From: a virus
DNA length: 64,000 nt
Virus genome (UHGV): UHGV-0375936
Strand: one strand, 5' to 3'
Every line of letters starts with the position of its first letter. Positions within the stretch are counted from its first letter, which is position 1. Below the pieces are notes generated by a model. It was given only the letters and a program-made list of their open reading frames with translations, made no database searches and had not been told where the DNA came from. Both the position numbers and the translations under genes were made by a program. Positions 1-64,000 of this stretch are shown one piece after another.

Positions 1-446
1 CGGATACGGGACATTGTTTCGTTGGTAAGAATATCGCTCCAACACGTTGTGTCTATTATATCCGTCGTTGAAGATTGTCGCTGCAGTATGGCGACATACA
101 CTTCGTCGAGGGTATCTGGAGCATTATTCTGTAAGTAATGCGCGGCATGTAGAAAGGCTTTCTCAAGAATCAGGTGAATATCCGTATCGGGATCAGTTAC
201 CCGCACTAAATGTGGGTATGTCATAGCCGAATGGATTTTTCGCTCTAACTGTTCAATGAGATTATTCACCATCGCTTCTGAATCCAGGATAGTAATTTCG
301 ACCCCACTGTGTTCTTCAGAAATCTTGTTCTCATGTACTGCTATCGCGTCGTGCAGTTCAAACGCAACGCGGCTACGCATCTCACTTAACAGTTTGTTTA
401 ATTTGCCCCGTGACTCGCTGAGTGAGAAATCGATAAGTATTTTCAT
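1..446 (-). CDS. hypothetical protein, partial (C-terminus beyond window start)
   Basis: Minus-strand frame open from ATG at 444-446 to the window edge; absent from ORF track because incomplete. Confidence 0.4.
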   Translation of the reverse strand, partial: MKILIDFSLSESRGKLNKLLSEMRSRVAFELHDAIAVHENKISEEHSGVEITILDSEAMVNNLIEQLERKIHSAMTYPHLVRVTDPDTDIHLILEKAFLHAAHYLQNNAPDTLDEVYVAILQRQSSTTDIIDTTCWSDILTNETMSRI

Positions 447-447
447 G

Positions 448-1185
448 TTAATAGCCCTGATAAATGATGTCGTCACGGTCTTTACGTAACTGGCAGTATG
501 TTACGTCAGCACCGTTAGGGATTTGTACGCCAGCGTCTTCAAGATAAATAACACCAGTCTGATTACAGAAATAAAAAGACCACAAGTACGGATTGCCTTG
601 ACAACTGTTTTCACGATGATCGAAGGGCCAATAGCCTCGATACAATTCGTCGTAATCACCGCGCTCGATACCAAAAGCAATCATTTCTTTTTCCCACAAT
701 CTGCTTTCGGCGTCGTAAATCGAAAACCAGAAACCGACGAGGTTCTTTGTCCGTTTAACGTTCATTAAGTCGTTATAAATGGGGAAGAGTGCTTTATTGA
801 AACTTTCTAACATCCCTGGAGAGAGTAGAAAGTTCACGTAATATTCTAGCCATTGATAAACGGCTTCCCAGACATCCTCAGAAGAGAAATGCTCGAATAC
901 GGCGTCATCACAATCGTAGTTATCGAAGACCCCTGAGAGATCTATTATGACGTCGCGAAGGTCAAAGTTTCGGTTGGTATTGACACCCTCAATAACTTCA
1001 GCGATGAGACGAGTAAAGACGTTTGTGCAGGCAGTCTGTGCGGTATAAAAGAATTCTCCTTGTACGGTTGACCACTTTGGGTCCTTCAAATGTTCATTGA
1101 AGTATTGTGGCCAAATTTTATAAAAGATTCCCTCGAACAACGAGGGATTGATACGTTGTAATTGAGGGACATAAACTTTTAGCAT
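448..1185 (-). CDS. hypothetical protein
   Basis: 245-aa ORF, GGAG RBS upstream of ATG, same strand as neighbours. Confidence 0.6.
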   Translation of the reverse strand: MLKVYVPQLQRINPSLFEGIFYKIWPQYFNEHLKDPKWSTVQGEFFYTAQTACTNVFTRLIAEVIEGVNTNRNFDLRDVIIDLSGVFDNYDCDDAVFEHFSSEDVWEAVYQWLEYYVNFLLSPGMLESFNKALFPIYNDLMNVKRTKNLVGFWFSIYDAESRLWEKEMIAFGIERGDYDELYRGYWPFDHRENSCQGNPYLWSFYFCNQTGVIYLEDAGVQIPNGADVTYCQLRKDRDDIIYQGY

Positions 1186-1221
1186 TTTAATAACTCCAAT
1201 GGTGTTACACCTGGATAATAT

Positions 1222-1890
1222 CTATCTAAGAATATTTTTAGCGAAAAAAGGATCGACTATAAACTCCTTCACCTGTGAGTCATAACCCGAATGTATTTGA
1301 TCGCTACTGAGCAAATACCCGTCTAAATCGTGTGGAAGAATCCAAGAATCCCCCTGTTTAAAAATACCATAATCTGTTGTTCCAGAGGAAAAAACGATTT
1401 CCTCTGGAGAGGGATAGATGTGGCGTAAGGCAAGATCAGACGGCTTTAGCACGATTAATCGAACGGGATGTTGACTGACTGCCTCTTTAATAAACTGTTC
1501 ACGATTAAACCAAATTATTTTTTCGGGGTAAGTTTCGAATTCAGCCCATGTCCGCGTGATAACTAATTTGGAAATCTTTCTCAATTCTTCAGAATGCTCT
1601 GCGTAGCCGATACACTCCTTGCGTACTTCATGATTTTCTACCGATGCTGTGAATTTTTGGAATAGGTGTTGTTGGAAAAAGCCGTTCTCCGGGATATCAC
1701 AACCCGCGTTGTATAGTGCAACGATCTCCCACAACAACGAAAGAGAAAACACAAATGCTAACTTTTCCACAACTTCCCAATCTTCGGAGTAAGGGGCTTT
1801 AAAGCCCCAATACTGCCGTGCGTTATACATAAAGTGAGTTTGTAAAAACCGAGGGGCTTTTGACAAGACCTCACTATAAACGATCAGCAT
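1222..1890 (-). CDS. hypothetical protein
   Basis: 222-aa ORF, 7-nt overlap with upstream gene (translational coupling). Confidence 0.6.
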   Translation of the reverse strand: MLIVYSEVLSKAPRFLQTHFMYNARQYWGFKAPYSEDWEVVEKLAFVFSLSLLWEIVALYNAGCDIPENGFFQQHLFQKFTASVENHEVRKECIGYAEHSEELRKISKLVITRTWAEFETYPEKIIWFNREQFIKEAVSQHPVRLIVLKPSDLALRHIYPSPEEIVFSSGTTDYGIFKQGDSWILPHDLDGYLLSSDQIHSGYDSQVKEFIVDPFFAKNILR

Positions 1891-3404
1891 TCAAGCTCCT
1901 TATCCGTCAATATTCGTTTGTTTGAATAATAGCCGCACCACAACCCATGATATTTTTCCCCGATATAAACCAACGCGTACTCGATATACTGCCGTTCTGG
2001 ACGCCGTACCGCCACGTAGAATCGTCCTTCTGGTTCTTTCATACGGTTGATTTCCGTACGCGTCGGTATGTCGATACCTCGAGTAAGGATGGTTTTAACC
2101 TTGTTTTTGCTACCTGGGATATGGATGGTTACGTCAAAACCTTTATCTACGTTACGATAAAAGTCTTTCTTCGGCTTACCTTTCTCATCGTAAAGCAGGT
2201 CAGTAATGTCGTTCATTACGACTGAGTTTTTCCCCTCCATGGCATCGCGTAACCAACCTGCAAGCTCATCACGAATCGTAATGCAGCGATAAGACAATAA
2301 CGCGGGACGAAGAATTCGTGTAATCGAAAGATCTTCAAACATCCACAGGTTTTTGTCTTCGCTAAAATGCATCCGTTCGATAGGAATACCGTTAGCTGCG
2401 GCTTCTGCGAACTTCTTACGTTTTACGAATAAGTTAAATACAACGGCGATGGGATCAAATTGACGTAAACGGGGCACCCCTTCCCACGCTTTCGCAGAGT
2501 GGGTATTTACCAACTCGTATACGTTATCCCACGGTTCTTTGGTAAACATTACGCAGAATTGTGCGTCTGGAATGTACTTACCAACGAAGACGATATCGTC
2601 CTTCTGTTTTGCATGGTTCCCACCGAACATGTAATAAAGTTTATTACCGTTAACCGTAACCGTGGGATGCGGTTCGTTCACCATCGGGTAACAGAACTTC
2701 GTAACACAGATATCAGGAAAGGCAGACAAATTGACACCCTCGCCAACAACTTCTGGTTGCTGTTCTTCCTCAGGCATCTCGTCTTTTGACCAATACGGTG
2801 TATAGTCTAACCCATCACCTCGAGCCGAAATACTTGAACCTTTCCGTGCTAACTCGTCGGCACGTTCGTTTCCATAACGTCCTGAATGCCCTTTAATTTT
2901 AAGGACACGAACACCTTTCCCTTCTTTCTTTAACCGCTGTTTAACCTCCCACATCCGTTGGATTAATTCCAAGTTCGCAATAGGTGTACCGTCTGCACGA
3001 CGCCAACCGCGTGCAGCCCAACCATCAATCCAATCGTTATACGTGTTGACAACGTAAGAGGCATCGATATAGATAACATAGTTTTTGGCAACGAAAGGTG
3101 CGTGTTCGAAGACGGTCAGGAAAGCCACGAGTTCTGCAACGTCAGAGTGTGACATTTTTGGTACAGGCACAACGCCGTCAATAAACTCCACAGTTTCTGG
3201 TAAAGGTGGAAGTTTTTCATCCTTGTTTATCTGGCGGTATCCTGACGACGTAATCCCCTCTGGAATAGAGGGATGGCGGTAAACCCGACCATCCTCAATC
3301 GCTTCACGATTAAATAAGTATCCATGAATCCCCGCTCCTGTACCGAGCGGGGAGGTCAAATGGCTACCATCCGTGTAAATTACTGCAACATCAACGTTCT
3401 TCAT
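1884..3404 (-). CDS. RNase H-domain protein with about 300-aa C-terminal extension
   Basis: N-terminus VAVIYTDGS ... KIKGHSGRYGNERADELARKG resembles RNase HI active-site and C-terminal motifs; remainder unassigned. Confidence 0.65.
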   Translation of the reverse strand: MKNVDVAVIYTDGSHLTSPLGTGAGIHGYLFNREAIEDGRVYRHPSIPEGITSSGYRQINKDEKLPPLPETVEFIDGVVPVPKMSHSDVAELVAFLTVFEHAPFVAKNYVIYIDASYVVNTYNDWIDGWAARGWRRADGTPIANLELIQRMWEVKQRLKKEGKGVRVLKIKGHSGRYGNERADELARKGSSISARGDGLDYTPYWSKDEMPEEEQQPEVVGEGVNLSAFPDICVTKFCYPMVNEPHPTVTVNGNKLYYMFGGNHAKQKDDIVFVGKYIPDAQFCVMFTKEPWDNVYELVNTHSAKAWEGVPRLRQFDPIAVVFNLFVKRKKFAEAAANGIPIERMHFSEDKNLWMFEDLSITRILRPALLSYRCITIRDELAGWLRDAMEGKNSVVMNDITDLLYDEKGKPKKDFYRNVDKGFDVTIHIPGSKNKVKTILTRGIDIPTRTEINRMKEPEGRFYVAVRRPERQYIEYALVYIGEKYHGLWCGYYSNKRILTDKELEC

Positions 3405-3406
3405 TC

Positions 3407-4141
3407 TTAATCCCTGGTTAATTGATCACGAATCTGTGGCGCAACATACTCGCCTGTTTTCAGTTCTTCGTGACAGGCTTTGGCGCGTTCAAACCCGTAT
3501 TGGCGTGTGACCAAAGCGAGGTGGTAAATACGTGCCGTGGTGTAGGCTTCTTTTGCTGCATCCCACATTGCGTGGTGCTCAAAAGCGGGCTTACCGCGTG
3601 TCCAGTAAATTTGCTCTACGGTTAAGTCAGGCTCGAAACCAAATGCAAAGGCTAAACGTTCTGCAGTACGATCGCTATCCAGTGCACTAAATTTACGGAA
3701 CTTCCCTGGCGGAATATCACATTGTGCGAACGCGTTCATGAAAATCGGTGCATCAAAGTCAGGACCACGCATGGTAATAACAAATTCATGTTTTGCGGTA
3801 ATCTCCCCGAGCCATTTTTGCATCGCCCACAGTGCGTCCGGCAATGCTGTCGTCCCACCCCATGCTTCCGCATAGGCTTCACGAGACGGTGCGTATTCGG
3901 GTTCGCCTTTACCTTCCCACCAACCAACAGTTTGTGGGTCTTCGTGGAAAATGGCTTTTGCTTTAGGATCGTTAGGATCAATACGGATGTATGAGGAACC
4001 GACCATTTTCAATGTAGGGACGTCAAAGGCCACTAAACCTGCACTTAACAGATAAGCATCGGGACGTAATGATTTGGTTTCAGCATCAGCGCCAATAACC
4101 AGCGTCGGTGTGTACGGGGTGACAATTTTTGGGTAGGTCAT
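3407..4141 (-). CDS. putative DEDDh-type 3'-5' exonuclease
   Basis: Candidate Exo I (GADAET), Exo II (GPDFDAPIF) and Exo III (HHAMWDAAKEAY) motifs; AGGAGAA RBS. Confidence 0.5.
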   Translation of the reverse strand: MTYPKIVTPYTPTLVIGADAETKSLRPDAYLLSAGLVAFDVPTLKMVGSSYIRIDPNDPKAKAIFHEDPQTVGWWEGKGEPEYAPSREAYAEAWGGTTALPDALWAMQKWLGEITAKHEFVITMRGPDFDAPIFMNAFAQCDIPPGKFRKFSALDSDRTAERLAFAFGFEPDLTVEQIYWTRGKPAFEHHAMWDAAKEAYTTARIYHLALVTRQYGFERAKACHEELKTGEYVAPQIRDQLTRD

Positions 4142-4232
4142 GTTGAATTCTCCTGTTAGTCTACATTAAAATAGTCGTAAACGTTAAAAAGAAAGACCCT
4201 CCTGTACCACGAAAGGGTACAGGAGGGGGGTG

Positions 4233-4691
4233 TCAGTACAAACACGATGTCAAGTATTGGTTATACGAATCGAGCAGTGTCTGACGGTCGGAACGGTAAT
4301 TCCACAACAAATTATTGAGTTTACGCGATAAGTCACGGCTAATCTCCTGGGGCGTTAAAGAGCTTTCATCAAGAGATAAGCGTTCAGGTACAACATGTAA
4401 CTTCGGTAACTCATAACGTTCACAAAGTGGAGCCAGCATTGGTGGGCTCCAGCCACGTTTAACGGCTTGTTGGTTTAAATTTCGGGTGTAGACATAAACG
4501 TAGTAAGCATAGGTGTTGACATCCGCAACATACTCACGCATTGCATTATTGTCAATTTTCCAATTCACCATTATTGGCGGTGTAGGAGGAAGTTCCAGTG
4601 GCCTATAAGCTGGACGTTTAACTTCGTCGCCGTAGCTATTACTCACCAACCCCACGAACACCATCATGATGAATAACAGCATTTTCATCAA
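4233..4691 (-). CDS. secreted Pro-rich protein
   Basis: N-terminal signal-peptide-like hydrophobic stretch MMKMLLFIMMVFVGLVSNSYG, Pro-rich region after it. Confidence 0.5.
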   Translation of the reverse strand: MMKMLLFIMMVFVGLVSNSYGDEVKRPAYRPLELPPTPPIMVNWKIDNNAMREYVADVNTYAYYVYVYTRNLNQQAVKRGWSPPMLAPLCERYELPKLHVVPERLSLDESSLTPQEISRDLSRKLNNLLWNYRSDRQTLLDSYNQYLTSCLY

Positions 4692-5195
4692 TCACTCCTT
4701 AGAAGACGTTAGCGTCTTTATGATCTCCTGTCGAAAACTGTTCGCATTTAAATTGCCAACAGGTCTCGCCGAAGCCTCTTTACGTTGTTCTGGTGTTGAA
4801 GCTGGATTAACAGGAGTTTCTGGTTTTGTCGAAGACAGATCCTTCGCCGTACCGCTCGCTTTCGATGAATTAAACGTGCTTTCATATGGCGGTTTCTGGC
4901 CGAGGCAAACGAAGAGCCTGTCGTATAACTTCCCATTATCTTCTTTTAGTTTATCTCGATCTTGTTTCATCTCTTGGTAAGACTGCGACATATACGTGTC
5001 ATGAGACTGCACTGCAACGAGCGCGTGAAACTGTTGTACATAGGCGTAGGAGACGAAGCCAGAATACGACAACAAGATCGTGATGATTAAAGTCATTATC
5101 TTGCTTGCTCTTGATACGTTTTCTCCTTCTCCTGGTTTAAATGCTTCCATTAACATCTGAAGGAAGAACGGAAGCACTTTAAAAAATGAACCCAT
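4692..5195 (-). CDS. membrane-anchored coiled-coil protein
   Basis: Internal hydrophobic helix IMTLIITILLSYSGFVSYAYV followed by charged helical region; abuts 4233..4691. Confidence 0.5.
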   Translation of the reverse strand: MGSFFKVLPFFLQMLMEAFKPGEGENVSRASKIMTLIITILLSYSGFVSYAYVQQFHALVAVQSHDTYMSQSYQEMKQDRDKLKEDNGKLYDRLFVCLGQKPPYESTFNSSKASGTAKDLSSTKPETPVNPASTPEQRKEASARPVGNLNANSFRQEIIKTLTSSKE

Positions 5196-5220
5196 TGCTC
5201 ACCTCGGAGTATTTTTAATT

Positions 5221-6594
5221 ATGTTAGACTTACAAGGTTTTATTCAGATACCGGCACTGTTTGACAATCAGGACGGCGTCACCGCTCCGGTGGGCGAGCT
5301 GTCGGATTTGACACTCTCGTACGCGAAGAGTAAACAGACGTTTACTAAAACCAATTTGCAAGTTCAATTGGTGACTTTTACGTCTAAACGAGAAAAACAG
5401 ACGGTTGTTGTACCAGCCGAATTTTCTGATCATATTCTAACCGTTTCTCAATGGATTTACCAGCAAGCCATCTTGGGGAATCTGAGAAATGACGAACTTG
5501 AATTCCAGCGCCTGTTACTAGGACAATTCCAATCAACCATTTCTGGCGTTCAGTCCGGTGCGATGATCCAGACGAACAGTAACTGGTTCCCACGCTGGGT
5601 GAGCTGGAAATATGAAGCAACAGCAGATCAAGTACAAGATGACACCGATGTAGATAATCAGATCATTGTTTGGTTCTCGGATGAAGACTTCGATCAAGAT
5701 TACACAGGGTTCGAAATCGAAGTGCAGATGCCGATTTCACCAATCGACACATTTTTGTCGACCAAGTCAGTCGTTGAAAAGGCGATGGAAGGGTTTAACC
5801 TTACCGAACACCATAAGAAAATCAATGAGTTAATGGCAGGGTTTCCTTACACCGCTATCCAAACCAACTACTATACTTGGCACGATAAAGAAAACTACGA
5901 GTCCACCCTAGTTGTCCCAATGTCGGTTATTATTTACGGCCGCGCGGGAAAAAACCCAACGAAAATAAAGCAAGCGTTGCGAGAACATATTCTCGCCAAT
6001 TCTAGCTTTACTGTCCCCGTCGGGGTAAAGGTATTTCCTGAAATTTTCACTACCACGAAATTTACAATTGTTCCTGGATGGAAAATTCGTGGAATACCTA
6101 ATGAGGAAGACGTAGCGGCGCTTTATTCCCCTATCCTTCCATATGATTTCTGGGTCAAAGCTATCAGTCGGTTTGGAGAATGGGCAGACCTGACGGTAGC
6201 AGAAAGAAATACTAAAACGATCAGTAAGCCTACGACAGATGTAACTGACTTACCAACCGTTTATAAATCATTAAACTGTGTTGTAATCAGTGGGCCAGAA
6301 AATGATACGCGGAAAGCGACCTTACACGAAACTATCCCGGATTATGCGTTAATTGCGACGACTAACCCTGATATTGCGCGTATGTCGAAAACAACGACCG
6401 AATGGTTGGCGTTATTTTTCCAGGCACTTATTGCTGCGGAAGAATACCACCCGTATCAAACCAGCTTGGATATTGTAAAACTGGTCGATGAGGCTGACCC
6501 TGATAACTACTTCTGGGTGTTTGAATACGACAACGTAGAATATCGTATCCTGTCTCGGAAAGCGAAATGGTACACCGAGTTAGACAAGGAGTAA
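5221..6594 (+). CDS. hypothetical protein
   Basis: 457-aa ORF on plus strand inside a minus-strand block. Confidence 0.6.
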   Translation: MLDLQGFIQIPALFDNQDGVTAPVGELSDLTLSYAKSKQTFTKTNLQVQLVTFTSKREKQTVVVPAEFSDHILTVSQWIYQQAILGNLRNDELEFQRLLLGQFQSTISGVQSGAMIQTNSNWFPRWVSWKYEATADQVQDDTDVDNQIIVWFSDEDFDQDYTGFEIEVQMPISPIDTFLSTKSVVEKAMEGFNLTEHHKKINELMAGFPYTAIQTNYYTWHDKENYESTLVVPMSVIIYGRAGKNPTKIKQALREHILANSSFTVPVGVKVFPEIFTTTKFTIVPGWKIRGIPNEEDVAALYSPILPYDFWVKAISRFGEWADLTVAERNTKTISKPTTDVTDLPTVYKSLNCVVISGPENDTRKATLHETIPDYALIATTNPDIARMSKTTTEWLALFFQALIAAEEYHPYQTSLDIVKLVDEADPDNYFWVFEYDNVEYRILSRKAKWYTELDKE

Positions 6595-6597
6595 TGA

Positions 6598-7221
6598 ATG
6601 GCTACGCGTTTACCACTCCAGGTACCAGTCAACACCACGGGACTGTTCAAAGTAAAAACACCATTTACTTTGGCCGAGACGGTCATTTATACGGTAGAAG
6701 CGTCACGTACCTTCCCAGATTTAGTACGTCAGAATATTGACGTTTATAACTCGTATTACCAGCCAGTAGGGCTAGGACGTGAAGAATATTTAGCAGATGC
6801 GAATGTTAGTGCGTCGATTTTAACATTTAAATCTCGGGACGGTCAAGTTGTATACATACCTGACACCTACCTGGAATCATACCCAGGTTTATCCGGGATC
6901 ACGTATCAACGAAATGTGTTAGTAGTAGATTTGGCACTGGTACCGGATTACGTGAAAGTGTCGTCTATAACAAAAGACGTTTCAGATATTCTCACGCATA
7001 CACTAGGGATTGAGCCGAAAGTTGAAATTACAACGCTCGAGTATGAGGGGAAGGTAACGGAGGAACAGCACTTGCAGATGGAAGCGGCACGAAAAAATAA
7101 AATTCGTGAATCTATTCCATTAGGTGAGAAAGTTGCTGCGTTGACAGAAGAGAACAAAAAATTAAAAGAGTTAAACAACCAAATGTTAGAGATTCTTAAA
7201 GCTAACGGGTTAGTTAACTAA
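6598..7221 (+). CDS. hypothetical protein with C-terminal coiled coil
   Basis: 207-aa ORF 3 nt after previous stop; C-terminus KVAALTEENKKLKELNNQMLEILKANG. Confidence 0.6.
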   Translation: MATRLPLQVPVNTTGLFKVKTPFTLAETVIYTVEASRTFPDLVRQNIDVYNSYYQPVGLGREEYLADANVSASILTFKSRDGQVVYIPDTYLESYPGLSGITYQRNVLVVDLALVPDYVKVSSITKDVSDILTHTLGIEPKVEITTLEYEGKVTEEQHLQMEAARKNKIRESIPLGEKVAALTEENKKLKELNNQMLEILKANGLVN

Positions 7222-7228
7222 AAAGATT

Positions 7229-7262
7229 ACCCTACTCCTTCGGGAGTAGGGTAGCTTTTATT
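7229..7262. terminator. bidirectional Rho-independent terminator
   Basis: Perfect hairpin ACCCTACTCC-TTCG-GGAGTAGGGT between convergent genes, T-run after it. Confidence 0.6.
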
Positions 7263-7814
7263 TTAAATGTCGACTTCTAGTTTACGGTAATCGATGACGC
7301 CTTGAGCAATCATAGCAGCAACATCGTTCCAGGTACGAAAAATGAAGTAAACTGTGTCTCCGTTTAAAAAGATGTTAGATTCTTTATCCGGGAAATCATC
7401 TTCACTGAGGTAGTAGTAAGGTTTGTCGAAAGGGAAGTCGCGCTCATCAGAGGAACCAAGTACCGCATAACGATTGCCACAATCAAACAGAATCTTCCAA
7501 CCAGACAATTCACTATTAGCGTCAATACGATCGTCGATTTCAACGGTAATAGGAGAATGATCAAGAAAGCTGATTGTAACCTCTCCGTTATGCTGTCGTT
7601 TAAATCGACGAATATCTGTAGGCACAATTTCAGATGCTGCTATAAGGGAATAAAGTTGTGTTACGGTGATCTTTTTGTAAACACTATCGCCATCCCACAA
7701 ACGATCAAATAAGAAATTAGCCAGGAAATTTATATCCTTTAAACGTGAACGGAAAACAGAACCACGACGAATACCGTAAGCCAGATGAGTTAAATATTCA
7801 GACGATGGAAACAT
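7263..7814 (-). CDS. hypothetical protein
   Basis: 183-aa ORF; conserved RBS context (AGGAGTATTAAAATG). Confidence 0.6.
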   Translation of the reverse strand: MFPSSEYLTHLAYGIRRGSVFRSRLKDINFLANFLFDRLWDGDSVYKKITVTQLYSLIAASEIVPTDIRRFKRQHNGEVTISFLDHSPITVEIDDRIDANSELSGWKILFDCGNRYAVLGSSDERDFPFDKPYYYLSEDDFPDKESNIFLNGDTVYFIFRTWNDVAAMIAQGVIDYRKLEVDI

Positions 7815-7835
7815 TTTAATACTCCTAAGGTGGGA

Positions 7836-7868
7836 AAAAGAATTAACCCTACTCCCGGAGGAGTAGGG
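7836..7868 (-). terminator. Rho-independent terminator
   Basis: Hairpin CCCTACTCC-CGGA-GGAGTAGGG with A-run on plus strand (U-run on minus transcript). Confidence 0.55.
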
Positions 7869-7876
7869 GATTTAAA

Positions 7877-8812
7877 TTACTTTTTGGTTTGACCCAGGTT
7901 TTCAAGAACCAGCTCACGAATATACTTCTGAGTTCGTTTCTTCGGCGGTAGAGCCATAAGAGTGTCAACGATTCCCTGGCCGCCGATAACCTTGCTGACG
8001 AGTTGTTGAACTTGGAAGAGTTCTGCTTCTTCGTCACTGATCTCATTAGCTTGGTCTTTCTGACACAACGCTTCTACCAGGTCAGCTACGGATATTTCAT
8101 TTTCGTCACCGGGGAAATCCAGGTTTAACGATTCGAAAACATCACGCTTAACGAGTACAGATTTCAGATCATCGTAGTCTTCACAAACGGCGACTTCTGT
8201 GCCAGGTACCGTTTCTTCTTCGTCATGATCTCCTTCCTCAGGGTTATGGTATTTTACCAACGGTGAGTTGAACAACGGTCCTTTTTTCATCAGCACAAAA
8301 CCTACATGTGACCAACTGCTCAGGATGAAATAGACAGCAGACCCACTTAATCCGATATTACCTTGACGTAGGTCAAACGCAATTTCTTGACGGCGATAAA
8401 TCTGCCCTAAATCAAAGAAAGCTTCGTCACGAGCTGCAACAACATCATACTGATTCGCACCTTGTTCTACCACAACGAACCAATTACCGTGATCCGTTGT
8501 ATGTTGGTAAGGCACGAAAGATGGGTCATCTCTCATGATGGGATTAATGGCGATGGTCGAATACAGCATTCCCATAGAGAAGTTGAACGTATTCCTTTCT
8601 TGAAACGCAGTGAAATTATCAATTGGAAGGATTAAGGAGGTACGTTCGATAGAGAAAACCGTTTCCTGTGTAATCGACGTTGGATTTCTGCCCAGGAAAT
8701 AACCACGTAAAAAGTCGGCGGTCGCACCCACATTGGTTTGCATCGTCTTGCTGCTATGGTAACGACGTAGCGTGTTAGCCAGTTCGTGAATTACTTCAGA
8801 TGGAAAAGTCAT
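7877..8812 (-). CDS. hypothetical protein
   Basis: 311-aa ORF with RBS. Confidence 0.6.
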   Translation of the reverse strand: MTFPSEVIHELANTLRRYHSSKTMQTNVGATADFLRGYFLGRNPTSITQETVFSIERTSLILPIDNFTAFQERNTFNFSMGMLYSTIAINPIMRDDPSFVPYQHTTDHGNWFVVVEQGANQYDVVAARDEAFFDLGQIYRRQEIAFDLRQGNIGLSGSAVYFILSSWSHVGFVLMKKGPLFNSPLVKYHNPEEGDHDEEETVPGTEVAVCEDYDDLKSVLVKRDVFESLNLDFPGDENEISVADLVEALCQKDQANEISDEEAELFQVQQLVSKVIGGQGIVDTLMALPPKKRTQKYIRELVLENLGQTKK

Positions 8813-8866
8813 TTTAATAGTCCTCTTTTAGGTTTGTTCAAATCAACTAAGGGTTATGTAAAAAAG

Positions 8867-9346
8867 TTAAAATAATGGCAAGTTACGCCATTGTCCTACC
8901 GAGTAAAAAGCTTTTGGATGTTTACGGATATACGCTTTCGCTTCTTCTGGCAACCAACGGTCACCCGCCAGTTTTTGTTGTGCAACAATTACCGCCATCA
9001 ACAAATACGGGTTTTTCGCACCGGGGAACTTTGCATTGGTTTCTAGCGCAATATCCAACATTGACGACCAGCCCAGTAATTTATGTTGCGCCGGTAAACG
9101 TTCTTCAATATACATCAGCCATTTCATGATTTGTTTAGGCTTATACGGACAGGTATAATTCGCCCAACACACCATGACGAACTTAATAGCCTTCGCAATC
9201 ACCCATACAGGGACAGTCACGAAAAGGCAGAAAATGGCCAACTGCGAGGCGGGCGCTTCGACAAAAGTAACCGCTACAAGAACCATACACAGTTCAAGTA
9301 CCACAAACCAAAAACGCGTTGGATAACGCCAAATGAATTTTATCAT
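8867..9346 (-). CDS. membrane protein
   Basis: Two long hydrophobic segments in N-terminal half. Confidence 0.5.
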   Translation of the reverse strand: MIKFIWRYPTRFWFVVLELCMVLVAVTFVEAPASQLAIFCLFVTVPVWVIAKAIKFVMVCWANYTCPYKPKQIMKWLMYIEERLPAQHKLLGWSSMLDIALETNAKFPGAKNPYLLMAVIVAQQKLAGDRWLPEEAKAYIRKHPKAFYSVGQWRNLPLF

Positions 9347-9412
9347 AACTCTGTTCCTTTAGGGAATGAAAATAAAAGTACCCCTTACTCCGTATAGGGT
9401 AAGGGGTAGAAG

Positions 9413-9922
9413 TTAGAAGAACGGCTGATTTGGAATGACAGCGTACTCTAAAATGAACATATGTTCCGGGGCGTCTTCTTTACGCCAGACTTTGTGTGTC
9501 GACACAAGTTTTTCCAGAATCGTTAAGAAACTACGTTGGCAGTATGTGTTTTCACCAAGCAGTAGATTTTGAAGTTCTACAGTAGCGTCCATATACGCCT
9601 GTTTAAAGACTAAACTACGGTTATACTGCCCGGTAAAATTCCAAAGCAAGACCTTCCCTTCTTCGGTTTCTTTTACCGTTGGCCGTAAACCACAAATCCA
9701 CAGTAAGGCAAGGTTGACGTTCCAGTCAAACTCTAAACCTTCTTCTTCGTCAACACCGAATGCTGTGGGTAAAGCATCGTAAAATTCGTGTTTCTCTGCG
9801 AATTCTTCATCCGACTTAATCTCGTCTTCGATACTGCTTCGGACAATACTGTAAACGTCTTTCGCGGTCAATTGTGCGGCTTTTGTAATGCCTTTATACC
9901 AATCGGTTACTACGATGCTCAA
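9413..9922 (-). CDS. hypothetical protein
   Basis: 169-aa ORF, 4-nt overlap with upstream gene. Confidence 0.55.
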   Translation of the reverse strand: MSIVVTDWYKGITKAAQLTAKDVYSIVRSSIEDEIKSDEEFAEKHEFYDALPTAFGVDEEEGLEFDWNVNLALLWICGLRPTVKETEEGKVLLWNFTGQYNRSLVFKQAYMDATVELQNLLLGENTYCQRSFLTILEKLVSTHKVWRKEDAPEHMFILEYAVIPNQPFF

Positions 9923-10644
9923 AGGGTAACTCCTCTATTGATTGGAAAACTCGTGTTTATCGTATCCCAAATTCTACTAACTTCCGCCAGTTGAATCTGA
10001 CGTGGTGTTTTCTTCGCAAACGCAAGCTGACGTGGGGCCGAGCCCACAACAACAGGCACATCGATTTTCGCGCTATAGAACGAGGCGTCTTTCATAAAGC
10101 CTGCCATTTCTCGTTGTGCTGCTCGAGATTTGCTTTTGATTCGCGTGTGAGCGCCACTTTCACCCCAGTGGTAAGCTAACGCAACTTCAGCCATGGTGGG
10201 CTTGCGTTTGAGTCGTTTGGTTAACCCCTTCTCAAGATGTTTAACATACGCGGTAGCCAGCAAAACAGCATTACGCGGATTATACAAATCGGCGTTCTGA
10301 CTAAGACCTAATTCTTTTCCATAAAGCTTTAGCAGATTACGCTTGGTACTTGGAAGCATTTGTACCAGGCTGTGTGCTCGTGAGCTTTTGTTGTAAGCCT
10401 TGGGATCAAAACGCGATTCACGATAAATCAGCGTAATCATCAGCTTGGGATCAACGCCCTGCTTTCGTGAGATTTCCACAATTAACGGGCTGACTTTTTC
10501 GAACCGATGTTGGATTTGTGCAAACTCTCGCTGATGCTTAGAATGTGGCGTTGACGTTGACGCCTGTGCGTTAAACGCGAAAAGTGTTACCAGTAAAAGA
10601 AAGAAGATACGAAACATTTTGTTTCTCCAGTTGGATTTATACAT
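9919..10644 (-). CDS. lytic transglycosylase (SLT domain) with signal peptide
   Basis: Signal-like MFRIFFLLLVTLFAFNAQAS; SLT catalytic region LIYRESRFDPKAY...SLVQMLPST. Confidence 0.75.
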   Translation of the reverse strand: MYKSNWRNKMFRIFFLLLVTLFAFNAQASTSTPHSKHQREFAQIQHRFEKVSPLIVEISRKQGVDPKLMITLIYRESRFDPKAYNKSSRAHSLVQMLPSTKRNLLKLYGKELGLSQNADLYNPRNAVLLATAYVKHLEKGLTKRLKRKPTMAEVALAYHWGESGAHTRIKSKSRAAQREMAGFMKDASFYSAKIDVPVVVGSAPRQLAFAKKTPRQIQLAEVSRIWDTINTSFPINRGVTL

Positions 10645-10717
10645 TTCCGTATTCCGTAAGACGAAATGACGGCGCGGACAGCTAATACTCCTTTGTTGTG
10701 TGCCCTAATGATAATAT

Positions 10718-11278
10718 CTATTTAAAAGAGTTTGGAATTAATGACTCTGCTTCTTGGTACAGCTTATCAGGTAAATATAACGTGTAGCGCTGCCTCCTCG
10801 GTTCAAGTTTTTTGTAAAGCCACAAAAAGATTTCTTGTCTTTCCCAGGAATCTAACCACCCATTTGCCATCCCCAGTGGAGGGATAGCAACGCTGGTATC
10901 CAGATCCTCAGCACAGTCTGCTAATGCGGTAATGCCCGCAGTAACATAAGAAACCTGGGATTTTAAACGCCAATGTGTTTTCGTGGGGAGCAAGATACAC
11001 TTTTCGTCAGAGTAAACGTAAACGCTTCCAATCTTAATTTCGTCTTCACGACACCGCTTACGATAATCCTGATAAAGGTTGGGGTAGCGTTCACGACACG
11101 CGAGTGCAATACCGCGACCCATCGCTCCTACGCAGTTAATGGTAACGACTTTATAGTCTTCGGGCGCATTAAAAAGATCGTTACCAATTTCAGATTCTTT
11201 ACGTACCGTTAACATAACGAAACGCCCGGAGTTGATGTGTAGTATTAAAACGTGTACCGCCGATTGATAGCTCGACAA
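10718..11278 (-). CDS. macro-domain-like protein (start codon uncertain: TTG 11278 or ATG 11215)
   Basis: VVTINCVGAMGRGIALA and VAIPPLGMANG segments resemble macro/ADP-ribose-binding fold motifs; weak RBS. Confidence 0.4.
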   Translation of the reverse strand: MSSYQSAVHVLILHINSGRFVMLTVRKESEIGNDLFNAPEDYKVVTINCVGAMGRGIALACRERYPNLYQDYRKRCREDEIKIGSVYVYSDEKCILLPTKTHWRLKSQVSYVTAGITALADCAEDLDTSVAIPPLGMANGWLDSWERQEIFLWLYKKLEPRRQRYTLYLPDKLYQEAESLIPNSFK

Positions 11279-11302
11279 GTATAGCGATATATGTTTTACC
11301 CA

Positions 11303-11671
11303 TTATCGATTTTTCGTAATCCATTGCTTGACCGCTGCTTCTAAACCTTCGTGTTGTAAGCCCAGGCGCTGCATAGTCAGTGACAAGTTAAGCGTGTGGA
11401 CGACCTGCTCACGGAACTGATGATCGTTCATACGGTCCCAGACCTTCTCTACTGAAATATTGTGTTTCCAGAGCAAATAAGCTTCACGACACGATGCGCG
11501 ACGAACTAAACTGGGTTTAACAAAAGGCAACTCGATTTCAGGCAAGTAACCTAAAAGCTTAACTAACGGCGTTACCTGCGTCTTACCGAAGTCACCACAT
11601 TGATAACAAATTTGCAGAATATCAATTTCATTCAACGGTATGCCGTAAATTGATGGGTTCTCTGTGAACAT
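11303..11671 (-). CDS. hypothetical protein
   Basis: 122-aa ORF, AGGAGAA RBS. Confidence 0.5.
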   Translation of the reverse strand: MFTENPSIYGIPLNEIDILQICYQCGDFGKTQVTPLVKLLGYLPEIELPFVKPSLVRRASCREAYLLWKHNISVEKVWDRMNDHQFREQVVHTLNLSLTMQRLGLQHEGLEAAVKQWITKNR

Positions 11672-11873
11672 TCATATTCTCCTCAGGCTCGAAATGTGAT
11701 TCGGGTGGCAACGTCCCTAAAGCCCCTTGGATACAAGCCGTCAGTGAAGGTTTGCCGAAACAGACCTTACCTATCGTCCCCACATTGGGATGCTGTAAGA
11801 ACGCTTTCGCACGTTCGTATTCTTTCCAACAAATACTCGTATCCAAACCACCCACTCCGTACGATTTTAACAT
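11628..11873 (-). CDS. hypothetical protein
   Basis: 81-aa ORF overlapping the start of the next gene. Confidence 0.4.
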   Translation of the reverse strand: MLKSYGVGGLDTSICWKEYERAKAFLQHPNVGTIGKVCFGKPSLTACIQGALGTLPPESHFEPEENMNVHREPINLRHTVE

Positions 11874-11939
11874 AATTAGCTCTCCTGACGTAAATTTCTC
11901 ACACTCATAGTGAGGTACGCCAAGAGAGCTTTATTGTTT

Positions 11940-12383
11940 TTAGAATGTTTTGCTAAAATCGACCCACTCACGATCGTGTGAGTAAACCGCTTGATAGCCG
12001 CGTCGGATGAAATACTCTTTTGCTTCTTTACATTTCGCATACATGCCAGTAACAATCTCGCCGAAAACTTCATCAGCTGCAATTGCTTTGAAAATCTCTT
12101 TCATTACACCCCGTTGACGATAGTCTGGGAGCACGTATACCGAACGTATCTTAAGTGAACCGTTACGATTCCGATAACTACAGTATCCTACCGCGACATC
12201 ATCCTGATACACCAGAACTATGCAGTTACCTTCGATCAGCTGTCGCGCATTTAACTTCGGCACCGACATTTTGATTTTCAGTAACGTGGCCTGGTGGTCT
12301 AAGTAACGGTAGTGTAGTTTGAGTAAATCGGCAGCTTGTCGCTCGCCAACTTTAGAAGATGCGTTCAACAAATAAATTTCCAT
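11940..12383 (-). CDS. GNAT-family acetyltransferase-like protein
   Basis: Translation matches the minus strand only; YRQRGVMKEIF resembles the GNAT acetyl-CoA-binding motif; ATG at 12381-12383. Confidence 0.5.
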   Translation of the reverse strand: MEIYLLNASSKVGERQAADLLKLHYRYLDHQATLLKIKMSVPKLNARQLIEGNCIVLVYQDDVAVGYCSYRNRNGSLKIRSVYVLPDYRQRGVMKEIFKAIAADEVFGEIVTGMYAKCKEAKEYFIRRGYQAVYSHDREWVDFSKTF

Positions 12384-12414
12384 TTGCAAACCTTAGAGAC
12401 GCAAAAAAGTAAAA

Positions 12415-12543
12415 TTAAAACCAACGCGCGATGACGAAAGCCGCAGCGGCTAATATGGCTGTGGTGATTATCAATCCACCCCATGAAAGTTCCGCGTCGT
12501 ATAGTGCGGATATCGCTACATTCGTAGCGTTTATCGTGGTCAT
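12415..12543 (-). CDS. small hydrophobic peptide (42 aa)
   Basis: ATG with AGGAG RBS 6 nt upstream; MTTINATNVAISALYDAELSWGGLIITTAILAAAAFVIARWF; below ORF-track cutoff. Confidence 0.35.
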   Translation of the reverse strand: MTTINATNVAISALYDAELSWGGLIITTAILAAAAFVIARWF

Positions 12544-12600
12544 TTTCTGCTCCTGTCAATACCCTCACACCGGAGGGTATCTTCTGGACTATTTGGGTGG

Positions 12601-12699
12601 TTAATCTTCGAACGCCCAACGGTGACGTTTAATCAGCCAGTTTAAACCTTTACCAATTAACCACAACGAGCCAAGTGTTAACAGAACCCCTACAACCAT
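12601..12699 (-). CDS. small hydrophobic peptide (32 aa)
   Basis: ATG with AGGAGAGGG RBS; MVVGVLLTLGSLWLIGKGLNWLIKRHRWAFED. Confidence 0.35.
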   Translation of the reverse strand: MVVGVLLTLGSLWLIGKGLNWLIKRHRWAFED

Positions 12700-12709
12700 A
12701 TTCCCTCTC

Positions 12710-12895
12710 CTAATTCCGCCATTCGCATTCGCGTTGACGCCAAATTGAACCCCACGATAGTTTAATCAGATAAGATGAAACTACCCATAAAATCATCACC
12801 ACACAAAACATGACATAAAGAACCGCTAGAATGGACATGAAGCCAAACCCTGCCGCATCCACAATACGACGGAACCAATCAGTTTGCATAAACAA
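12710..12895 (-). CDS. small membrane protein
   Basis: 61-aa ORF with long hydrophobic core; overlaps the stop of the ATPase gene. Confidence 0.4.
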   Translation of the reverse strand: MFMQTDWFRRIVDAAGFGFMSILAVLYVMFCVVMILWVVSSYLIKLSWGSIWRQRECEWRN

Positions 12896-15383
12896 TTTTT
12901 ACTCCTTCGTTATACACCGCAGGCAATGTCACCCCTTCCGGTTCGATGACACAGTACGATGCTTCATTAAGTTTAGAATGAACCTCGGCTTCGTGGGAGA
13001 CTACCAACAGTTGGGAAAATTCTCCCGAGTTTGCTAACGTTTTAATAAAACCGACCAGGTTGTTACGGTGCTCCTCATCCATGCCTTCCGAAGGCTCATC
13101 CAAAAGCAACGGAAACTGATGCAACTTCAGCGCTTTGTACGCAGTCAGCCTGAACATCAGATTAAATATCGCACGCTGCGCCTTAGACCCTTTACGCACG
13201 TCAGGAACAGGCTCAGGATGCGTTTTTAGCTGGACAGGAAAAGTATAATCCAAATCGCCGTCAGTGAGGTCACAAGGCATAACGCGCATGGGGTACGTCC
13301 AGACCTGTTCGATATAACGCGTCATTAACTCTGTGATTCTAACGATAGCGTTGTAAAAATACTTTCTAAGTACACCCTTTTCTGGCGAGAAGGCTTGAAT
13401 CATCAGTTTGTTATTGAACTGCTGGGCTTGTAAGTCAGCAAGTTCGCGTTCCAAACTGTTGAGCTGATTCAATTCATTTTCCATCTGACGATAACGTTCG
13501 CGTGCGGTTGTAAAAGCATCCAGCTTCCCTTCTCGAGCACGTAAGAGTTCCTCGACGACCGTATTTGTCAACGTAACCTTAACATCACTCTCTAACCGTT
13601 CGAATAACGCACTGAAATCATCTACAGCACGTTTAACATTCACCAGATAGGTAAGTGTCGTGTTAGCCAGTTCGTGCTCTCTACGACGCATTGAGAGCAT
13701 CTCTGTGGCTTTACCTAATCGTGACTGTTGAAAAGCAATTTTCTGTTGTAAAGCACCATCGACGTTACCAACGGCCGCTACGGCATCCTGCCATTCTTTT
13801 TCCGCCTTCACTAACCGTTGTCGGGTTTCATGGTACTCAATAGCAGAGTACAACTCACTGTCAAACGCTGCGCATAGACTACCGAACTGTTCACGTGATT
13901 CTGTGAAAACGTTACGTTCTTGCAAACGCTTAAAGAACATGCTCAATACCGGGTCCTTTGAATACGTCAGCACAATCTCACGAACCTGCCGCATATAAGT
14001 TACATCAGATTCTAACTCAACACGATCGCGTAATAGGGCCTCTAACTGCGTTTGCAGTTCCGTGCGCTGCTGCTGTTGTCCACGAATCGAAGACTCAAGT
14101 TCAGGTAAAGAACGTGTAACACCAGGCCGAAACTTAAACCGGCACTGCGGACAATCCACTTCCGCTGTTTCTAAGTAGTGATTACGTTCGTGATTTAAAT
14201 TCTGTAAAACGTTCTCCACTCGCTGGAGTCTATCCCGCAACCCTGCGGTTTTTTGATCCATCACCAGAAGCCGTTCTTCCAAAACATTGAGTTTTTCAGT
14301 TGAATGAATTGCGTCCAGTGTTGTTCCTAACCGTTGCCCCCAAACACGCGCATCGGTAGCCGCACGAAGTTGGTCTAAATTGACGTTGTCGTTAAATAGA
14401 CCCGGAAAGAGATGCTCGGTGTCCCATTTGGTAAGTAACTCACGTAAACGCGCCAATGTATTCTTGAGACCTTCGTGATTCCGCATCAGGTAGTCTTGTC
14501 GTGTTGACTCATCCATCAATAACGACAAGTCTTTATTCAACATCGATACCTCTGTTTCAGTAGACACGACAGCTTCGCGGGCCGTCGCTTCGTTTTGTCG
14601 CGCGACCAGTATCTGTTCATCGGTAGGCAGGCCACCACGATGTTGTAATATTGCGTCGATGGTTGGGCCCAAGCTGTTTAATAACGCTTGGATTGTTTCG
14701 ATGGTGACGGCACGATTTAATCCTGGCAACTGTTCGATTTCTCGGTTCAATTCACGTAAATCCGATTCCAAACCTTTTAATCTCGTCGCTAACTGCTGCC
14801 GTTCTTCCTCGTTCTCAATAACACGCGTCCGTAATTCGGCGATCTTGCGGCTGGTGATTTCAATACCCCCATTTAAGGCAGTAAGGTTTTTACGTAAACG
14901 TTGATAAAACCCTAACGCGTAAGTGAGGTCAGAGGTACTTAAACGGTAAAACCATTTGCGGCGTAATTCGGTTCCCGCATCGGTTAACAACACCTCACCA
15001 TTTAATAGTTCTTTAATCTCTTTCGTAATACCCGTGATTTCTTCAACACGGGAGTTGTAGACTTTCGCATTACCTTGCTCGACGATCTTTGTCCCCGTGG
15101 TCAGGTTCTCAATATCGCAAACCAAAGAGTTGCCTTTACGGGCAACTTTGAATCGATAGCGTTGATCGCCAACTAAACAGTAGTTCGTGTAAGAACCGCC
15201 GTCCCTGAATTCAGTTTTAGCTGGTGCTAAGGGTAAGAACACAGACAGTAGACTGGTTTTCCCGCAGCCGTTCCCACCCAGGATAATTGTTGTCGGAGAC
15301 TGGATAGTGAAATCGAAGGTTTCAATTTCATGTAACCCCATCCCCGTAAAACCTTTGAGTATAATGCGTTCAACTTTTAGCAT
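12879..15383 (-). CDS. SbcC/Rad50/SMC-like ABC-type ATPase with long coiled coil
   Basis: Walker A GGNGCGKTSLL; coiled-coil middle; C-terminal LLLDEPSEGMD...LLVVSHE (Walker B/D-loop/H-loop); start probably ATG 15383 after GGAGG. Confidence 0.7.
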   Translation of the reverse strand: MLKVERIILKGFTGMGLHEIETFDFTIQSPTTIILGGNGCGKTSLLSVFLPLAPAKTEFRDGGSYTNYCLVGDQRYRFKVARKGNSLVCDIENLTTGTKIVEQGNAKVYNSRVEEITGITKEIKELLNGEVLLTDAGTELRRKWFYRLSTSDLTYALGFYQRLRKNLTALNGGIEITSRKIAELRTRVIENEEERQQLATRLKGLESDLRELNREIEQLPGLNRAVTIETIQALLNSLGPTIDAILQHRGGLPTDEQILVARQNEATAREAVVSTETEVSMLNKDLSLLMDESTRQDYLMRNHEGLKNTLARLRELLTKWDTEHLFPGLFNDNVNLDQLRAATDARVWGQRLGTTLDAIHSTEKLNVLEERLLVMDQKTAGLRDRLQRVENVLQNLNHERNHYLETAEVDCPQCRFKFRPGVTRSLPELESSIRGQQQQRTELQTQLEALLRDRVELESDVTYMRQVREIVLTYSKDPVLSMFFKRLQERNVFTESREQFGSLCAAFDSELYSAIEYHETRQRLVKAEKEWQDAVAAVGNVDGALQQKIAFQQSRLGKATEMLSMRRREHELANTTLTYLVNVKRAVDDFSALFERLESDVKVTLTNTVVEELLRAREGKLDAFTTARERYRQMENELNQLNSLERELADLQAQQFNNKLMIQAFSPEKGVLRKYFYNAIVRITELMTRYIEQVWTYPMRVMPCDLTDGDLDYTFPVQLKTHPEPVPDVRKGSKAQRAIFNLMFRLTAYKALKLHQFPLLLDEPSEGMDEEHRNNLVGFIKTLANSGEFSQLLVVSHEAEVHSKLNEASYCVIEPEGVTLPAVYNEGVKIVYAN

Positions 15384-15461
15384 ACCCACCTCCATAAAGA
15401 CGGAGTGTGGTGTAAAAAGAAAAAAATAAAGAAAGGGAGAACCCGAAGGTTCTCCCTAACG

Positions 15462-16070
15462 TTATTTGGTATACAGCTGATAACCCATTGAAGCCCAATA
15501 ATCAATGTTCTTCGCGTTTTCTACCCAAACCTGTCCCGCCTTTGTGGCTAAGACTTCCATTGTCAATGTACAGATCAGATTTGTTACCTGGATACAATTT
15601 CCAGGTGTAACATCATCCAGATAAACCGGATATAAAAACGGCGATTTAATGGATTGGTACGGGTAAGAATAGTGGCTACCGACTTTCCACCCTTCTTCTA
15701 CAGGGCAGAGATTATAAGTGCGTGTTTCAGGAACTGCGTTTTCAGAGATCCAGTTAACAACATCGGCTTTAATTCGATCGTGGTCGATATAGTAGAACAC
15801 AACACGCTGTGGGATACTTGTGGTACCAGCCGGGTCTAAAGCCTCCAACGCCTTAAAAGGCGACGTTAACAATGTTGTACTGTTCTCAAGCGCGTAAACC
15901 AACTTTTCGTAAGCAGTCGGTGTTTTGCGTTTAAAATATTCCCGTAAGCGAGGGTAAGCCAGGAAGCCCTCTACTTCTTCTTCCATTAAGTCAATGAATA
16001 AAGGCGTATGCGAAAACCGCTCTGCATTTTGCATCGCTTCAAGAAAACGAACTAATGTAATTTCGTTCAT
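15462..16070 (-). CDS. hypothetical protein
   Basis: 202-aa ORF. Confidence 0.55.
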   Translation of the reverse strand: MNEITLVRFLEAMQNAERFSHTPLFIDLMEEEVEGFLAYPRLREYFKRKTPTAYEKLVYALENSTTLLTSPFKALEALDPAGTTSIPQRVVFYYIDHDRIKADVVNWISENAVPETRTYNLCPVEEGWKVGSHYSYPYQSIKSPFLYPVYLDDVTPGNCIQVTNLICTLTMEVLATKAGQVWVENAKNIDYWASMGYQLYTK

Positions 16071-16087
16071 CTGGTCTTTCCTTTTAG

Positions 16088-16118
16088 ATCAAAAAAAGAA
16101 GCCCCGAGTAAACGGGGC
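16088..16118 (-). terminator. Rho-independent terminator
   Basis: GCCCCG-AGTAAA-CGGGGC hairpin with adjacent A-run on plus strand. Confidence 0.5.
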
Positions 16119-16126
16119 CGGGCTAA

Positions 16127-16603
16127 TTACAGCCCTAAGTGCGTGAGTGATAAAATAGGTTGTGTTTCACCTTTAATCGTCGCGTAGGAACGATACATTT
16201 CTGCGTTACTTGAAAAAACTTCGTTAGCAACGATACATTCACCCGTCTCTAAAGAAAGGAGATAAATGTAGTCGCTCCATACGCTTTGTACCAATACCCA
16301 CTCAAGTGCGGTATCATTTTCGCGTGTTGTTCGCAGGTGATGAAAGTAAGGACGGATTGCATCAACCGCCGCATTAAAACGACGGTGATAGATTCGGGTT
16401 AAATCAAAGGTCCAGATTGTTTCCAGGTCGACTGGATGTAATGTGCGCACCGTTTCGATAATCGTCGACTGATCGTTAAGGCGCGAGGCTTCGGCGATAC
16501 GTAGCAGTTTCCAGGCTACCGTTAAGTTGTGGCGAATTTGTTCAGGTTTAGCCGACAGGTCATGATGAAATTGCGCAGCTTGGTAAACGTTAGATAATTG
16601 CAT
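16127..16603 (-). CDS. hypothetical protein
   Basis: 158-aa ORF; conserved initiation context CCTAAAGGAGTATTAAAATG. Confidence 0.55.
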   Translation of the reverse strand: MQLSNVYQAAQFHHDLSAKPEQIRHNLTVAWKLLRIAEASRLNDQSTIIETVRTLHPVDLETIWTFDLTRIYHRRFNAAVDAIRPYFHHLRTTRENDTALEWVLVQSVWSDYIYLLSLETGECIVANEVFSSNAEMYRSYATIKGETQPILSLTHLGL

Positions 16604-16631
16604 TTTAATACTCCTTTAGGTAAATATGTCG

Positions 16632-16658
16632 TAAAAAGGACCCCGGACGTACCGGGGC
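16632..16658 (-). terminator. Rho-independent terminator
   Basis: CCCCGG...CCGGGG hairpin with A-run on plus strand. Confidence 0.5.
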
Positions 16659-16669
16659 CAAGACTACAC

Positions 16670-17059
16670 TCAAAGATCTAATTCGATAGCACCAGCCATC
16701 TTGCCCCGTTCTTCTATAACGATCAGATAACGGTCGCGAGATTTGCTTTTAGCGAGAGTTAAGACAACGGTAGGGTCGCACGTTTTCGTGGTGATAGGAA
16801 GAACCTCTCTTGCGACGGAATCGAGCAGAAAGTAATAACCTGCGGGACACATTGTGCCGCCATCAGCTTTTACCAGAATATAGCGCCCGTCTGCGCCGAC
16901 TTCTTGGCAGATTGTTTCACCGACTTCGCAAACTTCAAACCCCGGAGGATTGTACTGGTAATCGGTATTGTTGTTTGGGGTTAGCAGTAAATCGTTAACT
17001 TGAGTAGATGCTGCTACACTCAGGGAGAAGAAGAATGCTAAAACGCAGACGAGACGCAT
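16670..17059 (-). CDS. small secreted protein
   Basis: N-terminal signal-like MRLVCVLAFFFSLSVAAS. Confidence 0.55.
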   Translation of the reverse strand: MRLVCVLAFFFSLSVAASTQVNDLLLTPNNNTDYQYNPPGFEVCEVGETICQEVGADGRYILVKADGGTMCPAGYYFLLDSVAREVLPITTKTCDPTVVLTLAKSKSRDRYLIVIEERGKMAGAIELDL

Positions 17060-17069
17060 GAGTTACTCC

Positions 17070-17480
17070 TTAAATTTTAAGTTTATCCATAGCTACAACG
17101 ATAGGTTTTTCCGAAGTGTCTAATATCCCTACCATTGGCACACCATCTACGACTTCGAAGAATGGTTTGTTATTACCAGAGCATAGACGTTTGTCGTTGT
17201 ATTCGAGACGCTGAGCCTTCCACGTTTCGAGGTTGAGTACGGACATTGGGCTGTCGTAGCACCAGGCACCACCTTGCTCAACGATGAATACGTATCTGCT
17301 ACCTTTGTATTTAAACAGGCTCTTTGCCTGGCAGTACAACCCGTCTATTTCCGTACAATAGAAATCATCGGTGCTATTGACGTACTTAATATTGTCTGGC
17401 AACTGTATTGTCTTTGCTGTAGCGTTGACAGAGAACAGAACAGCCATTGCAATGAGAAGAGTATTAATGATAGTTTTCAT
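17070..17480 (-). CDS. small secreted protein
   Basis: N-terminal signal-like MKTIINTLLIAMAVLFSVNATA. Confidence 0.55.
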   Translation of the reverse strand: MKTIINTLLIAMAVLFSVNATAKTIQLPDNIKYVNSTDDFYCTEIDGLYCQAKSLFKYKGSRYVFIVEQGGAWCYDSPMSVLNLETWKAQRLEYNDKRLCSGNNKPFFEVVDGVPMVGILDTSEKPIVVAMDKLKI

Positions 17481-17491
17481 GATAAAAGTCC

Positions 17492-17977
17492 TTAGTATTT
17501 AGATTGTTCTACGTACTTCTTAACCAGGTAAGCGAATTCGGCAACACCGATATCACCGAACCAAATCAGGTAACCGGGGTCGATGTTGTAGTAATAACCG
17601 ACGAGTTTCTTGGTGTGTGGGTTGTATAGCGTTACGATGTATTCCCAACCACAAGCGTTAGCTTTACAACCGCCACTTTCAATCCAGATTTTGTTGTTGA
17701 TGTTTACCGGATACATGTTACCGCCAGGGCCATCCATGTAACCTTTAGAGCCGAACATACCATCCAGTCCCACAGGGTCTAGTGTTTTATCAACAACGGC
17801 TTTAAACGACTTATCGGTATCGTACAAGTCGTTGATGTTTGGGCACGCATTTGGCTGGCCTTCCCAAGCGTTTCCATCACAGGTAAGCAATTCGTCTACG
17901 GAGGCCGCATCTACAGTTGGCGTGGCACCGATAAACAAGAAAACCAGAAAGAACATCAGTGTATGTAAACGTTTCAT
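17492..17977 (-). CDS. small secreted protein
   Basis: N-terminal signal-like MKRLHTLMFFLVFLFIGATPTVDAA. Confidence 0.55.
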   Translation of the reverse strand: MKRLHTLMFFLVFLFIGATPTVDAASVDELLTCDGNAWEGQPNACPNINDLYDTDKSFKAVVDKTLDPVGLDGMFGSKGYMDGPGGNMYPVNINNKIWIESGGCKANACGWEYIVTLYNPHTKKLVGYYYNIDPGYLIWFGDIGVAEFAYLVKKYVEQSKY

Positions 17978-17995
17978 TGTAACTACTCCTTTAGA

Positions 17996-18388
17996 TTATT
18001 CGGCAGGACGATTTAAGGTAACGCGTCCGATTAATTCAGCGTTGTGAAAGAAGTCCACAGCGGTATAGTTACCAACTGATAGCGGATGGATACTAACTGA
18101 CATTACTTTTGGTTGTTCGCAGGCGATATCCGTCAGGCGTTGGTAGACTTGTGCACGAGTGTCAGCAATGAGTAATCCCGTACACGTTTCACCACGCACT
18201 AAACGATAAACTTGCAGTTTACCGAAACTGCGCATTAACGTAGGCGTCTCATCCGGGTTGATAATCGGTGACTCAGGAGCCGGTTCGTAATAGCGGACAT
18301 CCGAATCACCGAAAGCATAAGTGCCAGTAATTCCGACCGCACAGAAAACAATGATAGTATAAAGTATAGTTCTGATATTCATTTTCAC
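17996..18388 (-). CDS. small secreted protein
   Basis: N-terminal signal-like MKMNIRTILYTIIVFCAVGITGTYA. Confidence 0.55.
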   Translation of the reverse strand: MKMNIRTILYTIIVFCAVGITGTYAFGDSDVRYYEPAPESPIINPDETPTLMRSFGKLQVYRLVRGETCTGLLIADTRAQVYQRLTDIACEQPKVMSVSIHPLSVGNYTAVDFFHNAELIGRVTLNRPAE

Positions 18389-18410
18389 GCACTCTAAAAA
18401 AGATTAATAC

Positions 18411-18872
18411 TTATTTGTTAGGACGGGTGTGTCCACAGTTCTGGAAGAAAGTTTCAGATAAACGATCGCCTTCTACGGTAAAGTTAGCGGCATCGTTACC
18501 ATTGATACTCACACTGAAAGTTTTGGCATTACCGATAGCATTAACGAAAGCAACCCAAGCGTGTTCTGCCTTGTCGCTACCGTCCACGGTAGGGATGTTA
18601 TAGGTTTTGCCGTTTACGACAATATCCATCATGTTATCTTCAGCGTTAGTTGCACCTACGGGTTCCCCGTAATACCAAACCATGCGACCGTAAAATTTGC
18701 GATTCACAGTTTCTGTGTCACAGTTGATAGACAGTCCGTTTCCGGCGGTGTCTTCGATTTCGTAAACTGCCTGGCCAGGGTTTTGTATTTGTTCCCAACT
18801 ATTGATTGCAGCGTATGCGCTATTGAGGCCGAAAGTTAAAATGGTTATTAAGAATGTGATAAAGGTTTTCAT
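18411..18872 (-). CDS. small secreted protein
   Basis: N-terminal signal-like MKTFITFLITILTFGLNSAYA. Confidence 0.55.
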   Translation of the reverse strand: MKTFITFLITILTFGLNSAYAAINSWEQIQNPGQAVYEIEDTAGNGLSINCDTETVNRKFYGRMVWYYGEPVGATNAEDNMMDIVVNGKTYNIPTVDGSDKAEHAWVAFVNAIGNAKTFSVSINGNDAANFTVEGDRLSETFFQNCGHTRPNK

Positions 18873-18918
18873 TGAAATGCTCCTTCGAGTTATGGGGAAG
18901 CTCCCACAAATTATGAAA

Positions 18919-19290
18919 TTAAATAACTGTGTTGGGTAATGCTTTAATCTGTGTATAACTATCTCCGATACCTCTTATCATTTCCAGACGCTCTTCTGTA
19001 GAAAGGCTTTGGTTAATGTCTTTGTCAAGATTGAACAGTGTCAAGAGTTTTGCAATTGCAACCGTCAAGTTGTCGGACAGCTCGTTGTTTTTACGCCATT
19101 CTTCGTTACGGAAAATAGAGATAAGGTCTTTCGCCTGGCCTTCAGCGTGCGGTTTGGCTAACTGCGCGTCACGCTGTTCGATAAGGTATGCTTCGTTAGT
19201 AAGTAAACGTTTCAGGTTTTCTGGGTTAGTGGCAGCGCGAGTAACGATCATTAATACAACAAACGGGTCTTTAAATAATTCGTTTTTCAT
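18919..19290 (-). CDS. hypothetical protein
   Basis: 123-aa ORF directly downstream of a conserved promoter-like element. Confidence 0.55.
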   Translation of the reverse strand: MKNELFKDPFVVLMIVTRAATNPENLKRLLTNEAYLIEQRDAQLAKPHAEGQAKDLISIFRNEEWRKNNELSDNLTVAIAKLLTLFNLDKDINQSLSTEERLEMIRGIGDSYTQIKALPNTVI

Positions 19291-19295
19291 CTTTA

Positions 19296-19373
19296 GTTCT
19301 CCTAAAATGGTTTTCGTTAAGTGAGAGCTTTTGTACTCTCACCTAAGTAATATATATCTGAAATTATTTTTAA
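19296..19373 (-). promoter_or_regulatory. conserved AT-rich box plus 5' hairpin element (copy 1)
   Basis: Near-identical to 55955..56027; minus strand reads TTTCAGATATATATTACTTAGG then hairpin GTGAGAG-TACAAAAGC-CTCTCAC then RBS and ATG. Confidence 0.45.
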
Positions 19374-19383
19374 TATTAACGAA

Positions 19384-19416
19384 CAAAAAAATAAAAGGTG
19401 GGGGTAAACCCCCCAC
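19384..19416 (-). terminator. Rho-independent terminator
   Basis: GGTGGGGG-TAAA-CCCCCACC hairpin with A-run on plus strand. Confidence 0.55.
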
Positions 19417-19421
19417 CGATG

Positions 19422-20000
19422 TTATACATCGAACCGATACTGCCGGGAGTTAATGAGGAATTCGGTATTCAGCTCAATCCATTCGAGTAAATCACCCAAC
19501 GGTAATCGGTTTGGGTTTTCTAACTCAATAGACGCTACCGGATAAGAGTTTACTAATTCCGTAATTGTATCAATACCCTCTTGCGTTCCATCGTCTTCTA
19601 AGGTGATTGTAAACGGCATATCGGTACGATCCGCATTAGGATTGTACAAACTGACTTTTGTTGCTTGGACAAACGCAGACAGGTCGTCACGTATAATGCG
19701 TGTATCAGGCGATAGAACTACCCAGAGATGCTGCCCTGGCTGGAGTTTACGTTTTGCGTAGTTTAAGAAAGGACTTGCCATCAAGTTTTCCAAACCACAA
19801 CAGATGCTACGTAACTGTATTCCGCGCGGATCTCGGTAATCCACATCGAAAATTCCCACAGGTTCATTCGCTGCCTGTTTTATCAGAAAGGCCAATACCG
19901 TGTCCGCTCTTTCTGGTAAGGAAAGCTCTATTCCCTCAAGCTCCCCATCGACGAGATTTTCTAACCAAACGTCTTTTCGCATTTCTATTAATCGGTACAC
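19422..20000 (-). CDS. hypothetical protein
   Basis: 192-aa ORF. Confidence 0.55.
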   Translation of the reverse strand: MYRLIEMRKDVWLENLVDGELEGIELSLPERADTVLAFLIKQAANEPVGIFDVDYRDPRGIQLRSICCGLENLMASPFLNYAKRKLQPGQHLWVVLSPDTRIIRDDLSAFVQATKVSLYNPNADRTDMPFTITLEDDGTQEGIDTITELVNSYPVASIELENPNRLPLGDLLEWIELNTEFLINSRQYRFDV

Positions 20001-20012
20001 GGTTCCACCTCA

Positions 20013-20786
20013 CTAATAATTAAGTTTTACATCGGCAATAAACAGCAATTGTTTACCATGTTGCTGCACTTCTTTCCAACCTAGTTTCATAGCAGCGTCA
20101 ACAACATCTAACATGCTGTAACGGGACATCAAAGATTCTGATTTTGTTCCTGACATTAAGTAAAGTGGCTCATTAGGGCTACGGTCACGTGCGTCAGGAA
20201 GTTCCCGAGAGACTGCTGATCCTTCGGGTACGGTAACAACATGAATCACGGTAAATGGTCTCTTGTGCGTCAGATAGATACGAAACCCAACGTGTTCAGA
20301 TTCATGAAAGACTTTCTTCACAACCACATCTTTTAGTGTCGTCTGAACATCAGCCCCAGGTAATATCGTGGTTTCACGTGAAACGAAACAACGGCTATTT
20401 TCAATCGTGGAGAAATAATTACGTATCGGCAAACTAGCGTTATGATCGCGCAGTTTTTTGCTCAGTAGATCGAAGTTCAGTTCTTTAACTTTCTCTAGCC
20501 ATTCTTTGGCTTGTTGAATGTAATAACTACCGACAGTGCGATAAGTTAATACCTTACCTGTGCTTACTTTCCAAAGTTTAACGCTTAGTGAATTTGGCTT
20601 ATAGCGACGATACTCACCCCGCGTATAGTTGATGCGCTCGTAACGCTCTACATCGTCAACGGGTGCAGATTCGATCGATTGTAATTGCAGCGTACGATCT
20701 AATCTATCGGCGAATAGTAGTGATGTTAGCGGACCTTCGATCAAATACGGTTCGGTTTTAAAGATATCATCTAGATGGATTTTCAT
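20013..20786 (-). CDS. hypothetical protein, tandem paralog family member
   Basis: C-terminus LGWKEVQQHGKQLLFIADV shared with three neighbours; N-terminal LDDIF. Confidence 0.6.
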   Translation of the reverse strand: MKIHLDDIFKTEPYLIEGPLTSLLFADRLDRTLQLQSIESAPVDDVERYERINYTRGEYRRYKPNSLSVKLWKVSTGKVLTYRTVGSYYIQQAKEWLEKVKELNFDLLSKKLRDHNASLPIRNYFSTIENSRCFVSRETTILPGADVQTTLKDVVVKKVFHESEHVGFRIYLTHKRPFTVIHVVTVPEGSAVSRELPDARDRSPNEPLYLMSGTKSESLMSRYSMLDVVDAAMKLGWKEVQQHGKQLLFIADVKLNY

Positions 20787-20853
20787 TTCTATTTCCTTCT
20801 TAACAAAAGCCGCGACTAAAGCGCGGCAGTTAGAGAAAGTCTATTTTTACTTA

Positions 20854-22005
20854 TTAGAGGTCAGCAACAAACAACAGCTGGCAGCCGTACTTTTGTACGT
20901 CCGCCCAACCGTAGTCTTTTCCGATTATAGGTAGATGTAAAATATCCAGCTTCTCGTCTTTCGCTTTTAGTTTCGCCATTAACGCATTGGACTCCTCAGC
21001 ACTGAGGAGTAATGCTGGCTCTTTTTCAGTACGTCCTTCTGCGGTTGGGAAGAAATTGTAATAGCTGCGAGTAGGTAAATCGACAGAAAAACTACGATTG
21101 CCTATTCTGGCGATGAACGCAACTCCTTCACAGTTAGCATCTACACTACACGACCATCCCGCCTCCGTTAAAAGGTCTTTTAACAGACACCACACTTTAA
21201 GTTGGTTCTTAGAAACTGTACGGTAAATAGCAAGATGTTCAGGAAGTAAATGTACGCCCATAACCACGTTTTCAGATTTCTCGTCAAGCAACTCTGGATG
21301 CTGTATCGGGAACAATAATTCACTGATACCCACGTTATCAATTTTGTTAACAAAATCAGTTAATTCATCTTTTAAGGTAGACACTTGATTTTCTCCTTTG
21401 TCTTCAATAATCAGGTGGGGTTCGCCGCTAATTAAAATGTGGTAAACGAGATCGTCAGTAGAACGGTAAGTGAGCTTGATTGCTTTATCACTTAATATTT
21501 CGTAGCGGAAGAAACTTTCGTACCAACTTGAGCCGAAATCGTTTTGTGTAAGCTCCTGCTCAACTTTGATGGTTTTTGCTTCAAAGCCGATTAACTCGCT
21601 TAATAACGCGAGTTCTTGTTTAGTTAAAATAGCTACACCGTGAAAGGGCACTTGTTCAAGCTGAAAACATAACTTAGTGACTTCACCATTTGGGAAGACC
21701 TTAAACATAATCTTCCGGTTGCTACTCTTTTCCCTAACAACGAGTTTACGGTAATTTAGTCCACAATTTGTGTAAGCCGCGAACTGGTAACCTTCAATTT
21801 CTTCATCGGAAGTACAGACATCGACAGGCGCGATAATCTCATCGTATTCACTAAGTACACAGCAGCCCAATTTATAACCAAACAACGTATGTTGTAAAAA
21901 ATAGTCGAGGGTTAAGCTTGGTAGTGGCCAAGCCCGATTATAGCATCTGTCCATCAGTTCTTTTAGGTACTTGGCATGTCTTGGTTTAGAAATAATATTT
22001 CGCAT
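20854..22005 (-). CDS. hypothetical protein, tandem paralog family member
   Basis: C-terminus FFPT...GWADVQKYGCQLLFVADL. Confidence 0.6.
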   Translation of the reverse strand: MRNIISKPRHAKYLKELMDRCYNRAWPLPSLTLDYFLQHTLFGYKLGCCVLSEYDEIIAPVDVCTSDEEIEGYQFAAYTNCGLNYRKLVVREKSSNRKIMFKVFPNGEVTKLCFQLEQVPFHGVAILTKQELALLSELIGFEAKTIKVEQELTQNDFGSSWYESFFRYEILSDKAIKLTYRSTDDLVYHILISGEPHLIIEDKGENQVSTLKDELTDFVNKIDNVGISELLFPIQHPELLDEKSENVVMGVHLLPEHLAIYRTVSKNQLKVWCLLKDLLTEAGWSCSVDANCEGVAFIARIGNRSFSVDLPTRSYYNFFPTAEGRTEKEPALLLSAEESNALMAKLKAKDEKLDILHLPIIGKDYGWADVQKYGCQLLFVADL

Positions 22006-22036
22006 TTTTACTCTCCTTTAGGGGTTTTTTCGTTAC

Positions 22037-22591
22037 TTAAGCAGGGCAAGCTAAGAACAACAACTGCTGACCGATTTTACGTACGGTATACCAACCGTGG
22101 GCTTTAGCGACCGCGATCAACGTTTCCCAGTCATCAACATCACATTGCTCGTTCCGAAGTTTTGTAAAGAGTGCTTCGGCTTCGTCTTGGTTTAATAACT
22201 TACCTGGATTATCAGGGGTGGTGCCAGAAGGGGTTGGAAAGAAATCGTATTGACGCGCTAAGAGAAAATCAACCAGATACTTGGTGTTCTCTTTATAAAC
22301 CAGTGTGGAAGTCTTCCCTTCGTGGAAGAAGCTGCCTGTTTTCCAAACGCTATCTTTCAGTAAGCTCTGAAGGTAATCTGTAAAGCCCGTTCTAAATGGG
22401 ATATGCGTTTTACGCGTGATGTTGCGACGCAGCGGGGTTTCCTCCACAGCTTGTACACTCACCCCTACTATCATCGCACCTGGCTGAATAATGGTATTGG
22501 TCAGTACGGTATAGGGACAGTTAAAGAAATGTTCACCTACACCTTTTTCAAGGGATTGGATAATTTCATTTTTCAGTTTAGTCAGATACAT
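22037..22591 (-). CDS. hypothetical protein, tandem paralog family member
   Basis: C-terminus FFPT...GWYTVRKIGQQLLFLA. Confidence 0.6.
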   Translation of the reverse strand: MYLTKLKNEIIQSLEKGVGEHFFNCPYTVLTNTIIQPGAMIVGVSVQAVEETPLRRNITRKTHIPFRTGFTDYLQSLLKDSVWKTGSFFHEGKTSTLVYKENTKYLVDFLLARQYDFFPTPSGTTPDNPGKLLNQDEAEALFTKLRNEQCDVDDWETLIAVAKAHGWYTVRKIGQQLLFLACPA

Positions 22592-22617
22592 GATATATTC
22601 TCCTTTTAGGTTTTTAC

Positions 22618-23352
22618 TTACGCGGTTTTAATTAGCAGCAGATAGCCCTTCGTAATCTCAGCACAACTCCACCCTTTTACGGCAGCGACACCACGAAGGT
22701 AATTTTCTGTGTGATACTGTAAAAACGGATCGTCTGGATTAATCTCAACTAGGTGAGTGGCTTTAGAAATCGTTTCCGCCTCTGGGATTTGTTTTGTTAA
22801 GCCTGATGCAATCAGTTCAATAACGCGGTATCCCTCTAACCAAGAAACATAGATACGTAAACCGTATAACTTACCGTTATCTTTTAAGGGATAAAGACTG
22901 ATGTCCCGGCCGAGCAACGTTAATTCTACATCAGTGGGAAGGTTTTCTACATGCTTGATTAACCCTACCCCATGTCTAAACAGTGGGAAGTAAGAGTATA
23001 GCGTCAGCATACTGCTTCCTCCAATAAACGTAACATCGGAAACGGTAGGCGTGCTGGCAATGAGGCGAACATGTTCCGCTACGACTTCAAGTTCGGCGTC
23101 ACTGATCAATTTATAGAATAAAATGACGCTGGTTTCGGTATTAAGAACAAAGAAGAACCGGTTGGCGTGACTGCTTATCGTGTATTCGTCAACCATGCTG
23201 TCGATAACGTCACTGTCTGGATAATCTTCGGGTTTAATTGTTTCAGCAGAGACTAACTTAGCAGGTTGGGATTGCCCTATTAGTTCATTAACCACCGTAG
23301 AAGAAAGTTCTAAACTGGTGTTAGTAAAGATATCGTCTAATAATTCTCTCAT
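22618..23352 (-). CDS. hypothetical protein, tandem paralog family member
   Basis: N-terminal LLDDIF and C-terminal KGWSCAEITKGYLLLI related to the three neighbours. Confidence 0.55.
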   Translation of the reverse strand: MRELLDDIFTNTSLELSSTVVNELIGQSQPAKLVSAETIKPEDYPDSDVIDSMVDEYTISSHANRFFFVLNTETSVILFYKLISDAELEVVAEHVRLIASTPTVSDVTFIGGSSMLTLYSYFPLFRHGVGLIKHVENLPTDVELTLLGRDISLYPLKDNGKLYGLRIYVSWLEGYRVIELIASGLTKQIPEAETISKATHLVEINPDDPFLQYHTENYLRGVAAVKGWSCAEITKGYLLLIKTA

Positions 23353-23558
23353 GATTTACTCGCTAATCTCAATAAAGGGGAGTCTATTATTATGGATTGT
23401 AAAAGAGGTATAAGGAAGTCACTACGTTCCTCTGGGAAGAGTATGTCGGTATACTACGTATACCTCCGCTATTTATATCCGTATACATAATGCCCCCTAC
23501 CCCCTACCGGTATCCCGAGTAGCAGAATAAAGGGACATAATGTAATTTTTAGTACCTG

Positions 23559-23639
23559 TTATCGGAAGGTACTAAATGGAGTGTAGTCTTTAAGCCGTTT
23601 GAGCAGCTCATTGAGACTTTCTTTCTTTTTAGTAGACAT
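23559..23639 (-). CDS. candidate 26-aa basic peptide
   Basis: ATG preceded by GGAGAG RBS and by the conserved AT-rich box/hairpin; MSTKKKESLNELLKRLKDYTPFSTFR; below track cutoff. Confidence 0.3.
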   Translation of the reverse strand: MSTKKKESLNELLKRLKDYTPFSTFR

Positions 23640-23691
23640 GATCTGTCTCTCCAAATGGTTTAATCAATCCGTTTCGAATGAAACGTGCTCG

Positions 23692-23747
23692 TAGGGACTG
23701 AACTGGTACTTCAGTCCCTATTCACTTAAGTAAAATATATCTGAAAT
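23692..23747 (-). promoter_or_regulatory. conserved AT-rich box plus hairpin element (variant copy)
   Basis: Minus strand ATTTCAGATATATTTTACTTAAG followed by 10-bp stem hairpin AGGGACTGAA/TTCAGTCCCT. Confidence 0.4.
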
Positions 23748-23772
23748 CAATTCCGATCTAAGGAACGTCCCG

Positions 23773-24738
23773 ATGGAGAAATCCAGTGTTGATTTTTTCT
23801 CAATTGGTATCGTCGCGGAAGACAAACCCCGTGGTACAGATCGGGTAAAAGTGATACCAATTGAAACCAACTTTGCTAACCCTACCGTGGTGCAATCTGT
23901 TTCTTCAGCAACTGAAAAGACGCATGAAACGTCCGGTGCAACAGATAACCTAACCATTAAGACGGGTAACACGATAACCGCAAAGTGGTGGAAGTTTAAC
24001 TCCAACCGAATTAATTCCCCTGACGTTAAACGAGAAGACTACGTTATCTTGTTGCGTTTGGGGAAAACCGATATTTATTTTTGGATTGATCTGAACTTCG
24101 CTAACGTTAAGCGATTAGAAGATGCGGTTTATGCGTGGTCGGCTGACCCTGAAAACCAAATGGCGGATGACTTGTCCAATGCGTATGTGTTGAACGTTTC
24201 GACGATTGACAAACATATCACGCTAAGAACGAGTATGGTGAATGGCGAGAAAGCGGCGTGGTTGTTTCAGTTTGATAATGCAAACGGTACGTGGCAGTGC
24301 GTTGACCATAAAGGAAACAAGTATTACATTAACTCGGTTGAAGATGATCTCGGGTTTGAGAATGCGATGCTTTCAAAAGTGAACATCAACAAAGAAGATG
24401 CGTTCATTTATTCAAAGCGTTCTATTAACCTGGAAACGAAAACGATTAATGAAAAATGTGAAGTCCGCAATACGGAAGCAGCGAATTCCGTTACGTTTAA
24501 AACACAAACCTGGTTAACAGAAGCGGGCAGTTCGACAACGTTTAAAACGCCGAACTTTAAACAAGAAGGGAAGGAAGCGATGTTCACCGGTAATTTGGAA
24601 ATCGCTAAGAACTTCAAATACGGTGGTACGGGTGAAGGCGTGGGTGTCTTTACGGTTAAAGATGCCATTATTTCCGGTATTACCTTTAGCGTTCACATTC
24701 ACCAAGGTAAACATGGCCCGACATCACCTCCACAGTAA
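23773..24738 (+). CDS. hypothetical protein (possibly virion-associated)
   Basis: 321-aa ORF, first gene of the plus-strand structural block. Confidence 0.55.
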   Translation: MEKSSVDFFSIGIVAEDKPRGTDRVKVIPIETNFANPTVVQSVSSATEKTHETSGATDNLTIKTGNTITAKWWKFNSNRINSPDVKREDYVILLRLGKTDIYFWIDLNFANVKRLEDAVYAWSADPENQMADDLSNAYVLNVSTIDKHITLRTSMVNGEKAAWLFQFDNANGTWQCVDHKGNKYYINSVEDDLGFENAMLSKVNINKEDAFIYSKRSINLETKTINEKCEVRNTEAANSVTFKTQTWLTEAGSSTTFKTPNFKQEGKEAMFTGNLEIAKNFKYGGTGEGVGVFTVKDAIISGITFSVHIHQGKHGPTSPPQ

Positions 24739-24945
24739 TTCCCCTTTTTCTTACGTTGTTTTTATATATTGTGACCTGACGTTGGTAAAACTTTTTATCA
24801 ACACTTTTCTTAAACCCATCGTTTAGTTAAGCAGGCCACTTTTTTTCGCGCACTCTACTCCTCCCTACGGGGAGGAGCTATCTTATGCTTCGGTTGTAAC
24901 ACACGTCGGTCTTAGACCACTAACCTTTTGAAATGGAGAGCTGTT

Positions 24946-25155
24946 ATGTCTATTAAAGAGTTCTCTTCTGCTGAGCATATTCCAGAAGAGTTTAAGAAAA
25001 TCGGTAACGTTAGCGCTTTCGGCGATACCGTTGATCATGTAACTGGTAAACTGGCTGCTGAAGCTGAAAAAATTGGCGGCGACGCATTCAAAGTTATCGG
25101 TATTTCCGGCAACAACAAACTGCACGGTAACGCGATTGTCTACAAAAAAGACTAA
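24946..25155 (+). CDS. small DUF1471-like (YdgH/BhsA/McbA-type) domain protein
   Basis: GGAGAG RBS then ATG; KIGNVSAFGDTVDHVTGKLAAEAEKIGGDAFKVIGISG...NAIVYK matches that small-domain pattern; no signal peptide. Confidence 0.45.
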   Translation: MSIKEFSSAEHIPEEFKKIGNVSAFGDTVDHVTGKLAAEAEKIGGDAFKVIGISGNNKLHGNAIVYKKD

Positions 25156-25156
25156 G

Positions 25157-25216
25157 CGAAAAAAAAAACGTGCTACTCCTACCCTCTAAGAGGGTAGGAG
25201 GTTACTTTATTTTTTT
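25157..25216. terminator. bidirectional Rho-independent terminator
   Basis: Hairpin TCCTACCCT-CTAAG-AGGGTAGGA flanked by A-run and T-run between convergent genes. Confidence 0.6.
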
Positions 25217-26469
25217 CGTGCTCTAAAGCGATGCATTTCTAAATACACTTTTTCCCAGGGACCGAATGGACCGACGATTGCTTGCGCGTCGTTAATCTTC
25301 TTCTGATTATACCACCGGGCTTCACGAAAGACGTAGTTTTGACTGTCGAACTCTGTGGTGTTAAATACCCACTCACCCTCCTCCCATGTAGGCCAATAGC
25401 CCACCGTCTTTCCGAAGCGGTTGTTTAAGTACCCTAACGGTTTTTCAGAATCAGGATCGTTAGGGTCCTTGAGATAACAACGTCCCCAAACTGCGTTATG
25501 CGATACACCCACAACCTCTTCTTCTAAATACGGATTATCTACCGTAAAGATAAACGAAGACTCGTGGAGTAAAAGCGCCTTTAATGTTTCGGGGTTGCGA
25601 ATACGTTGGACATTAGTAGGTGTTGATAAATCCCCCACACCGATGGCGTCCCAGTCGTAATAGCGACGGGTTTCCAGAACGGTCCGCGCAAGATCAAAAT
25701 TCGGTAAAGAAATCATGATCGCACGGTCGGAGAAATAACCGCCCGGAGGCAACCAACGTAACAGTCCACCGATGACGAAACCCACCGTTTTTCCCGTAAT
25801 AGATTCGGGTAGCGAAATCATTAACGTGGAGTAATAGTCACGTGTGGTGTCGAGCTTGTTTAGGGTAAGGTTGGCAATGGGGTAAGTTTTAACATTCCCT
25901 AACTGACCAAAAACCATACAGCCGATATCTGGCGTACAGGCCCTTCGTACAATTTTACCGGCCCCGGGTAATCGGACACCTACGGTATCTGTCTGATGCG
26001 CTACCCATTGACCGTTAATGTTGTACAGTACACTATTACGGTATTTGTCCTTCCACTTGTCCTCACAAACGATGACAACGTCATCAGCATCATCTAAGCT
26101 GAAATCTTGACTGTGGTGGTACCCCGGCGGACACAGGTACGTTTCAACGGGCACGTCAGCATTAATCGATTGGTAATGTGCCCAACTGAATTCGAGTTTC
26201 GGCAATCCGGCCTTTAGAGTGGGGATGACGTTTCCGGCTTTTTCATTTAACCAATCTTGTAAAGTGTCTGTTCGGTTTTGTAGTTCGGCAAGATGGTATT
26301 GGCTGACTAACGTATAGTCTTTACCAAGTGCACTTAAACCGATCTCAAAGGTGTGGTAGTCTGAACACAACGTATTTAAGGGTTGCGTGACATCGATGGC
26401 TCCCCAGGTACGGGACTCTCGAGAGAAGCCAAAAGCGCTGTCGGGCCGCACTTGATAAGCAGTAGTCAC
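25207..26469 (-). CDS. hypothetical protein
   Basis: 420-aa ORF, lone minus-strand gene diverging from the fibre genes. Confidence 0.55.
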   Translation of the reverse strand: MTTAYQVRPDSAFGFSRESRTWGAIDVTQPLNTLCSDYHTFEIGLSALGKDYTLVSQYHLAELQNRTDTLQDWLNEKAGNVIPTLKAGLPKLEFSWAHYQSINADVPVETYLCPPGYHHSQDFSLDDADDVVIVCEDKWKDKYRNSVLYNINGQWVAHQTDTVGVRLPGAGKIVRRACTPDIGCMVFGQLGNVKTYPIANLTLNKLDTTRDYYSTLMISLPESITGKTVGFVIGGLLRWLPPGGYFSDRAIMISLPNFDLARTVLETRRYYDWDAIGVGDLSTPTNVQRIRNPETLKALLLHESSFIFTVDNPYLEEEVVGVSHNAVWGRCYLKDPNDPDSEKPLGYLNNRFGKTVGYWPTWEEGEWVFNTTEFDSQNYVFREARWYNQKKINDAQAIVGPFGPWEKVYLEMHRFRARKK

Positions 26470-26537
26470 AGCTCTTTTCCTCTATAGATTCAAGTCATAG
26501 TATGAACTTCGACGCCCACGGACTATAGGAGTAGAGA

Positions 26538-29500
26538 ATGGCTGTCGTCCTAGACCCACACTTCAAAAAACCGGGGAATAAAATAACCGGTGAAGCGGTC
26601 GCCGTCATTGGTACGAAATACCGAATGTTGGTACCTGCCCACGCCCCTTTTTTCACCACATCCCTGGTGGTCAAGAGCGGCGGCAAAACACTGACCTTAG
26701 GCGACGATTACATTATTACACACCCGTACGAGACCGGTATGTTGCGCACAGCCTATCTCATTCACGGGATGATTTGGATTGTTAATGACAAATACAAATC
26801 GAATTTTACGGTAGATTACCACGCCGTTGGTTGTGGTCAGGCTACCCAACAACAGATTACCGCAGAACGCGAACTCAATAAAGATAAATACCCGACTACG
26901 TGTCAGTGGGACACCGTCATCGGGGACGTTTACTTTCCGCCGGTCGATATCCAGTTCGATTGGGAGAATTGGAAAGGTGAACTGGAATTAATGCAGGCTA
27001 TTGCTGGATTAGGCGATTCGTTAGGGGAAGTCGTGAGTCGACTTAACCCCATCGCACGCAATACCCTGGATTTAGAATACCGTGCTAACAGCAAGGTTAT
27101 CACTTCCGAGCAGTATGCCGCATACGACAATAAAGGTGGGTTCACCTACAACACTACCCGTCATCGTTATAGCTTGAGTTATAAAACTGCAACCTTTAAC
27201 GACTACGCCCTGTCAGTGAAACATAGAATTCCTGCTATTCTGCCAGACATGACGAAATTGAATCCAAACGAACAGATCGATTGGATGCTCTGTTATGCTA
27301 ACGGCGGGGCAAGTATTCTACGGCTGCAGCTAAAACAGCGCAAAATCTCACTGGTCTTAACGGTCGCTATTGGTAGCGGTTCAACAAACTACGATTATAC
27401 GTTAATCAACGGTTTAACTGACGATGAGTTAAAAAACGATATCGATTTTAGTGTAACCCGTCAACCCGGAAACGGTGTTTACGTCATCGTAGTAAAAACA
27501 AATAAACAGACCATGGATTACACATTCAACGTCGATACGCCGCCTGATGAGTTCTCGGCAGGGTATTCGAAAACGGATGTTGCTAAATGGTTGAAGTCTA
27601 AAACGAACATTAACCTGAACTGGTATGCTGGACAAAAAGATTATGTTCAAATTCGTTCTTTACCCGGCGCACCAGAACCTGACGTCGACAACGATGTTTA
27701 CCAGTTAATAGTTAAATACCATCAATTAGTTGAGCAGCTGTATCGTAACGCGCCTGCACACGAACACGTTACACGTAAGGACAACCCGCACACCGATACG
27801 TGGGGCCCGATCCGTGCGTTACAGCTGAATGGTATTGCGTCGGATGCCGCGTTAGCTTACGGGAAAACGAAACAACAGTTAACGGATTATGTTAATGCTA
27901 AGTACCCAACACAAGCAACGTTAACCGCACAGAAAAAACTGCTTCGTGAATCGGCGAACAAGAACGTTAACGGCACGATTACCACACTTCCGGGTTTTAC
28001 TTCGTTCACGACGGAAGTTGATCCGGTTTCGATGTCGAAATACGTGAGTCCTAGTTTTAGCGAAAGCTACGTTAGTAATGGTCACAGGTATCACGGTGCG
28101 CTTCGTTACACAGGAACGAAAAGCGGTTTCAGTGCTAACTTTAATGCGGTGCCTGCCAACCTGCAAGATATTGACTTTATTGTTACCGGACGTAAAACAG
28201 CGTCTGGTAACGAAGCTGTCGGTGCAGTTGGTTTGCGTTTCTACGAAAACCCCGGTAGTAACTCCGGTAAGTTTGTAGAGATTAACGGACAAATCTGGGC
28301 TGGTACCCTTACTATCAGTCTGACATTGAACGGTTACGGGAGTCCGTTACCGTCGGTGCGTTATATTTCTCAAGCCCCTAATCCGGCAATACCGGATGGA
28401 GATTTTACGCTACGTTTTCAACTGAAGCGTACAGGGAACGTGTTTGACGTCGTTATTACCGTAAACGGTAAAACGTATAGCGCCCGGATTAACTTCAATA
28501 ACATGGACGCTGCGTTAGAAGCATTAGAGAATCAGCACCACTTTAAATCGCTGATCAATAATGTTGCCGATGGCGTCAAAATTAGTTCGCAAAACAAAGG
28601 TAACACGGTTACCATTAAGAAAGCACCGGATGTCGTTGACGGAACTCGTTTAGGTGCCCAGTTTGTCGTTGATCCGAAATCCATTAAGTTTATTGGCCAA
28701 GGTTCAACTGATGTTAACGTAGGAAATAACCCCGTAACGTTCCAAGCAGGTACTAACCAGCTTATGTTGTATCCTGACGATCGTGGGTTACAGTGGCGTG
28801 GTAAAAAACTCTTAGACCCTACCACCGTGGCCCCGTATCTGCCAGGTAATACCGCAGGTGGTACCGGTTTATTCTACGCAAGCTCGACAACAACAGTTAC
28901 GATCACTGGTAGCGGGATAAAAGCTTCGCCGTTCGTAGCGACCTTTATTCTCCCTACCGCGACCGATACAACGGCTCTGGCAGCTTGGCAGTTGACCGAT
29001 GAGTTCGGTACTGCTGAAAACCTTGCAGCAACGCCAGCACTGATTGAAAAACTGGATGCGGAGTTCACCGGTAAGTTAGTTGCAGTTAAATCGTACATTA
29101 ACGACATGCAGCTTACCAGCTCGGTTACTATCGATAAGATTACCTTCGGTTTAGGTAATGTTGCGAATACGCCCGATGTCAATTTACCGATTTCTACAGC
29201 ACAGCGTGCGGAGTTAGATAAATACTCGCCTAAGGTTCACCAACACCCGTTTACCGCTTTTGGTACCGGGAACGCAACCACAGCGAAACGCGGTCTGATT
29301 AAATTTGGTCTGGATGTGGATGATGCGACTTTAGCACTCGATGGGAGTGTGGTAATGGCGCAGACTTCCCAGATTGAAAAATTGGAGAGTGCTGTCGGCG
29401 GCGTTGACTCGGAGGCACGTCTTGATATCATACGTTTTGGTGAGTCTGGTAACGACTTAATAGACGTTACGGTCAAAGACAAAATTCTGGTCACGCTTCC

Positions 29501-30860
29501 AGCTTCAACGTATTTTATCGGTGGCGAAACGTACACCGTACCGTTGATGACGATTAACGTTAGTGAACGTTTTCCGAAATTGAATACAGAGATCTACGCG
29601 GGGATTTTTGTTGATATTGTTGATAACAAAGCGAAGTATATTATCCACGACAGCTACAGTCAGGCCGAAACGGATACCATGACGCGTGTGGGGTTGATCG
29701 GCGTCAACGACCTTTCTGAGGTGTTCGTTACAGAGATGCGTAATGTCACACGGTTGGGTGATTTCCGTGAACTGAAAGATCATAAAGCCGATGACAACGC
29801 ACACATTCAGCGCTCCGCATCACGTGCAGCGCTTGGGTTAGCTAACTTAACCGTAGGTGCGCCTTGCTGGGCTTCTGGACTCCAGGCAGTAGTACGCGGT
29901 GAAGCAGATTGGCGTTATGTTGCCGGTGGACAGTATAAAGCTTTAGACGGGGTGAAATACGACCAGCTCGCATCCAAGTGGATTTTTGACGCGAAAGGGG
30001 TAAGCGATAACCTACACGGGTTTATCCACAACATGTTCCCAGCTTTTAAGAACGCAGGAATGCGGGTAAGTTGGGAAACAGAAAGCAACGCAAAAACCGG
30101 CACGGTGTTAGAAACTGTTTTAGGTTGTTGGAAAAACACCGACGGCGAGTTTATGCGGTTGTCGTTACTTATCACTCGTGGTTATCGTTTAACTGACAGC
30201 AACGGTGAGTATTGTTACGCAGGGTTCGGTTTGAACTTCGGTAGCGGGAAATCGGTAGTGTTAGGTTTCACACCAACGAAGCGTGTTACGCCTGCACCGT
30301 GGAATACGTTACAACCTGACGTAACGTTTACCCACACCCGTGCTGCAAATAACGCATTAACGTTTAACGCAACACTGACCTTAGCGGGCACTACGTATAC
30401 CGTCGTGGTGTTTTTATCTGCGACAGATAAATACGTAAGCTGCACGGCAGCAGGGGGAGCTACGCAGAAAATCCCTCTAACTGACCGTTTAACAGGGTTC
30501 AACCTCGCACCTATCGTTAACGATCCGTATACCCCTATTTACTACGGTTTAGGGGGACTTTATGAGGATGAGGTTCGTGCCAACATCCGTTCTACGGCAG
30601 ACAGCGCAACCGCGAATAAAGTCTACGGTACGTTGTTAGACTATATTAGCAACTATTCCTCATTAAATCGTGTGCGCGTTATGGAATTGAGCGGTGTCAG
30701 TTCAGACCCCGAAACGCTTAATGCGTTAGTGGCAACTGAATTTAATAACAACCTGGCGGATTACGCCGCGTTACCGATACCTTCTTATCTTAACAAGGAG
30801 CGCGTAATGTCGTTTATCGACACCAACAATAAAGTGCAGGCGGTAATCATTCGCGATTAA
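26538..30860 (+). CDS. tail-fibre-like protein (paralog 1 of 4)
   Basis: 1440 aa; N-terminal PFF...G..L.LG.DY domain shared with next three genes; T4 gp34/gp12-like repeat (NATTAKRGLIKFG). Confidence 0.65.
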   Translation: MAVVLDPHFKKPGNKITGEAVAVIGTKYRMLVPAHAPFFTTSLVVKSGGKTLTLGDDYIITHPYETGMLRTAYLIHGMIWIVNDKYKSNFTVDYHAVGCGQATQQQITAERELNKDKYPTTCQWDTVIGDVYFPPVDIQFDWENWKGELELMQAIAGLGDSLGEVVSRLNPIARNTLDLEYRANSKVITSEQYAAYDNKGGFTYNTTRHRYSLSYKTATFNDYALSVKHRIPAILPDMTKLNPNEQIDWMLCYANGGASILRLQLKQRKISLVLTVAIGSGSTNYDYTLINGLTDDELKNDIDFSVTRQPGNGVYVIVVKTNKQTMDYTFNVDTPPDEFSAGYSKTDVAKWLKSKTNINLNWYAGQKDYVQIRSLPGAPEPDVDNDVYQLIVKYHQLVEQLYRNAPAHEHVTRKDNPHTDTWGPIRALQLNGIASDAALAYGKTKQQLTDYVNAKYPTQATLTAQKKLLRESANKNVNGTITTLPGFTSFTTEVDPVSMSKYVSPSFSESYVSNGHRYHGALRYTGTKSGFSANFNAVPANLQDIDFIVTGRKTASGNEAVGAVGLRFYENPGSNSGKFVEINGQIWAGTLTISLTLNGYGSPLPSVRYISQAPNPAIPDGDFTLRFQLKRTGNVFDVVITVNGKTYSARINFNNMDAALEALENQHHFKSLINNVADGVKISSQNKGNTVTIKKAPDVVDGTRLGAQFVVDPKSIKFIGQGSTDVNVGNNPVTFQAGTNQLMLYPDDRGLQWRGKKLLDPTTVAPYLPGNTAGGTGLFYASSTTTVTITGSGIKASPFVATFILPTATDTTALAAWQLTDEFGTAENLAATPALIEKLDAEFTGKLVAVKSYINDMQLTSSVTIDKITFGLGNVANTPDVNLPISTAQRAELDKYSPKVHQHPFTAFGTGNATTAKRGLIKFGLDVDDATLALDGSVVMAQTSQIEKLESAVGGVDSEARLDIIRFGESGNDLIDVTVKDKILVTLPASTYFIGGETYTVPLMTINVSERFPKLNTEIYAGIFVDIVDNKAKYIIHDSYSQAETDTMTRVGLIGVNDLSEVFVTEMRNVTRLGDFRELKDHKADDNAHIQRSASRAALGLANLTVGAPCWASGLQAVVRGEADWRYVAGGQYKALDGVKYDQLASKWIFDAKGVSDNLHGFIHNMFPAFKNAGMRVSWETESNAKTGTVLETVLGCWKNTDGEFMRLSLLITRGYRLTDSNGEYCYAGFGLNFGSGKSVVLGFTPTKRVTPAPWNTLQPDVTFTHTRAANNALTFNATLTLAGTTYTVVVFLSATDKYVSCTAAGGATQKIPLTDRLTGFNLAPIVNDPYTPIYYGLGGLYEDEVRANIRSTADSATANKVYGTLLDYISNYSSLNRVRVMELSGVSSDPETLNALVATEFNNNLADYAALPIPSYLNKERVMSFIDTNNKVQAVIIRD

Positions 30861-30873
30861 GGAGAATTTTTTG

Positions 30874-33800
30874 ATGAAAGCGTATCCTTACGATCCTCGG
30901 GGGACGAAAGCCGAGAATCACTTCTTAGAGGAGCGTATCATCGGGTCAGAGAACAACAACGATCGGGTGGTGATTTTAGACCACCGCCCGTTCTTTGAAG
31001 ATTTGGTCGTCAGACAACCAGGTTCAACCACCCCACTGAGTCGTGGGGTGGACTACGAACTGCAATATCAGCTGACGGAACTGGATGACTCGGTAGCAGC
31101 CAACGTGTATTGTGGGGTACACCTTATCAACCCATCCATCAAAGGCATCGTAACCTTTGAAGGACAAATGCTCGGCGGTACGTTCTACGACCCGTTTGTT
31201 GATATTCTCGATGAACTGGTGAAATATTTGAATAACCCTGTCAGTGCTGACTGGTTGTTATTAGACGGTAGACCATCGTTATATCCAGCGACGCCAGCAG
31301 CAACGTCCTGGGCGGATTTGCTGAACAAAAAATATTTAGCGTCGGCAGTTCACGATATTGAATTGAAAACCGACGACGCTAACCAGTTAATTAAAGACAA
31401 ATTAGCTGAAGTTAAAGCGTTAGTGACTGCGTTGGGTAAAGAAATCGAAGCATTTAACTACCCGGCACATATCGCGGAAACCAACCCACACAAAACCACA
31501 TCCGCGCAGATTAACGCGCATCCTGTTAACTTGAAAACACCCGACACCTTTATGGCGTACGGGTTAAAGTTGAAAGCGCTGACGGATGAGCTGAAAGCGT
31601 TTCGTTTACCCCAGTCAGTTATCGACACGTATATCTCTCACTGGATTTCTTCGGAAGTACGTGGCGTGTTTAACTGTACGGTGTCAGGAAACCGCGCACA
31701 GTTCCGTTCGAAAAACGGTGAGTCAGAAATCATTTTTGCCAACGATGGTTTTACGTTAAAATCCAACGGTTCTGTGGTATTAGCGGTAGGGCATCTGGAA
31801 GGTACGGGTGCAGGACGTTACATTAATTGGCGTGCCGGTAAAAACACATTACGCATCGAGTCAACAGGCGATGCTTTAGGGATGAACAAACTCACCCTGA
31901 ACGGTAACCCGTTACTGACTACCACGGCGTTGATGGAATACCAACAAGATCCAGATGCGGGTTCTGGTGGCGGTGGCGACCCTGATGACTCGAAGGTGTA
32001 CATTGAAGGCCGTAATGGGATTAGCTTTACCGGTAAAGGTTCTCGCGCCGACCCTATCGTGGGGACTATCGACCCAACAAAAGCGACAACCGCCGAAAAA
32101 GGCGTCGCTAAACTTAAAACAGGTAAAGGTACAGAAACGACTGGGGTTGCTGCAACTCCGGCTTCGTTAGCACCATACTCGACTGACCTATCGGGGTATG
32201 TGGCTAAAACGACCATGATTAACGGTAAGCCGATGAACGACGGCTCCAGGACAATCACGAAAGCTGATCTGGGGTTAGGGCAAGCGAATAACACCGCAGA
32301 CGTTGACAAACCGTTGTCTACCGAGTTAAATGCGGCGCTTAGCGGCTTAGCGGATGCAGGCCACCACCACGATTGGTCGGAACTCGGCATTTATAAAGCC
32401 TCGCAATCCGTTTACGGTATCGGTCGTTACGCAACTAACCAGAACGGTTTGGTTGAAAACCGTGCGGTAGTACCGAACATCTTAAAAGAACTTTCGGCGC
32501 GTTTAGATGTGGTTGCTGCGGCGATTGCAAACGCGAAAGAAGGATCGGTAACGGATTTCGCTGCGGTAAAAGGCGCAGAGTGGCGCTTTAATAGTCAGGG
32601 TACGGCAATCTCCGTTCAAGATTTGAAGTATTTCTATTTGCTGAACGGTACGAAAGCTGATAGCACCGTTACAGGTTCGATTGACCTGCAAACTACGCCG
32701 ATGTTTAACTGGTTCTCACCGAACAACCAAATTGAGACGACTTGGCCTACGGGGAAAGTGAGCGCTGGTAAGGGTATTAACTGGACAGGTATTGAAGAAC
32801 CACCACTAATGGGTTTCCAATCTGTTCCGGTAGGTAAAACTGCCTCACAGATGGGTGACCAGTCAGTTGTTACTGTGTTGGCCAAAACGCGGGTAAGGGC
32901 ACACCAGTCGAAGCTTTGGGTTTATGCCGCAGGGGGTGGTCCGGTTACAGTTTACATTAACGGTATCCAGGCAGCCACAGGCCAGTCTCCACTCGTTGCA
33001 GTGCATGAAACATCAGCAGACGTTGAAAACTACACCGTAGCGGTTAAAGCTGAGTGTAGCGACACAGCTAAATCCGCAGCGGTGCAATTCGAAATTTACG
33101 ACGGTGACTACCCCGTTTATTTCAGTGGCCCTGAAACGCGCGTAGAGCTTCTCCAAGAGTTTGTTACAACACACGTAGGGATTCGTCATTATCTGTACGT
33201 TAACATGCTCACAAGCTCTCTGTATTCGCGTACTGAGCCAATTCAGAGTGTTGCAGTTGATCCTGAGCGCGGTTATATCGGCTACGTTGATATTGTTGCC
33301 GGTGAGTCTTACGCGAATAAGAGCGTGAGTTTTGAAACCACGTTTGATTTCGGGAAAAGTGCCGAGGTTAGTGAACACATTGACACACGCAAAGCACACG
33401 GACTCAGCTCTGTAGACTGGACGTTAACGGATAACCCACGTTTCCCGTTATTAAATCGTGCGATTGCAGAGCCGAGAACGTGTATTTTTAGAAAAACGTT
33501 AACGGCCGGTACTGGTGACGTTTTTCATCTCGTGAGTCGTGGTCTTTATACTTACGCACATAACCAAAACGTGAAGTCCAGTCTTCAATACGTTGTGATA
33601 CCTGAAGGTGCTACACCGTATTGCTGGTTTACGCCGTTTAACCCGAAAGAAAACAACGCACCGACGTTCGAAGGTTCGTTTGTGTTCGACGTTGACGACG
33701 TCGGTGGAACACAAGCGCTCACGGCTGCACCGGATTTGGTGCTGTGTACGTCAACACAAGGTAGCAGCGTTAAACGTCGTTACGTACGTATTGACCTAAC

Positions 33801-35055
33801 TGCCAAAGCGTGTAAGCTGGGGATTGGTTCTCGTTCAGATTCTGCGGTTACGGATATCCCGTTAGTGATGGAGGAATCTGGGGAAACGGCGGTGGCGGCA
33901 ACGTTTAAGGATGTGTTGTTCAACGGCGAGGAAACCAACGCAGCGATACTCGACTTGATAGGCTGGGGTCCAAATAAAGACAAAATCTCTGCAAACCACG
34001 CGCCACGAGGTATGATTCGTTATCGTTACAACGTAAACACTCGGGTATTACGTTTAGCACTATCGTTCTCACAGTTCGGAACGACAACAGTTAAGCACCG
34101 CCAGTTGGAAATTGAATTTCCGTTTGATTTGGTGGATTACTTCACCGGTGACGGTGTAGGATTGTCGTTTAAAGAACTGTCTGCGAAATGCCGTGTAACG
34201 ATTAGCCACGCACTGATTGATCCGGTTACGACTAAAATCGATATTGATAAGTATCATTACCTACGCTCGTTATTTGAGTCGTATTTGGATGCATCTGTTG
34301 GTTATTTGGCTGATACCAAAGACGCCGACTTTAACCAGTCTGTGATTGACCCTGCGACTTATGAGATTAATCAGAAATACCGCGTTACCGAAAGCATTGC
34401 GCTGCCGACCGGTCAGGGAAGTGTTGCTGTTTCCCATGACGGTCAGTTACCTGCACAGTTCTTTGACCGTAAGCTGTCTCGCGGTGCTTTGATGGCCAAG
34501 AAAGGTGAACTTCATACTTCCTGGAACAATGAGTGGAGTACATCCAAAGCTGCCGCAAACCGGTATCGACATAAACTCATTCTGCGCTTTGCACAAGGTG
34601 CTGATAAACAACAGTACCGTGTTGCAAAAGTGACAGGAACGGTGAAGTGTAACTGGCCGGGCAAGGTGATTATCGGTGATGCTGGGAAGGACGCGTATGT
34701 ATCAGCTATCGATAGCGTGCCGTTTGCGCTTTCGACCAGCGCGGACACAGGTAAAGCAGTTACCCTTACGCCAAAGGATCTACGTGTAGGGCAGGACATT
34801 TATATTGTCTTAGAACCACCAGGCAATAATCCAGAAGGCTACGAGCTTAACTTTACCTGTTCGTTAGATGTCACTGACGAGAAAGGTGTCCGTCAAGACC
34901 AGCTCAATGCGCAGAGTTTCGAACTCCGTAGCGGCGAAAGTCAGTTCTTAATGGAGAAACGCAATCCGTACCACATCACGAGTAAAGCGTGGAAGTGGAT
35001 TCTGGCTGTACTGAAACGAGAACTTAACGGGAAGCAGTTAGGGGATCGTACTTAG
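30874..35055 (+). CDS. tail-fibre-like protein (paralog 2 of 4)
   Basis: 1394 aa from ATG after AAGGAGAA; shared N-terminal domain; repeat ATTAEKGVAKLKTGKGTETTGVAATPASL. Confidence 0.65.
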   Translation: MKAYPYDPRGTKAENHFLEERIIGSENNNDRVVILDHRPFFEDLVVRQPGSTTPLSRGVDYELQYQLTELDDSVAANVYCGVHLINPSIKGIVTFEGQMLGGTFYDPFVDILDELVKYLNNPVSADWLLLDGRPSLYPATPAATSWADLLNKKYLASAVHDIELKTDDANQLIKDKLAEVKALVTALGKEIEAFNYPAHIAETNPHKTTSAQINAHPVNLKTPDTFMAYGLKLKALTDELKAFRLPQSVIDTYISHWISSEVRGVFNCTVSGNRAQFRSKNGESEIIFANDGFTLKSNGSVVLAVGHLEGTGAGRYINWRAGKNTLRIESTGDALGMNKLTLNGNPLLTTTALMEYQQDPDAGSGGGGDPDDSKVYIEGRNGISFTGKGSRADPIVGTIDPTKATTAEKGVAKLKTGKGTETTGVAATPASLAPYSTDLSGYVAKTTMINGKPMNDGSRTITKADLGLGQANNTADVDKPLSTELNAALSGLADAGHHHDWSELGIYKASQSVYGIGRYATNQNGLVENRAVVPNILKELSARLDVVAAAIANAKEGSVTDFAAVKGAEWRFNSQGTAISVQDLKYFYLLNGTKADSTVTGSIDLQTTPMFNWFSPNNQIETTWPTGKVSAGKGINWTGIEEPPLMGFQSVPVGKTASQMGDQSVVTVLAKTRVRAHQSKLWVYAAGGGPVTVYINGIQAATGQSPLVAVHETSADVENYTVAVKAECSDTAKSAAVQFEIYDGDYPVYFSGPETRVELLQEFVTTHVGIRHYLYVNMLTSSLYSRTEPIQSVAVDPERGYIGYVDIVAGESYANKSVSFETTFDFGKSAEVSEHIDTRKAHGLSSVDWTLTDNPRFPLLNRAIAEPRTCIFRKTLTAGTGDVFHLVSRGLYTYAHNQNVKSSLQYVVIPEGATPYCWFTPFNPKENNAPTFEGSFVFDVDDVGGTQALTAAPDLVLCTSTQGSSVKRRYVRIDLTAKACKLGIGSRSDSAVTDIPLVMEESGETAVAATFKDVLFNGEETNAAILDLIGWGPNKDKISANHAPRGMIRYRYNVNTRVLRLALSFSQFGTTTVKHRQLEIEFPFDLVDYFTGDGVGLSFKELSAKCRVTISHALIDPVTTKIDIDKYHYLRSLFESYLDASVGYLADTKDADFNQSVIDPATYEINQKYRVTESIALPTGQGSVAVSHDGQLPAQFFDRKLSRGALMAKKGELHTSWNNEWSTSKAAANRYRHKLILRFAQGADKQQYRVAKVTGTVKCNWPGKVIIGDAGKDAYVSAIDSVPFALSTSADTGKAVTLTPKDLRVGQDIYIVLEPPGNNPEGYELNFTCSLDVTDEKGVRQDQLNAQSFELRSGESQFLMEKRNPYHITSKAWKWILAVLKRELNGKQLGDRT

Positions 35056-35093
35056 GACAGACTGCCTGCGGGCAGTTGTGTGTCCGTAGGTAA

Positions 35094-35130
35094 CCCCTCC
35101 CTGTAATGGGGAGGGGTATCCATTTTATTT
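35094..35130 (+). terminator. intergenic hairpin / possible attenuator
   Basis: CCCCTCCC-TGTAAT-GGGAGGGG hairpin with T-rich tail between fibre genes 2 and 3. Confidence 0.45.
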
Positions 35131-35149
35131 AAAAGTAGGAGTCTTTACG

Positions 35150-38100
35150 ATGCCGAGAGAAGACGCGGCGCAGTTTAACGGTACGCTAAGCACAACGACG
35201 TACCCTAACCGATTTAACGTGGTCATTCCGCCTGAAGGACCTTTTTATCGTATCGGATTAAAACTCACAGTAGCCGACGATACCGCGCCTAACGGACGTC
35301 GTACTCTGATTGAGGGGTTGGACTACTATTTAGGCTATTACTTTAAAGAACTCGCAGAAGCTGAACAAGATCAGATTTATGGCGGGTTTATGTTGCTTAC
35401 TGCAACAGAAATCGAATATGAGATTTTAGGGGTAGCACGTCAATACCGTGTACCGCAATCTGAAATCGGGAAGTTCTTAGTTCGTACTGACCTGAAAGAC
35501 CCACGTAACGTGGACTGGTCAGAGTTAATGGCGTATGCGCCAGTTATTCAACCTATCGATCCCCCTGCTAACTTAGAAGAAGCTATCCTGAGGGATGAGG
35601 TTGTTAAAGCGTTAAACGATATCCGTAAGAAAATCATTCAACGTTCAACAGAGTTAGATGCAGCGTTTACCGAAGTCACTAACCTGATTTACGAGAACGG
35701 TAAAAAGATTTTCGATGAAGAACTATACCAACACCACCTTAATCCTAACGCTCACCAGTATACGACCACTGATGTTGGTGCTCTTCCGGTTTTGGGACGT
35801 GCTGTTGACGCGACAAAAGCGTTTGGACTGACGATTGACCAGCTGGCTACGCTGATGGGTTCGGCGGGTATTGAGCAATCAGACGTTGATCAGTTAATAG
35901 GTGAAGCCCTCGGCACTGTTTACGGTCGTTGGGGCAGCACGAACGGTAACGAACTGACGTTTAAAACCGCAGGCGGACACATCATCAGTATCCGTGGTGA
36001 TAAGTGGTTAATTACCTCACCGCAACCGTTGGTGATTAAAGCAGACCAGGACAACAACGAATCGGGTTTGGCGGTTGAATTTAGTGCGGGGCTGAATACG
36101 CTTTGGGTACACTCTGGGACAGAACAAGATGTATTAGCGCCGGTTTACAACTCTGTGTATTTGGTTACACCAGAAATGGTGAACATGTACCTTACGTCTG
36201 TAACGTTACTTGAAGCAAATGCCTATTTCAAACCATCAGACACCGTAAAACCATACGGTACAGCGAAGCAGTCTAATCCGCTAACGTTGAACGCGAATAT
36301 CCCCACAGCAACCGAGTCGGTTTATGGGGTGTTTTCGATTACGAATATCGCAACCTCCGTAGCACTAGGCACTGCTATTTCCCAAAAGGCGGTGACCGAA
36401 TTAAAAGACCGGTTAGACTTGTACGTTGACGATGACTACACGGTTAACGGTAAAGGGTTTGTTAAGACAGGCGATAAAATGGTGTTAACCTTAACGAAAA
36501 CCGATTTCGGTATCGATAAGATGGATAACACCACGCCGATCGCTAAACCGGTAACAAAAGCGTTAGCGAATGTGCTGAAAAATAAAAGTTTGAAGGTGCA
36601 TACGCACACTACCGCCGATTTGGATAATGTCCCGATTGGTAGTGCGACCGTGGATGGTATCTTACAGCTGTGGGATGCGATTGATACCACGAATGATAAA
36701 GCCGTCACATCACGCCAAGGGTGGTTGTTCGCAAAAGAGATTAAGAAGGTCTCTGATAAACTGAATACCCTCTTGCCCGCATGGACAACGTCCGGGAGCA
36801 AATACACCAATAATTCGATATTGCCGATCTTGTCGATGGGTAATTACGAAGGTTATGGTAAAAACATGGATGCGCTCCAGATGGTTATAGGGGTACAACA
36901 AGGTAAGCTTTATGCTTTAATTAGTTCTAAATCTGCCCTTCCGGGAACTGAGGGTATTTATTACGCTGTTGCTGGGTTAAAAAACGACAAAAGTCTCGGT
37001 GAAATTTACAAAACAACTTTCCGTTATAAGCCGAAAGGGTTAGAGACGAATTATCCGGGGGTGGAACTAAAAGAAATTACCGTTACTGGCACCGAAGCAT
37101 TTATAGCGAAGGGCAGCGACGATAATTATTATTTAGTTAAACTGAACGGTTCAATGGATTACACCAAACATACCGATGTCAGGTTGGTAACTTTCTCAGA
37201 ATTTGTTTCAGAAACAACATGGGAATTTGTGCCGAATATGTTCATGGATCGTGTGGTCATAGCCGATAACGGCGTCTATGTTTTGCGTACGATGCTAATG
37301 GCCGATCTGAAAAACAATAGTCTGGTGGACTACATTAAGGATACTCCGCAACCTATGTTCCGTGTTGGGTTATTGCGACTTAATAAAACCGATCGGTTTG
37401 AACAGGTTGATTTAAGCTCTACACGAAAAATCGGTAAGTGTGCCGATTTGGTTGAACCTGGCGCGTTCGATGTAGATAATCCGAATACGAAGCGTCTTGC
37501 CTACTTCACTGCGGAAGGCAAAGCGTTGTGGACAGTGAATTTACAATTAACTAGAGGGGTGTCAAGATGGATAACGCCCGTTGTTAAGGACGGTCACTTG
37601 TTAACCGTCGGCGTGTCTGGCGTTTGTCTTGGTTTTTCTTCAACGAAAGGTACCACATTCGGGCCATGGAATGGTGCTTATCGTCTCGACCTATTAACCG
37701 GGGAGGTTGGGTTAGAGACAACTAACATCTTCCCAATCAAAATCGATACTACAGGTTGCTACTTAAAAGACGGAACAAAAATAGAGCTGAAATGGAAATG
37801 GGCTACTCGAAGTTCTGGCTATATGGCCGACAATAGAATCTGTGTCGGTGATATGGTTTATTCTTGCTGCTGTTCGACAGAAAAACAACTTGCACCGTCT
37901 CTCCATTACCAGAAACTCCCAGAAGGAGTTAGTTATCTGGACTATGTTAAGTTGAGTGCGGGGTATGAGGGGCAATCTACGTTTGAAAATCGGATAAACC
38001 CTGTGGTGGGTTCGGTGTGGAAACCGTCTATGACCTTCCCATTGTTCTTCCCAGGAACAAACAAAGTATGGCTTAAACATCAAAAAACGGCTTATTTCAT

Positions 38101-40336
38101 TGAAGCCGAATATGATAAAGATACGACTTATGGTTATCCTGGATACGGCGGGTTTGGACCAACATCCCGCCGTGTTGAAAAAAAAGCGAACGAATACGGC
38201 GTATTGACAAATATACCGCTGGTTGTTACGCCAGACATACCGAAAGGTCTACTAGATGGGGCTTACTTTATCGGTGCTGAAAGTAAACCATGTAAAGTTG
38301 TTTACGGTACCACTACGGTGGCTAGTGATCGGTTGTCTATCGATGCGGCAGAATGGGCGAAGTTGACTAATATTGTTCAGTCCAGCCAGTTCTCTGGGGC
38401 TTCTAACGGCAACGCCTATGAGCGGATTAGCGTAGCTAAGACCAAAAAGAACAACTACAGTTTGTCCTTTTGGGTGCTTGGTCAAACGATGTCTGGTGGT
38501 CCGCTTTGTATCGCGATAGTGAGTCTTATCTATAAAGACACTGACGGGGTAAATAAGTTTGCTTTTTACTTCTTTCAGGTAAAACCGACTATAACCAACG
38601 GGGTCATAAGGTTCGTTAGTTCGGAAGCGAGAATGATGACGTTCAGGGAAAAAGTGGCCAGTAACGCCATTAATCTCTCACCCACAGCTTTTAATGGTGA
38701 ACTTAAACAACGCTCCGGTCAAGTTTTCCTTTATTCGCAAGACGGACAAAAGTTCAGATTCTCAATACATAACCTGGTTGGCGGGAATCTTGTAGGATCA
38801 GAGATTTCTTTTGCTTTTGGGATAAACTTGACTAAAAAAGGAGAATGGTTTACCGGCGAAATTCATCGGGCGTGGGGCTATACGTATACGCTGAATAATA
38901 CATCTGAAGTCTATATACCCGATCTCTCGGGCATCGCGCTATTGACTTGTAACTCGGAAGATTTAAACGAGTTGTATCTCGGTGGCGAACAGTATAGAAT
39001 CTCTGATTTGTTTAACAAAAAATATACTGTTATCGATAAGATTATTATTGGCGGCGTACAAACACAGAGCGGTTGGAATTTCTATCTGACGGAGGAAACC
39101 GAGTTAAGTTTTGGAAATAAAAGATATACCGTTCCAAGATGGTCCGTTGATTTAAGCGATGAATTCCCGACTAATCACGCTAACCAGACATTCTACGTTT
39201 ATGCTGAAGTGGTCGGTTCTACTGCCCAATACCGCATCGGTTTAGAGCAGTTAGCTGATACCTCGTCGAGACTGTTTGTTGGGACAGTAACCACTGATTC
39301 GAACCGTATTACGGATATCAGTATCGATAAAGTAAAACGGTTAGGTCGTGTAAAAGAGCTGGAAAATCATGCCTCGGTTGTTGATCAGCACGATGTGGCG
39401 CAGGCGTTCGACAGGAAAACTGGTCCACTATTAACAGTGGTTAATAAACCCGTTAAAGCCATTACAGCATCTGCGAGCAAGGGTGCTGGGTATGTCGATG
39501 GCCAGAAATGGAATACGTTGTCCGGGATTGCAACGCGGCCCAGGTTGCCGGTACAGGAAACCTATTCAGGTTATAAAAGTATCAGCAGGGTGGCGTATGA
39601 GAACTGCGCTGACCAGTTCTGGCAGAAAGCGGTTGCTGCGAACGTTGCAGCGGCTACTGCTTCTGAGAACAAACAAGCAGCAACCGCGAACATGAAGTGG
39701 TTGGGTGCGTATACGAAACCGACTACCGGCGAGTATGCATATCTGGCATTGAGTCTGCGTGTTAAAGTACCTGGCGATCCTGGTACTACTAATCGTCGAC
39801 TGAAAATCAGGCTTGCGGCCCCGACAGGTATAACTCAAGTTCGTTACGGGCTAAATCAGTCTGGCGGTACGATGACTGAACAGACAGTAACGCTAACTGC
39901 TAACAGTTACCTGGAAAAAGAACACGCGGGATTTAAGCCAGCCGCCGAAGTCCGCCTTCATGCTACGTTTGTCATTCCAAAAAATGAATACGATAGCTAC
40001 CGGACCAAATTTGGTGCTGTTCAGCTGATTGACGTTGAGACGAACACTGTCATTAAACAGACAGATATCGACACACCGTTTATCGTGTACACCGCCACAG
40101 AGCAAGCGGCACAATCTGGTTTGGTGTATAAAGCGGTTAAGAGTCAGTTTCGTCAACTCCCGGCTCAACCTGTCGTCATTGTAACTGATGGACAGACAGG
40201 GACTACACCACCGGTGAAAACCGCATATTCTGACGGCACGTTAACGGTCTACGTGGCAACCACGTACGATGCGGTTAACCCAGCACAAACTCGCGATATC
40301 GATAAGCTCCAGTTCAATCTTATGTTTACATCTTAA
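35150..40336 (+). CDS. tail-fibre-like protein (paralog 3 of 4)
   Basis: 1728 aa; AGGAG RBS; shared N-terminal domain (PPEGPFYRIGL...GLDYYLGYY). Confidence 0.65.
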   Translation: MPREDAAQFNGTLSTTTYPNRFNVVIPPEGPFYRIGLKLTVADDTAPNGRRTLIEGLDYYLGYYFKELAEAEQDQIYGGFMLLTATEIEYEILGVARQYRVPQSEIGKFLVRTDLKDPRNVDWSELMAYAPVIQPIDPPANLEEAILRDEVVKALNDIRKKIIQRSTELDAAFTEVTNLIYENGKKIFDEELYQHHLNPNAHQYTTTDVGALPVLGRAVDATKAFGLTIDQLATLMGSAGIEQSDVDQLIGEALGTVYGRWGSTNGNELTFKTAGGHIISIRGDKWLITSPQPLVIKADQDNNESGLAVEFSAGLNTLWVHSGTEQDVLAPVYNSVYLVTPEMVNMYLTSVTLLEANAYFKPSDTVKPYGTAKQSNPLTLNANIPTATESVYGVFSITNIATSVALGTAISQKAVTELKDRLDLYVDDDYTVNGKGFVKTGDKMVLTLTKTDFGIDKMDNTTPIAKPVTKALANVLKNKSLKVHTHTTADLDNVPIGSATVDGILQLWDAIDTTNDKAVTSRQGWLFAKEIKKVSDKLNTLLPAWTTSGSKYTNNSILPILSMGNYEGYGKNMDALQMVIGVQQGKLYALISSKSALPGTEGIYYAVAGLKNDKSLGEIYKTTFRYKPKGLETNYPGVELKEITVTGTEAFIAKGSDDNYYLVKLNGSMDYTKHTDVRLVTFSEFVSETTWEFVPNMFMDRVVIADNGVYVLRTMLMADLKNNSLVDYIKDTPQPMFRVGLLRLNKTDRFEQVDLSSTRKIGKCADLVEPGAFDVDNPNTKRLAYFTAEGKALWTVNLQLTRGVSRWITPVVKDGHLLTVGVSGVCLGFSSTKGTTFGPWNGAYRLDLLTGEVGLETTNIFPIKIDTTGCYLKDGTKIELKWKWATRSSGYMADNRICVGDMVYSCCCSTEKQLAPSLHYQKLPEGVSYLDYVKLSAGYEGQSTFENRINPVVGSVWKPSMTFPLFFPGTNKVWLKHQKTAYFIEAEYDKDTTYGYPGYGGFGPTSRRVEKKANEYGVLTNIPLVVTPDIPKGLLDGAYFIGAESKPCKVVYGTTTVASDRLSIDAAEWAKLTNIVQSSQFSGASNGNAYERISVAKTKKNNYSLSFWVLGQTMSGGPLCIAIVSLIYKDTDGVNKFAFYFFQVKPTITNGVIRFVSSEARMMTFREKVASNAINLSPTAFNGELKQRSGQVFLYSQDGQKFRFSIHNLVGGNLVGSEISFAFGINLTKKGEWFTGEIHRAWGYTYTLNNTSEVYIPDLSGIALLTCNSEDLNELYLGGEQYRISDLFNKKYTVIDKIIIGGVQTQSGWNFYLTEETELSFGNKRYTVPRWSVDLSDEFPTNHANQTFYVYAEVVGSTAQYRIGLEQLADTSSRLFVGTVTTDSNRITDISIDKVKRLGRVKELENHASVVDQHDVAQAFDRKTGPLLTVVNKPVKAITASASKGAGYVDGQKWNTLSGIATRPRLPVQETYSGYKSISRVAYENCADQFWQKAVAANVAAATASENKQAATANMKWLGAYTKPTTGEYAYLALSLRVKVPGDPGTTNRRLKIRLAAPTGITQVRYGLNQSGGTMTEQTVTLTANSYLEKEHAGFKPAAEVRLHATFVIPKNEYDSYRTKFGAVQLIDVETNTVIKQTDIDTPFIVYTATEQAAQSGLVYKAVKSQFRQLPAQPVVIVTDGQTGTTPPVKTAYSDGTLTVYVATTYDAVNPAQTRDIDKLQFNLMFTS

Positions 40337-40376
40337 CGCCACGAGACAAGGACGTCTCGGATTAAGGAGAGTGGCC

Positions 40377-41576
40377 ATGGCCTCCATTGTATACCAATAC
40401 CCTTTAGATTTAACGGGAACCCTAACCTCTAACGCCGTGGAGCGTCAGGTTACGTTAGGTACAGGTAAAGTTAACCGTGCGTTTGCTTTTCCTGACGGTC
40501 CGTTTTATGCTGATACGTTCCGCTTGCGGGTTGCTAACCGCCCAGATGCGACGTATGAGCGCGGAACGGACTATGAGTTGATTTTTGCACACCCGGCTTA
40601 CGAGAAATTGACGAAGAACCGGGAAGTGGTAATGGCGGTTGTTGTAACGAACACCGCGATTCCGACCGATATCACGGTATCGGCGCAAGTAGTCGGGGGC
40701 CCGCAGTCGGCAAACGTGACTGCGATAGAACAGGCGATTGCTGAGTTGAATCTCGATAATCGAACTGTTGGCTTTAAAGACTTGCGAAATGTTCCTGATA
40801 CATTTCCTTCGGCACCAACGTATAAAGACGTCGGCGATATTTACGGCTTCGAATACATCATTACAGTGCTCGCCGGTATTAAAGATGCGATAACTGCTGG
40901 CGATGCTGTACAGCTTGAGAACATCAAAGCGATTCTCGAAAGCCTGAAAAACGATTTCCTGGACGCGCTGAACGCGCACATTAACGCCACGGGTAACGTC
41001 CACCATCTGGATATTCACCAGGTTAACGGGTTAACAGAAACGGAGATCCGTGCACTGATCCGTGACGTACAGTCTGCCATCGATGCAACCATTACTGATA
41101 TTAATGCGTTGAAGAAAGCAGACGAAGCGTTAGGAAAACGTATTGATGCTGTTGTCAAATCTCTGGAAGCGTGGAACGACCAACTTAACGTCGTTGCACA
41201 AAACTACCAGAAAATGGCACTGGCAATGGCGAACCTAAACTCGTTAGTGTTACAGTTACAGAAAAATATCAACGATCTGAGCACCAAACTCAACCAAGCG
41301 ATTCAACGTATTGCTGCGTTAGAACAGCGGGGTAATGAGTCCGATCAGAAAATTGATAAACTGCAACAAAACCTGGATGCGCTTAAACAGCAGGTTAATA
41401 ATAACACGAACGCAATCAGTCAGGCGAATCAGAACCTACAAAACCATATTGCGGCAGACAACCCACACACAGGCTATCTCCACAAGAAATACGGTGGTGT
41501 GGTTCAGGCTCCAGTGCACGTTAACGCTAACTTGACGTCCCGTGATGACGTTCAGGCAGAAGCGGGTACGAAATAA
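40377..41576 (+). CDS. tail-fibre-like protein with coiled coil (paralog 4 of 4)
   Basis: ATG after AAGGAG; N-terminus FPDGPFYADTFRL...GTDYELIF shares the fibre N-domain; long heptad-like C-terminal region. Confidence 0.6.
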   Translation: MASIVYQYPLDLTGTLTSNAVERQVTLGTGKVNRAFAFPDGPFYADTFRLRVANRPDATYERGTDYELIFAHPAYEKLTKNREVVMAVVVTNTAIPTDITVSAQVVGGPQSANVTAIEQAIAELNLDNRTVGFKDLRNVPDTFPSAPTYKDVGDIYGFEYIITVLAGIKDAITAGDAVQLENIKAILESLKNDFLDALNAHINATGNVHHLDIHQVNGLTETEIRALIRDVQSAIDATITDINALKKADEALGKRIDAVVKSLEAWNDQLNVVAQNYQKMALAMANLNSLVLQLQKNINDLSTKLNQAIQRIAALEQRGNESDQKIDKLQQNLDALKQQVNNNTNAISQANQNLQNHIAADNPHTGYLHKKYGGVVQAPVHVNANLTSRDDVQAEAGTK

Positions 41577-41643
41577 CTTTATTACAGGAGGAACTATGCT
41601 TATGGGCGTAGTCCTCCATTCTTTTTTATTTTAAGGATACGTG

Positions 41644-42039
41644 ATGGCGATCAGTGTTAAAAATGTACGTGACCGAATCACCAACGTAGAGAACCAAATG
41701 GCAACTGGCCCACGTGTTGATCCGCAAGTTGCGTCGAAAGCACATAATGCCGCCGACACTTTTTCGGGTTGGACGCCAAGTCGGTTAGACTGCGGGGGAA
41801 GTTGCAGCTGGACGTGCTCAAACGGCTGTACGCACGGCTGTACGAGTTGTTCGGGCACCTGTACGTCAGTATGTGTAGGTAGCTGCTCCTCTGCGTGCGG
41901 TAACCAGTGTACTGGATGTAGTTCAACATGTTCCGGCGGCTGTTCAGGTTGCAGTGGGACCTGTGGTGGTGCTTGCTCGGGCCGTTGTTCTACGGGTTGT
42001 TCTGGTGCTTGCTCTGGTGGCTGTTCTGGCCCAACCTAA
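41644..42039 (+). CDS. Cys-rich peptide A, candidate RiPP precursor
   Basis: AAGGA RBS; about 50-aa leader then about 80-aa core with about 21 Cys, mostly C-x3-C (CGGSCSWTCSNGCTHGC...); track ORF starts 3 nt earlier at GTG. Confidence 0.6.
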   Translation: MAISVKNVRDRITNVENQMATGPRVDPQVASKAHNAADTFSGWTPSRLDCGGSCSWTCSNGCTHGCTSCSGTCTSVCVGSCSSACGNQCTGCSSTCSGGCSGCSGTCGGACSGRCSTGCSGACSGGCSGPT

Positions 42040-42049
42040 GAGGTGAAAA

Positions 42050-42448
42050 ATGGCAATTGGATTACCTGCGCTACAAGCGCGGCTAAATAACATTGACAAC
42101 ACTGCATTGAAGAATACGGGTGCAGTGCAAAACTATATTCGTGGGAAAGCGACGAACAACGCAGACTTATTCGGTGGACAAGCTCGCAACCATTACGACT
42201 GTGGTGGGAGCTGTAGCTGGACCTGTTCGAGCTGTTCTGGTGGTTGTACAGGGAACGCATCAGGCGGCTGTGGTTCTTCGTGTTCTGCAAACTGTGTATC
42301 AGGTTGCAGCGCAGGCTGTAGCGGATGTTCGAATACATGTTCTGGTGGCTGCTCAGGAAGCTGTACGGGGAGTTGTTCTAACTCGTGTGTGGGAAACTGT
42401 TCTTCAGGCTGCTCGGGCAGTTGTTCTGGTGGGTGTTCTGGGAGGTAA
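42050..42448 (+). CDS. Cys-rich peptide B, candidate RiPP precursor
   Basis: GAGGTG RBS, 10 nt after peptide A stop; core DCGGSCSWTCSSCSGGC... with about 20 Cys. Confidence 0.6.
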   Translation: MAIGLPALQARLNNIDNTALKNTGAVQNYIRGKATNNADLFGGQARNHYDCGGSCSWTCSSCSGGCTGNASGGCGSSCSANCVSGCSAGCSGCSNTCSGGCSGSCTGSCSNSCVGNCSSGCSGSCSGGCSGR

Positions 42449-42450
42449 TT

Positions 42451-42657
42451 GTGATTAGCCTTAAGAACCTTCGTGATCGATTAGTAACAGCGGAAGGGTA
42501 TATTACGACCGCTAACGCAAACAACTATATTGCAAACCAGGGCACCGTGTCTTCAACCAATAACCTTGCCGGTTTACCTTTAAGCCATTATAACTGTAAC
42601 GGCGGATGTAGCTGGTCGTGTAGCGGTAGCTGTAGTAAAGGCGCGGGGGGAAGGTAA
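42451..42657 (+). CDS. short Cys-rich peptide C, candidate RiPP precursor
   Basis: GTG start 5 nt after GGAGG, 2 nt after peptide B stop; leader VISLKNLRDRL resembles peptide A; core NCNGGCSWSCSGSCSKG. Confidence 0.5.
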   Translation: MISLKNLRDRLVTAEGYITTANANNYIANQGTVSSTNNLAGLPLSHYNCNGGCSWSCSGSCSKGAGGR

Positions 42658-42806
42658 CTAAGCCCTCCAGTGGTAGTATGTCTATTACGCAATAACCGAG
42701 TTAATCGTACGGGTTTACTACTGAGTTTCAAGTTACCGGTAGGCAATGGTGCGGTGGTTTCTATACCCTGAATGTCCGTTTGACCGTGAAATAATTGGAG
42801 CAATCA

Positions 42807-43694
42807 ATGAAGAATGATTTACATTTAGCATACAAAACAATTTTCAATCATCCACTTCACATTTCTTCCCCTGATTCCGTACGTGCACACTTAGCAGATG
42901 AAGTTCGTCTGCTGACTCAGTTGCCGGGCGAATGGCCTAAAGTACGCGGACGTTTCTTTACCGATCGTAAAAACTATCGTGTAGAAAATACGTTTAAGAT
43001 TCGTGATCTGACGGCAGAAAGTGTGGTGGTCTTTACCGGTGACTCCGAGTTGCGTGGTAAACTGGTTGCGGGTAAATATTTCTTTAGTGACGGGATTTTG
43101 AATAACTCCGTAGATATGGAATTGTTCTTTACCCCATTTGAAGAAATGGGCGCAAAACCGGTTGCCCGTCGTTGGTGGTCACCGGATTACTTAGGCTCGT
43201 TCCCGTATTTCTTTACCCTGGTAACACCAGAAACGAAGAACTATTTCGATACGGAATCGTATATCGAAATTGAAGGGTACGAAGCGTTAGGGATTAATTG
43301 CTTAGCGGATTTAATGGCGTATAGCTATAAGTTCGTGTGGGATCGTGAACGTTCCGTGTGGGTTGCCCTGACGGATGAACATGAAATCACAAAACGCATC
43401 CGTAAGCCTTGGATGCAGCATTTGATTCAAACGCGTATTGGCGAGCATCCGTCAACAGAAGCGGATCTGGCAAAACTCCTTAGTTTCTTAATGACGAAAG
43501 TCACGTTAACTGACGAAGAGAAAGCAGCAGTGTCGGCGGTGTTGGACCGTAACGTAACGTTAGCGGATTTAGAACGTTTAAATGTCCGTTATAAAGACCT
43601 TAACCGTATTTTGGAAGCGTATAACTCTCCATTCTTGTTAACCCCTGGTGCTAACGTAGACGACGATCCTTTGTTCGCCATTGATTATATTTAA
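42807..43694 (+). CDS. hypothetical protein, candidate RiPP accessory
   Basis: ATG at 42807 with GGAG RBS; 296 aa between precursors and radical SAM genes; no motif recognised. Confidence 0.55.
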   Translation: MKNDLHLAYKTIFNHPLHISSPDSVRAHLADEVRLLTQLPGEWPKVRGRFFTDRKNYRVENTFKIRDLTAESVVVFTGDSELRGKLVAGKYFFSDGILNNSVDMELFFTPFEEMGAKPVARRWWSPDYLGSFPYFFTLVTPETKNYFDTESYIEIEGYEALGINCLADLMAYSYKFVWDRERSVWVALTDEHEITKRIRKPWMQHLIQTRIGEHPSTEADLAKLLSFLMTKVTLTDEEKAAVSAVLDRNVTLADLERLNVRYKDLNRILEAYNSPFLLTPGANVDDDPLFAIDYI

Positions 43695-43715
43695 AAACGA
43701 CCGGAGTCACCTGCA

Positions 43716-44639
43716 ATGACAACCAATGCAGAACCAAGGTTATCGAATCGTTTATACGATAAACCCACCGTATTGTCCGTAGTCGCTACGTCCAAGTGTA
43801 ACCTGGATTGTAGCTTCTGCGGTGGAGCCTATTACATGAATCGTGAAGATTCTCCGCGAGAGTTTCAACGTGAGCGAATTTTGGAAGCGCTGGAAGCTAA
43901 TCCAACCATTACCGAAATTCAGTGGACGGGTGGTGAGCCATTACTGGCAACCCGTAAAATTGAGGCGTTTGTTGACGAATTAAAAGTGATTCGTCCAGAA
44001 CTCAAACACCAGTTGTATACCAATGGCTTAAAGATGCGTAAATCGCATCTCCCGTTGCTAAAACAGTTTGACAATGTCTACGTTAGCATCGATGGGTTTA
44101 AGTCGTCTGAGCGCCCGTTTATGCGCTTTATTGACGAAGGCTGTTACGAAGCACTGGAAACGATCTACGAGCTGGATAATGTCCAGACTTGGGGTGTCCT
44201 GACACGGGACCGTTTAGGGGACAAACGCTGGCACGAAGATATTATTCAGCTGCACAGCGCGATTTACCATTACGGTTTCCGTGCAATGACGTTACTCTTA
44301 GATGCGAAAATGCCAAAACCTTTATCGCCTGACCACGTCATGAACTTTATTTACGGCTACTATCAGGTTCAGGATAACATTGAACGACTGAATGTAGTAA
44401 ATAGTCGTGAATGCGGCTTTACAGTAAGTAAAGTGTTTGAAGAAGGGTGTAACGTTTGCAGCGAAAGTCTTTGGATTAATGCAGACGGCGGTGAGCACCA
44501 ACTCCAGAATGCACCTAACGTTCTGGAATCGGGATGTAACCAACTGGCCTTCTCTATCGGTGTAGAGGCGTACGAATATATTCGTCGCGTAGTGATGGCA
44601 GGGCGTAATAGAGGGGCGGCAAATGAGTCAAGTAAATGA
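43716..44639 (+). CDS. radical SAM enzyme
   Basis: CNLDCSFC (CxxxCxxC) near N-terminus, GGEPLL SAM-binding motif, four more Cys in the C-terminal third. Confidence 0.8.
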   Translation: MTTNAEPRLSNRLYDKPTVLSVVATSKCNLDCSFCGGAYYMNREDSPREFQRERILEALEANPTITEIQWTGGEPLLATRKIEAFVDELKVIRPELKHQLYTNGLKMRKSHLPLLKQFDNVYVSIDGFKSSERPFMRFIDEGCYEALETIYELDNVQTWGVLTRDRLGDKRWHEDIIQLHSAIYHYGFRAMTLLLDAKMPKPLSPDHVMNFIYGYYQVQDNIERLNVVNSRECGFTVSKVFEEGCNVCSESLWINADGGEHQLQNAPNVLESGCNQLAFSIGVEAYEYIRRVVMAGRNRGAANESSK

Positions 44640-45945
44640 ATTCCCTAAGCAGTTAACGTATCAGATCGTAACCAACCTTTCGTGTAACCTGGACTGCGAA
44701 TATTGTTACGAACGTAAGTACCCGCGTAACAACAAAGCGGCGGATATTGTTGATTTCTTACACGCCTGTTTTGAACGTGATAAAAACGAACCGAATGTTG
44801 AAGTTATTATCGACATTATCGGTGGTGAGCCGTTCATGCAGCCTAAACTGCTGCTGGCTGCGTTTGAAACCGCTGAGCAGTTGTGTAAAGAACACAACCG
44901 ACCGTTTATGTTTAGTATTTCCACGAACGGAACGCTGTTAGATCGTCCGTTGAACCGTGAGATCGTAGAACGTTGGAAAGATAAACTTTCGGTTGGGGTT
45001 TCGATTGACGGCTTACCTGAGTCCCATGACCGTTATCGTATCTTCACAACAACACGCCAGGGTTCTTACGAAGCCGCAGTACGTGGCTATAACTACTTAA
45101 AAGAGGTTGGCATTGCAGAGCTCGGCGTAAAAGCAACCTTTACGTTAGAAACGCTGCCGTTCTATGCTGCGGGGATGAAGTCATTAATTGACATTACTGG
45201 CGGTGGGACAATTTCTGGAAACGTAACTTTCGAAGACGTTATGCCGCGTAGCATGGCGACATCAATCGCTTTACAGATGATGGATGTGATCGATTATTGG
45301 GTTGAGAAAGGATTACACACCAACCCACGTAATATCTTATCGCACATCATTCCAGAAGGGTTGGATTTCGATACGATTTGGGAACCGAACTGGCGTGACC
45401 AGTTACTGTATAATGACACCGTACGGTTGAACCCAGAACGTTTACGTCCGTTCTGTGGGACGTTAACGCACATGACGTGCTTAGGATTTGACCGTAAGAT
45501 CTTTGGCTGTAACCGCTTTATGTCAACGGTAACGTCGCGTTCTGCGGTGTTTGAGTTGGTAGGTCGGGAATTCGTCAGTCTGGACAACGGTAAGCTGCTA
45601 GAAGAGATTCAAACGCAATATACCAACTACCCAGAGACCTGTTTAGGTTGTCCGATGAAACACGCTTGTGGTAGCTGTGCTGCGGCTTCTTACGAGAACG
45701 GGGAAGGAACGTTAGAAGACCGTAAGGCGTATCACGCTGAACGACGTCAGTGCGGCTGGACGACAGCGAAACTGATGGTGGCGGAATACTGGAAACAGAA
45801 GATGGGTACGACGTCAGCAAAAGCGTTCCATGACACGAGCATGTGTTATTGCCCACGCTGTGTTCGTGAACGTGCCCAAAAGGAAAAATTATTAAGAGAA
45901 GCCAAAGATGAAACCAATTCTGATCAACAATATTACGAAGCGTAG
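44623..45945 (+). CDS. radical SAM enzyme with SPASM-like domain
   Basis: CNLDCEYC, IGGEPF, STNGTLL, and C-terminal CLGCPMKHACGSCAA Cys cluster; 17-nt overlap with upstream radical SAM gene. Confidence 0.8.
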   Translation: MSQVNEFPKQLTYQIVTNLSCNLDCEYCYERKYPRNNKAADIVDFLHACFERDKNEPNVEVIIDIIGGEPFMQPKLLLAAFETAEQLCKEHNRPFMFSISTNGTLLDRPLNREIVERWKDKLSVGVSIDGLPESHDRYRIFTTTRQGSYEAAVRGYNYLKEVGIAELGVKATFTLETLPFYAAGMKSLIDITGGGTISGNVTFEDVMPRSMATSIALQMMDVIDYWVEKGLHTNPRNILSHIIPEGLDFDTIWEPNWRDQLLYNDTVRLNPERLRPFCGTLTHMTCLGFDRKIFGCNRFMSTVTSRSAVFELVGREFVSLDNGKLLEEIQTQYTNYPETCLGCPMKHACGSCAAASYENGEGTLEDRKAYHAERRQCGWTTAKLMVAEYWKQKMGTTSAKAFHDTSMCYCPRCVRERAQKEKLLREAKDETNSDQQYYEA

Positions 45946-46480
45946 AATTCGACTTCTGGATAAGTTTCTGGAAAACAGTAAGCTATTCGGTTGTTATGTG
46001 GTGATTAACGGTGAAGATTTTACCGATGACGTAAAACGCTTACTGATTCGTCACGGCGTGACTGTAATCATCCCAATGTACTGCACCGAACTTACTGACC
46101 TGTCGGTCGCGGAAATTGAAAAACGTAACCCAGGGTTTGAAGAACGGGTATTGGATTTCCCACGTCACAAAATTGCGTTTCTACGCCGCTCTTTAAGCGA
46201 ACCCAGCGCAGAATCTATCACTGTGTTGGCATTGTCCTTCCCAGGCATTACTATCTTCGCAACACGTAACCCGAACTCACCGATTGATGGGTTTTACGAT
46301 GAGCGGGAGAAATTTAATAGCGTGATTTTTCCTGAACTAACGCCAGAAGAATGTCAGGGTATCCGTATCGATTGGGAATCGGACTTCGACACAAGATTCC
46401 GTCATATCGATTTTGAACTGTTAATCGAATTAGGGTTGATTAAAGGAGACGATGAATGTCTGCTACTGGTGAAGGCTTAA
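45908..46480 (+). CDS. hypothetical protein
   Basis: 190-aa ORF overlapping the end of the radical SAM gene. Confidence 0.5.
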   Translation: MKPILINNITKRRIRLLDKFLENSKLFGCYVVINGEDFTDDVKRLLIRHGVTVIIPMYCTELTDLSVAEIEKRNPGFEERVLDFPRHKIAFLRRSLSEPSAESITVLALSFPGITIFATRNPNSPIDGFYDEREKFNSVIFPELTPEECQGIRIDWESDFDTRFRHIDFELLIELGLIKGDDECLLLVKA

Positions 46481-47127
46481 CGAAAGAAGAAATCCGTCGC
46501 CGTTATTTTGCGCACGATTTACCGATTGACCGTCATGGTAACTACATGGAGAAAATCGGTAGCGAAGATCACGGCCGTACAGGGTTTTGTGCATTACTGC
46601 ACTATAAGTTGATTGATGGGATGTCTGATCGCGAAGCATTGGAGCAAATGCGTAACTACGACATGTCTGAAATCGAAGCACGGTTTACGCTACAGAAAGC
46701 GAAAGACTTTGTTAACGACACGCTGGGAATTGACCTGGAAGAGATTCGTACGGGGTTACGTTCCACCGTACGGTACATCTTTACCGATGTTCAGAAAATT
46801 CTAAGCGCTTTGGAATTCCGTTATCAGGATGCGCGCTATGCTGAGATTCAGGTAGGTGATTTCACTTTCCAGGCAGATGAGAAGTCACAGGTAGCACTGA
46901 GTCGTTATATCCAGTCAGAAACTGCGCCAGCGTATTGGTTAACGGCTAACAACACCCGTATCGAACCGTTTACGTTAGAACAGTGCAAGACGTTGCTGGC
47001 AGCAATCGTTGAGCGTGATCAAAGACTACACCACGCAATGTCTGAGCAGAAAAGAGAAGTCAGGGCTTGGGCTGAAGCACGTGATTACGATTCGATAAAA
47101 GCGTTTGCGTTAGAGCAAGGGCTGTAA
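46456..47127 (+). CDS. hypothetical protein
   Basis: 223-aa ORF overlapping previous gene; last gene before bidirectional terminator. Confidence 0.5.
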   Translation: MSATGEGLTKEEIRRRYFAHDLPIDRHGNYMEKIGSEDHGRTGFCALLHYKLIDGMSDREALEQMRNYDMSEIEARFTLQKAKDFVNDTLGIDLEEIRTGLRSTVRYIFTDVQKILSALEFRYQDARYAEIQVGDFTFQADEKSQVALSRYIQSETAPAYWLTANNTRIEPFTLEQCKTLLAAIVERDQRLHHAMSEQKREVRAWAEARDYDSIKAFALEQGL

Positions 47128-47134
47128 TCGACAG

Positions 47135-47190
47135 CGAAAAAAACAGTATACCTACCTCCCGTAATAGGAGGTAGGTATTTTTATTTTTTC
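47135..47190. terminator. bidirectional Rho-independent terminator
   Basis: 12-bp perfect stem ATACCTACCTCC-CGTAATA-GGAGGTAGGTAT flanked by A-run and T-run. Confidence 0.7.
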
Positions 47191-47721
47191 TTAGGACGTA
47201 AAACCGTCCAGCTCACCGTTGGTGGTGGCCAGGTCAATACGATTATCAACAACCTTCGGCGTAATTACGAAAGTTGCCATTACACCTGGCTTATAACGGA
47301 GGTTCTTTTCAGTAACGGTACACGTTACCGTACGCAGAGTGACGCTATCGTGTTCGTCTTTCTGGTCTTCGGTGGTGTACTCAGCGTCACCAGGTGCGAT
47401 AGAGTCGTCAGGTTTTACTTTATTGATGTAAAACTGTAATCGGTCGCGTAGTTCGTTTTCTCCAGTCCAGAGAGCCAAATCGTCCGTTACCTCAATGCGT
47501 CCGACAACGCCAGGTTCCAGACGATCGTAATGCAGTTCGATTGCGCCTTTAAAATTTTCAGACTCTGTACGTGCGGTCATGGTAACTTTGGTATTTTTAT
47601 CGCCCTTTTCAAGAGCGACAGGTTGACCAAAAGTTACCTCTTTATCAGTGACCTGATGCGGTAGCTCTGTGTTAGCAGCATTATAAAGCGCAACTAACAT
47701 CATCTGGTTAGTAGCTGCCAT
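47191..47721 (-). CDS. putative virion protein, paralog family B
   Basis: Shares NTKVTMTARTESENFKG...HYDRL and NGELDGFT with 47787..48353. Confidence 0.5.
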   Translation of the reverse strand: MAATNQMMLVALYNAANTELPHQVTDKEVTFGQPVALEKGDKNTKVTMTARTESENFKGAIELHYDRLEPGVVGRIEVTDDLALWTGENELRDRLQFYINKVKPDDSIAPGDAEYTTEDQKDEHDSVTLRTVTCTVTEKNLRYKPGVMATFVITPKVVDNRIDLATTNGELDGFTS

Positions 47722-47786
47722 TATCTTAAATCCTTAAAATGAAAGTTAAAGAAATATCGGGGGAGGTTACCCCCCCCCCGAATCAA

Positions 47787-48353
47787 TTACTCTTTAGGCG
47801 CTGGTGCGGTGAAGCCATCCAGTTCACCTTCCAAACCGCTCAGTGCTACTTTCTCAAGAGCTGGAGGGGTAACTTTATACGTCGCAACAGTACCTGGCAG
47901 GAACTTCAAGTGGCCAGCCACAACCGTTACCACGTAAATGGTTTTGCCTTCTTCTTCACGAGAGATAGTTTGCAGGTCGTTTTCACCGAACTCGTCATCG
48001 GTGTACCCTTTCTCAGCCATGGCTGCGTTAACTTTCGCCAGGATTTTCGTCGGTGAATCGAAATCGGTAGTAGGTGCAGTTACTTCAACTTCACCAACGA
48101 TGTCGCAGGAAAGACGAGTATAGTGGAATTCTTTCTCGCCTTTGAAGTTCTGGCTTTCTGCCTTGGCGGTCAGAGTAATTTTAGTGTTGCGGCCAGCTTC
48201 TCCGGTGAACTCAGCGACAGCACTAAAATTAACATCATTTACAGTCAGCTTAGAAGCAGTTTGGTTGTTTTTAGCAATTACAATCTCGATAAGCTGCTGT
48301 TGAAAAGTTTTAGCCATTGTTTTTACCTCGTAAGTAGTATGGGTGGTTTGCAT
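47787..48353 (-). CDS. putative virion protein, paralog family B
   Basis: Paralog of 47191..47721. Confidence 0.5.
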   Translation of the reverse strand: MQTTHTTYEVKTMAKTFQQQLIEIVIAKNNQTASKLTVNDVNFSAVAEFTGEAGRNTKITLTAKAESQNFKGEKEFHYTRLSCDIVGEVEVTAPTTDFDSPTKILAKVNAAMAEKGYTDDEFGENDLQTISREEEGKTIYVVTVVAGHLKFLPGTVATYKVTPPALEKVALSGLEGELDGFTAPAPKE

Positions 48354-48457
48354 AGTATTGTTCGGATTATAGAAGTGTTGTTAATAGTTATGACAGACAG
48401 CAGTAAGGGTTGTCTGTAAAATTATTATTTTTTAACTTTTTATAGAAGGGTGAAAAC

Positions 48458-48940
48458 ATGCTAAAACGTTTTCTACTTGTTGTAACTGCAGCACTTTCGT
48501 TGGCAAGCTGTGCCCTACAACCCACCGCTAACGGTCAATTCTCGACTGTACCCGTAGAGCCACACGACATGGTTATTTACACCTGTATGGGTGTAGAGCA
48601 AGATTTTGTAAATTATAAACCTGTCGTCAATTCGACTAACCTAATGTTAGGCTCAGTAACTGTAATCGATACTGGTGCTAACTGGGTAGCCACCTGGCCA
48701 AATGGTAAGATTGAGTCACCCCAACTTTATAAAGATCTATTAGGTAAAGTTAATGGAAATATCGATCCTATCACGGGACAACGTTACTACCGTGTAAATG
48801 GGTTACTTTCAAAAACACCAACATTTGCGTATTCTACTTTAGAATATAAAACGGGTGATGGTAAAGGCATTACTTTCTTCCACTGTAAAGAAGGTGTAGC
48901 GTCTGACACTGGAACAATGCTCCATCCTGCGGAACAATAA
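48458..48940 (+). CDS. lipoprotein (moron-like)
   Basis: Signal peptide ending in lipobox-like LSLASC; lone plus-strand gene with its own terminator. Confidence 0.6.
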   Translation: MLKRFLLVVTAALSLASCALQPTANGQFSTVPVEPHDMVIYTCMGVEQDFVNYKPVVNSTNLMLGSVTVIDTGANWVATWPNGKIESPQLYKDLLGKVNGNIDPITGQRYYRVNGLLSKTPTFAYSTLEYKTGDGKGITFFHCKEGVASDTGTMLHPAEQ

Positions 48941-48944
48941 AAAC

Positions 48945-48980
48945 TACCCTACTCCTTAACGGGAGTAGGGTATAGTCATT
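48945..48980 (+). terminator. Rho-independent terminator
   Basis: TACCCTACTCC-TTAACG-GGAGTAGGGTA hairpin right after the lipoprotein stop. Confidence 0.6.
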
Positions 48981-49055
48981 TTAACCGCCAAATCGTGCGT
49001 AGAACGCATTCTAAGCGCCTTTATACAAAATAAGGTATAAACGCCTTAGAAATAA

Positions 49056-49571
49056 TTAAATCTCGACTAAGGCGCTCCAATCGATTGGTTTTTGCTTAAC
49101 AACCTTCACAGTACCTCGATTTGGTGACCAGAAAGTAATGTTAGGCTGGTTACGAACGTCAATGTGCAACCAACTGATGTCACATTCAATAAAGTGAATG
49201 AACGGAAACTCGTCAGGGTTAGCAGCGATATAGTCGTGAACCTGTTTTACGGTGCTATCCAACAACGTTGCGTCAATGGCGTTACCGAATTTGTGTTGAC
49301 TTCCTGAATCGGCGTAAAGCTGCAACGCACGTTGTTTATAACTACCGCCCTTAGGCTTTTCTTGATTAATAAAGAAATCTAAGGTTCTTAGTCCACGTTG
49401 TTGTGCGGCAGTTGAGTTAATCACCATTCTACCGAAACGGTTACGAATCTGTTGTAGGGAGATCATTAACAACGGATTCATAAACCGAATTGCAGAATCG
49501 CCGTATTTGGCAATATAGGACTGTGGTACTAACTCTCTGAGTTTAAAGTTACTCGGATTTGGATGAAACAT
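49056..49571 (-). CDS. peptidase M15-like (VanY/L-Ala-D-Glu peptidase type) protein
   Basis: SQHKFGNAIDA fits SxHxxGxAxD; later WLHID His motif. Confidence 0.55.
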   Translation of the reverse strand: MFHPNPSNFKLRELVPQSYIAKYGDSAIRFMNPLLMISLQQIRNRFGRMVINSTAAQQRGLRTLDFFINQEKPKGGSYKQRALQLYADSGSQHKFGNAIDATLLDSTVKQVHDYIAANPDEFPFIHFIECDISWLHIDVRNQPNITFWSPNRGTVKVVKQKPIDWSALVEI

Positions 49572-50223
49572 CTTCCCTCCCAGACAGAAATGCCCGTTTA
49601 ATGTTCAGGTATTTGACATTAACGGGACAATCTGTGGTGATATCAATACGTTCGTGGTCAGGGATTGCAGGTTCCTTAAACTCGCGAACGAATAAATAGT
49701 TTCGATTATAATCTAACGTACGAAACGCGTTAGTGTTGTAGGATGGCTTTGCATTAGGATCTACGTAGGCATCCCAGCCGAATTCAACAACGGCCTTATA
49801 AAATGTTTGGCAGATATAAGGCGAGATTTCCAACGACTGCATAATACGCAGGAAAGTTAAGTCAGAGAACTCTTTATCGATGAAACGCGAAACGTTACCA
49901 CCCGGTGTCATGGGATAGCTACGCTCCGTGTTGCATTTTTGATAGAGTAAGTCGTGAATACAGGCCGCAGGTGCCCACGGTCCGTCAGGATGGAAAATTC
50001 CCTGGAGGTGTTCAGGAATTGACGCTAAATCAGTAACGAACCCTTTCGGTGCTGTTAACCACAGTTGTGTGTCAGGCAATACACCGGTTAAATAAACCGC
50101 ACGGTCTAAGTGTACGTGGTCGTGATATATCTCACGTAACGTAAACGGATAATGGTAATCCTCCGTTAATACAAACCACTTATTGTCTAAACGTTTATAT
50201 TGAAGCTTCTCCATTACCCACAC
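49549..50223 (-). CDS. hypothetical protein
   Basis: 224-aa ORF overlapping start of the M15 gene. Confidence 0.5.
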   Translation of the reverse strand: MWVMEKLQYKRLDNKWFVLTEDYHYPFTLREIYHDHVHLDRAVYLTGVLPDTQLWLTAPKGFVTDLASIPEHLQGIFHPDGPWAPAACIHDLLYQKCNTERSYPMTPGGNVSRFIDKEFSDLTFLRIMQSLEISPYICQTFYKAVVEFGWDAYVDPNAKPSYNTNAFRTLDYNRNYLFVREFKEPAIPDHERIDITTDCPVNVKYLNIKRAFLSGREDVSSKSE

Positions 50224-50330
50224 CTTCCCTTATAGAAACCAGAAAAATTCGTATCCACGCTTTTCGTCTTTACGTTTCCGCCCAGACGTTAACGCTTTCC
50301 ACAATAGTGCTAAGAGTTTAGCAAACCAGT

Positions 50331-50921
50331 TCATTTTACTAACCCCGCCTTCACTACATAATCCGGCATTTCCCTGAACACACGTGCATACCAACCGTAA
50401 GCGAATTTTTCATTCTTCTTACGCTTTTCGGAGATTTCTGTGTAGTAAGTTACCTGGTGTGAGATTAACGCAAAGATTAAAATGCCTAATCCCTCGCCTT
50501 TACGGTAATTCAGATAAGCATTCAGAGCACCTAGCGTTTTAGGCCCCATACCGCCGTCGGTGTCAATATCTGCGTAAAGTTTCCCTTCGTTATTTAAAAC
50601 GTTGAGAATACGTTGTAACGATTTCACACAGTTAACACGGCCAGAGTTAATAGCAAAATCAAACATCCGGTCGGCGAGTATCGGCGAGATAGCGAAAATC
50701 TCATCGAGTTTAAGTTTCTTCCACCAACCACGATCGTAAATGTCAAACGCTTGCGCACGGGTCAGATCTTTCATTCTTCCTTTGTACCCGTATTCGCGTG
50801 CAGTTGTCAGTGTTACCCCGTGACAGGTTTCCCCACCTTTATCGTCAGGGTCGTTCACGTACCCACCCTCTAAATCTGTTTTTGATTCAATAATACCTTC
50901 TTTAGTCCAACGTTCGGCCAT
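50331..50921 (-). CDS. endolysin-like GH108 lysozyme with peptidoglycan-binding region
   Basis: N-terminal EGGYVNDPDDKGGETCHGVT typical of GH108; C-terminal region consistent with a PG-binding module. Confidence 0.7.
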   Translation of the reverse strand: MAERWTKEGIIESKTDLEGGYVNDPDDKGGETCHGVTLTTAREYGYKGRMKDLTRAQAFDIYDRGWWKKLKLDEIFAISPILADRMFDFAINSGRVNCVKSLQRILNVLNNEGKLYADIDTDGGMGPKTLGALNAYLNYRKGEGLGILIFALISHQVTYYTEISEKRKKNEKFAYGWYARVFREMPDYVVKAGLVK

Positions 50922-50943
50922 TTTGTTTAACTCCTCTTTTACA

Positions 50944-50978
50944 CAAAAAAAGAAAAGAGGGTGGGATTACCCCACCCT
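50944..50978 (-). terminator. Rho-independent terminator
   Basis: AGGGTGGG-ATTA-CCCACCCT hairpin with A-run on plus strand. Confidence 0.55.
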
Positions 50979-50992
50979 GTAGTTATTTCTTC

Positions 50993-51457
50993 TTAGCGAG
51001 ATGGCTTGGCTGGCGCTGCGGCGACAGACGGTTTACGCGCAACACGCACTGTAAAACCACCGACCCAGGTTAGACACTCAGGACGGAAGAAAATACCGTG
51101 TTCGATTGCACTGCCGTCCAGCGGTAACGCACCAACCTGCTCTACCCATACGTCGTCTTCGGTAAGGGTTAAGCCATATTGCTCGTTAATTACAGGCAGC
51201 AGATCCGCAGTTGTGGTAGCTGATTCAACTAACAGTTTCGGCAATACGTTGAGGAAATACAAGCCTGCATCGATGCGGTTATACTGGAACGTTTGCTTAT
51301 TAGCATAACCGAGATTCTTAACCGCCACAACCGTAATTTCGGTATTGTAAGTACCGGTACTTACGACGGGATCAGCCAATGTGACTTTGGCGGTGTCAAG
51401 CTCAGCGTCTGGGTTAGCCTTTTTAATAAGGTCGAAGATAGTTTCTTGACTGGTCAT
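50993..51457 (-). CDS. putative virion protein, paralog family B
   Basis: Shares ...Y.R..... and DLLPVINEQYGL motifs with 51471..52319. Confidence 0.45.
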   Translation of the reverse strand: MTSQETIFDLIKKANPDAELDTAKVTLADPVVSTGTYNTEITVVAVKNLGYANKQTFQYNRIDAGLYFLNVLPKLLVESATTTADLLPVINEQYGLTLTEDDVWVEQVGALPLDGSAIEHGIFFRPECLTWVGGFTVRVARKPSVAAAPAKPSR

Positions 51458-51470
51458 TACTGTAATCCTC

Positions 51471-52319
51471 TTAATCTAAGAATCCCGGTAAGACCGAATT
51501 AGTCTTGGCTAATTCAATCTTCGACTTCGGACGATCGGTTCCGTTAAAGTGGATTAACAGATTACCGGTCAGGTTAGCACACATACCGCTTAGGGCGAGT
51601 ACCAGCACACGTGTGTACTTCGCATTTGCACCTTCGAAACCTGCGGTAGGGCCATCGTAGATAACCTTAGCACCGTAGAGGTTATTAGCAACGTTCTTAG
51701 GTACGCTTACCCATTTCTCATCAACGACGTTGACCAGTTTAGTGGCTAACTCAGCCATGTCGACAGTGTCGTTGATGGTAATCGGATCGAGGTAATCTTT
51801 TTCTGCGGTGAAGTCAATTGGATAAGAATAAACCGCAGCATTACCTTTCTTAGTGGACGGATACTCTACCAGGTTTTCTAATTGAGTAACAGGTAACAGT
51901 TTAGCCAGATCAATAGGATCGCGTAGCGTGAGTGTCACCTCGCCACACCACTCGTAGGATTTCTCGTTAGCGGTAAGCTGATGGGATTCACCTTCAACTT
52001 TCGCATCAACGATATCCGACGGTAGAATATTTAAATCGTATTTTGCGTTAATCGCATTAAGCAAATCTGCGGCGGTTACAACACCGTCGTTACCGAATAC
52101 CAACTCACCTGTTAGGTATTCGGGCAAATTACGACGATGGTAAGTCACGGTTAAAGTAGTAGACTCATCGCCTTTGAGTTTAGAAGTCAGAACCACCTGG
52201 GTATCAACCCCAGTACCAGTAGGTTCGCCGATATCAACATCACTGAAAGTCAATGGCGGAACAATATTGTTTTCAGTGTTGATGAGTTTTAGCAGTTTCT
52301 GTTTTGACGTAAGAGACAT
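51471..52319 (-). CDS. putative virion protein, paralog family B
   Basis: LTVTYHRRNLPEYL and DLLNAINAKYDLN related to neighbours. Confidence 0.45.
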   Translation of the reverse strand: MSLTSKQKLLKLINTENNIVPPLTFSDVDIGEPTGTGVDTQVVLTSKLKGDESTTLTVTYHRRNLPEYLTGELVFGNDGVVTAADLLNAINAKYDLNILPSDIVDAKVEGESHQLTANEKSYEWCGEVTLTLRDPIDLAKLLPVTQLENLVEYPSTKKGNAAVYSYPIDFTAEKDYLDPITINDTVDMAELATKLVNVVDEKWVSVPKNVANNLYGAKVIYDGPTAGFEGANAKYTRVLVLALSGMCANLTGNLLIHFNGTDRPKSKIELAKTNSVLPGFLD

Positions 52320-52485
52320 CGCGTTAACTCACAATAAGTAAAAAGGTTTAAGAGGTCGTTTTACATCCCTCAGCCAGCATAGGAATAGTCGAGTAGAGAG
52401 TAAGCAAAGTGGTGTCAAAATAACAAAAAAGAAAAGGGAAAGAAAATTAATTCCGCTATAGACCGAAGCCTATAGCGGAGTGAGA

Positions 52486-52917
52486 TTAACGAACGTTGTG
52501 TGCTAAGTACATCAGAGAACGAGTGTCGGTGTCACGAGAAGTTTGTGACATCTGGCTCAGTAACTTGTTGGCGGTAGGATCGCTATAAAGACGTTTTAAC
52601 CATTCGTCAACCATTTCTGGTACAGTGTCGACCAGCAGTGGATAGTTAAGATTTTCCAGTGTGTATTCAACGAATTCGTGCATCAGATTCTGGTCACGAT
52701 GCATGGTGTCACCTAACTCACCTGCGGGATACTCTTCACGAGGACGTTTACCCCAGCTGCAAATCTCCATATAGGCCGTGTTTACAATCTCTTTGTATTC
52801 CTCTAACTTAAGTAAATCGAAGCCAGTATTCGGGCGGCAGAAACCTACTAAAACGCTCAGAGCAATAGGGTTGTTACGAACGTAGTTACGGATTTCATCA
52901 TTTAATACGAAAAACAT
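52486..52917 (-). CDS. hypothetical protein (paralog of 54197..54625)
   Basis: Shared N-terminal (NDEIRNYVRNNP / NSDLRDYIRQYP) and internal motifs. Confidence 0.5.
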   Translation of the reverse strand: MFFVLNDEIRNYVRNNPIALSVLVGFCRPNTGFDLLKLEEYKEIVNTAYMEICSWGKRPREEYPAGELGDTMHRDQNLMHEFVEYTLENLNYPLLVDTVPEMVDEWLKRLYSDPTANKLLSQMSQTSRDTDTRSLMYLAHNVR

Positions 52918-52986
52918 TTTAATACTCCTTTAGGTAAATACAATAATGGAGGGGTGGTAAACCACCCCTTGTACGATTTTAGTTAA

Positions 52987-54174
52987 TTAACGAAATTTTT
53001 GACAAGCAGGGCAATCGCAGCCTATACCAGATGATATTTCTCTAAAGATCGCGTCGATCGAGTGCTCATTATTCTTAAGAAAACGAGCTCCCGCCAAGTC
53101 ACGCAGATGAGTTTTTAACTTTCCGATAATACCGGGTTCATAGTTGAGTAGAATGGTAAGTGTATTGTCTGTGTAAGTCCACTGACGGACTTTCTCAGGA
53201 AACCAACTAGCGATATCACGCATAAACGTATCGGCATCTTCTTTCCCAATAGCAGTGATTGTCAGAAGACGTAGCCGATCGTTAACAATATCGTCAATGA
53301 GATCACGAATTTCATCTCCCAGAGAAAGGTCGTCTAACGGGAGTTTAATGGTGAGCTGTTCGCCCTCGAGTTTAGTTTCTACCCTGCTGGAGTAGAATCC
53401 TGACAAGGTGTCACTAACATCTTTGGCATCTGGGCCAGTATAATTAATGGCATCCTGTCTTTCGGCGCATTTACGTGAATTTTTCTTTATTAACTCATCC
53501 ATACGGGTGCGTAGCTGATTAATAACAACAGGGTCATTATCAACAAGTACGGCTAGAGTGTCGCGAACATAATTAGACTGGAGAATTTTCTCCTTGTGTT
53601 CGTGAACGGCCCCACGCATGAATTCGTCCGCTTCACCTTTTCCGATACCTCGAAACGAAATAAGTCGAACGGCGTCTTTGACGATCCGTGCAACGGTGAT
53701 GCGAATAGCTTTAATGAGCTTAGGTTCGAAAATGAGCCTATGATCGAAATCATTCAACCAGACAACTAACGTGTCGTATTGTTGACCGACGGTTAAATAA
53801 TCAGGATAGAGAGCTTCTAACGCTTCTTTAATTTTCTCGTTCGTTTCGGCATCATACCGATAGACGAGCGGATTGTCGTCGCTGGTTTCAGCCCACTGCT
53901 GCTCTTCGACTTTCGGTTGCTCTGTCTCGGCCGCTTTTGCCTTGGCGTTTGCGGCTACCGGGTTGAGCAACTCACCGATTTCCACCGCAATAGTGTCAGA
54001 AACGTACTCACTGCTGTCAGTCCAGTAGAATACGATGCTTTCATCGTTGACCTGCTCTACACGGAAATGTACACCTTTATCCAGGAATATGCGATAAAGT
54101 TGATCAAGTAACTGTGCTTCAGGAACCGGACGGATTTCAGTTTTAACGAGCGGGGTAATTTCGATATTAAACAT
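52987..54174 (-). CDS. hypothetical protein with internal duplication
   Basis: Two related segments containing IGKGEADEFMRG / IGKEDADTFMRD. Confidence 0.5.
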   Translation of the reverse strand: MFNIEITPLVKTEIRPVPEAQLLDQLYRIFLDKGVHFRVEQVNDESIVFYWTDSSEYVSDTIAVEIGELLNPVAANAKAKAAETEQPKVEEQQWAETSDDNPLVYRYDAETNEKIKEALEALYPDYLTVGQQYDTLVVWLNDFDHRLIFEPKLIKAIRITVARIVKDAVRLISFRGIGKGEADEFMRGAVHEHKEKILQSNYVRDTLAVLVDNDPVVINQLRTRMDELIKKNSRKCAERQDAINYTGPDAKDVSDTLSGFYSSRVETKLEGEQLTIKLPLDDLSLGDEIRDLIDDIVNDRLRLLTITAIGKEDADTFMRDIASWFPEKVRQWTYTDNTLTILLNYEPGIIGKLKTHLRDLAGARFLKNNEHSIDAIFREISSGIGCDCPACQKFR

Positions 54175-54196
54175 GTCATTTTTTCCTTTTGGTAAA

Positions 54197-54625
54197 TTAA
54201 CTGTAATTGTGCTTAAAGAACTCTAAAGCACGCTGGTCGTTTGTAATCGCCGTTGTGGACATTCGTTTTAACGCCTGTCGGCAGTAAGCGTCGCTCAGAA
54301 TACGTTGCTGCCAAGCGTTAACTATTTCCGTCACTGTTTCCCCTTCTACAGCAGTGTTAAGTTTATCGAGACAGTGTCGCCCTAACAGAAACGCAACTGC
54401 GTAATCGGTAAACATCTCGGTGCCGAAATCCCCGTCGGGATAATCGCAACGTTTACGTACCGACGTTGCGGTAATGGAGTTATAGGCGGTTTTTATTATC
54501 TCGTGGAACTGTTCCACCGTTAAGATGTTAACGTCAGTACCTGAAAGCGTAAGCGAAGCCAGTACAGGAATACTGGCTGGGTACTGACGGATGTAATCAC
54601 GCAAATCTGAATTGAGCGTTTTCAT
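54197..54625 (-). CDS. hypothetical protein (paralog of 52486..52917)
   Basis: See 52486..52917. Confidence 0.5.
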   Translation of the reverse strand: MKTLNSDLRDYIRQYPASIPVLASLTLSGTDVNILTVEQFHEIIKTAYNSITATSVRKRCDYPDGDFGTEMFTDYAVAFLLGRHCLDKLNTAVEGETVTEIVNAWQQRILSDAYCRQALKRMSTTAITNDQRALEFFKHNYS

Positions 54626-55373
54626 TCATGAACCCTTTTGTTTTTATCCAATATAAGCAATTTGCACCAACCTGAACTGGCTCGATCCTATCAAGTTCTT
54701 CCATCAGAGCCAGATAAGTTTGCCAAACGGTTTGACGTTCGAAGAAAAATGATGTTGTGCCATTAGACCTAAGACATGCACGTACTAAGTGCTCGGTTTG
54801 TGAAAACTGTATATTAACGTTGTTCAGGACACGTTGAATAGTATCAGAATCGTAATGCGCGAAACGATCTTTGTGTACCAGAACCAACTCTATAGGCGTG
54901 GAGTTATCAATGACTGAAAAAGGTTCGTCAATACGAATAAGGTTATTCCGGTGAGGTACCCCATCATAACCGAGCGTATAGACATCCATACCTTCCCCTG
55001 GGTTACAGTCGAAATACTCCAGAATTTTATCAGCGTTTTTCTCCGCCGAACGTTTAAAGTAAACAATATAAACGGTATGACTAATCTTCTCAACTTCGTA
55101 TACTTTTTCGGAGAACGATCTGAAAATTGCCATGACGTTTAATCTTCCTTTGTCTTTAGCAACGTAACTTGCAACTAAACACGTTGCTTCACCACGAAGA
55201 ACATCGTCAATGAACTCTTTTGCTCGTTTTAATTCATCCTCGTTAAAACCACCGATAGTGAGCTCATTCCCACAAATCTGATAAGCAAGATGTGGAGTAA
55301 CGTTTTTCAGGAAACTCGTAATGATGTGCGTGTATGCCCAAAGACTACTATTCTTAAACTCGATAGTTTTCAT
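54597..55373 (-). CDS. hypothetical protein
   Basis: 258-aa ORF overlapping the downstream gene start. Confidence 0.5.
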   Translation of the reverse strand: MKTIEFKNSSLWAYTHIITSFLKNVTPHLAYQICGNELTIGGFNEDELKRAKEFIDDVLRGEATCLVASYVAKDKGRLNVMAIFRSFSEKVYEVEKISHTVYIVYFKRSAEKNADKILEYFDCNPGEGMDVYTLGYDGVPHRNNLIRIDEPFSVIDNSTPIELVLVHKDRFAHYDSDTIQRVLNNVNIQFSQTEHLVRACLRSNGTTSFFFERQTVWQTYLALMEELDRIEPVQVGANCLYWIKTKGFMNENAQFRFA

Positions 55374-55440
55374 TTTATTTTCCTTTTGGTTTTACAAGTC
55401 GAAATAATAGGGTAAGGGAATCCCTTACCCTATAGCGTAA

Positions 55441-55947
55441 TTAAACGTTGAAGTTAAAACGTACGTCTAAGATATTGGATATAAGATTGAAAAGTTCAAC
55501 TTTGGTAGCTAAACCGGCTCTTAAGTAAACGTCAAAGCTATCCTTACGGAAACTAAATTTAACCGAACTACCTAGCTCCTTTCTGAACTCGTCATAAAGT
55601 TCGTACTTATCGACATCCGTTAAGTCTTTATCGAATTCTACCGTGAAGCGATATTTTTCTTTGGCTTCCATTCCTTTAGTGTAAACCGCACATTTAGCGG
55701 TGGTGGTACCGACGATTTCGCACACCATATTGAACATTTCCTCATCGGTACGTACTGCGGCGGTGTAACCAATATCGATGGAGTCTTTACGGAAACCCAT
55801 GAAGAACAGCGCACCGAAGTGTTTGCGGAAAGCTTTATATAGCGTATCTTTTTCATCTTCGGTTAATACGTAGTCCAGTTCAACAGTAAACTTGTAATCT
55901 TCTTTAGAAACGAATTCTTTAGCATAATCAACTTTAGTGAAGTTCAT
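55441..55947 (-). CDS. hypothetical protein with internal tandem duplication
   Basis: Two about 65-aa halves share KEDYKFTVELDY...FRKDSIDI / KEKYRFTVEFDK...FRKDSFDV. Confidence 0.5.
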   Translation of the reverse strand: MNFTKVDYAKEFVSKEDYKFTVELDYVLTEDEKDTLYKAFRKHFGALFFMGFRKDSIDIGYTAAVRTDEEMFNMVCEIVGTTTAKCAVYTKGMEAKEKYRFTVEFDKDLTDVDKYELYDEFRKELGSSVKFSFRKDSFDVYLRAGLATKVELFNLISNILDVRFNFNV

Positions 55948-55954
55948 GGTATAT

Positions 55955-56027
55955 TCTCCTAAAATGGTTCGTTAAGTGAGAGCTTTTGTACTCTCACCTA
56001 GGTAATATATATCTGAAATTATTTTTA
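55955..56027 (-). promoter_or_regulatory. conserved AT-rich box plus 5' hairpin element (copy 2)
   Basis: Near-identical to 19296..19373 over about 75 bp, including RBS, hairpin and TTTCAGATATATATTACCTAGG. Confidence 0.45.
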
Positions 56028-56309
56028 TTAAAAACCCGCAATAAAACTGCCTAGCGAGACACGCTGTAGGTATTTGGGCTTACGGGCCAGGTAACAGTTC
56101 TTAGGATTACCTATTGCCATCTGCGCAACTGCACGTTCTAAACGCGGTGCTTCTAAGATGGCACGATAGTTCCCTTCGTAATGCATTAACCAAGCACACT
56201 CTTCAACGAAACGTTTTGCTTCGCGATAATCTAACGTACGGATTAACTTCTTGCCCCGGTATTGTTTTACATCGCCGTTTTGACAAAATACAATAGTTTC
56301 ACGATTCAT
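56028..56309 (-). CDS. hypothetical protein
   Basis: ORF with ATG at 56309 after GGGAGA (track extends to GTG at 56330). Confidence 0.45.
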   Translation of the reverse strand: MNRETIVFCQNGDVKQYRGKKLIRTLDYREAKRFVEECAWLMHYEGNYRAILEAPRLERAVAQMAIGNPKNCYLARKPKYLQRVSLGSFIAGF

Positions 56310-56628
56310 TGATAATCTCCCAGAATTCACGTACTAAATTACTTTTATATCCTTCAACCTCGGCACGACAACCTTTTGAGATTTTCTCAAGCACTGTCAG
56401 CCCACCCTCTTTAGATAGCTTACCTTCGCAGATCAATTCAGATATTGCACAGAGCTTGTAATAAAGTTCCCATTGTTCGGCGATTGATTTCGACTGTACC
56501 TTGATCAGTTCATCTTGCGTAGCAATAAGTTTTTCGCTGATCTCACAGACATCGCATTTCTTACGTTTAAAGAATTCGATTAGTTTAAAAACCACTGTTA
56601 CCTCCTCTGGCAATCCAGGTCGCCACAC
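56299..56628 (-). CDS. hypothetical protein
   Basis: 109-aa ORF in overlapping operon arrangement. Confidence 0.45.
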   Translation of the reverse strand: MWRPGLPEEVTVVFKLIEFFKRKKCDVCEISEKLIATQDELIKVQSKSIAEQWELYYKLCAISELICEGKLSKEGGLTVLEKISKGCRAEVEGYKSNLVREFWEIINES

Positions 56629-56893
56629 GCATATGGGCGTCTTGAAAAGATGAGATCAGTAAGATCACACCGCCTAACGTACGAGGTACGCGTAAGGCTT
56701 CGAAACGTCGGCAGTAAGAGCGTACACAATACTCGGAACCTAAGATAACGATTTCGCAGTATTCTGAACGAATCGGTAGTAATTGAGAAACGAGTTTATC
56801 GCACGTTTCTTTGTTATCTTCTAACAACCCACCGCGGAGAATATAGTTGACAATGTTCTCAGGTGCCGATGTGTTCGCGATTTTATTTTCCAT
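56585..56893 (-). CDS. hypothetical protein
   Basis: 102-aa ORF, overlapping operon arrangement. Confidence 0.45.
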   Translation of the reverse strand: MENKIANTSAPENIVNYILRGGLLEDNKETCDKLVSQLLPIRSEYCEIVILGSEYCVRSYCRRFEALRVPRTLGGVILLISSFQDAHMRVATWIARGGNSGF

Positions 56894-56896
56894 CTT

Positions 56897-57271
56897 TTAA
56901 ATCTCCACCGTAGTTCGTTCAGCTTCTTTAATAAATCTATGGACTGTCTCACCTAATTTCTTTACACGATTACCAAGTTCAATAAGCGTGTCGAAATAGT
57001 GTTGTGCTGTACAGTCAAATAACATTGGTCCTGCTTTCAGTTCCAATGCGGAAACCAGATAGAGTTCGGGAAGAAAAATAGCACCGCCTTTACGACCTAT
57101 CCTGACGCTGATATTGCGAACCTGAACATTAATCAGTTGACCGTCAGGGAGTACCACAATTTCGGTATACCAGTCTGTTGCTTTAACGATCGTTCTGACG
57201 TTCTCACCGCAAGCCCACGTTTTAAACTTTCCACTCAGCCAGTATTTAGTTGTATACGACATAAAAGCCAT
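56897..57271 (-). CDS. hypothetical protein
   Basis: 124-aa ORF. Confidence 0.5.
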   Translation of the reverse strand: MAFMSYTTKYWLSGKFKTWACGENVRTIVKATDWYTEIVVLPDGQLINVQVRNISVRIGRKGGAIFLPELYLVSALELKAGPMLFDCTAQHYFDTLIELGNRVKKLGETVHRFIKEAERTTVEI

Positions 57272-57313
57272 AATGTTACTCCTCCCTCTCAGGATTTCCT
57301 GAGAGGGGCTATA

Positions 57314-57595
57314 TCACAGTTTCTCTTCTATTGTATCTAATCGAACTAACGCATCGTGACTGACTTTCCGTGCGTGTCCGATTGTCCCACCTAAAGCTTT
57401 TGTTGTTGGGTCTAAGGTATTCAGACGGTGATACTGATAATCGATATCACGTATACAACGCGCCTGTTGTTTTACCATCCGAATTAATTGTCGTTTGGTC
57501 TGACGATTGCTACTAAGCTCCTGCCGTAATCGTGTGTTTTCTTTATAAAGCTCCTGTTGACGTGAGTTAATTAAACCCAACAACCAATCTAACAT
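57314..57595 (-). CDS. hypothetical protein (coiled-coil)
   Basis: 93-aa ORF, charged helical sequence. Confidence 0.45.
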   Translation of the reverse strand: MLDWLLGLINSRQQELYKENTRLRQELSSNRQTKRQLIRMVKQQARCIRDIDYQYHRLNTLDPTTKALGGTIGHARKVSHDALVRLDTIEEKL

Positions 57596-57597
57596 TT

Positions 57598-58113
57598 TTA
57601 CCCCCGGTGCAAGAAAATACGGTTAGTGTTTTCGAATTTCGGTTCTGTCCACTCCAGTTCCCAGTAAGCCTGGTTAATATCGCGAGACGTAAGTTTCAAA
57701 TTCGAAACGCCGGGGATATCGATCTGCTGCAGTAAATTAATAATCGTCACCAGCTCTTTACGAGGACGGTTCCAGATAACTTCAAGATATTCCTTTAGGC
57801 GTTCTGGGTAAGCGACAGGACGAATATAAACTAACCCAGAAGGATACTCAATTGCTGAGGGCGTTCTTGGCACTAACCAAACCCAGTCTTTTAATAGCGG
57901 TCCTGAGTGGTAGTTAGAGAGTTGAGTAAGCGCGTTTGCGACCGAACAACAACGGAAGTAGGTGATATCCCAATCGTGTTCATGGCAATTTCGCGCAACG
58001 ATAACTTTTAAACGGTCAATAGGTTTACCGTCGATGGTCGTAACACCAGGTTGATTCGCCAGAATCTGACGTTCACGTTTAGTATAAAGATTCATGTTAA
58101 TATTTACTGACAT
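57598..58113 (-). CDS. hypothetical protein
   Basis: 171-aa ORF; conserved initiation context; G10 tract just upstream. Confidence 0.5.
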   Translation of the reverse strand: MSVNINMNLYTKRERQILANQPGVTTIDGKPIDRLKVIVARNCHEHDWDITYFRCCSVANALTQLSNYHSGPLLKDWVWLVPRTPSAIEYPSGLVYIRPVAYPERLKEYLEVIWNRPRKELVTIINLLQQIDIPGVSNLKLTSRDINQAYWELEWTEPKFENTNRIFLHRG

Positions 58114-58163
58114 TTAATGCTCCTTTAGGTAAATGGTGTGGGGGGGGGGTAGTTAATGCTTCG

Positions 58164-59006
58164 TTATTTAAGATTCTGAATTTCTCTCATCTCGTTACAA
58201 AACTTATCAAACAACTGGGCGTATTTGTCAATGTGATTTTCGAACTCCCCAAAAAGGTGGCGTGAAAGGCGTTCGCTGACTTCCTTTTCGTATTTCTCGA
58301 GAAGTTGTTTAAAATATTCACTGTCTCTCTTAATTTTCTTCACATGGGATTCCAAAACTTTAAGAATCCATGATTCGTTTCTGATCAAGAGATTCAAATT
58401 ACCTTCAAGATATTTGCTTTGATAAATCATAAATTCGCGGCCTTCGAGTTCATCTTTCACGCGTCGGATAAACTCGCCAGCATTGGCTTCGCTAATATCC
58501 TCAACTGTAAATACCAGAACATTTTCTCCCTCTATGTCTTCCAATAGTTGATTTAAAAGAACACGATAGCTAGTATATTCATAGTTCACCCTAAGTACGT
58601 TGTTTTCAACCAGATAAGTGAATTTGTCGCTGTAAAAAAGGTATAATATCGATCCAATTTTACCTGCTTGTTTGGGGGTAAGCGGAATCTCGTCTGTGAA
58701 GTAAGCGACGTCTTTTGCGGTGGGCTTGTCTTTTAGCCTACAAGTCATTTGATCGGGTATTTCTTGCCCTTTAGGCATCTCAACAGGCCGTACCAAAATA
58801 TCCATAACTGCACTAATGAGCTTGTTAGAGAAATCGACCTCGCCTTCTACCCAGAAAATATTAAATGTTTCCGATTTAACTTTATAGTAAAAGGTGTACG
58901 TTTTTTGTAACTCAGCGATTTCCTTAATTTGTTCTTCAGTGGGGATAGGGGAGATCTTAAACCTGCTGATGACTTTTTCTTCTTCGGTGAGTTCGAACTG
59001 TAACAT
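58164..59006 (-). CDS. hypothetical protein
   Basis: 280-aa ORF. Confidence 0.5.
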   Translation of the reverse strand: MLQFELTEEEKVISRFKISPIPTEEQIKEIAELQKTYTFYYKVKSETFNIFWVEGEVDFSNKLISAVMDILVRPVEMPKGQEIPDQMTCRLKDKPTAKDVAYFTDEIPLTPKQAGKIGSILYLFYSDKFTYLVENNVLRVNYEYTSYRVLLNQLLEDIEGENVLVFTVEDISEANAGEFIRRVKDELEGREFMIYQSKYLEGNLNLLIRNESWILKVLESHVKKIKRDSEYFKQLLEKYEKEVSERLSRHLFGEFENHIDKYAQLFDKFCNEMREIQNLK

Positions 59007-59017
59007 GTTATAGTTCC

Positions 59018-59461
59018 TTAAATCATACCTGGGAATTCGAAATCGATTTTATCTAAAAGTTTGTAGTCGTCTTTTAGTTGAAGCATTAGTGTATTCTTAA
59101 ACAGTTCAAGTGAACCGATAAAGTAAGCCGTATAGCAGCTACCACGAACAGAAGAGGAAAGACCCAAGTCTCTTAAACACTGTTTCAAGATTTCATGTTC
59201 TTCAGCGGTACCGAAAAGTTGGAAATTGATAACGGTAATCTGTTTATTAATGATTGCCGATAACCATTCTTTAATTCTTCTCGTGGTTATACGTTCTTTG
59301 AAATCACTAGCTTCTGGCAACCAGGTAATGTGAACAAATGGGGCAGCATAGTCGACGAGAACTTTTTGCTGCCAACGTACTTGCATCAAACCACGAATAC
59401 GGTTTGCTAACGTTTCAGAATCACAAAGTAGCATAATGCCATTAGTAGTATTTGGTTTCAT
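59018..59461 (-). CDS. hypothetical protein
   Basis: 147-aa ORF. Confidence 0.5.
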   Translation of the reverse strand: MKPNTTNGIMLLCDSETLANRIRGLMQVRWQQKVLVDYAAPFVHITWLPEASDFKERITTRRIKEWLSAIINKQITVINFQLFGTAEEHEILKQCLRDLGLSSSVRGSCYTAYFIGSLELFKNTLMLQLKDDYKLLDKIDFEFPGMI

Positions 59462-60309
59462 AATTGCCCTTCCTTCTTAATGTAATCTTCAACCAACTTA
59501 TCAAACACGATTTTTATCTTCTCGCGTTCTTCTTCACCCAAATCACCAGAACAGGTCAGCCCATTTATCTTCCCGTACCGTAATTCCAACACATATTTCA
59601 ACCGATGACGTAAGGCTTGTTCAAAATGTGTCGGGATATAGATCGGTTCGAAGTTGTGCAATAAAATAAAATCGTCTTCGGTGTGTTTAGGGGGTTCGAA
59701 TTTTACTCTATCTAAGATAGTAAGCCAGCGTTGTCTGTCGACTAGCCGATCGTCCCAATAAACAGGTTTTGTCTTAGAGGGAGTAAGTGTATTGTAGTTA
59801 CTGGAATCAGAGACACGGAAATTTGCCGTGACATAAGTCTTCGTGAGTAACGAGAGAAGACAAATCGTGCCTTCTTCAGAGTAACTTAAACCCTCGTCGA
59901 GTACGTCTTTAGCTTTCTTGAAGTAGTCTTCGATATAGTCTTCAGCAATCGGTTGAATTTCTACTTCCATACAGCTAATTTGGGGTCCGTCTATCCGTAG
60001 GGGAATTTTTAGTTCAGCAATATATTGCCTATCCGATGTATAAGCTCGCGTAATAATAGGATAAGTAACAGGCTTAGCCAAATGACGATATTCACCAACC
60101 CTAATGACTGCGGAACGTCCAAAGTCACCTTTATTCGATTTTGAAAAACCGTAAAGGTCTTTTAGATACTCCAGATACTGGTCATCAGTCATTTCGTCGG
60201 TATTAAATTCACGAATGTAAAGTTGATTAAAAGATCCCTTTGTTTGTTCGTAGTAATAACCAGGGTCCCTATTTGCTAGAATGTGCGGGAGATAATACGG
60301 GTGATACAT
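59458..60309 (-). CDS. hypothetical protein
   Basis: 283-aa ORF; conserved AT-rich box/hairpin variant upstream. Confidence 0.5.
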   Translation of the reverse strand: MYHPYYLPHILANRDPGYYYEQTKGSFNQLYIREFNTDEMTDDQYLEYLKDLYGFSKSNKGDFGRSAVIRVGEYRHLAKPVTYPIITRAYTSDRQYIAELKIPLRIDGPQISCMEVEIQPIAEDYIEDYFKKAKDVLDEGLSYSEEGTICLLSLLTKTYVTANFRVSDSSNYNTLTPSKTKPVYWDDRLVDRQRWLTILDRVKFEPPKHTEDDFILLHNFEPIYIPTHFEQALRHRLKYVLELRYGKINGLTCSGDLGEEEREKIKIVFDKLVEDYIKKEGQL

Positions 60310-60339
60310 CTAATCCTCCTTTAGGCTATAACTAATGGA

Positions 60340-60381
60340 GTGAACGTAAATTTCACTCTCTCCTAGGTAATATATATCTGA
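60340..60381 (-). promoter_or_regulatory. conserved AT-rich box plus hairpin element (variant copy)
   Basis: Minus strand TTCTCAGATATATATTACCTAGG followed by hairpin GAGTGAA/TTCACTC. Confidence 0.4.
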
Positions 60382-60427
60382 GAAAAAATATAAAAACCGT
60401 AGGATGGACTAAGTCCATCCTACGGTT
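60381..60427 (-). terminator. Rho-independent terminator
   Basis: Long stem CCGTAGGATGGACT / AGTCCATCCTACGG with A-rich run on plus strand. Confidence 0.55.
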
Positions 60428-60431
60428 TAAA

Positions 60432-62552
60432 TTAAATAACTACCCAGCTTTTACCATCGGAACCAATCTGCATTAGCGTAATACTTTCATTGGTCTCAAT
60501 GGGTTTGGCAAGACCTTCTGTCCCACTCTTTGGAGTGATGAGAACGTTTGAATTTTCCGGTTTAACGGTGATCTTACCAGCCTTATTTGCCACGATCTGT
60601 ATATTTCTACCCACACTATATTCTAGATCAGGAATAGTAAGTTGGCCGCCACGGTTGGTGGCTGGGAAATACACATAAGACGACACATCTTCCTCAGATA
60701 ACACTATACCACCAGAATCACGATTGACCGAGATCTCAAACTTAGAAATATCGATATCGTAGGCAGTAACTTTCGTAATATCCGTCAGAACCAATTCGTT
60801 CAAATCGGTATTAGCTGGACTGTTCGCCAGATCAAACGGAGTGCCATTCTTGCCGTCAAGCACAGGTGTGACTTTGATTTTATTGTCACCCGGATAAATG
60901 ATTTCAAGCGTATGCCAGTTATTATCGTACGCACCAAAAGTTCCTAATTGCGCATTCTGCTTTTTATGATGCATCAGATAAAGATTCGTAGCGTCGGTCT
61001 GTAAGAAAAAAGACATTAGGTACGGGTTCGTCTTAGCCACACCAGCGTCAGCAAGTGTAGTACCAGAAGGTAGGTCGGACGCGGAAATACGCCAATAAAG
61101 TCCTAATCCGAAACGATCTGCTGCTAAATCACCTTTTAGTCTAAAAGTAACGGTCAGACGTCCACCGTAACGTAGCATGTCCGCAGCAGATGTCATTGAC
61201 TTAGTTACATTCCAAGGTTTCATCGTTACAGCCTTTCTTAATTCGACGAAATGCCCGTTTCCATCCTCAGAATCTTGCACGGTTACGTTACAATCAACGA
61301 TATTGTTCCAACCTTGCTCTTTCAGGGAACCATCCCCACGACGTCCGTTATAACCCACAGACTCTACTAATGGGGTATAGCTTCTTACCACATTCATATT
61401 GTCTTTGGATCTCTTAGTGTCGTTCTTCGTCAGGAACATTGCACCAATCGCTGTTCTTGATAATATCTCGGCAGCTATTCTCTCTGAGATAATACCGCGT
61501 CGAGCCCAAGAACTGAAATGGCTATTCCTTTCTGCAGACGTCCAGTTTTTAGCACTACGGGAGGCAGCGCCGTAGTAGGTAGCACCGGTGATATCAGGAT
61601 CGTCAGTGGGATCATTAGTCGGTACACGTTGGCCATTATCGTCGTACATGAATGGGACAAAAAAGATATTTTTTTGTTCATTGTTACGATAATTACCGTA
61701 TATGGTTTCATATTGAGCAGGATATTTTTCCTTCCAATAATAGGTAGTGTCCCCGCAGATCCATGGTACTTCGGCGGTGTCGTACTCGGGCATCTGAGAG
61801 AGATGGTCAGAGAGATCAGTTCGGAAACGCTCTACCATTGCGTTAAATAACGCTGGTTGTTGTGCGTATTGTACTTTAGTCAGATCATACTCTCCCTGCA
61901 TCCACACTACAGCCAAGAGTTTATTTTTAGGATTAACTTCCAGAGCTTTTTTGGTCCGGCTAACTAAATCTTTATAAAGTGGTTTCTCCACCCCCCATAG
62001 CATTGACGACTCAGTGGCTCCTGTGGCTTCATCGAAGGTACCTTCTGCACCACCCGTGAAAGCAGAACCGCCGCGTGCGCAGGGTACTAGTAAGATACCG
62101 GCGTTCTTAGGAATATACGGGAGAAGACGCTTCGCGATATGTAGACCTTGACCCACACATCCGTATTCACCTTTGCTCAAATCGGCATTGGGATGCGAGT
62201 ATCTGGACATGTCTTGCACGTCGTGCAGACAATGATCCGCTGGAATGACGTCGTTATACTTACAATCAGCCCCGTTAGGCGTTACCTTCGCACGGCGCGC
62301 CATCTGTTTAATTCGCGGATCGGGAGCGTCCAACGTCGCCGGTAGAGGCAACCCTTCACCATAACTCATCGCATTAGATTGCCCGGCTATAGGAATCACG
62401 AAGTAATACTCCGGCTCCGTCGTGCCCTGAAGTTTTGCAATATCAATTTTATATTCTTTTTCTTCCTTAGAAAGAAGAACTAACGCACCTTTGAGATCGC
62501 CAGAGAAATTGTCGAGTTCATGGATACGTTTCTTTCCAATTGGCTGACTCAT
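60432..62552 (-). CDS. tailspike/fibre-like protein with SGNH/SASA-type esterase motif
   Basis: 706 aa; N-terminal FVIPIAGQSNAMSYGEG matches the GQSN block of SGNH/sialate-O-acetylesterase-like hydrolases. Confidence 0.5.
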   Translation of the reverse strand: MSQPIGKKRIHELDNFSGDLKGALVLLSKEEKEYKIDIAKLQGTTEPEYYFVIPIAGQSNAMSYGEGLPLPATLDAPDPRIKQMARRAKVTPNGADCKYNDVIPADHCLHDVQDMSRYSHPNADLSKGEYGCVGQGLHIAKRLLPYIPKNAGILLVPCARGGSAFTGGAEGTFDEATGATESSMLWGVEKPLYKDLVSRTKKALEVNPKNKLLAVVWMQGEYDLTKVQYAQQPALFNAMVERFRTDLSDHLSQMPEYDTAEVPWICGDTTYYWKEKYPAQYETIYGNYRNNEQKNIFFVPFMYDDNGQRVPTNDPTDDPDITGATYYGAASRSAKNWTSAERNSHFSSWARRGIISERIAAEILSRTAIGAMFLTKNDTKRSKDNMNVVRSYTPLVESVGYNGRRGDGSLKEQGWNNIVDCNVTVQDSEDGNGHFVELRKAVTMKPWNVTKSMTSAADMLRYGGRLTVTFRLKGDLAADRFGLGLYWRISASDLPSGTTLADAGVAKTNPYLMSFFLQTDATNLYLMHHKKQNAQLGTFGAYDNNWHTLEIIYPGDNKIKVTPVLDGKNGTPFDLANSPANTDLNELVLTDITKVTAYDIDISKFEISVNRDSGGIVLSEEDVSSYVYFPATNRGGQLTIPDLEYSVGRNIQIVANKAGKITVKPENSNVLITPKSGTEGLAKPIETNESITLMQIGSDGKSWVVI

Positions 62553-62555
62553 CTA

Positions 62556-63068
62556 CTACTCTCCAAAAGTTAAGATTTTATTGTCAAACGTCAACACGAC
62601 AGAATCATCACCGATGCCACACGGTGTTTCATCTGGGCCGAAAACCACCACGGAGAACTGTCCTTTATAAGCGATGGAATTCGGAGCGATGCTAAGCGTT
62701 ACCGCGTCTTTACCTACCGTGAACGACTGGTCGGTTAAATCGTCGGTTTGTAAGTTAGCACCACAAACAGCATTGACGGATTCGATAAGATCGTGTGCAT
62801 TAAACCCTTCACCTCTTACTTTTACCAGAATAGGTTGTTGGTTTAACCACCGCTCTGCGGTTAAACGGTTGTAGTAGATTTGCAACGTTCTGTTTCCAGG
62901 ACGTTTAATCTTTACAATGGCAGTGGAGTCACGATCCATTTCATCACTGGTTTTTACGTCACTGACTTCAACCTCGTTCTCTTGCAAGTCAAGTTGGAGG
63001 TCATGGTTAACCAGTGAAATAACCATGTTAAGTGAAGTTAGTGATAAATCTGGTGTGAATTTTTCCAC
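62556..63068 (-). CDS. putative virion protein, paralog family B
   Basis: RTLQIYYNRLTAER and DLIESVNAVCGANL resemble motifs of 47191/47787/50993/51471 proteins. Confidence 0.4.
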   Translation of the reverse strand: MEKFTPDLSLTSLNMVISLVNHDLQLDLQENEVEVSDVKTSDEMDRDSTAIVKIKRPGNRTLQIYYNRLTAERWLNQQPILVKVRGEGFNAHDLIESVNAVCGANLQTDDLTDQSFTVGKDAVTLSIAPNSIAYKGQFSVVVFGPDETPCGIGDDSVVLTFDNKILTFGE

Positions 63069-63122
63069 GTATGTTTACCTCCTACGGTTGGGGGTCATAA
63101 AATATTGACTAAAAAACATTCA

Positions 63123-63132
63123 CCCCCCCCCC
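63123..63132. repeat. C10 homopolymer tract next to a 12-bp inverted repeat
   Basis: Ten consecutive C upstream of the 62556..63068 start, followed by ATTATTTTCAAC-CGCTTTCA-GTTGAAAATAAT. Confidence 0.6.
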
Positions 63133-63166
63133 ACGATTATTTTCAACCGCTTTCAGTTGAAAATAA

Positions 63167-63670
63167 TTAGCTAATTCTCAAATCACGCAGTGCGCCTGTC
63201 GATTTCATCACGTTTTGGAACGCGCCACTGATGTTATTAGTCCAGTAATAATGCTGTCCGTTAATAACCTGCTGATAGGTCAGCGCGCAGGTGTTGCCAC
63301 CTAAATTTACGGTAATGTTAGAGGCTCTGCCTCCTTGTAAGTAAACCGCTAAAGTAGGCTTTGCGTTGGCAACTATCGTCGTTAACTGTAACTCAATACC
63401 TACTAAAGTTCCCACCCCGCAGTTACCCGCGTTTTGAATGGTTCCCTGATTTTTCTGGTTTAACGGCCAGCTTGGTCCTACCGCGCCCCATTTCTTACCT
63501 AAAGAATCGCTATATGCAGCGGTTGCAATTTTACAGCCCATAGATCTTCCCACCATTTGACTCATCATAAAAGGTCTACCCAATCCTAATTTACTACCAG
63601 CAGCGCTCATCCATTGTTCGCCCGTTTCGTTCTTAGCCGAAGAACCGACCCATCCAGATGCTACCCCCAT
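63167..63670 (-). CDS. hypothetical protein
   Basis: 167-aa ORF, Gly/Asn-rich. Confidence 0.5.
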   Translation of the reverse strand: MGVASGWVGSSAKNETGEQWMSAAGSKLGLGRPFMMSQMVGRSMGCKIATAAYSDSLGKKWGAVGPSWPLNQKNQGTIQNAGNCGVGTLVGIELQLTTIVANAKPTLAVYLQGGRASNITVNLGGNTCALTYQQVINGQHYYWTNNISGAFQNVMKSTGALRDLRIS

Positions 63671-63686
63671 CTACCTTCTCTTTTAA

Positions 63687-64000
63687 TTAAACACGTGAAC
63701 CGTATATTGCACCTACTGCGTCCCATCTTGGCGCATTACCAGTAACAGCTTTACCAGCTGCTCCGCCGTTATATTCTGTACCGTTACCATGAGTATTACA
63801 TCTTCCTCCAGCAGCACCGACATTACCACCCGAACCGCCTGTATATGCACTAAGAGACCCCTCACCAACAGATCCTTTACCAGGAGCGGAAATAGTACCA
63901 GCAGTTGCACCGGAACTCATATGAGAGGAAGACCCACCAGCACCGAATGGGCGACCACCGCCACCACCAAATATTAGTCTACCCCTGTTACCGCCGCCAC
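63687..64000 (-). CDS. Gly-rich protein, partial (N-terminus beyond window end)
   Basis: Minus-strand frame stays open upstream of the track Met to the window edge (…GGGNRGRLIFGGGGRPFGAGG…). Confidence 0.4.
   Translation of the reverse strand, partial: GGGNRGRLIFGGGGGRPFGAGGSSSHMSSGATAGTISAPGKGSVGEGSLSAYTGGSGGNVGAAGGRCNTHGNGTEYNGGAAGKAVTGNAPRWDAVGAIYGSRV

Follow-up and report, generated by a model that had tools for sequence, protein, structure and literature searches.

Results

Box copies in the 64-kb window

The DNA analysed here (the window) is a stretch of 64 kb and is part of a ~225 kb SPN3US/Erwinia-type jumbo phage; its virion proteins match SPN3US-group families, and it is 92-95% identical to two contigs of 220-225 kb. 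Between the baseplate gene on the plus strand (23773-24738) and the early region on the minus strand, a divergent gap contains an AT-rich box and a hairpin (Table 1; boxes are named by their first coordinate). The long leader or short-ORF region beyond the hairpin has a second small hairpin (23670-23686), a third hairpin, a 26-aa ORF (23560-23640) with a GGAGAG ribosome-binding site, and two more ORFs (14 and 32 aa). The next gene, 22618-23352, encodes a protein of 244 aa. Rfam at the gathering threshold gave no match in the whole window, this region included, and ARAGORN found no tRNA or tmRNA gene in or near the sites.

The box consensus TCAGATATATWTTACYTARG has four exact matches in the 64-kb window compared with 0.07 expected, and none of 100 dinucleotide shuffles reached four. 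All four are on the minus strand and intergenic, lie approximately 50-85 nt 5' of minus-strand start codons, contain TATAT(A/T)TTAC and have a stable hairpin directly 3'. The preliminary description had claimed that two further copies (23692-23747 and 60340..60381) keep the core of the box and carry different stem-loops. Both contain an exact match, and their hairpins are unlike in sequence, whereas boxes 19342 and 55997 carry one common hairpin, GGTGAGAGTACAAAAGCTCTCACT (-12.6 kcal/mol, z about -5). The order given there, box then hairpin, is that of the sense strand of the adjoining genes, namely the minus strand; on the plus strand the hairpin comes before the box, and the statement is therefore limited to the minus strand.

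A position weight matrix was trained only on instances outside this contig and then run across the window. The exact boxes scored 42-71 bits, one weak fifth site scored far lower (box 1210), and all other positions, including coding sequence, scored below 0. Box 1210 belongs to the AGATAGATATTATC subtype that is frequent in SPN3US. It shares bases with the stop codon of gene 1222-1890, and 24 nt separate it from the ATG of gene 448-1185 downstream. The short core TATATWTTAC with one mismatch allowed gave 9 matches compared with 11.8 expected, so it is uninformative outside the four full boxes. A motif as frequent inside coding regions as elsewhere would have spoken against a recognition sequence, but coding sequence contains no box copy in the window and none of the 15 found in SPN3US.

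Table 1. Boxes, hairpins and neighbouring features in the window, with promoter assignments predicted.
Feature	Position	Strand	Remarks
Predicted promoter box TCAGATATATTTTACTTAAG, core TATATTTTAC	23725..23744	-	Exact match; matrix 45.7 bits
Predicted promoter box TCAGATATATATTACCTAGG	60362..60381	-	Exact match; matrix 42.3 bits
Predicted promoter box TCAGATATATATTACTTAGG, sister copy	19342..19361	-	Exact match; matrix 70.7 bits
Predicted promoter box TCAGATATATATTACCTAGG, sister copy	55997..56016	-	Exact match; matrix 70.3 bits
Candidate variant box TTAGATAGATATTATCCAGG	1210..1229	-	Matrix 11.6 bits; hairpin of only 4 bp
Weaker candidate variant box TAAAATAGATATTATCATTA	10706..10725	-	5' of transglycosylase gene 9919-10644; without hairpin
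Hairpin of 11 bp, TAGGGACTGAA-gtaccag-TTCAGTCCCTA	23692..23720	-	Begins 4 nt past box 23725; -17.3 kcal/mol, z -4.9
Hairpin of 7 bp, GAGTGAA-atttacg-TTCACTC	60338..60358	-	Begins 3 nt past box 60362; -7.6 kcal/mol, z -2.1
Hairpin GGTGAGAGT-acaaaa-GCTCTCACT	19320..19343	-	Final two bases of box 19342 open the stem; -12.6 kcal/mol, z -5.4
Hairpin, same as 19320-19343	55975..55998	-	3' of box 55997
Intrinsic-terminator-like hairpin, 16 pairs and T run	60394..60428	-	Directly 5' of box 60362
Intrinsic-terminator-like hairpin GGTGGGGGGTTTACCCCCACC and T run	19397..19417	-	5' of box 19342
First gene after box 60362	59458..60309	-	283 aa; without family match
First gene after box 19342	18919..19290	-	123 aa; phrog_27024, function unknown
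First gene after box 55997	55441..55947	-	168 aa; without family match
Long leader or short-ORF region	23353..23691	-	Predicted to be driven by promoter 23725

Neighbouring genes and relatives

The terminator-like hairpin next to box 60362 closes the upstream esterase gene (60432-62552), and the first gene after this box has an AGGAGG ribosome-binding site and an ATG 52 nt past the box. The module 19334-18886, after box 19342, is missing from four related contigs. The first genes after boxes 19342 and 55997 are not related to each other. Genes after boxes encode small proteins without known function, and the early genes of 201phi2-1 are reported to do the same. Box 55997 lies 11 nt past the preceding stop codon, and a strong terminator was not found upstream of it.

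A scan of IMG/VR gave 53 box loci, nearly all in contigs of 200-250 kb. In 57 of 58 unique instances the order is terminator, A-T tract, box, hairpin, unstructured leader, AGGAG and ATG; likewise, 57 of 58 instances in related contigs are intergenic, co-oriented and 5' of operons. The matrix census of SPN3US gave the same placement, with all 15 matches intergenic and co-oriented with the next gene. SPN3US boxes 15612, 191600 and 238179 lie in divergent gaps, where a co-oriented upstream unit is absent. Box 15612 precedes the gene pair 15768-17621 / 17704-19299, and gene 17704-19299 is homologous to the phiKZ RNA polymerase subunit gp55 (E 8e-43). phiKZ likewise carries an early promoter ahead of PHIKZ054/055, and early promoters of its type serve genes of non-virion RNA polymerase subunits among others. 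BLASTP, Pfam and PHROGs gave no link between the 617-aa SPN3US protein encoded after box 15612 and phiKZ gp54, so we do not identify it as chimallin and limit the claim to the homology of the RNA polymerase subunit.

PHROGs and Pfam searches of the 39 ORFs in the window found no RNA polymerase gene. The link to a polymerase is therefore made through the two near-identical contigs, both of which encode a 1400-aa protein with 76% identity to the SPN3US protein annotated as RNA polymerase beta subunit.

Properties of the hairpin

The hairpin is present at most canonical boxes, with a mean z of -2.5 over 58 instances. In 40 of 58 instances the final two bases of the box open its stem, a position that by homology is the predicted region of the start site. 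The box is invariant; the hairpin varies in sequence, in stem length (4-12 bp) and in loop length (3-11 nt).

The hairpins fold better as sense RNA (-8.98 kcal/mol) than as antisense RNA (-7.05 kcal/mol), a gain of 1.9 kcal/mol (p 1.3e-6). Random 36-mers average -5.2 kcal/mol despite a higher GC content than the hairpin segments, and the 36 nt after the hairpin segment are unstructured (-2.1 kcal/mol). When the 3' arm was swapped between instances, stability was lost, from -8.3 kcal/mol for the native pairs to -5.0 kcal/mol. The hairpin is thus stable as sense RNA and its arms vary in a compensatory manner, as indicated by the shuffle z, the sense and antisense folds and the arm swap. For the hairpin at 23692..23720, compensatory variants are found in L019, L033 and L035. 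An alignment by MAFFT with RNAalifold gave no pairs, but an ungapped alignment of this kind does not register variable loops. In phiKZ promoters the hairpin is inconsistent (mean z -0.7, n=7), and at variant boxes it is absent, so it is not required by the promoter class generally.

Discussion

The box as a probable early promoter of jumbo phages

The preliminary description had taken the box for a recognition sequence, possibly of a phage-specific promoter class. The box is intergenic and strand-specific, its distance to start codons is fixed and its core is a published motif, all of which bears this out. The class has already been described, which the preliminary description did not recognise. 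The core of phiKZ early promoters is TATATTAC (PMC7058600; PMC7598289), the consensus for 201phi2-1 is TTTRARR_BTATATTACDWHDGTG, and the early promoters of OBP and N1M2 have a matching published consensus (PMC7058600). [quoted passage not shown] The box contains TATATTAC and fits the extended consensus of 201phi2-1, OBP and N1M2, including the upstream TTT and the downstream GTG. When the phiKZ DNA was read directly, a common frame TTT-N6-TATATTAC-N2-A-N2-TGA was found, and the box shares with it the TTT 6 nt 5' of the core and the TGA about 5 nt 3'.

The likeness extends beyond the box. Early promoters of phiKZ and 201phi2-1 have extra T/A-rich elements in the -20 and -30 regions. Upstream of the box, conservation reaches about 25 nt further 5' into an A/T tract, where the information profile reads gATTAAAAAtaATTT and is T/A-rich like these elements; the profile positions played no part in choosing the instances. 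Sites 23725 and 60362 have a less pronounced tract. The ~10-nt AT-rich element with T/A-rich elements at about -20 and -30 is thus shared with the early promoters of phiKZ, 201phi2-1, OBP, N1M2, EL and AR9. Shared with phiKZ-type promoters are also the intergenic, co-oriented positions ahead of small genes without known function and of an operon for an RNA polymerase subunit, and a lineage with a gene for a virion-type multisubunit RNA polymerase. Unlike phiKZ-type promoters, the boxes studied here have a clade-specific extended consensus, TCAGATATATWTTACYTARG-GTGAGAG, and, unlike phiKZ, most canonical boxes have a stable hairpin of variable sequence at the predicted +1. Longer box strings with the TATATTAC core had no matches in a literature search, and among the matches listed for the short string TCAGATATATA were only papers on unrelated subjects.

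To judge from sequence and placement, the box is very probably an early-gene promoter of a SPN3US/Erwinia-type (phiKZ-related) jumbo phage. As a motif, it is the SPN3US-group version of the known phiKZ-like early promoter and mostly ordinary for the phage group.

A likeness to host sigma70, T4 late or T7-type promoters had not been recognised in the preliminary description. Our evidence agrees with this, except that the box contains a sigma70-like -10 hexamer, TATATT. If the box were a strong host sigma70 promoter with a UP-like A/T tract, read by the bacterial polymerase as in the early genes of T4 and T5, this would account for the tract and for the hexamer, which has five of the six positions of TATAAT. 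Site 55997 is even a minimal sigma70 match (9/12, as TTAATA-16-TATATT). Nevertheless, we consider a host promoter very unlikely. In a consensus scan for TTGACA-like -35 and TATAAT-like -10 hexamers spaced 16-18 bp apart, only this one of the four copies reached the sigma70 threshold, and the other three were not called; the number of sigma70-like sites in box regions equals the shuffle expectation. The invariant TCAGA, TTAC, YTARG and GTGA outside the hexamer would be left unexplained, and the exact box is almost confined to contigs of jumbo-phage size. At the homologous phiKZ motif, transcription neither responds to rifampicin nor needs protein synthesis (PMC7598289; PMC13282480). Early timing together with these insensitivities is established for phiKZ and AR9 only (PMC7598289). 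Given the hexamer in its sequence, the box may see some use by the host polymerase.

Processing site, operator or mobile cassette as unlikely alternatives

RNase E prefers an AU-rich segment that adjoins a stem-loop, and the box followed by its hairpin resembles this context. The two could therefore be an RNA processing site, at which an endoribonuclease cuts the AU-rich single strand and the hairpin protects the new 5' end; the position of box 55997 just past a stop codon and without a strong terminator upstream would suit such a site. We give this explanation scarcely any credence. Two of the box copies follow strong terminators, so that little read-through RNA would be available for processing. 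Box 23725 and SPN3US boxes 15612, 191600 and 238179 lie in divergent gaps without a co-oriented unit upstream, and a transcript must therefore begin in the gap that holds box 23725. Conservation also continues into the A/T tract, much as phiKZ and 201phi2-1 promoters have elements at -20 and -30, and the core is an experimentally mapped promoter motif (PMC7598289).

The box might instead be an operator for a phage DNA-binding regulator, or a signal for recombination or mobility of a small cassette, and not a polymerase signal. A cassette of ~95 nt with promoter, hairpin, leader and ribosome-binding site is identical before the two unrelated genes that follow boxes 19342 and 55997. Between close relatives, 3 of 33 distinct indel breakpoints lie within 60 nt of a box compared with 0.29 expected (p 0.003), under a uniform model in which the tendency of intergenic DNA to be rich in breakpoints is not considered. 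The cassettes resemble the PeSL (promoter-early stem-loop) cassettes of T4-type phages, which are small repeated units of terminator, early promoter and stem-loop between small variable genes (PMC4122927). They share with PeSLs the identical cassette before unrelated genes, and a few indel junctions of close relatives lie at them. In PeSLs, however, the promoters are of sigma70 type and the stem-loop is the upstream terminator, whereas the promoter here would belong to the vRNAP type of jumbo phages and has a second hairpin 3' of it. PeSLs are themselves both promoters and patches of homology, so a cassette of this kind is compatible with a promoter. An operator alone would not account for the strict orientation, for the constant spacing to ribosome-binding site and start codon or for the match to mapped promoters, whereas a promoter does. 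We therefore regard an operator or mobility signal in place of a promoter as highly improbable, and the evidence for a recombination role of the cassettes as suggestive.

Predicted transcription start and possible role of the hairpin

As an early promoter, the box would be read by the phage's own multisubunit vRNAP, injected with the DNA. By homology to mapped promoters of phiKZ, 201phi2-1 and AR9, the A/T tract gATTAAAAAtaATT at about -35 to -20 would be an upstream recognition element, followed by TTTCAGA, by TATAT(A/T)TTAC centred near -10 and by the initiation region YTARG-GTGA. Mapped starts in phiKZ and 201phi2-1 are about 7-10 nt past the AT-rich element (PMC7598289). Since the recognition elements align with those of mapped promoters, transcription is predicted to start within ~2 nt of the box-terminal GGTG. 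The variable hairpin would then be the first 20-35 nt of the early mRNA, as a 5'-terminal stem-loop; the hairpin at 23692..23720 is predicted to be the 5' stem-loop of its transcript. Should the first transcribed base be the third of GTG, the RNA would lack the outermost 2-3 of the predicted pairs. After the hairpin, the mRNA would continue with an A/U-rich unstructured leader, a strong AGGAG ribosome-binding site and a start codon ~52 nt past the box. The box itself, and not the hairpin, would be the signal for the polymerase.

Phage N4 also injects a virion RNA polymerase for its early genes, and its promoters have a hairpin. That hairpin is an extruded DNA recognition element 5' of the start, with a short defined stem and a loop of 3 nt. 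The hairpin next to most canonical boxes might likewise be recognised as DNA, with transcription starting 3' of it, and such a start would still leave a plausible leader of 25-30 nt. However, the hairpins here are 3' of the conserved box, do not show the N4-type geometry and vary in sequence, stem and loop while the box is constant. They contain 63 G-U pairs in the sense RNA compared with 30 in the antisense RNA, and each G-U pair is a C-A mismatch on the other strand. With DNA parameters their stability is low (mean -4.3 kcal/mol). The G-U bias and the better sense folds point to selection on the sense RNA and not on a cruciform. The mapped starts of phiKZ and 201phi2-1 correspond here to the hairpin base, and a consistent hairpin is lacking in phiKZ promoters and variant boxes. 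N4 transcribes with a single-subunit polymerase, which is not related to the multisubunit enzyme of this lineage. Recognition of the hairpin as in N4 is thus hardly likely at all, and we return to an RNA hairpin at the 5' end of the transcript.

The E. coli ompA leader and the T7 gene 10 (phi10) leader, with a stem-loop at +1, are 5'-terminal stem-loops that stabilise mRNA. The arrangement here is similar, with a hairpin at or a few nt from the predicted 5' end, followed by an A/U-rich leader and a strong Shine-Dalgarno sequence. Leaders of several relatives read TTGTTAACCTAAAGGAG, which we take to resemble the T7 gene 10 leader TTTGTTTAACTTTAAGAAGGAG. The stems here differ from those of ompA and T7 in that they are short and A/U-rich with many G-U pairs, and the transcripts are predicted to come from a multisubunit virion polymerase. 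By analogy with these leaders, the most likely role of the hairpin would be to shield early transcripts from 5'-end-dependent decay, and we put the chance that it is a 5'-terminal stem-loop stabilising early mRNA at about even.

Alternatively, the hairpin at the predicted +1 and the conserved initial transcribed sequence GTGAGAG could be a functional, clade-specific part for early expression in SPN3US/Erwinia-type jumbo phages and not a generic stabiliser, and the cassettes could serve, in the manner of PeSLs, as patches of homology by which early accessory genes are shuffled. We hold this combination to be rather unlikely. The clade-specific part could be what the virion polymerase needs to escape from the promoter or to release its RNA, or what early mRNAs produced in the early infection vesicle need in order to survive, be exported or be translated. 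We found no mention of a hairpin at +1 in the transcriptome papers searched for phiKZ, AR9 and 201phi2-1, and the hairpin at the predicted +1 is what is modestly new here.

Significance

The core result confirms what was known in principle. In practice, the box is a ready marker of early transcription units in this uncultivated ~225 kb jumbo phage and in its SPN3US/Erwinia relatives, and it thereby points to the small early genes that are likeliest to take part in host takeover. As of a 2020 review, no jumbo-phage virion RNA polymerase had been purified (PMC7598289), and a consensus of 35-45 nt with the initial transcribed sequence is therefore a useful template for biochemistry. The 5' hairpin is a testable candidate for the stabilisation of early mRNA.

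Results

The 20-nt pattern TCAGATATATWTTACYTARG, put forward in the preliminary description, is matched exactly at four places in the window, all on the minus strand, compared with a shuffle mean of 0.07; none of 100 shuffles reached four. Each box is intergenic and is followed, in minus-strand order, directly by a hairpin, then by an AGGAG-type ribosome-binding site and a start codon. On the plus strand the hairpin precedes the box; the functional reading is that of the minus strand. No copy lies within coding sequence in the window, so the similar frequency inside coding regions that had been named as an argument against a recognition sequence was not found. A 53-column weight matrix trained solely on instances in other contigs gave the four sites 42-71 bits and a fifth site, 1202-1254 on the minus strand, 11.6 bits; all remaining window positions scored below 0 bits on both strands. 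The looser core AGATAKATRTTAYC with one mismatch had 5 matches in the window (0.15 expected), namely three of the four boxes and two variants. No significant hairpin was found at these two variant boxes.

Features of the window related to the box (boxes are named by their start position)
Feature	Position	Strand	Details
Box copies	19342-19361, 23725-23744, 55997-56016, 60362-60381	-	exact match to TCAGATATATWTTACYTARG
Degenerate boxes, AGATAGATATTATC subtype	1210-1229, 10706-10725	-	directly upstream of genes 448-1185 and 9919-10644
Variant sites of the looser core (within the two degenerate boxes)	1214-1227, 10710-10723	-	AGATAKATRTTAYC with one mismatch
Hairpin of box 23725	23692-23720	-	TAGGGACTGAA/TTCAGTCCCTA; -17.3 kcal/mol, z -4.9
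Hairpin of box 60362	60338-60358	-	GAGTGAA/TTCACTC; -7.6 kcal/mol, z -2.1
Hairpin common to boxes 19342 and 55997		-	GGTGAGAGT/GCTCTCACT; -12.6 kcal/mol, z about -5
Identical ~95-nt cassette (promoter, hairpin, leader, ribosome-binding site)	19297-19391, 55954-56046	-	ahead of two unrelated genes
Second small hairpin	23670-23686	-	ACGTTTC-attc-GAAACG
26-aa ORF	23560-23640	-	GGAGAG ribosome-binding site; MSTKKKESLNELLKRLKDYTPFSTFR
Carbohydrate esterase, 706 aa	60432-62552	-	SASA family and DUF6645 domain; ~50% identity to NanS-p-like proteins

An exact-pattern scan of IMG/VR restricted the box to jumbo-phage contigs: nearly all of the 53 loci were in contigs of 200-250 kb. With the window copies included, 57 of 58 unique instances were built alike: a terminator-like hairpin and its T run come first, then an A/T tract, then the box with its hairpin and, after 20-40 unstructured nt, AGGAG and ATG. 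The median distance from box to start codon was about 52 nt. The sole exception, in a 24-kb contig (L030), looks like a chance match. The box and hairpin are unlikely to be an RNA processing site, because promoter-like elements upstream of the box are conserved too, strong terminators precede two of the copies, and several copies are in divergent gaps. A pure operator or mobility signal would not account for a geometry that is fixed with respect to start codons. Many loci (L003, L005, L006, L010, L034, L045 and others) have a second leader motif, cGAC(T/C)AT(T/C)AA..AAGGAG and TTGTTAACCTAAAGGAG, after the hairpin and just upstream of the Shine-Dalgarno sequence; we take TTGTTAACCTAAAGGAG to resemble the translational enhancer region of the T7 gene 10 leader.

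The earlier claim that two copies are paired with different hairpins was confirmed at 23725 and 60362. Folding of 36 nt from the last two box bases in the 58 instances, window copies included, gave a mean of -9.2 kcal/mol and a mean z of -2.5, and in 40 of the 58 the stem started exactly at these two bases. Hairpins are biased toward the RNA strand. In 50 unique sequences, sense RNA folded at -8.98 kcal/mol and antisense RNA at -7.05 kcal/mol (Wilcoxon p 1.3e-6), with 63 and 30 G-U pairs, respectively. Random 36-mers of the same loci had a mean of -5.2 kcal/mol although their GC content was higher (p 5e-11), and the 36 nt after the hairpin segment, where the ribosome-binding site lies, had a mean of just -2.1 kcal/mol. 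On average, folds with 3' arms exchanged between instances reached only -5.0 kcal/mol, against -8.3 kcal/mol with the native arms, and therefore the arms co-vary; variable loops were not registered by MAFFT and RNAalifold, and this compensatory change is read from the arm swap, not pair by pair. Hairpins at phiKZ sites were inconsistent (mean z -0.7, n=7). Several features make an N4-like DNA-hairpin promoter unlikely: the hairpin varies, lies downstream of the box, is RNA-strand-biased, and is dispensable in phiKZ and in variant boxes. The transcriptome papers of phiKZ (PMC8244752), AR9 and 201phi2-1 (PMC11512511) make no mention of a hairpin at early promoters, and a literature text search with three longer strings containing the box core found no match.

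In the full annotated genome of phage SPN3US, the matrix found 15 matches above 5 bits, all on the majority-gene strand. All 15 are in intergenic gaps and co-oriented with the next gene, and three of these gaps are divergent. Six are canonical (TCAGATATATATTAC) and nine belong to the variant AGATAGATATTATC subtype. The match at 15612 is upstream of a gene for a 617-aa protein, which is followed by a homologue of the phiKZ RNA polymerase subunit gp55 (E 8e-43). This is similar to phiKZ, where an early promoter lies ahead of PHIKZ054/055; sequence comparison gave no support for a chimallin identity of the 617-aa protein. Tandem variant boxes, 72484 and 72682, share one 332-nt gap that follows the gene for the major head protein (NC_027402, 72406-72737; locus L070); they may represent two promoters in series, or one promoter and a short transcript.

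Between 23.8 and 41.6 kb, the plus strand carries the genes of a baseplate protein and of giant virion proteins that are paralogues (phrog_7557, 8078, 7449, 2163). The best tblastn matches of the 1394-aa virion protein were in Erwinia and Salmonella jumbo phages (pEa_SNUABM_29, STsAS, SPN3US, phiEaH2), at just 41-50% identity. PHROGs matches with counterparts in the SPN3US annotation were a ribonuclease, an SMC/SbcC-like protein, a transglycosylase and a radical-SAM pair. Two uncultivated IMG/VR contigs, 225.0 and 220.8 kb long, match the window DNA at 92-95% identity. Each carries the gene for a full-length 1400-aa homologue (76% identity) of an SPN3US protein whose annotation is RNA polymerase beta subunit; no RNA polymerase gene is within the window. 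These data therefore place the window in a phiKZ-related jumbo phage lineage with its own multisubunit RNA polymerases. Four consecutive large genes for paralogous virion structural proteins (26538-41576, plus strand; 1440, 1394, 1728 and 435 aa) have common N-terminal regions, as seen in cross-matches among the four PHROGs, and are syntenic with SPN3US genes at 144-159 kb. On the plus strand at 43716-45945, two neighbouring genes encode radical-SAM domain proteins of 307 and 440 aa (phrog_1802), and a DUF4376 gene comes next; SPN3US has this gene order at 138.8-142.1 kb.

Discussion

The proposal in the preliminary description that the box is a recognition sequence, possibly a phage-specific promoter class, was essentially right. 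In a megablast of window positions 18-26 kb against deposited phages, the box region itself matched unannotated intergenic DNA of the Erwinia phages phiEaH2, Stratton and Asesino. Predicted early-promoter consensus sequences are TATATTAC in phiKZ, TTAWTAVAA_HYWTTTRARR_BTATATTACDWHDGTG in 201phi2-1 and BSHAWWWWWTTTYARRYAKATATTATYWWADTG in OBP, with N1M2 similar to OBP (PMC7058600). The window consensus, gATTAAAAAtaATTTCAGATATATATTACYTAGGTGAGAG, closely fits that of 201phi2-1, with TTT, TATATTAC and a downstream GTG in common. All seven TATATTAC sites in the first 50 kb of phiKZ are ahead of plus-strand genes, and they share with the window box the frame TTT-N6-TATATTAC-N2-A-N2-TGA. The AGATAGATATTATC subtype, including both weak window sites, is similar to the OBP/N1M2 consensus and may mark a promoter subclass with weaker activity or different timing.

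According to a review of jumbo-phage RNA polymerases (PMC7598289), such a motif, an AT-rich element of ~10 nt centred at about -10, precedes presumed early operons in all jumbo phages that encode an RNA polymerase, and in each case with profiled transcripts it was the early promoter of the injected virion RNA polymerase (vRNAP). The transcriptomes of 201phi2-1 (PMC11512511) and phiKZ (PMC8244752) showed this layout too, with further conserved positions around -20 and -30 and with the motif upstream of hypothetical genes. A host sigma70 promoter is unlikely: just one of the four copies has a minimal match, sigma70-like sites are as numerous as expected from shuffles, the invariant positions beyond the -10 hexamer go unexplained, and the homologous phiKZ promoters function without host polymerase (PMC7598289; PMC13282480). 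An early promoter of the vRNAP is the best-supported reading of the box. The injected vRNAP would recognise the A/T tract, TTTCAGA and TATATWTTAC, and transcription would start within about 2 nt of GGTG. The early mRNA would then begin with the hairpin, which likely shields this end from 5'-end-dependent decay, and the unstructured leader and strong Shine-Dalgarno sequence would lead to translation.

In comparisons with close relatives, several indels start at a box or at the hairpin that follows it. The segment 19334-18886, with the hairpin and a 123-aa gene, is missing from four related contigs, and 23681-23580 from a 95%-identical contig (L020). The esterase gene directly upstream of box 60362 is replaced by about 0.7 kb of other DNA in two contigs (L028, L043), and the gene directly downstream is missing from one contig. 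Three of 33 distinct breakpoints were at most 60 nt from a box (0.29 expected under a uniform model, p 0.003), an association that is suggestive only because intergenic DNA attracts breakpoints anyway. The box cassettes and breakpoint pattern recall the promoter-early stem-loop (PeSL) cassettes of T4-type phages (PMC4122927) and may reflect PeSL-like modular shuffling of early genes. The esterase, absent from the closest contigs L028 and L043, looks like a recently acquired accessory gene. Its NanS-p-like comparison proteins are 9-O-acetyl-sialic-acid esterases of Stx-converting E. coli prophages, and this similarity hints at an enteric host. After promoter 23725, about 340 nt (23353-23691, minus strand) hold no long ORF. 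This region also contains a third hairpin (TAGTACCT...AGGTACTA) and two short ORFs (14 and 32 aa); no Rfam match was found in it, and it could encode micro-proteins or non-coding RNA.

Our data indicate that the box belongs with the early promoters of jumbo phages that encode RNA polymerases, a class described before. The window extends it by new members from an uncultivated SPN3US-group phage, and the consistent 5' hairpin and possible cassette-like behaviour are modest additions to this class.

Follow-up and report, generated by a model that had tools for sequence, protein, structure and literature searches.

A leaderless DUF1471 protein encoded beside the central spike gene of an SPN3US-like jumbo phage

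Introduction

What is a domain that enterobacteria export doing in a jumbo phage, between two baseplate genes and without an export signal? DUF1471 proteins are an Enterobacterales family with 5-10 paralogs per species, and a signal peptide and a periplasmic or secreted location are stated for family members (PMC11705850). YdgH needs periplasmic localization, and a leaderless YdgH cannot perform its native function (PMC11705850). The phage gene studied here lies in a window of 64,000 nucleotides, the whole stretch of DNA that was analyzed (virus genome UHGV-0375936), which by its sequence is from an uncultured SPN3US-like nucleus-forming jumbo phage.

The annotation itself is already public. 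The SPN3US protein YP_009153466.1 is a "DUF1471 domain-containing protein" in RefSeq, the copies in several Erwinia phages are labeled "BhsA", and PF07338 is precomputed for the metagenomic copies. In the literature we found no discussion of the phage DUF1471 family beyond proteomic mentions. A leaderless DUF1471 protein is a real finding that is ordinary in kind; host-derived domains are common in phages. New here is a divergent ortholog, to judge from alignment at most 80% identical to any isolate copy.

Family assignment and predicted fold

The gene under study is the following.

24946-25155, plus strand: DUF1471 coding sequence, leaderless, 69 aa (PF07338, PHROG 8068, fold, purifying selection)

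The reading frame starts with ATG, runs for 69 codons, and stops with TAA at 25153-25155; the product has a mass of 7.36 kDa and a pI of 6.3. An earlier note on this DNA had recognized a DUF1471-like domain from the letters alone, and the profile search bears this out. PF07338 (YdgH_BhsA-like, DUF1471) matches the 69-aa protein with 38.2 bits (E 1.4e-9), which passes the gathering score of 27 bits, and aligns residues 17-67 with profile positions 2-55 of 55; the predicted fold agrees. Phage orthologs score 29.7-68.1 bits against the same profile. PHROG 8068 matches from end to end (residues 1-69, profile positions 1-70 of 70, E 4.5e-32), and a search of solved structures with the phage-family profile yields Salmonella YahO (E 1.6e-6). 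Like single-domain DUF1471 proteins, the window protein has the conserved C-terminal G-x-A-x-x-Y-K motif.

The best NCBIfam model is BhsA (NF047859), and it is the mature part of that model (positions 30-85 of 85) that aligns with the window protein. Because the score is 46.8 bits against an equivalog cutoff of 90, the "BhsA" labels in some phage records are over-specific; the protein lies below every NCBIfam equivalog cutoff.

The AlphaFold2 model of the 69-aa protein (mean pLDDT 89.4) has the order beta-beta-alpha-beta-beta, and as modeled the protein retains the canonical DUF1471 fold. A short N-terminal beta-strand, MSIKEF, occupies the place of the leader in this model. The best Foldseek matches in the PDB are mostly DUF1471 structures (YdgH 4evu/2m2j, SrfN 2ma8/2jna, and YahO 2noc, with TM about 0.73-0.78), and RcsF is also among them.

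Only Wellington gp189 is a genuine relative built of more than one part, with a disordered acidic tail attached to its DUF1471 domain. Two long proteins, P0053 and P0044, were considered as DUF1471 fusions and rejected, their profile matches being spurious or low-complexity. The PADLOC defense-system models gave no match.

Absence of a signal peptide

The domain was also said in the earlier note to lack a signal peptide, and the surrounding sequence and the composition of the protein both agree. The DUF1471 ATG is preceded, at a distance of just 11 codons, by an in-frame TAG (24913), which leaves no room for a signal peptide. The N-terminus is acidic and polar, and the maximum 10-residue hydropathy in the first 30 amino acids is 0.40, whereas the median for 84 bacterial homologues is 2.36. 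A clear hydrophobic leader is present in 70 of these 84; the other homologues appear truncated or mis-started. All phage copies examined begin at the DUF1471 domain, without a leader, and with an E. coli-type BhsA precursor as the query the phage alignments begin at a residue number of at least 27, past the signal peptide.

The leader is a feature of the proteins and not of the Pfam domain, so PF07338 membership stands. With no export signal, the window protein must be confined to the cytoplasm while the inner membrane is intact, and thus until that membrane is breached. Since the host proteins act in the periplasm, the phage protein cannot do the host DUF1471 job during infection.

The phage and the gene neighborhood

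At the DNA level, the window region shares about 74% identity with SPN3US-like jumbo phages whose hosts are Salmonella, Erwinia, E. coli, and Proteus. An identical 69-aa protein is encoded on metagenomic contigs of about 220-228 kb, with copies in 876 assembly-collection blocks, and is also present in IMG/VR, and the window therefore appears to come from a widespread uncultured phage. The DUF1471 gene is flanked by two baseplate genes.

23773-24738, plus strand: central baseplate spike gene (SPN3US gp173, phiKZ gp164 homolog; PHROG 3216)
25207-26469, minus strand: convergent outer-baseplate gene (SPN3US gp171, phiKZ gp130 homolog; PHROG 3337)

The spike gene product matches phiKZ NP_803730.2 (BLASTP E 7e-24), and phiKZ gp164 is the central baseplate spike in the structural atlas (PMC13250141). 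In alignment, the C-terminus of the spike protein carries an ITFSxHxH motif. On the other side, gp171 is essential and tail-associated in SPN3US (PMC5105663), and the phiKZ gp130-type outer-baseplate protein sits above the fiber attachment sites (PMC13250141). Three gp131-like fiber paralogs come after the gp171-like gene. No lysis genes were identified near the DUF1471 gene.

A tblastn search found the protein in 60 phage records, all from jumbo phages of Enterobacterales, and among 50,697 phage records DUF1471 is present only in one Enterobacterales-infecting jumbo-phage clade. The stated hosts of the carriers are Salmonella, Erwinia, Cronobacter, E. coli, or Proteus, and the named bacterial neighbors of the window protein are Enterobacterales. 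The carriers are members of the nucleus-forming jumbo phage family, the chimalliviruses (PMC11724907). According to CoreGenes data, gp172, the SPN3US ortholog of the window protein, is common only to SPN3US, PhiEaH2, and CR5 (Thomas et al. 2016).

The order of spike gene, DUF1471 gene, and convergent gp171-like gene is fixed in 9 isolate loci, the genera with this synteny being Seoulvirus, Erskinevirus, Machinavirus, Wellingtonvirus, and Derbicusvirus. The same order was found in all 19 of the metagenomic or IMG/VR loci examined. Chimalliviruses from outside this clade, among them Erwinia phage RAY, Vibrio phage Yong MS31, and the phiKZ-like PA_ZH1, possess the spike gene and carry no DUF1471 gene beside it.

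Expression signals and codon usage

Four elements around the coding sequence are predicted to govern its expression or to bound it.

24858-24877, plus strand: G+C-rich hairpin between the spike gene and the DUF1471 gene, CTCCTCCC-TACG-GGGAGGAG (the upstream hairpin)
24884-24887, plus strand: TATG, candidate phage transcription start motif (non-virion RNA polymerase type)
24935-24940, plus strand: Shine-Dalgarno GGAGAG, 5 nt before the DUF1471 ATG
25159-25216, no strand assigned: bidirectional intrinsic terminator (A10, hairpin, T-run), common to the convergent gene at 25207-26469 on the minus strand

The gene does possess the ribosome-binding site of its own and the strong bidirectional terminator that had been read from the letters. 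The Shine-Dalgarno core, (A)TGGAG, is kept in 5 of 6 aligned orthologous loci, Huxley being the exception. The terminator has a G+C-rich 11-bp stem with a 3-nt loop (25176-25200) between A10 (25159-25168) and T7 (25210-25216), and its folding energy of -30.7 kcal/mol (z = -6.15) was equalled by none of 200 shuffles. A hairpin with flanking A and T runs is present in 8 of 9 orthologous loci; Wellington is excepted, and there a second DUF1471 gene follows.

The TATG is located shortly past the upstream hairpin, and with its G at 24887 as the putative +1 the transcript would have a 59-nt leader. It is invariant in six aligned orthologous intergenic regions with a mean column identity of only 49%, and is found in all 9 of the orthologous loci read. 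In phiKZ, TATG is the late promoter/start-site motif of the non-virion RNA polymerase, with G as +1, and all four bases are needed in vitro by that polymerase (PMC4666361; PMC7598289). The window contains a further 68-nt divergent spacer between two adjacent baseplate/fiber genes, with a TATG about 30 nt before each start. By analogy with phiKZ, this motif of only 4 nt is a candidate promoter element at the DUF1471 gene. No sigma-70-like promoter was found upstream of the gene; the only match in 23500-26700 is inside the spike gene.

The 207-nt spacer upstream of the DUF1471 gene is poorly conserved except for two invariant blocks, the TATG and GCCACTTTTTT (24835-24845), the latter unique within the 64-kb window. 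An RNA element in this spacer was considered and rejected: Rfam gave sub-threshold chance matches only, RNAalifold, run on the conserved TRTGAC...GCCACTTTTTT stretch, predicted no consensus fold, and the fold of the spacer has a z of only -1.86. The upstream hairpin is followed by a T-run in relatives, which is missing in this window. An AT-rich sequence, CAGATATATATTAC, has 3 exact occurrences and 1 with one mismatch in the window, compared with 0.02 expected, and looks like the early promoter consensus of the window phage. It is absent at the DUF1471 gene.

The optimal-codon fraction of the DUF1471 gene is 0.74, rank 1 of the 67 window ORFs (median 0.50), by a list of optimal codons from E. 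coli highly expressed genes. This codon usage, together with a published comment on the abundance of the SPN3US ortholog (see below), suggests that the gene is probably very highly expressed.

Selection, age, and origin

Compared with the orthologs of SPAsTU, Asesino, and Huxley, the gene has a pN of 0.13-0.22 and a pS of 0.56-0.73, and by this pattern of substitution it is a real coding gene under purifying selection. Synonymous differences between orthologs are near saturation. An antisense reading frame of 80 aa (24883-25125, minus strand) was rejected as a gene; it has no family match and its selection pattern is that of the sense frame. This frame is also open in most orthologs, and we treat it as a by-product of codon usage.

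Among strain variants the DUF1471 protein is 100% identical while the flanking proteins are 94.5-99.7% identical. Between a Salmonella and an Erwinia phage it is 90% identical, whereas their fiber proteins are only 43-54% identical, and no correlation of its divergence with that of the fiber paralogs was found. A fiber-specific chaperone or receptor role was rejected on this lack of co-variation. The identity of the DUF1471 protein rises and falls with that of its neighbors except in the SPN3US lineage, where it is 43-46% while both neighbors are 75-85% identical.

The G+C content of the gene is 42.5%, close to the 44.5% of the window. Because pS is near saturation, pN is low, G+C is phage-like, and synteny is kept, the comparisons speak for a single ancient capture and a long stay in the phage genome, and not for a recent moron. 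A phylogeny against host homologues, as suggested in the earlier note, gives no stable bacterial sister group: the neighbor-joining tree (94 sequences, 58 aligned columns, 500 bootstraps) recovers phage monophyly in 18 of 500 replicates. Its 58 columns place the phage copies in no paralog group, and we name no donor paralog. We argue for a single origin from the synteny and the common loss of the leader, and not from the tree.

A host origin is plausible because DUF1471 is an Enterobacterales family that in phages is found only in one Enterobacterales-infecting clade. The acquisition and repurposing proposed earlier thus hold in part, as a plausible host origin with a change of role; the gene is fixed, which does not fit a recent or variable add-on.

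The SPN3US ortholog in published proteomics

The published results on abundance and purification concern SPN3US gp172, whose gene is syntenic with the window gene and whose sequence is just 44% identical to the window protein. Ali et al. (2017) list gp172 as the smallest SPN3US virion protein, of 7 kDa and low abundance, and detected it in CsCl-step-purified wild-type virions with 4 unique peptides, 6 spectra, and 81% coverage. The spectra per kDa were 0.86 for gp172, 1.00 for gp170, and 0.74 for gp171, and gp172 was missing from 47(am1) particles (Ali et al. 2017). Reilly (2020) labels gp172 "Tail". The statement that it is abundant in the cell rests on the comment "Unusually high abundance in cell" in Table S2 of that work. 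There gp172 has 13 peptide-spectrum matches (PSMs) in the crude pellet from differential centrifugation. Two samples taken through a CsCl step gradient and no further gave 6 and 3, and heads that lack tails gave 2. The count was 0 in the lower CsCl step band obtained after differential centrifugation, in tailed particles banded on both step and buoyant-density gradients, and in the three doubly purified samples that contain tails.

The same three tail-containing samples gave 23-39 PSMs for gp171 and 3-27 for gp173 (Reilly 2020, Table S2). A 2023 table, drawn from a deeper dataset, includes gp171 and gp173, and even non-virion proteins at 6-9 PSMs, and has no entry for gp172. The simplest reading is that gp172 is soluble and plentiful, and that some of it persists in preparations of lower purity. 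A protein of 7 kDa may also be lost from gels, as the SPN3US authors themselves point out.

Possible functions

The explanation that we tentatively favor is a domesticated host gene whose product acts as a non-structural, stoichiometric binder aimed at a host-specific target. An ancestor of the SPN3US-like jumbo phages would have taken a single-domain DUF1471 gene from its enterobacterial host. The captured copy would then have lost its Sec signal peptide and become a fixed, separately transcribed unit between the central-spike and outer-baseplate genes, a unit that today consists of the TATG, the 59-nt leader, the ribosome-binding site, the 69 codons that are the best adapted in the window, and the bidirectional terminator. 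We infer a non-structural accessory role, by stoichiometric binding rather than catalysis, and a target that is most likely host-specific.

As for where the protein would act, it may build up in the cytoplasm like a leaderless endolysin and gain access to the envelope only once lysis opens the inner membrane, or after its release into the medium. There it could disturb or imitate the functions of host DUF1471 proteins or of the outer membrane. We favor this mechanism because all known DUF1471 partners and settings are periplasmic or outer-membrane, and still consider it rather doubtful when taken on its own. A cytoplasmic host target would be the alternative within the same explanation. Loose association of gp172 with the virion is possible, given its 81% coverage in the CsCl-step-purified wild-type particles.

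A position within the baseplate cluster and a TATG in common with structural neighbors fit a role in virion assembly equally well.

A more speculative form, which we regard as distinctly unlikely, is a new kind of phage effector stockpiled in very large amounts in the cytoplasm. It may, like canonical leaderless endolysins, get to the periplasm or outer membrane only upon lysis, where after the inner-membrane breach it would imitate host DUF1471 or RcsF-like envelope proteins or out-compete them and thereby affect outer-membrane disruption or the state of neighboring cells. Otherwise it may stay in the cytoplasm and, being abundant, soak up a small ligand or ion, an idea drawn by analogy with its fold neighbors dodecin, YbjQ, and selenium-binding protein. 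If the effector reading is true, an exported stress domain would have become a phage weapon by deletion of its address label.

The main rival to the host-directed binder is an assembly helper, which would serve the central spike, the outer baseplate, or the fibers without being part of the virion or while bound only for a time. It would be made together with the spike, baseplate, and fiber proteins and then mostly discarded. We consider this a realistic, if less probable, possibility. The gene is placed between the spike and the gp171-like fiber-dock genes in every genome and shares the TATG motif with adjacent baseplate/fiber genes, and the protein is abundant in the cell, sporadic in particle preparations, and at its peak in crude pellets, which contain assembly intermediates. 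However, the DUF1471 gene is missing from other chimalliviruses whose spike, gp130-like, and gp131-like proteins are homologous to those here. The divergence of the DUF1471 protein does not track the fiber paralogs, and in the SPN3US lineage it dropped to 43-46% identity while its neighbors held 75-85%. No DUF1471 protein is known as a chaperone, and the extreme codon optimization fits a stoichiometric protein more than a catalytic helper.

The next rival is that gp172 and its orthologs are true low-copy virion proteins, a tail or baseplate decoration that possibly touches the enterobacterial envelope during infection. The detection by Ali et al. (2017), with 81% coverage and spectra per kDa near those of gp170 and gp171, the "Tail" label in Reilly (2020), and the place of the gene within the baseplate cluster are all consistent with this. 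The purification series argues against it: PSMs fall to 0 in tailed particles from step plus buoyant gradients and in the three doubly purified tail-containing samples, 2 are present in "heads" that have no tail, and the highest count is in the crude pellet. In addition, gp172 is missing from the 47(am1) particles and from the 2023 table, and the phiKZ structural atlas has no equivalent component (PMC13250141). We think a virion role of this kind unlikely.

Two further readings are largely excluded. The earlier note took the gene for a phage moron, which in the classic sense would be a recent host gene that is autonomous and alters host stress or biofilm as BhsA or McbA do. It is indeed a self-contained unit with its own ribosome-binding site and terminator, and its nearest named bacterial model is BhsA. 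But the gene keeps one constant place across five genera and the 19 further loci, its G+C composition is phage-like, synonymous sites are saturated between orthologs, and no sigma-70-like promoter precedes it. The carriers are jumbo phages that we take to be strictly lytic, and without a signal peptide the compartment of BhsA, McbA, and YdgH is out of reach, so that a classic moron is very improbable.

Least probable of all is that the DUF1471 protein replaced the PAAR spike tip, phiKZ gp163.1. Its gene does occupy the equivalent position, as the next same-strand gene after the gp164 homolog, and no PAAR homolog was found in the Salmonella, Erwinia, or Cronobacter jumbo phages or in this window. 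But SPN3US-like spikes have a C-terminal HxH motif of their own that phiKZ gp164 lacks, Erwinia phage RAY has the HxH and neither a PAAR nor a DUF1471 gene after its spike gene, the alpha/beta DUF1471 fold is unlike the PAAR cone, and a tip protein should co-purify with tails, which gp172 does not reproducibly do.

A phage DUF1471 protein that has been long kept under strong purifying selection, that probably comes from one of the most highly expressed genes of its genome, and that is confined to the cytoplasm is a natural experiment, and its binding partner could reveal the general role of the domain. The partner could also expose an undescribed step in the infection of enterobacteria by jumbo phages.

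Comparison with known systems

Like the window gene, that of phiKZ gp163.1 is small and comes right after the central-spike gene, in the same orientation. The two proteins are unrelated in sequence and fold, the window protein being an alpha/beta sandwich, and gp163.1 is a spike tip whereas in SPN3US proteomics gp172 does not act like a part of the tail. The fold neighbors of the model include RcsF (2y1b, TMq 0.85), 2jz7 (0.72), and dodecins (about 0.55-0.62). The likeness to the RcsF C-terminal domain, the dodecins, and the YbjQ and selenium-binding proteins is one of fold only, with no significant sequence relationship.

The closest solved structures are those of Salmonella YahO (2noc, 2ma4), YdgH (4evu, 2m2j), and SrfN (2ma8, 2jna), at 17-25% identity. 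All three are exported periplasmic or secreted proteins, whereas the window protein is leaderless. E. coli BhsA/YcfR (ComC), YbiJ, YahO, McbA, and YhcN share its Pfam domain and fold. BhsA has roles in stress, biofilm formation, and copper permeability. Proteins of the BhsA type have a signal peptide; the window protein has none and is phage-encoded.

The closest likeness is to SPN3US gp172 (SPN3US_0172, YP_009153466.1) and the other PHROG 8068 orthologs, which like the window protein are leaderless and have 67-73 aa. Their position, next to gp173 and the convergent gp171, and their terminator layout match those of the window gene. SPN3US gp172 itself is just 44% identical to the window protein, and the closest isolate copy, at 80%, is that of SPAsTU.

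Variation of the DUF1471 gene among relatives

In the SPN3US lineage, gp172 (locus L001, 4001-4210), the ortholog of the DUF1471 gene in the window, has only 43-46% identity to the SPAsTU copy despite classification in the same genus, while the spike and gp171 proteins that flank it are 75-85% identical in the same comparison (L001 against L002, L004 and the window). This disparity points to rapid evolution specific to the lineage, or to an allele replacement, at the gp172 gene alone. Wellington-like phages have a second DUF1471 gene, in tandem directly 3′ of the first:

L006 3287-3847, Erwinia phage Wellington gp189, second DUF1471 gene; also in Kwan and pEa_SNUABM_11

In the 186 aa Wellington protein, the DUF1471 domain (29.7 bits) precedes an acidic, low-complexity tail of ~120 residues that is probably disordered.

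An 80-aa antisense ORF, 24883-25125 (-), overlaps the DUF1471 gene in the window. Its product has no family match, and in the orthologs checked the antisense strand likewise holds a long open frame, of 59-92 codons. The ORF is probably a by-product of the sense frame's strong codon bias.

Intergenic sequences and candidate promoters

The spacer that separates the spike gene from the hairpin upstream of the DUF1471 gene (24766-24845) is otherwise divergent, yet two blocks are kept across four genera:

near 24770, T(G/A)TGAC, block 1
24835-24845, GCCACTTTTTT, block 2

The second occurs once in the 64-kb window (0.04 expected). For the conserved blocks of this spacer, RNAalifold gave no consensus structure and there was no Rfam match; a promoter, a terminator remnant and a short transcript are all possibilities.

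The 68-nt divergent spacer 26470-26537 separates the gp171-like gene (-) from the gp170-like gene (+). Its near-palindrome, TCATAGTATGA, places one TATG, the phiKZ-type late start-site motif, ~30 nt 5′ of each start codon. This arrangement may amount to a compact late promoter working in both directions. Within a second divergent spacer, the 420 nt 5′ of the spike gene (23353-23772), lie a 12-bp hairpin, TAGGGACTGAAC...GTACTTCAGTCCCTA, and a single minus-strand motif of the early type.

The AT-rich motif CAGATATATATTAC has four matches in the window against 0.02 expected:

19347-19360 (-), CAGATATATATTAC
56002-56015 (-), CAGATATATATTAC
60367-60380 (-), CAGATATATATTAC
23730-23743 (-), CAGATATATATTAC with one mismatch

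Every occurrence is 5′ of a leftward gene and inside a longer common stretch, AATAATTTCAGATATATATTACYTAGGWGAGAGT. By analogy with other jumbo phages (PMC7598289), the motif probably represents this phage's consensus for early promoters, those used by the virion RNA polymerase.

Several intergenic spacers of the window contain runs of at least 10 G or C (e.g., TTCGGGGGGGGGGTAACCTCCCCCGA and ACCCCCCCCCCACACC), and some of these runs are inside terminator-like hairpins. The spacers are:

near 47722-47786, G/C-run spacer
near 58114-58163, G/C-run spacer
near 63069-63166, G/C-run spacer

Slippage might occur readily at these unusual homopolymer tracts.

C-terminus of the spike protein

The spikes of SPN3US-like phages and of Erwinia phage RAY end in ITFSxHxH...G..P, whereas phiKZ gp164 is without the HxH motif. 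In the window, this C-terminus is encoded at 24670-24738 of the spike gene 23773-24738. It resembles the iron-binding apex of the P2 gpV and phi92 gp138 spikes. A PAAR tip gene like phiKZ gp163.1 was undetectable in SPN3US-like phages, RAY or the window and, together with the HxH-bearing end, this suggests that the spike of SPN3US-like phages and RAY has a built-in tip.

Follow-up and report, generated by a model that had tools for sequence, protein, structure and literature searches.

Four consecutive genes in a virus genome, all transcribed in the same direction and encoding proteins of 1440, 1393, 1728 and 399 aa (O1 to O4), raise the question of whether they code for fibre paralogs with a common N-terminal anchor and, if so, what this anchor carries. 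The genes lie in a window of 64 kb (the whole stretch of DNA that was analysed), on the plus strand, and their upstream neighbour, O0, lies on the minus strand. By its sequence, the window derives from an SPN3US-like (phiKZ-related) jumbo phage. We consider it probable that the block is a conserved baseplate-fibre module of this phage, with a root that co-assembles and docks under O0.

The four fibre genes are located as originally predicted (Table 1). Two start codons differ from those of the mechanical ORFs. That for O2 (30871-35055) encodes 1394 aa from a TTG; the orthologs start at ATG 30874 (MKAYPYDP), which gives 1393 aa. The start of the fourth mechanical ORF, at 40269, makes it overlap O3; O4 really begins at ATG 40377 (MASIVYQYPL), the start that all orthologs use. 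The 94-nt intergenic gap between O2 and O3 has a predicted fold of -45.8 kcal/mol (z -6.4). Its hairpin and U tract are possibly a terminator or attenuator inside the cluster.

Table 1. Genes and subregions of the fibre block, with positions in the window.
Feature	Position	Strand	Description
O0	25207..26469	-	420 aa; homolog of phiKZ gp130 and SPN3US gp171; proposed docking platform for fibre roots
O1	26538..30860	+	1440 aa; class A fibre paralog; ortholog of SPN3US gp170
O1 N-terminal gp131-like anchor domain	26538..27017	+	residues 1-160
O1 cassette between anchor and neck	27078..27617	+	residues 181-360
O1 neck	27693..27899	+	residues 386-454; helix and H-x(4-6)-N-P-H motif
O1 insertion	28026..28649	+	residues 497-704; ~200 aa
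O1 trunk	28680..29432	+	residues 715-965; collinear with O2 and O3 trunks
O1 distal domain	29907..30599	+	about residues 1124-1354; predicted ConA-like lectin/glucanase beta-sandwich
O2	30874..35055	+	1393 aa; class A fibre paralog; ortholog of SPN3US gp169
O2 anchor		+	residues 1-165
O2 neck		+	residues about 175-245
O2 trunk	31771..32553	+	residues 300-560; distal part beyond it variable
O2-O3 gap hairpin	35093..35117	+	GC-rich, then U tract
O3	35150..40336	+	1728 aa; class A fibre paralog; ortholog of SPN3US gp168
O3 anchor		+	about residues 15-170
O3 trunk	36002..36784	+	residues 285-545
O4	40377..41576	+	399 aa; class B paralog; ortholog of SPN3US gp167; closest to phiKZ gp135/134
O4 anchor		+	residues 1-170, then neck helix and H..N.H
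O4 coiled coil	41037..41453	+	residues 221-359; conserved 40-aa tail after it

An N-terminal domain of ~170 aa is common to O1 to O4. The motifs PF[FY] and G.DY, which had been noticed at the outset, occur in all four proteins, and P37, F38, G55, D57 and Y58 are invariant in the four-way alignment. Among 32 family members, F and Y never vary, and G, D and G reach at least 90% conservation; the positions that define the family (PF[FY], G.DY and VGG) are all found in O1 to O4. Pairwise identity among the four is 14-24%. Besides matches between the trunks, BLASTP directly detects a single N-terminal pair (O2-O3, E 3.5e-16), and the N-termini of most direct pairs show no significant match, so that simple pairwise testing would miss the majority of them. 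The common segment is confirmed by profile methods. HMMs from which one paralog group was left out detect that group (E 1e-23 to 8e-8), all four proteins match the N-terminal part of phrog_2163 (E 4e-18 to 7e-104), and with hhalign each ortholog profile matches phiKZ gp131, gp133, gp134 and gp135 with 93-99% probability. The direct hhalign comparisons of O1-O4 (2% probability) and O3-O4 are not significant by themselves. Significant N-terminal similarity, on which the original prediction had been staked, is thus found by profiles, while BLASTP fails for most pairs. That the likeness reflects chance or composition and that the genes encode unrelated large structural proteins might be read from the insignificant BLASTP pairs and the O1-O4 hhalign value, but this is refuted by the HMM, phrog_2163 and hhalign matches, by the same invariant residues at the same position in 32 sequences and by 2001 family representatives at E<=1e-10, and we give it practically no credence.

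BLASTP also relates O1 and O2 to phiKZ gp131 (E about 1.6e-8) and O4 to gp135 (E 1e-12). The O1 N-domain is 31% identical to gp131 residues 11-169; identity to the phiKZ proteins is only 12-26%. Within the 64-kb window, the anchor domain is confined to these four ORFs. In 3133 family representatives (159-2164 aa), it is always at the extreme N-terminus, and among the domains found in the C-terminal parts across the family are Peptidase_S74, PKD, Collar and SPRY. When the PDB was searched by sequence with each protein and a 32-sequence N-domain profile, no gp131-like chain came up; the single match is a short DW..L..P..FPP motif shared with a tail collar fibre (9d93). For O4, AF2 gave a model of mediocre to moderate quality (mean pLDDT 64), with helices predicted at residues 158-203. 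Foldseek found nothing significant in the PDB for this model or its N-domain (best E 0.02), and no fold is attributed to the anchor.

Beyond the anchor, O1 to O4 have in common a neck helix and an H..NPH motif, and H..N.H is invariant in all eight aligned proteins (O1 to O4 and phiKZ gp131, gp133, gp134 and gp135). In O1, the neck is displaced to its position in Table 1 by the inserted cassette. A collinear trunk of ~250 aa, with almost no indels and 23-31% identity, is common to the three giants (O1, O2 and O3). The O1 trunk contains two gp12/gp34-like units, an LGxxxNxxDxxxPxS unit and an HxH motif.

Repeats in the style of T4 gp34/gp12 had been proposed for several of these proteins. The unit motifs are present, but they occur as two non-tandem units per giant and not as repeat arrays. 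In O2, the units are ATTAEKGVAKL...GVAATPASL and ASQSVYGIGRYATNQ; O3 has ATESVYGVFSIT...GTAISQKAV and O1 has ATTAKRGLIKFG, for comparison with the T4 gp12 unit ATETVYGLTRYSTND. A regular expression for the T4-type unit (A[ST]xxxxG[IV]xxLAT...A[IV]TPxxL) finds five copies in T4 gp12, six in T4 gp34 and a single copy in each of O2 (at residue 404) and O3 (at residue 387), with about 0.03 expected by chance per protein. The second gp12/gp34-like unit has a homologous position in each giant. Pfam (default and E<=10) does not recognise the units in the giants and returned nothing useful for O1 to O3; at E<=10, it listed PTR at E 0.12 and, for O4, coiled-coil noise only. An HMM of the T4 gp12/gp34 repeats scores these proteins no better than shuffled sequence, and tandem arrays of a T4-type unit of ~35-40 aa that a profile would recognise are lacking in the giants. 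T4 gp12 and gp34 differ from the giants in having 5-6 tandem units instead of two separated ones, and they have no homology to them outside the unit motif. As far as tested, T4 fibre attachment domains are unrelated to the anchor domain.

In keeping with the original prediction, the proximal parts are conserved and the distal parts variable: orthologs are 55-88% identical in the anchor, neck and trunk, as opposed to 5-50% distally. The O1 cassette is 58-78% identical to SPN3US, but only 10-20% to the other five relatives. The O1 insertion is absent from six compared phages and present in the clade of ~223-kb genomes; it is the reason why O1 is about 200 aa longer than SPN3US gp170. A tblastn search of the phage collection gave no match to this insertion. 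An internal duplication was looked for as its source and none was found.

In their distal parts, O1, O2 and O3 show no relation to one another except for one small module, shared by O3 residues 1296-1460 and O1 residues 994-1139. Structure prediction of C-terminal domains, which had been suggested as a check, was run for the O1 distal domain and yields a ConA-like lectin fold, superimposable on lectins, CBMs and PL7 and GH16 enzymes. Judged from this model, the domain may bind carbohydrate, and we infer that the distal domains of the giants bind surface carbohydrate. Pfam and PDB sequence searches identified no distal domain in O2 or O3. An exchange of the O1 distal domain with unrelated phages was considered and rejected, the domain being confined to the SPN3US/Erskinevirus/Machinavirus clade and found there at the orthologous position; it diverges in place within this clade. 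The idea of a receptor-binding domain on each anchor fails for O4, which is headless and consists only of the N-domain and a long coiled coil.

O0 adjoins O1 upstream and is transcribed divergently from the fibre genes. It matches phrog_3337 (E 1e-143), is 76-81% identical to its SPN3US-clade orthologs and shows 21% identity to phiKZ gp130 across 412 aa (58 bits). An adjacent and divergent gp130-like gene is found in nine chimalliviruses (phiKZ, SPN3US, Derbicus, LucasX, 2050HW, PhiEaH1, RP12, RAY and OBP). Synteny is identical in Asesino, SPN3US, phiEaH2, ChrisDB, SPAsTU, pEa_SNUABM_29 and Derbicus.

SPN3US has the same five genes in the same arrangement, orientation and sizes (gp167-gp171, assigned from published masses and gene order). 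Identities are 77% for O4/gp167, 40% for O3/gp168, 48% for O2/gp169, 45-68% for O1/gp170 and 76% for O0/gp171. The predicted fibre identity agrees with the literature on these orthologs, from which virion and tail location is taken: by mass spectrometry, SPN3US gp167-gp170 are virion proteins, and gp168-170 were not found in a tailless mutant (PMC5694885). SPN3US gp171 is an essential tail protein. Paralog family C of SPN3US consists of gp168, gp169 and gp170, which the literature describes as resembling phiKZ gp131 and as candidate baseplate or tail-fibre proteins; the 400-aa gp167 was left out. Sequence comparison places gp167/O4 in the same N-domain family as gp168-170. The phage analysed here represents a lineage separate from SPN3US. 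Nucleotide identity to phage records reaches 76% at most, and this over 3-7% of the block only; its relatives are contigs of ~223 kb. Genomes of this clade and size are encountered in sequencing projects on Salmonella, E. coli and Shigella.

In phiKZ, immuno-gold labelling and cryo-EM are the basis for placing these proteins in the fibres or the periphery of the baseplate. According to a cryo-EM structure from 2026, phiKZ has 12 fibres, each with a hetero-hexameric root beneath gp130, where gp131-like N-domains dock and where six N-domains and a six-helix bundle make up the root (PMC13250141). The unit1 and unit2 fibre sites are alike, each with six N-domains from several paralogs; the root model, which the authors call a candidate assembly, was built at ~4.5 A from docked AlphaFold models, and gp131 was modelled as a homotrimer (PMC13250141). 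Transposon insertions are lacking in all of gp131-135. In the Goslar structure preprint, the fibres are not resolved. With this docking under gp130 and a gp130 homolog immediately upstream of the fibre genes, the prediction of a common anchor is well matched.

The block corresponds to phiKZ gp131-135 and resembles phiKZ in the N-domain, the neck helix with H..NPH, the divergent gp130-like neighbour and the number of N-domain paralogs (four). It differs in protein sizes: in phiKZ, a longer protein of 771 aa accompanies three of ~460 aa, while the present block encodes giants of 1393-1728 aa, three in number, and a single protein of 399 aa. The crystal structure of phiKZ gp131 was reportedly determined by Sycheva in 2012, and we take PDB 4GBF to be its C-terminal seven-bladed propeller. 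O1 to O3 match no PDB chain by sequence, including that of this propeller, and for the O1 distal domain a ConA-like sandwich is predicted in its place. The propeller defines phiKZ gp131 itself and not the paralog family.

We infer by analogy that this phage assembles as phiKZ does. The beta-rich N-terminal domains (~170 aa) and the neck helices would lie side by side and form the root of each peripheral fibre, which would dock under O0. From this root, the giants (class A, gp131-like) would extend through their shared trunk into long, fast-evolving distal regions with host-binding modules, among them the putative lectin-fold domain of O1. O4 (class B, gp135-like) would supply an anchor, a neck and a coiled coil only and is probably a structural partner. 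Since the phiKZ root holds different paralogs side by side and gp131-135 are devoid of transposon insertions, obligate co-assembly is a likelier reason for the common N-terminus than a competition of alternative heads for a single socket. Of the predicted multivalent adsorption apparatus, the fibre or baseplate proteins with an N-terminal anchor stand, and this anchor probably reflects more than interchangeable heads.

Two rival readings concern the composition of the fibres. In the first, which builds on the original prediction, O1, O2 and O3 would each make up a separate homotrimeric fibre, the common N-domain would fit equivalent baseplate sockets, and the virion would be multivalent, with three receptor specificities. 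The trunks contain T4 gp12/gp34-like and LGxxNxxDxxKPxS units, which are typical of homotrimeric fibres; Peptidase_S74 and Collar, found in family members elsewhere, both occur in homotrimeric fibres, and the largely unrelated distal parts of the giants as well as the homotrimer model of phiKZ gp131 point the same way. However, three equally abundant fibre types have no simple correspondence to 6 + 6 sites, and the phiKZ sites look alike, with N-domains from several paralogs in each. Semi-quantitative spectral counts per mass in SPN3US are 1.0-1.4 for gp168-170, near the value of the 12-copy portal (0.93) and not at 18 or 36 copies. Moreover, O4 is left without a role. We regard independent homotrimers as a real possibility that falls short of being probable.

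Alternatively, each of ~12 fibres may be a hetero-oligomer of O1, O2, O3 and three copies of O4, with a heterotrimeric trunk that splays into three different distal arms for host binding. It would descend from an A3B3 hexamer as the ancestral root of chimalliviruses, in which class B was triplicated in phiKZ (gp133, gp134 and gp135, for a root of gp131x3 + gp133 + gp134 + gp135) and class A in the SPN3US lineage. The N-domains of O1, O2 and O3 score best against phiKZ gp131 and that of O4 against gp135/134, but this class assignment consists of bit-score differences at ~20% identity and is ambiguous for PhiEaH1, RAY and OBP. Phages with two family genes only have one of each class, in the order A then B, and both lineages have a 3 + 1 gene count, but the inspection of other genomes spans only 14-20 kb on each side of the match. 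The near-absence of indels between the trunks is also consistent with a heterotrimer. SPN3US gp167 is more abundant (1.90) than gp168-170, but the ratio is ~1.6:1 and not 3:1 and does not alone separate this arrangement from homotrimers at separate sites. If the arrangement is correct, there is one three-headed fibre and not three kinds of fibre; we hold this to be tentative and somewhat unlikely.

That several fibre paralogs share an N-terminal domain has already been published for SPN3US paralog family C and phiKZ gp131-135. Branched systems with multiple receptor-binding proteins and N-terminal adaptor domains are also known, such as TSP1-4 of CBA120 and the fibre branches of phiKp24/RaK2; these rely on tailspike depolymerases and on adaptor domains that are T4 gp10-like or of another kind. 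The likeness consists of several receptor-binding proteins per virion that are joined via N-terminal modules and have variable distal domains. No sequence relationship was detected to CBA120 or phiKp24/RaK2, however, and the common module here is a gp131-like domain that would dock under a gp130-like protein.

The gene-count comparison across chimalliviruses leads to a testable model, in which the phiKZ and SPN3US lineages each elaborated a hexameric fibre root in their own way. The domain map separates the anchor, neck and trunk, which are probably fixed by assembly, from the cassettes and distal domains, which are free to vary; this helps where the host range of jumbo phages is to be engineered or predicted. 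The cluster is a probable host-range determinant of a widespread, uncultured clade of SPN3US-like phages.

The four consecutive fibre paralogs (O1 to O4) are co-directional on the plus strand between 26538 and 41576, separated by gaps of 13, 94 and 40 nt (O1-O2, O2-O3 and O3-O4). Directly upstream, on the opposite strand, is a gene (O0) for a 420-aa homolog of phiKZ gp130. It is well supported that this is a gp131-family fibre module, with shared N-terminal anchors rooting it beneath the gp130 homolog. The ORF coordinates and sizes of the original prediction are correct. For O2, the ATG at 30874 agrees with the start of every ortholog. For O4, the mechanical ORF opens at 40269, within O3, and the real start is further downstream. 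Genes and domains are listed in the table.

Genes, domains and O1-specific segments of the fibre block
Feature	Nucleotides	Strand	Residues or length	Description
O1	26538-30860	+	1440 aa	
O2	30871-35055 from TTG; ATG at 30874	+	1394 aa from TTG; 1393 aa from ATG	MKAYPYDP at the ATG
O3	35150-40336	+	1728 aa	
O4	ATG at 40377	+	399 aa	real start, MASIVYQYPL, as in all relatives
Anchor			about 1-170 (O1-O4)	shared N-terminal domain
Neck			~175-215 (O2, O3, O4); 386-454 (O1)	helix, then invariant H-x(4-6)-N-[PAV]-H
Trunk			715-965 (O1); 300-560 (O2); 285-545 (O3)	collinear, almost no indels; hhalign 96-99%
O1 cassette	27078-27617	+	181-360	between anchor and neck
O1 insertion	28026-28649	+	497-704	~200 aa, clean, in trunk region

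Between O2 and O3, the 94-nt gap (35056-35149) has a very stable predicted fold (-45.8 kcal/mol, z -6.4 vs shuffles), with an 11-bp GC-rich hairpin at 35093-35117 and a U-rich tract after it. Hairpins of a similar kind occur at 24858-24877 and 25176-25200. They may serve the fibre operon as terminators, as attenuators or in RNA stability. A small plus-strand ORF (~69-75 aa, 24928-25155) separates O0 from the baseplate assembly gene (23773-24738). Its counterpart in close relatives, conserved in SPN3US, is a YdgH/BhsA-like protein (PF07338/DUF1471), a bacterial-type stress or periplasmic protein family that is found here inside a tail module. Just downstream of the fibre cluster are two neighbouring plus-strand genes with radical SAM domains (307 and 440 aa, phrog_1802, 43716-45945), which have the same position in SPN3US, phiEaH2, ChrisDB, Asesino and Derbicus.

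A common N-terminal domain had been proposed from the motifs PF[FY] and G.DY. Both are contained in the invariant residues (P37, F38, G55, D57 and Y58 among them) of an alignment of the four N-termini (160 aa each), in which identity to O1 is 17-21%. When the four proteins are compared by BLASTP, the only N-terminal match is between O2 and O3 (residues 28-504 vs 20-491, E 3.5e-16); matches in the trunk were also found for O1-O2 and O1-O3. Thus, by pairwise methods alone, several pairs would be judged to lack significant N-terminal similarity, the outcome named beforehand as contradicting a common domain. The matter is settled by profiles, which confirm the domain in all four proteins. All match the N-terminal part of PHROG 2163 (E-values of 4e-18, 1.5e-30, 1.3e-39 and 7e-104 for O1 to O4). 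Profiles of 180 aa were built from the orthologs of each protein in six related phages, and each aligns with the N-termini of phiKZ gp131, gp133, gp134 and gp135 (hhalign probability 93-99%, E 3e-7 to 5e-18). For direct pairs, hhalign probability ranges from 96% (O2-O4) down to 2% (O1-O4). The anchor was not found in any further ORF of the 64-kb window. A motif at its C-terminal edge, DW..L...P..FPP (e.g. O2 residues ~125-150), occurs twice in the solved "tail collar fibers, gp4" chain (PDB 9d93, profile E 3.4e-5). It is apparently a short motif widespread in fibre proteins and differs from the T4-like units described below.

The neck is also present in phiKZ gp131, gp133, gp134 and gp135. In O4, AF2 predicts helices at 158-173 and 177-203, and the neck helix is most likely the element forming a six-helix bundle. 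After the neck, O4 continues as a single long helix (221-359) and ends in a conserved 40-aa tail. This tail (360-399, 41454-41573) is the most conserved stretch of the C-terminal half (79-87% identity, six phages) and includes a second NPH motif (ADNPHTGYLHKKYGG), which suggests a specific interaction site.

The trunk of the three large paralogs (O1 to O3) contains an HxH motif, an LG[LI]xxxN[TV]xDxxxP[ILV][ST] unit (Pfam PTR match marginal, E 0.12) and two units resembling T4 gp12/gp34. A regular expression for the latter, which finds five copies in T4 gp12, six in gp34 and none in gp36, gp37 or gp10, has one match in O2 (at 404) and one in O3 (at 387), with ~0.03 per protein expected by chance. 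According to the trunk alignment, a second unit is at the homologous place in each of the three proteins (O2 ASQSVYGIGRYATNQ vs gp12 ATETVYGLTRYSTND). The T4-style repeats that had been predicted thus hold up as individual motifs. They stand isolated and not in arrays, Pfam recognizes no T4-like units in the three proteins, and with an HMM of ten T4 units they score no better than shuffled sequence. The T4 likeness is real at the motif level, which does not establish family membership.

Identity between orthologs is mostly 55-88% in anchor, neck and trunk, and mostly 5-50% in the distal two-thirds of O2 and O3 and in the last 480 aa of O1; in O0 and O4, conservation is uniform along the length. 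A gradient from conserved proximal to variable distal parts would be expected for receptor-binding proteins fixed at one end. The distal regions of the paralogs are mutually unrelated, except for one module of ~100-150 aa (O1 994-1139 and O3 1296-1460). An AF2 model of O1 940-1440 (mean pLDDT 72) contains a well-predicted beta-sandwich at ~1124-1354 (block-mean pLDDT ~76-95). Foldseek matched the model to legume lectins, PL7 alginate lyases and the SasG lectin domain (probability ~1.0, E ~1e-4), so that a ConA-like lectin/glucanase fold is predicted. This fold is consistent with binding, or possibly cleavage, of surface polysaccharide. Only 49 records, all from the SPN3US/Erskinevirus/Machinavirus clade, contain the C-terminal 330 aa of O1 (25-43% identity). 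The segment is always at the orthologous place and has diverged there rather than having been shuffled in from elsewhere.

Two further segments are specific to O1. The cassette has 58-78% identity to SPN3US vs 10-20% to Asesino, phiEaH2, ChrisDB, SPAsTU and pEa_SNUABM_29. Since the nearest relatives of the C-terminal half are Asesino and phiEaH2, the O1 gene is a recombinational mosaic. The insertion is missing from all six compared relatives and has no tblastn match among 50,697 phage records; it appears beta-rich by eye.

The phage has no entry in INPHARED, where the top match covers little of the block, at 76% nucleotide identity. Megablast detects only patches (71-76% nucleotide identity), in jumbo phages of Erwinia and Salmonella. 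When proteins are compared, the block shows synteny with a module of five genes (a 420-aa opposite-strand gene, then genes for ~1240, 1380, 1700 and 400 aa) in Asesino, SPN3US, phiEaH2, ChrisDB, SPAsTU, pEa_SNUABM_29 and Derbicus. Ortholog identity is ~76-81% for O0, 73-78% for O4 among closer relatives (65-66% to ChrisDB) and only 40-52% for the three large paralogs. Based on published masses and gene order, O0 to O4 correspond to SPN3US gp171 (47.6 kDa), gp170 (135 kDa), gp169 (149 kDa), gp168 (188 kDa) and gp167 (44.8 kDa). SPN3US gp168-170 were described as "paralog family C" (Ali et al. 2017, PMC5694885); gp171 is an essential tail protein, and the family is present in all phiKZ relatives (Thomas et al. 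2016, PMC5105663). Dozens of cluster representatives match O1 with 90-98% identity on contigs of ~220-227 kb. Some of these are metagenomic, and others belong to assemblies that carry the label Salmonella enterica (several serovars), E. coli or Shigella sonnei. An SPN3US-like clade of ~223 kb, common but uncultured, is thereby indicated; it occurs alongside enterobacterial isolates, be it through a carrier state, pseudolysogeny or contamination.

The gene layout is alike in phiKZ, where gp131 (771 aa), gp132 (110 aa) and gp133-135 (~460 aa each) are oriented divergently from gp130. BLASTP relates O1 and O2 to gp131 (E ~1.6e-8), O4 to gp135, gp134 and gp133 (E 1e-12 to 3e-4) and O0 to gp130 (21% identity over 412 aa, 58 bits). 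A 2026 cryo-EM atlas (PMC13250141) reports twelve peripheral fibres in phiKZ. Their root was read as gp131x3 + gp133 + gp134 + gp135, running on into the gp131 trimer, a candidate model docked at ~4.5 A. A transposon screen yielded zero insertions in gp131-135, so these paralogs are not redundant. By analogy, this known biology points to paralogs that are co-assembled in one fibre root. Of the proposed multivalent adsorption apparatus, the common anchor and the variable ends are supported, and interchangeable alternatives are less likely; O4 is devoid of a receptor-binding end.

A profile of the four anchors was searched against 1.84 billion cluster representatives, which gave 3133 at E<=1e-3 and 2001 at E<=1e-10. 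Among the matches listed, the domain starts at or before residue 33 in 150 of 150, with protein lengths of 159-2164 aa. Downstream Pfam domains in 52 diverse members include Peptidase_S74 (6/52) and PKD (4/52), with Phage_fiber_2, Collar, SPRY, Calx-beta and Ig in single members. This variety supports one anchor with many distal ends.

With ortholog-group HMMs, phiKZ gp131 is top-scoring for O1, O2 and O3 (43, 33 and 24 bits; class A) and gp135 for O4 (57 bits; class B). In nine chimalliviruses, a gp130-like gene is followed by two to four anchor-bearing genes: three large genes and one of ~400 aa in SPN3US and Derbicus, as in the window; one 771-aa gene and three of ~460 aa in phiKZ; three genes in RAY and OBP; and two in LucasX, 2050HW, PhiEaH1 and RP12. 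Where there are only two, the first scores as class A (clear in three phages, ambiguous in PhiEaH1) and the second as class B. This order and the HMM scores suggest an ancestral A3B3 root. We tentatively speculate that B was triplicated in phiKZ, as implied by the published root model (PMC13250141), and A in the SPN3US lineage, so that each fibre here would be O1 + O2 + O3 + 3xO4. Spectral counts per mass in SPN3US (gp167 1.90; gp168, gp169 and gp170 1.08, 1.41 and 1.00; 12-copy portal 0.93) are semi-quantitative only and compatible with this composition; taken alone, their ratio is also compatible with separate homotrimeric fibres.

The phenomenon as such is already published for SPN3US and phiKZ. 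What is new is the assignment of the 400-aa protein to this family, the map of neck and trunk, the cassette and insertion of O1 together with its predicted lectin-fold domain, and the comparative two-class model.
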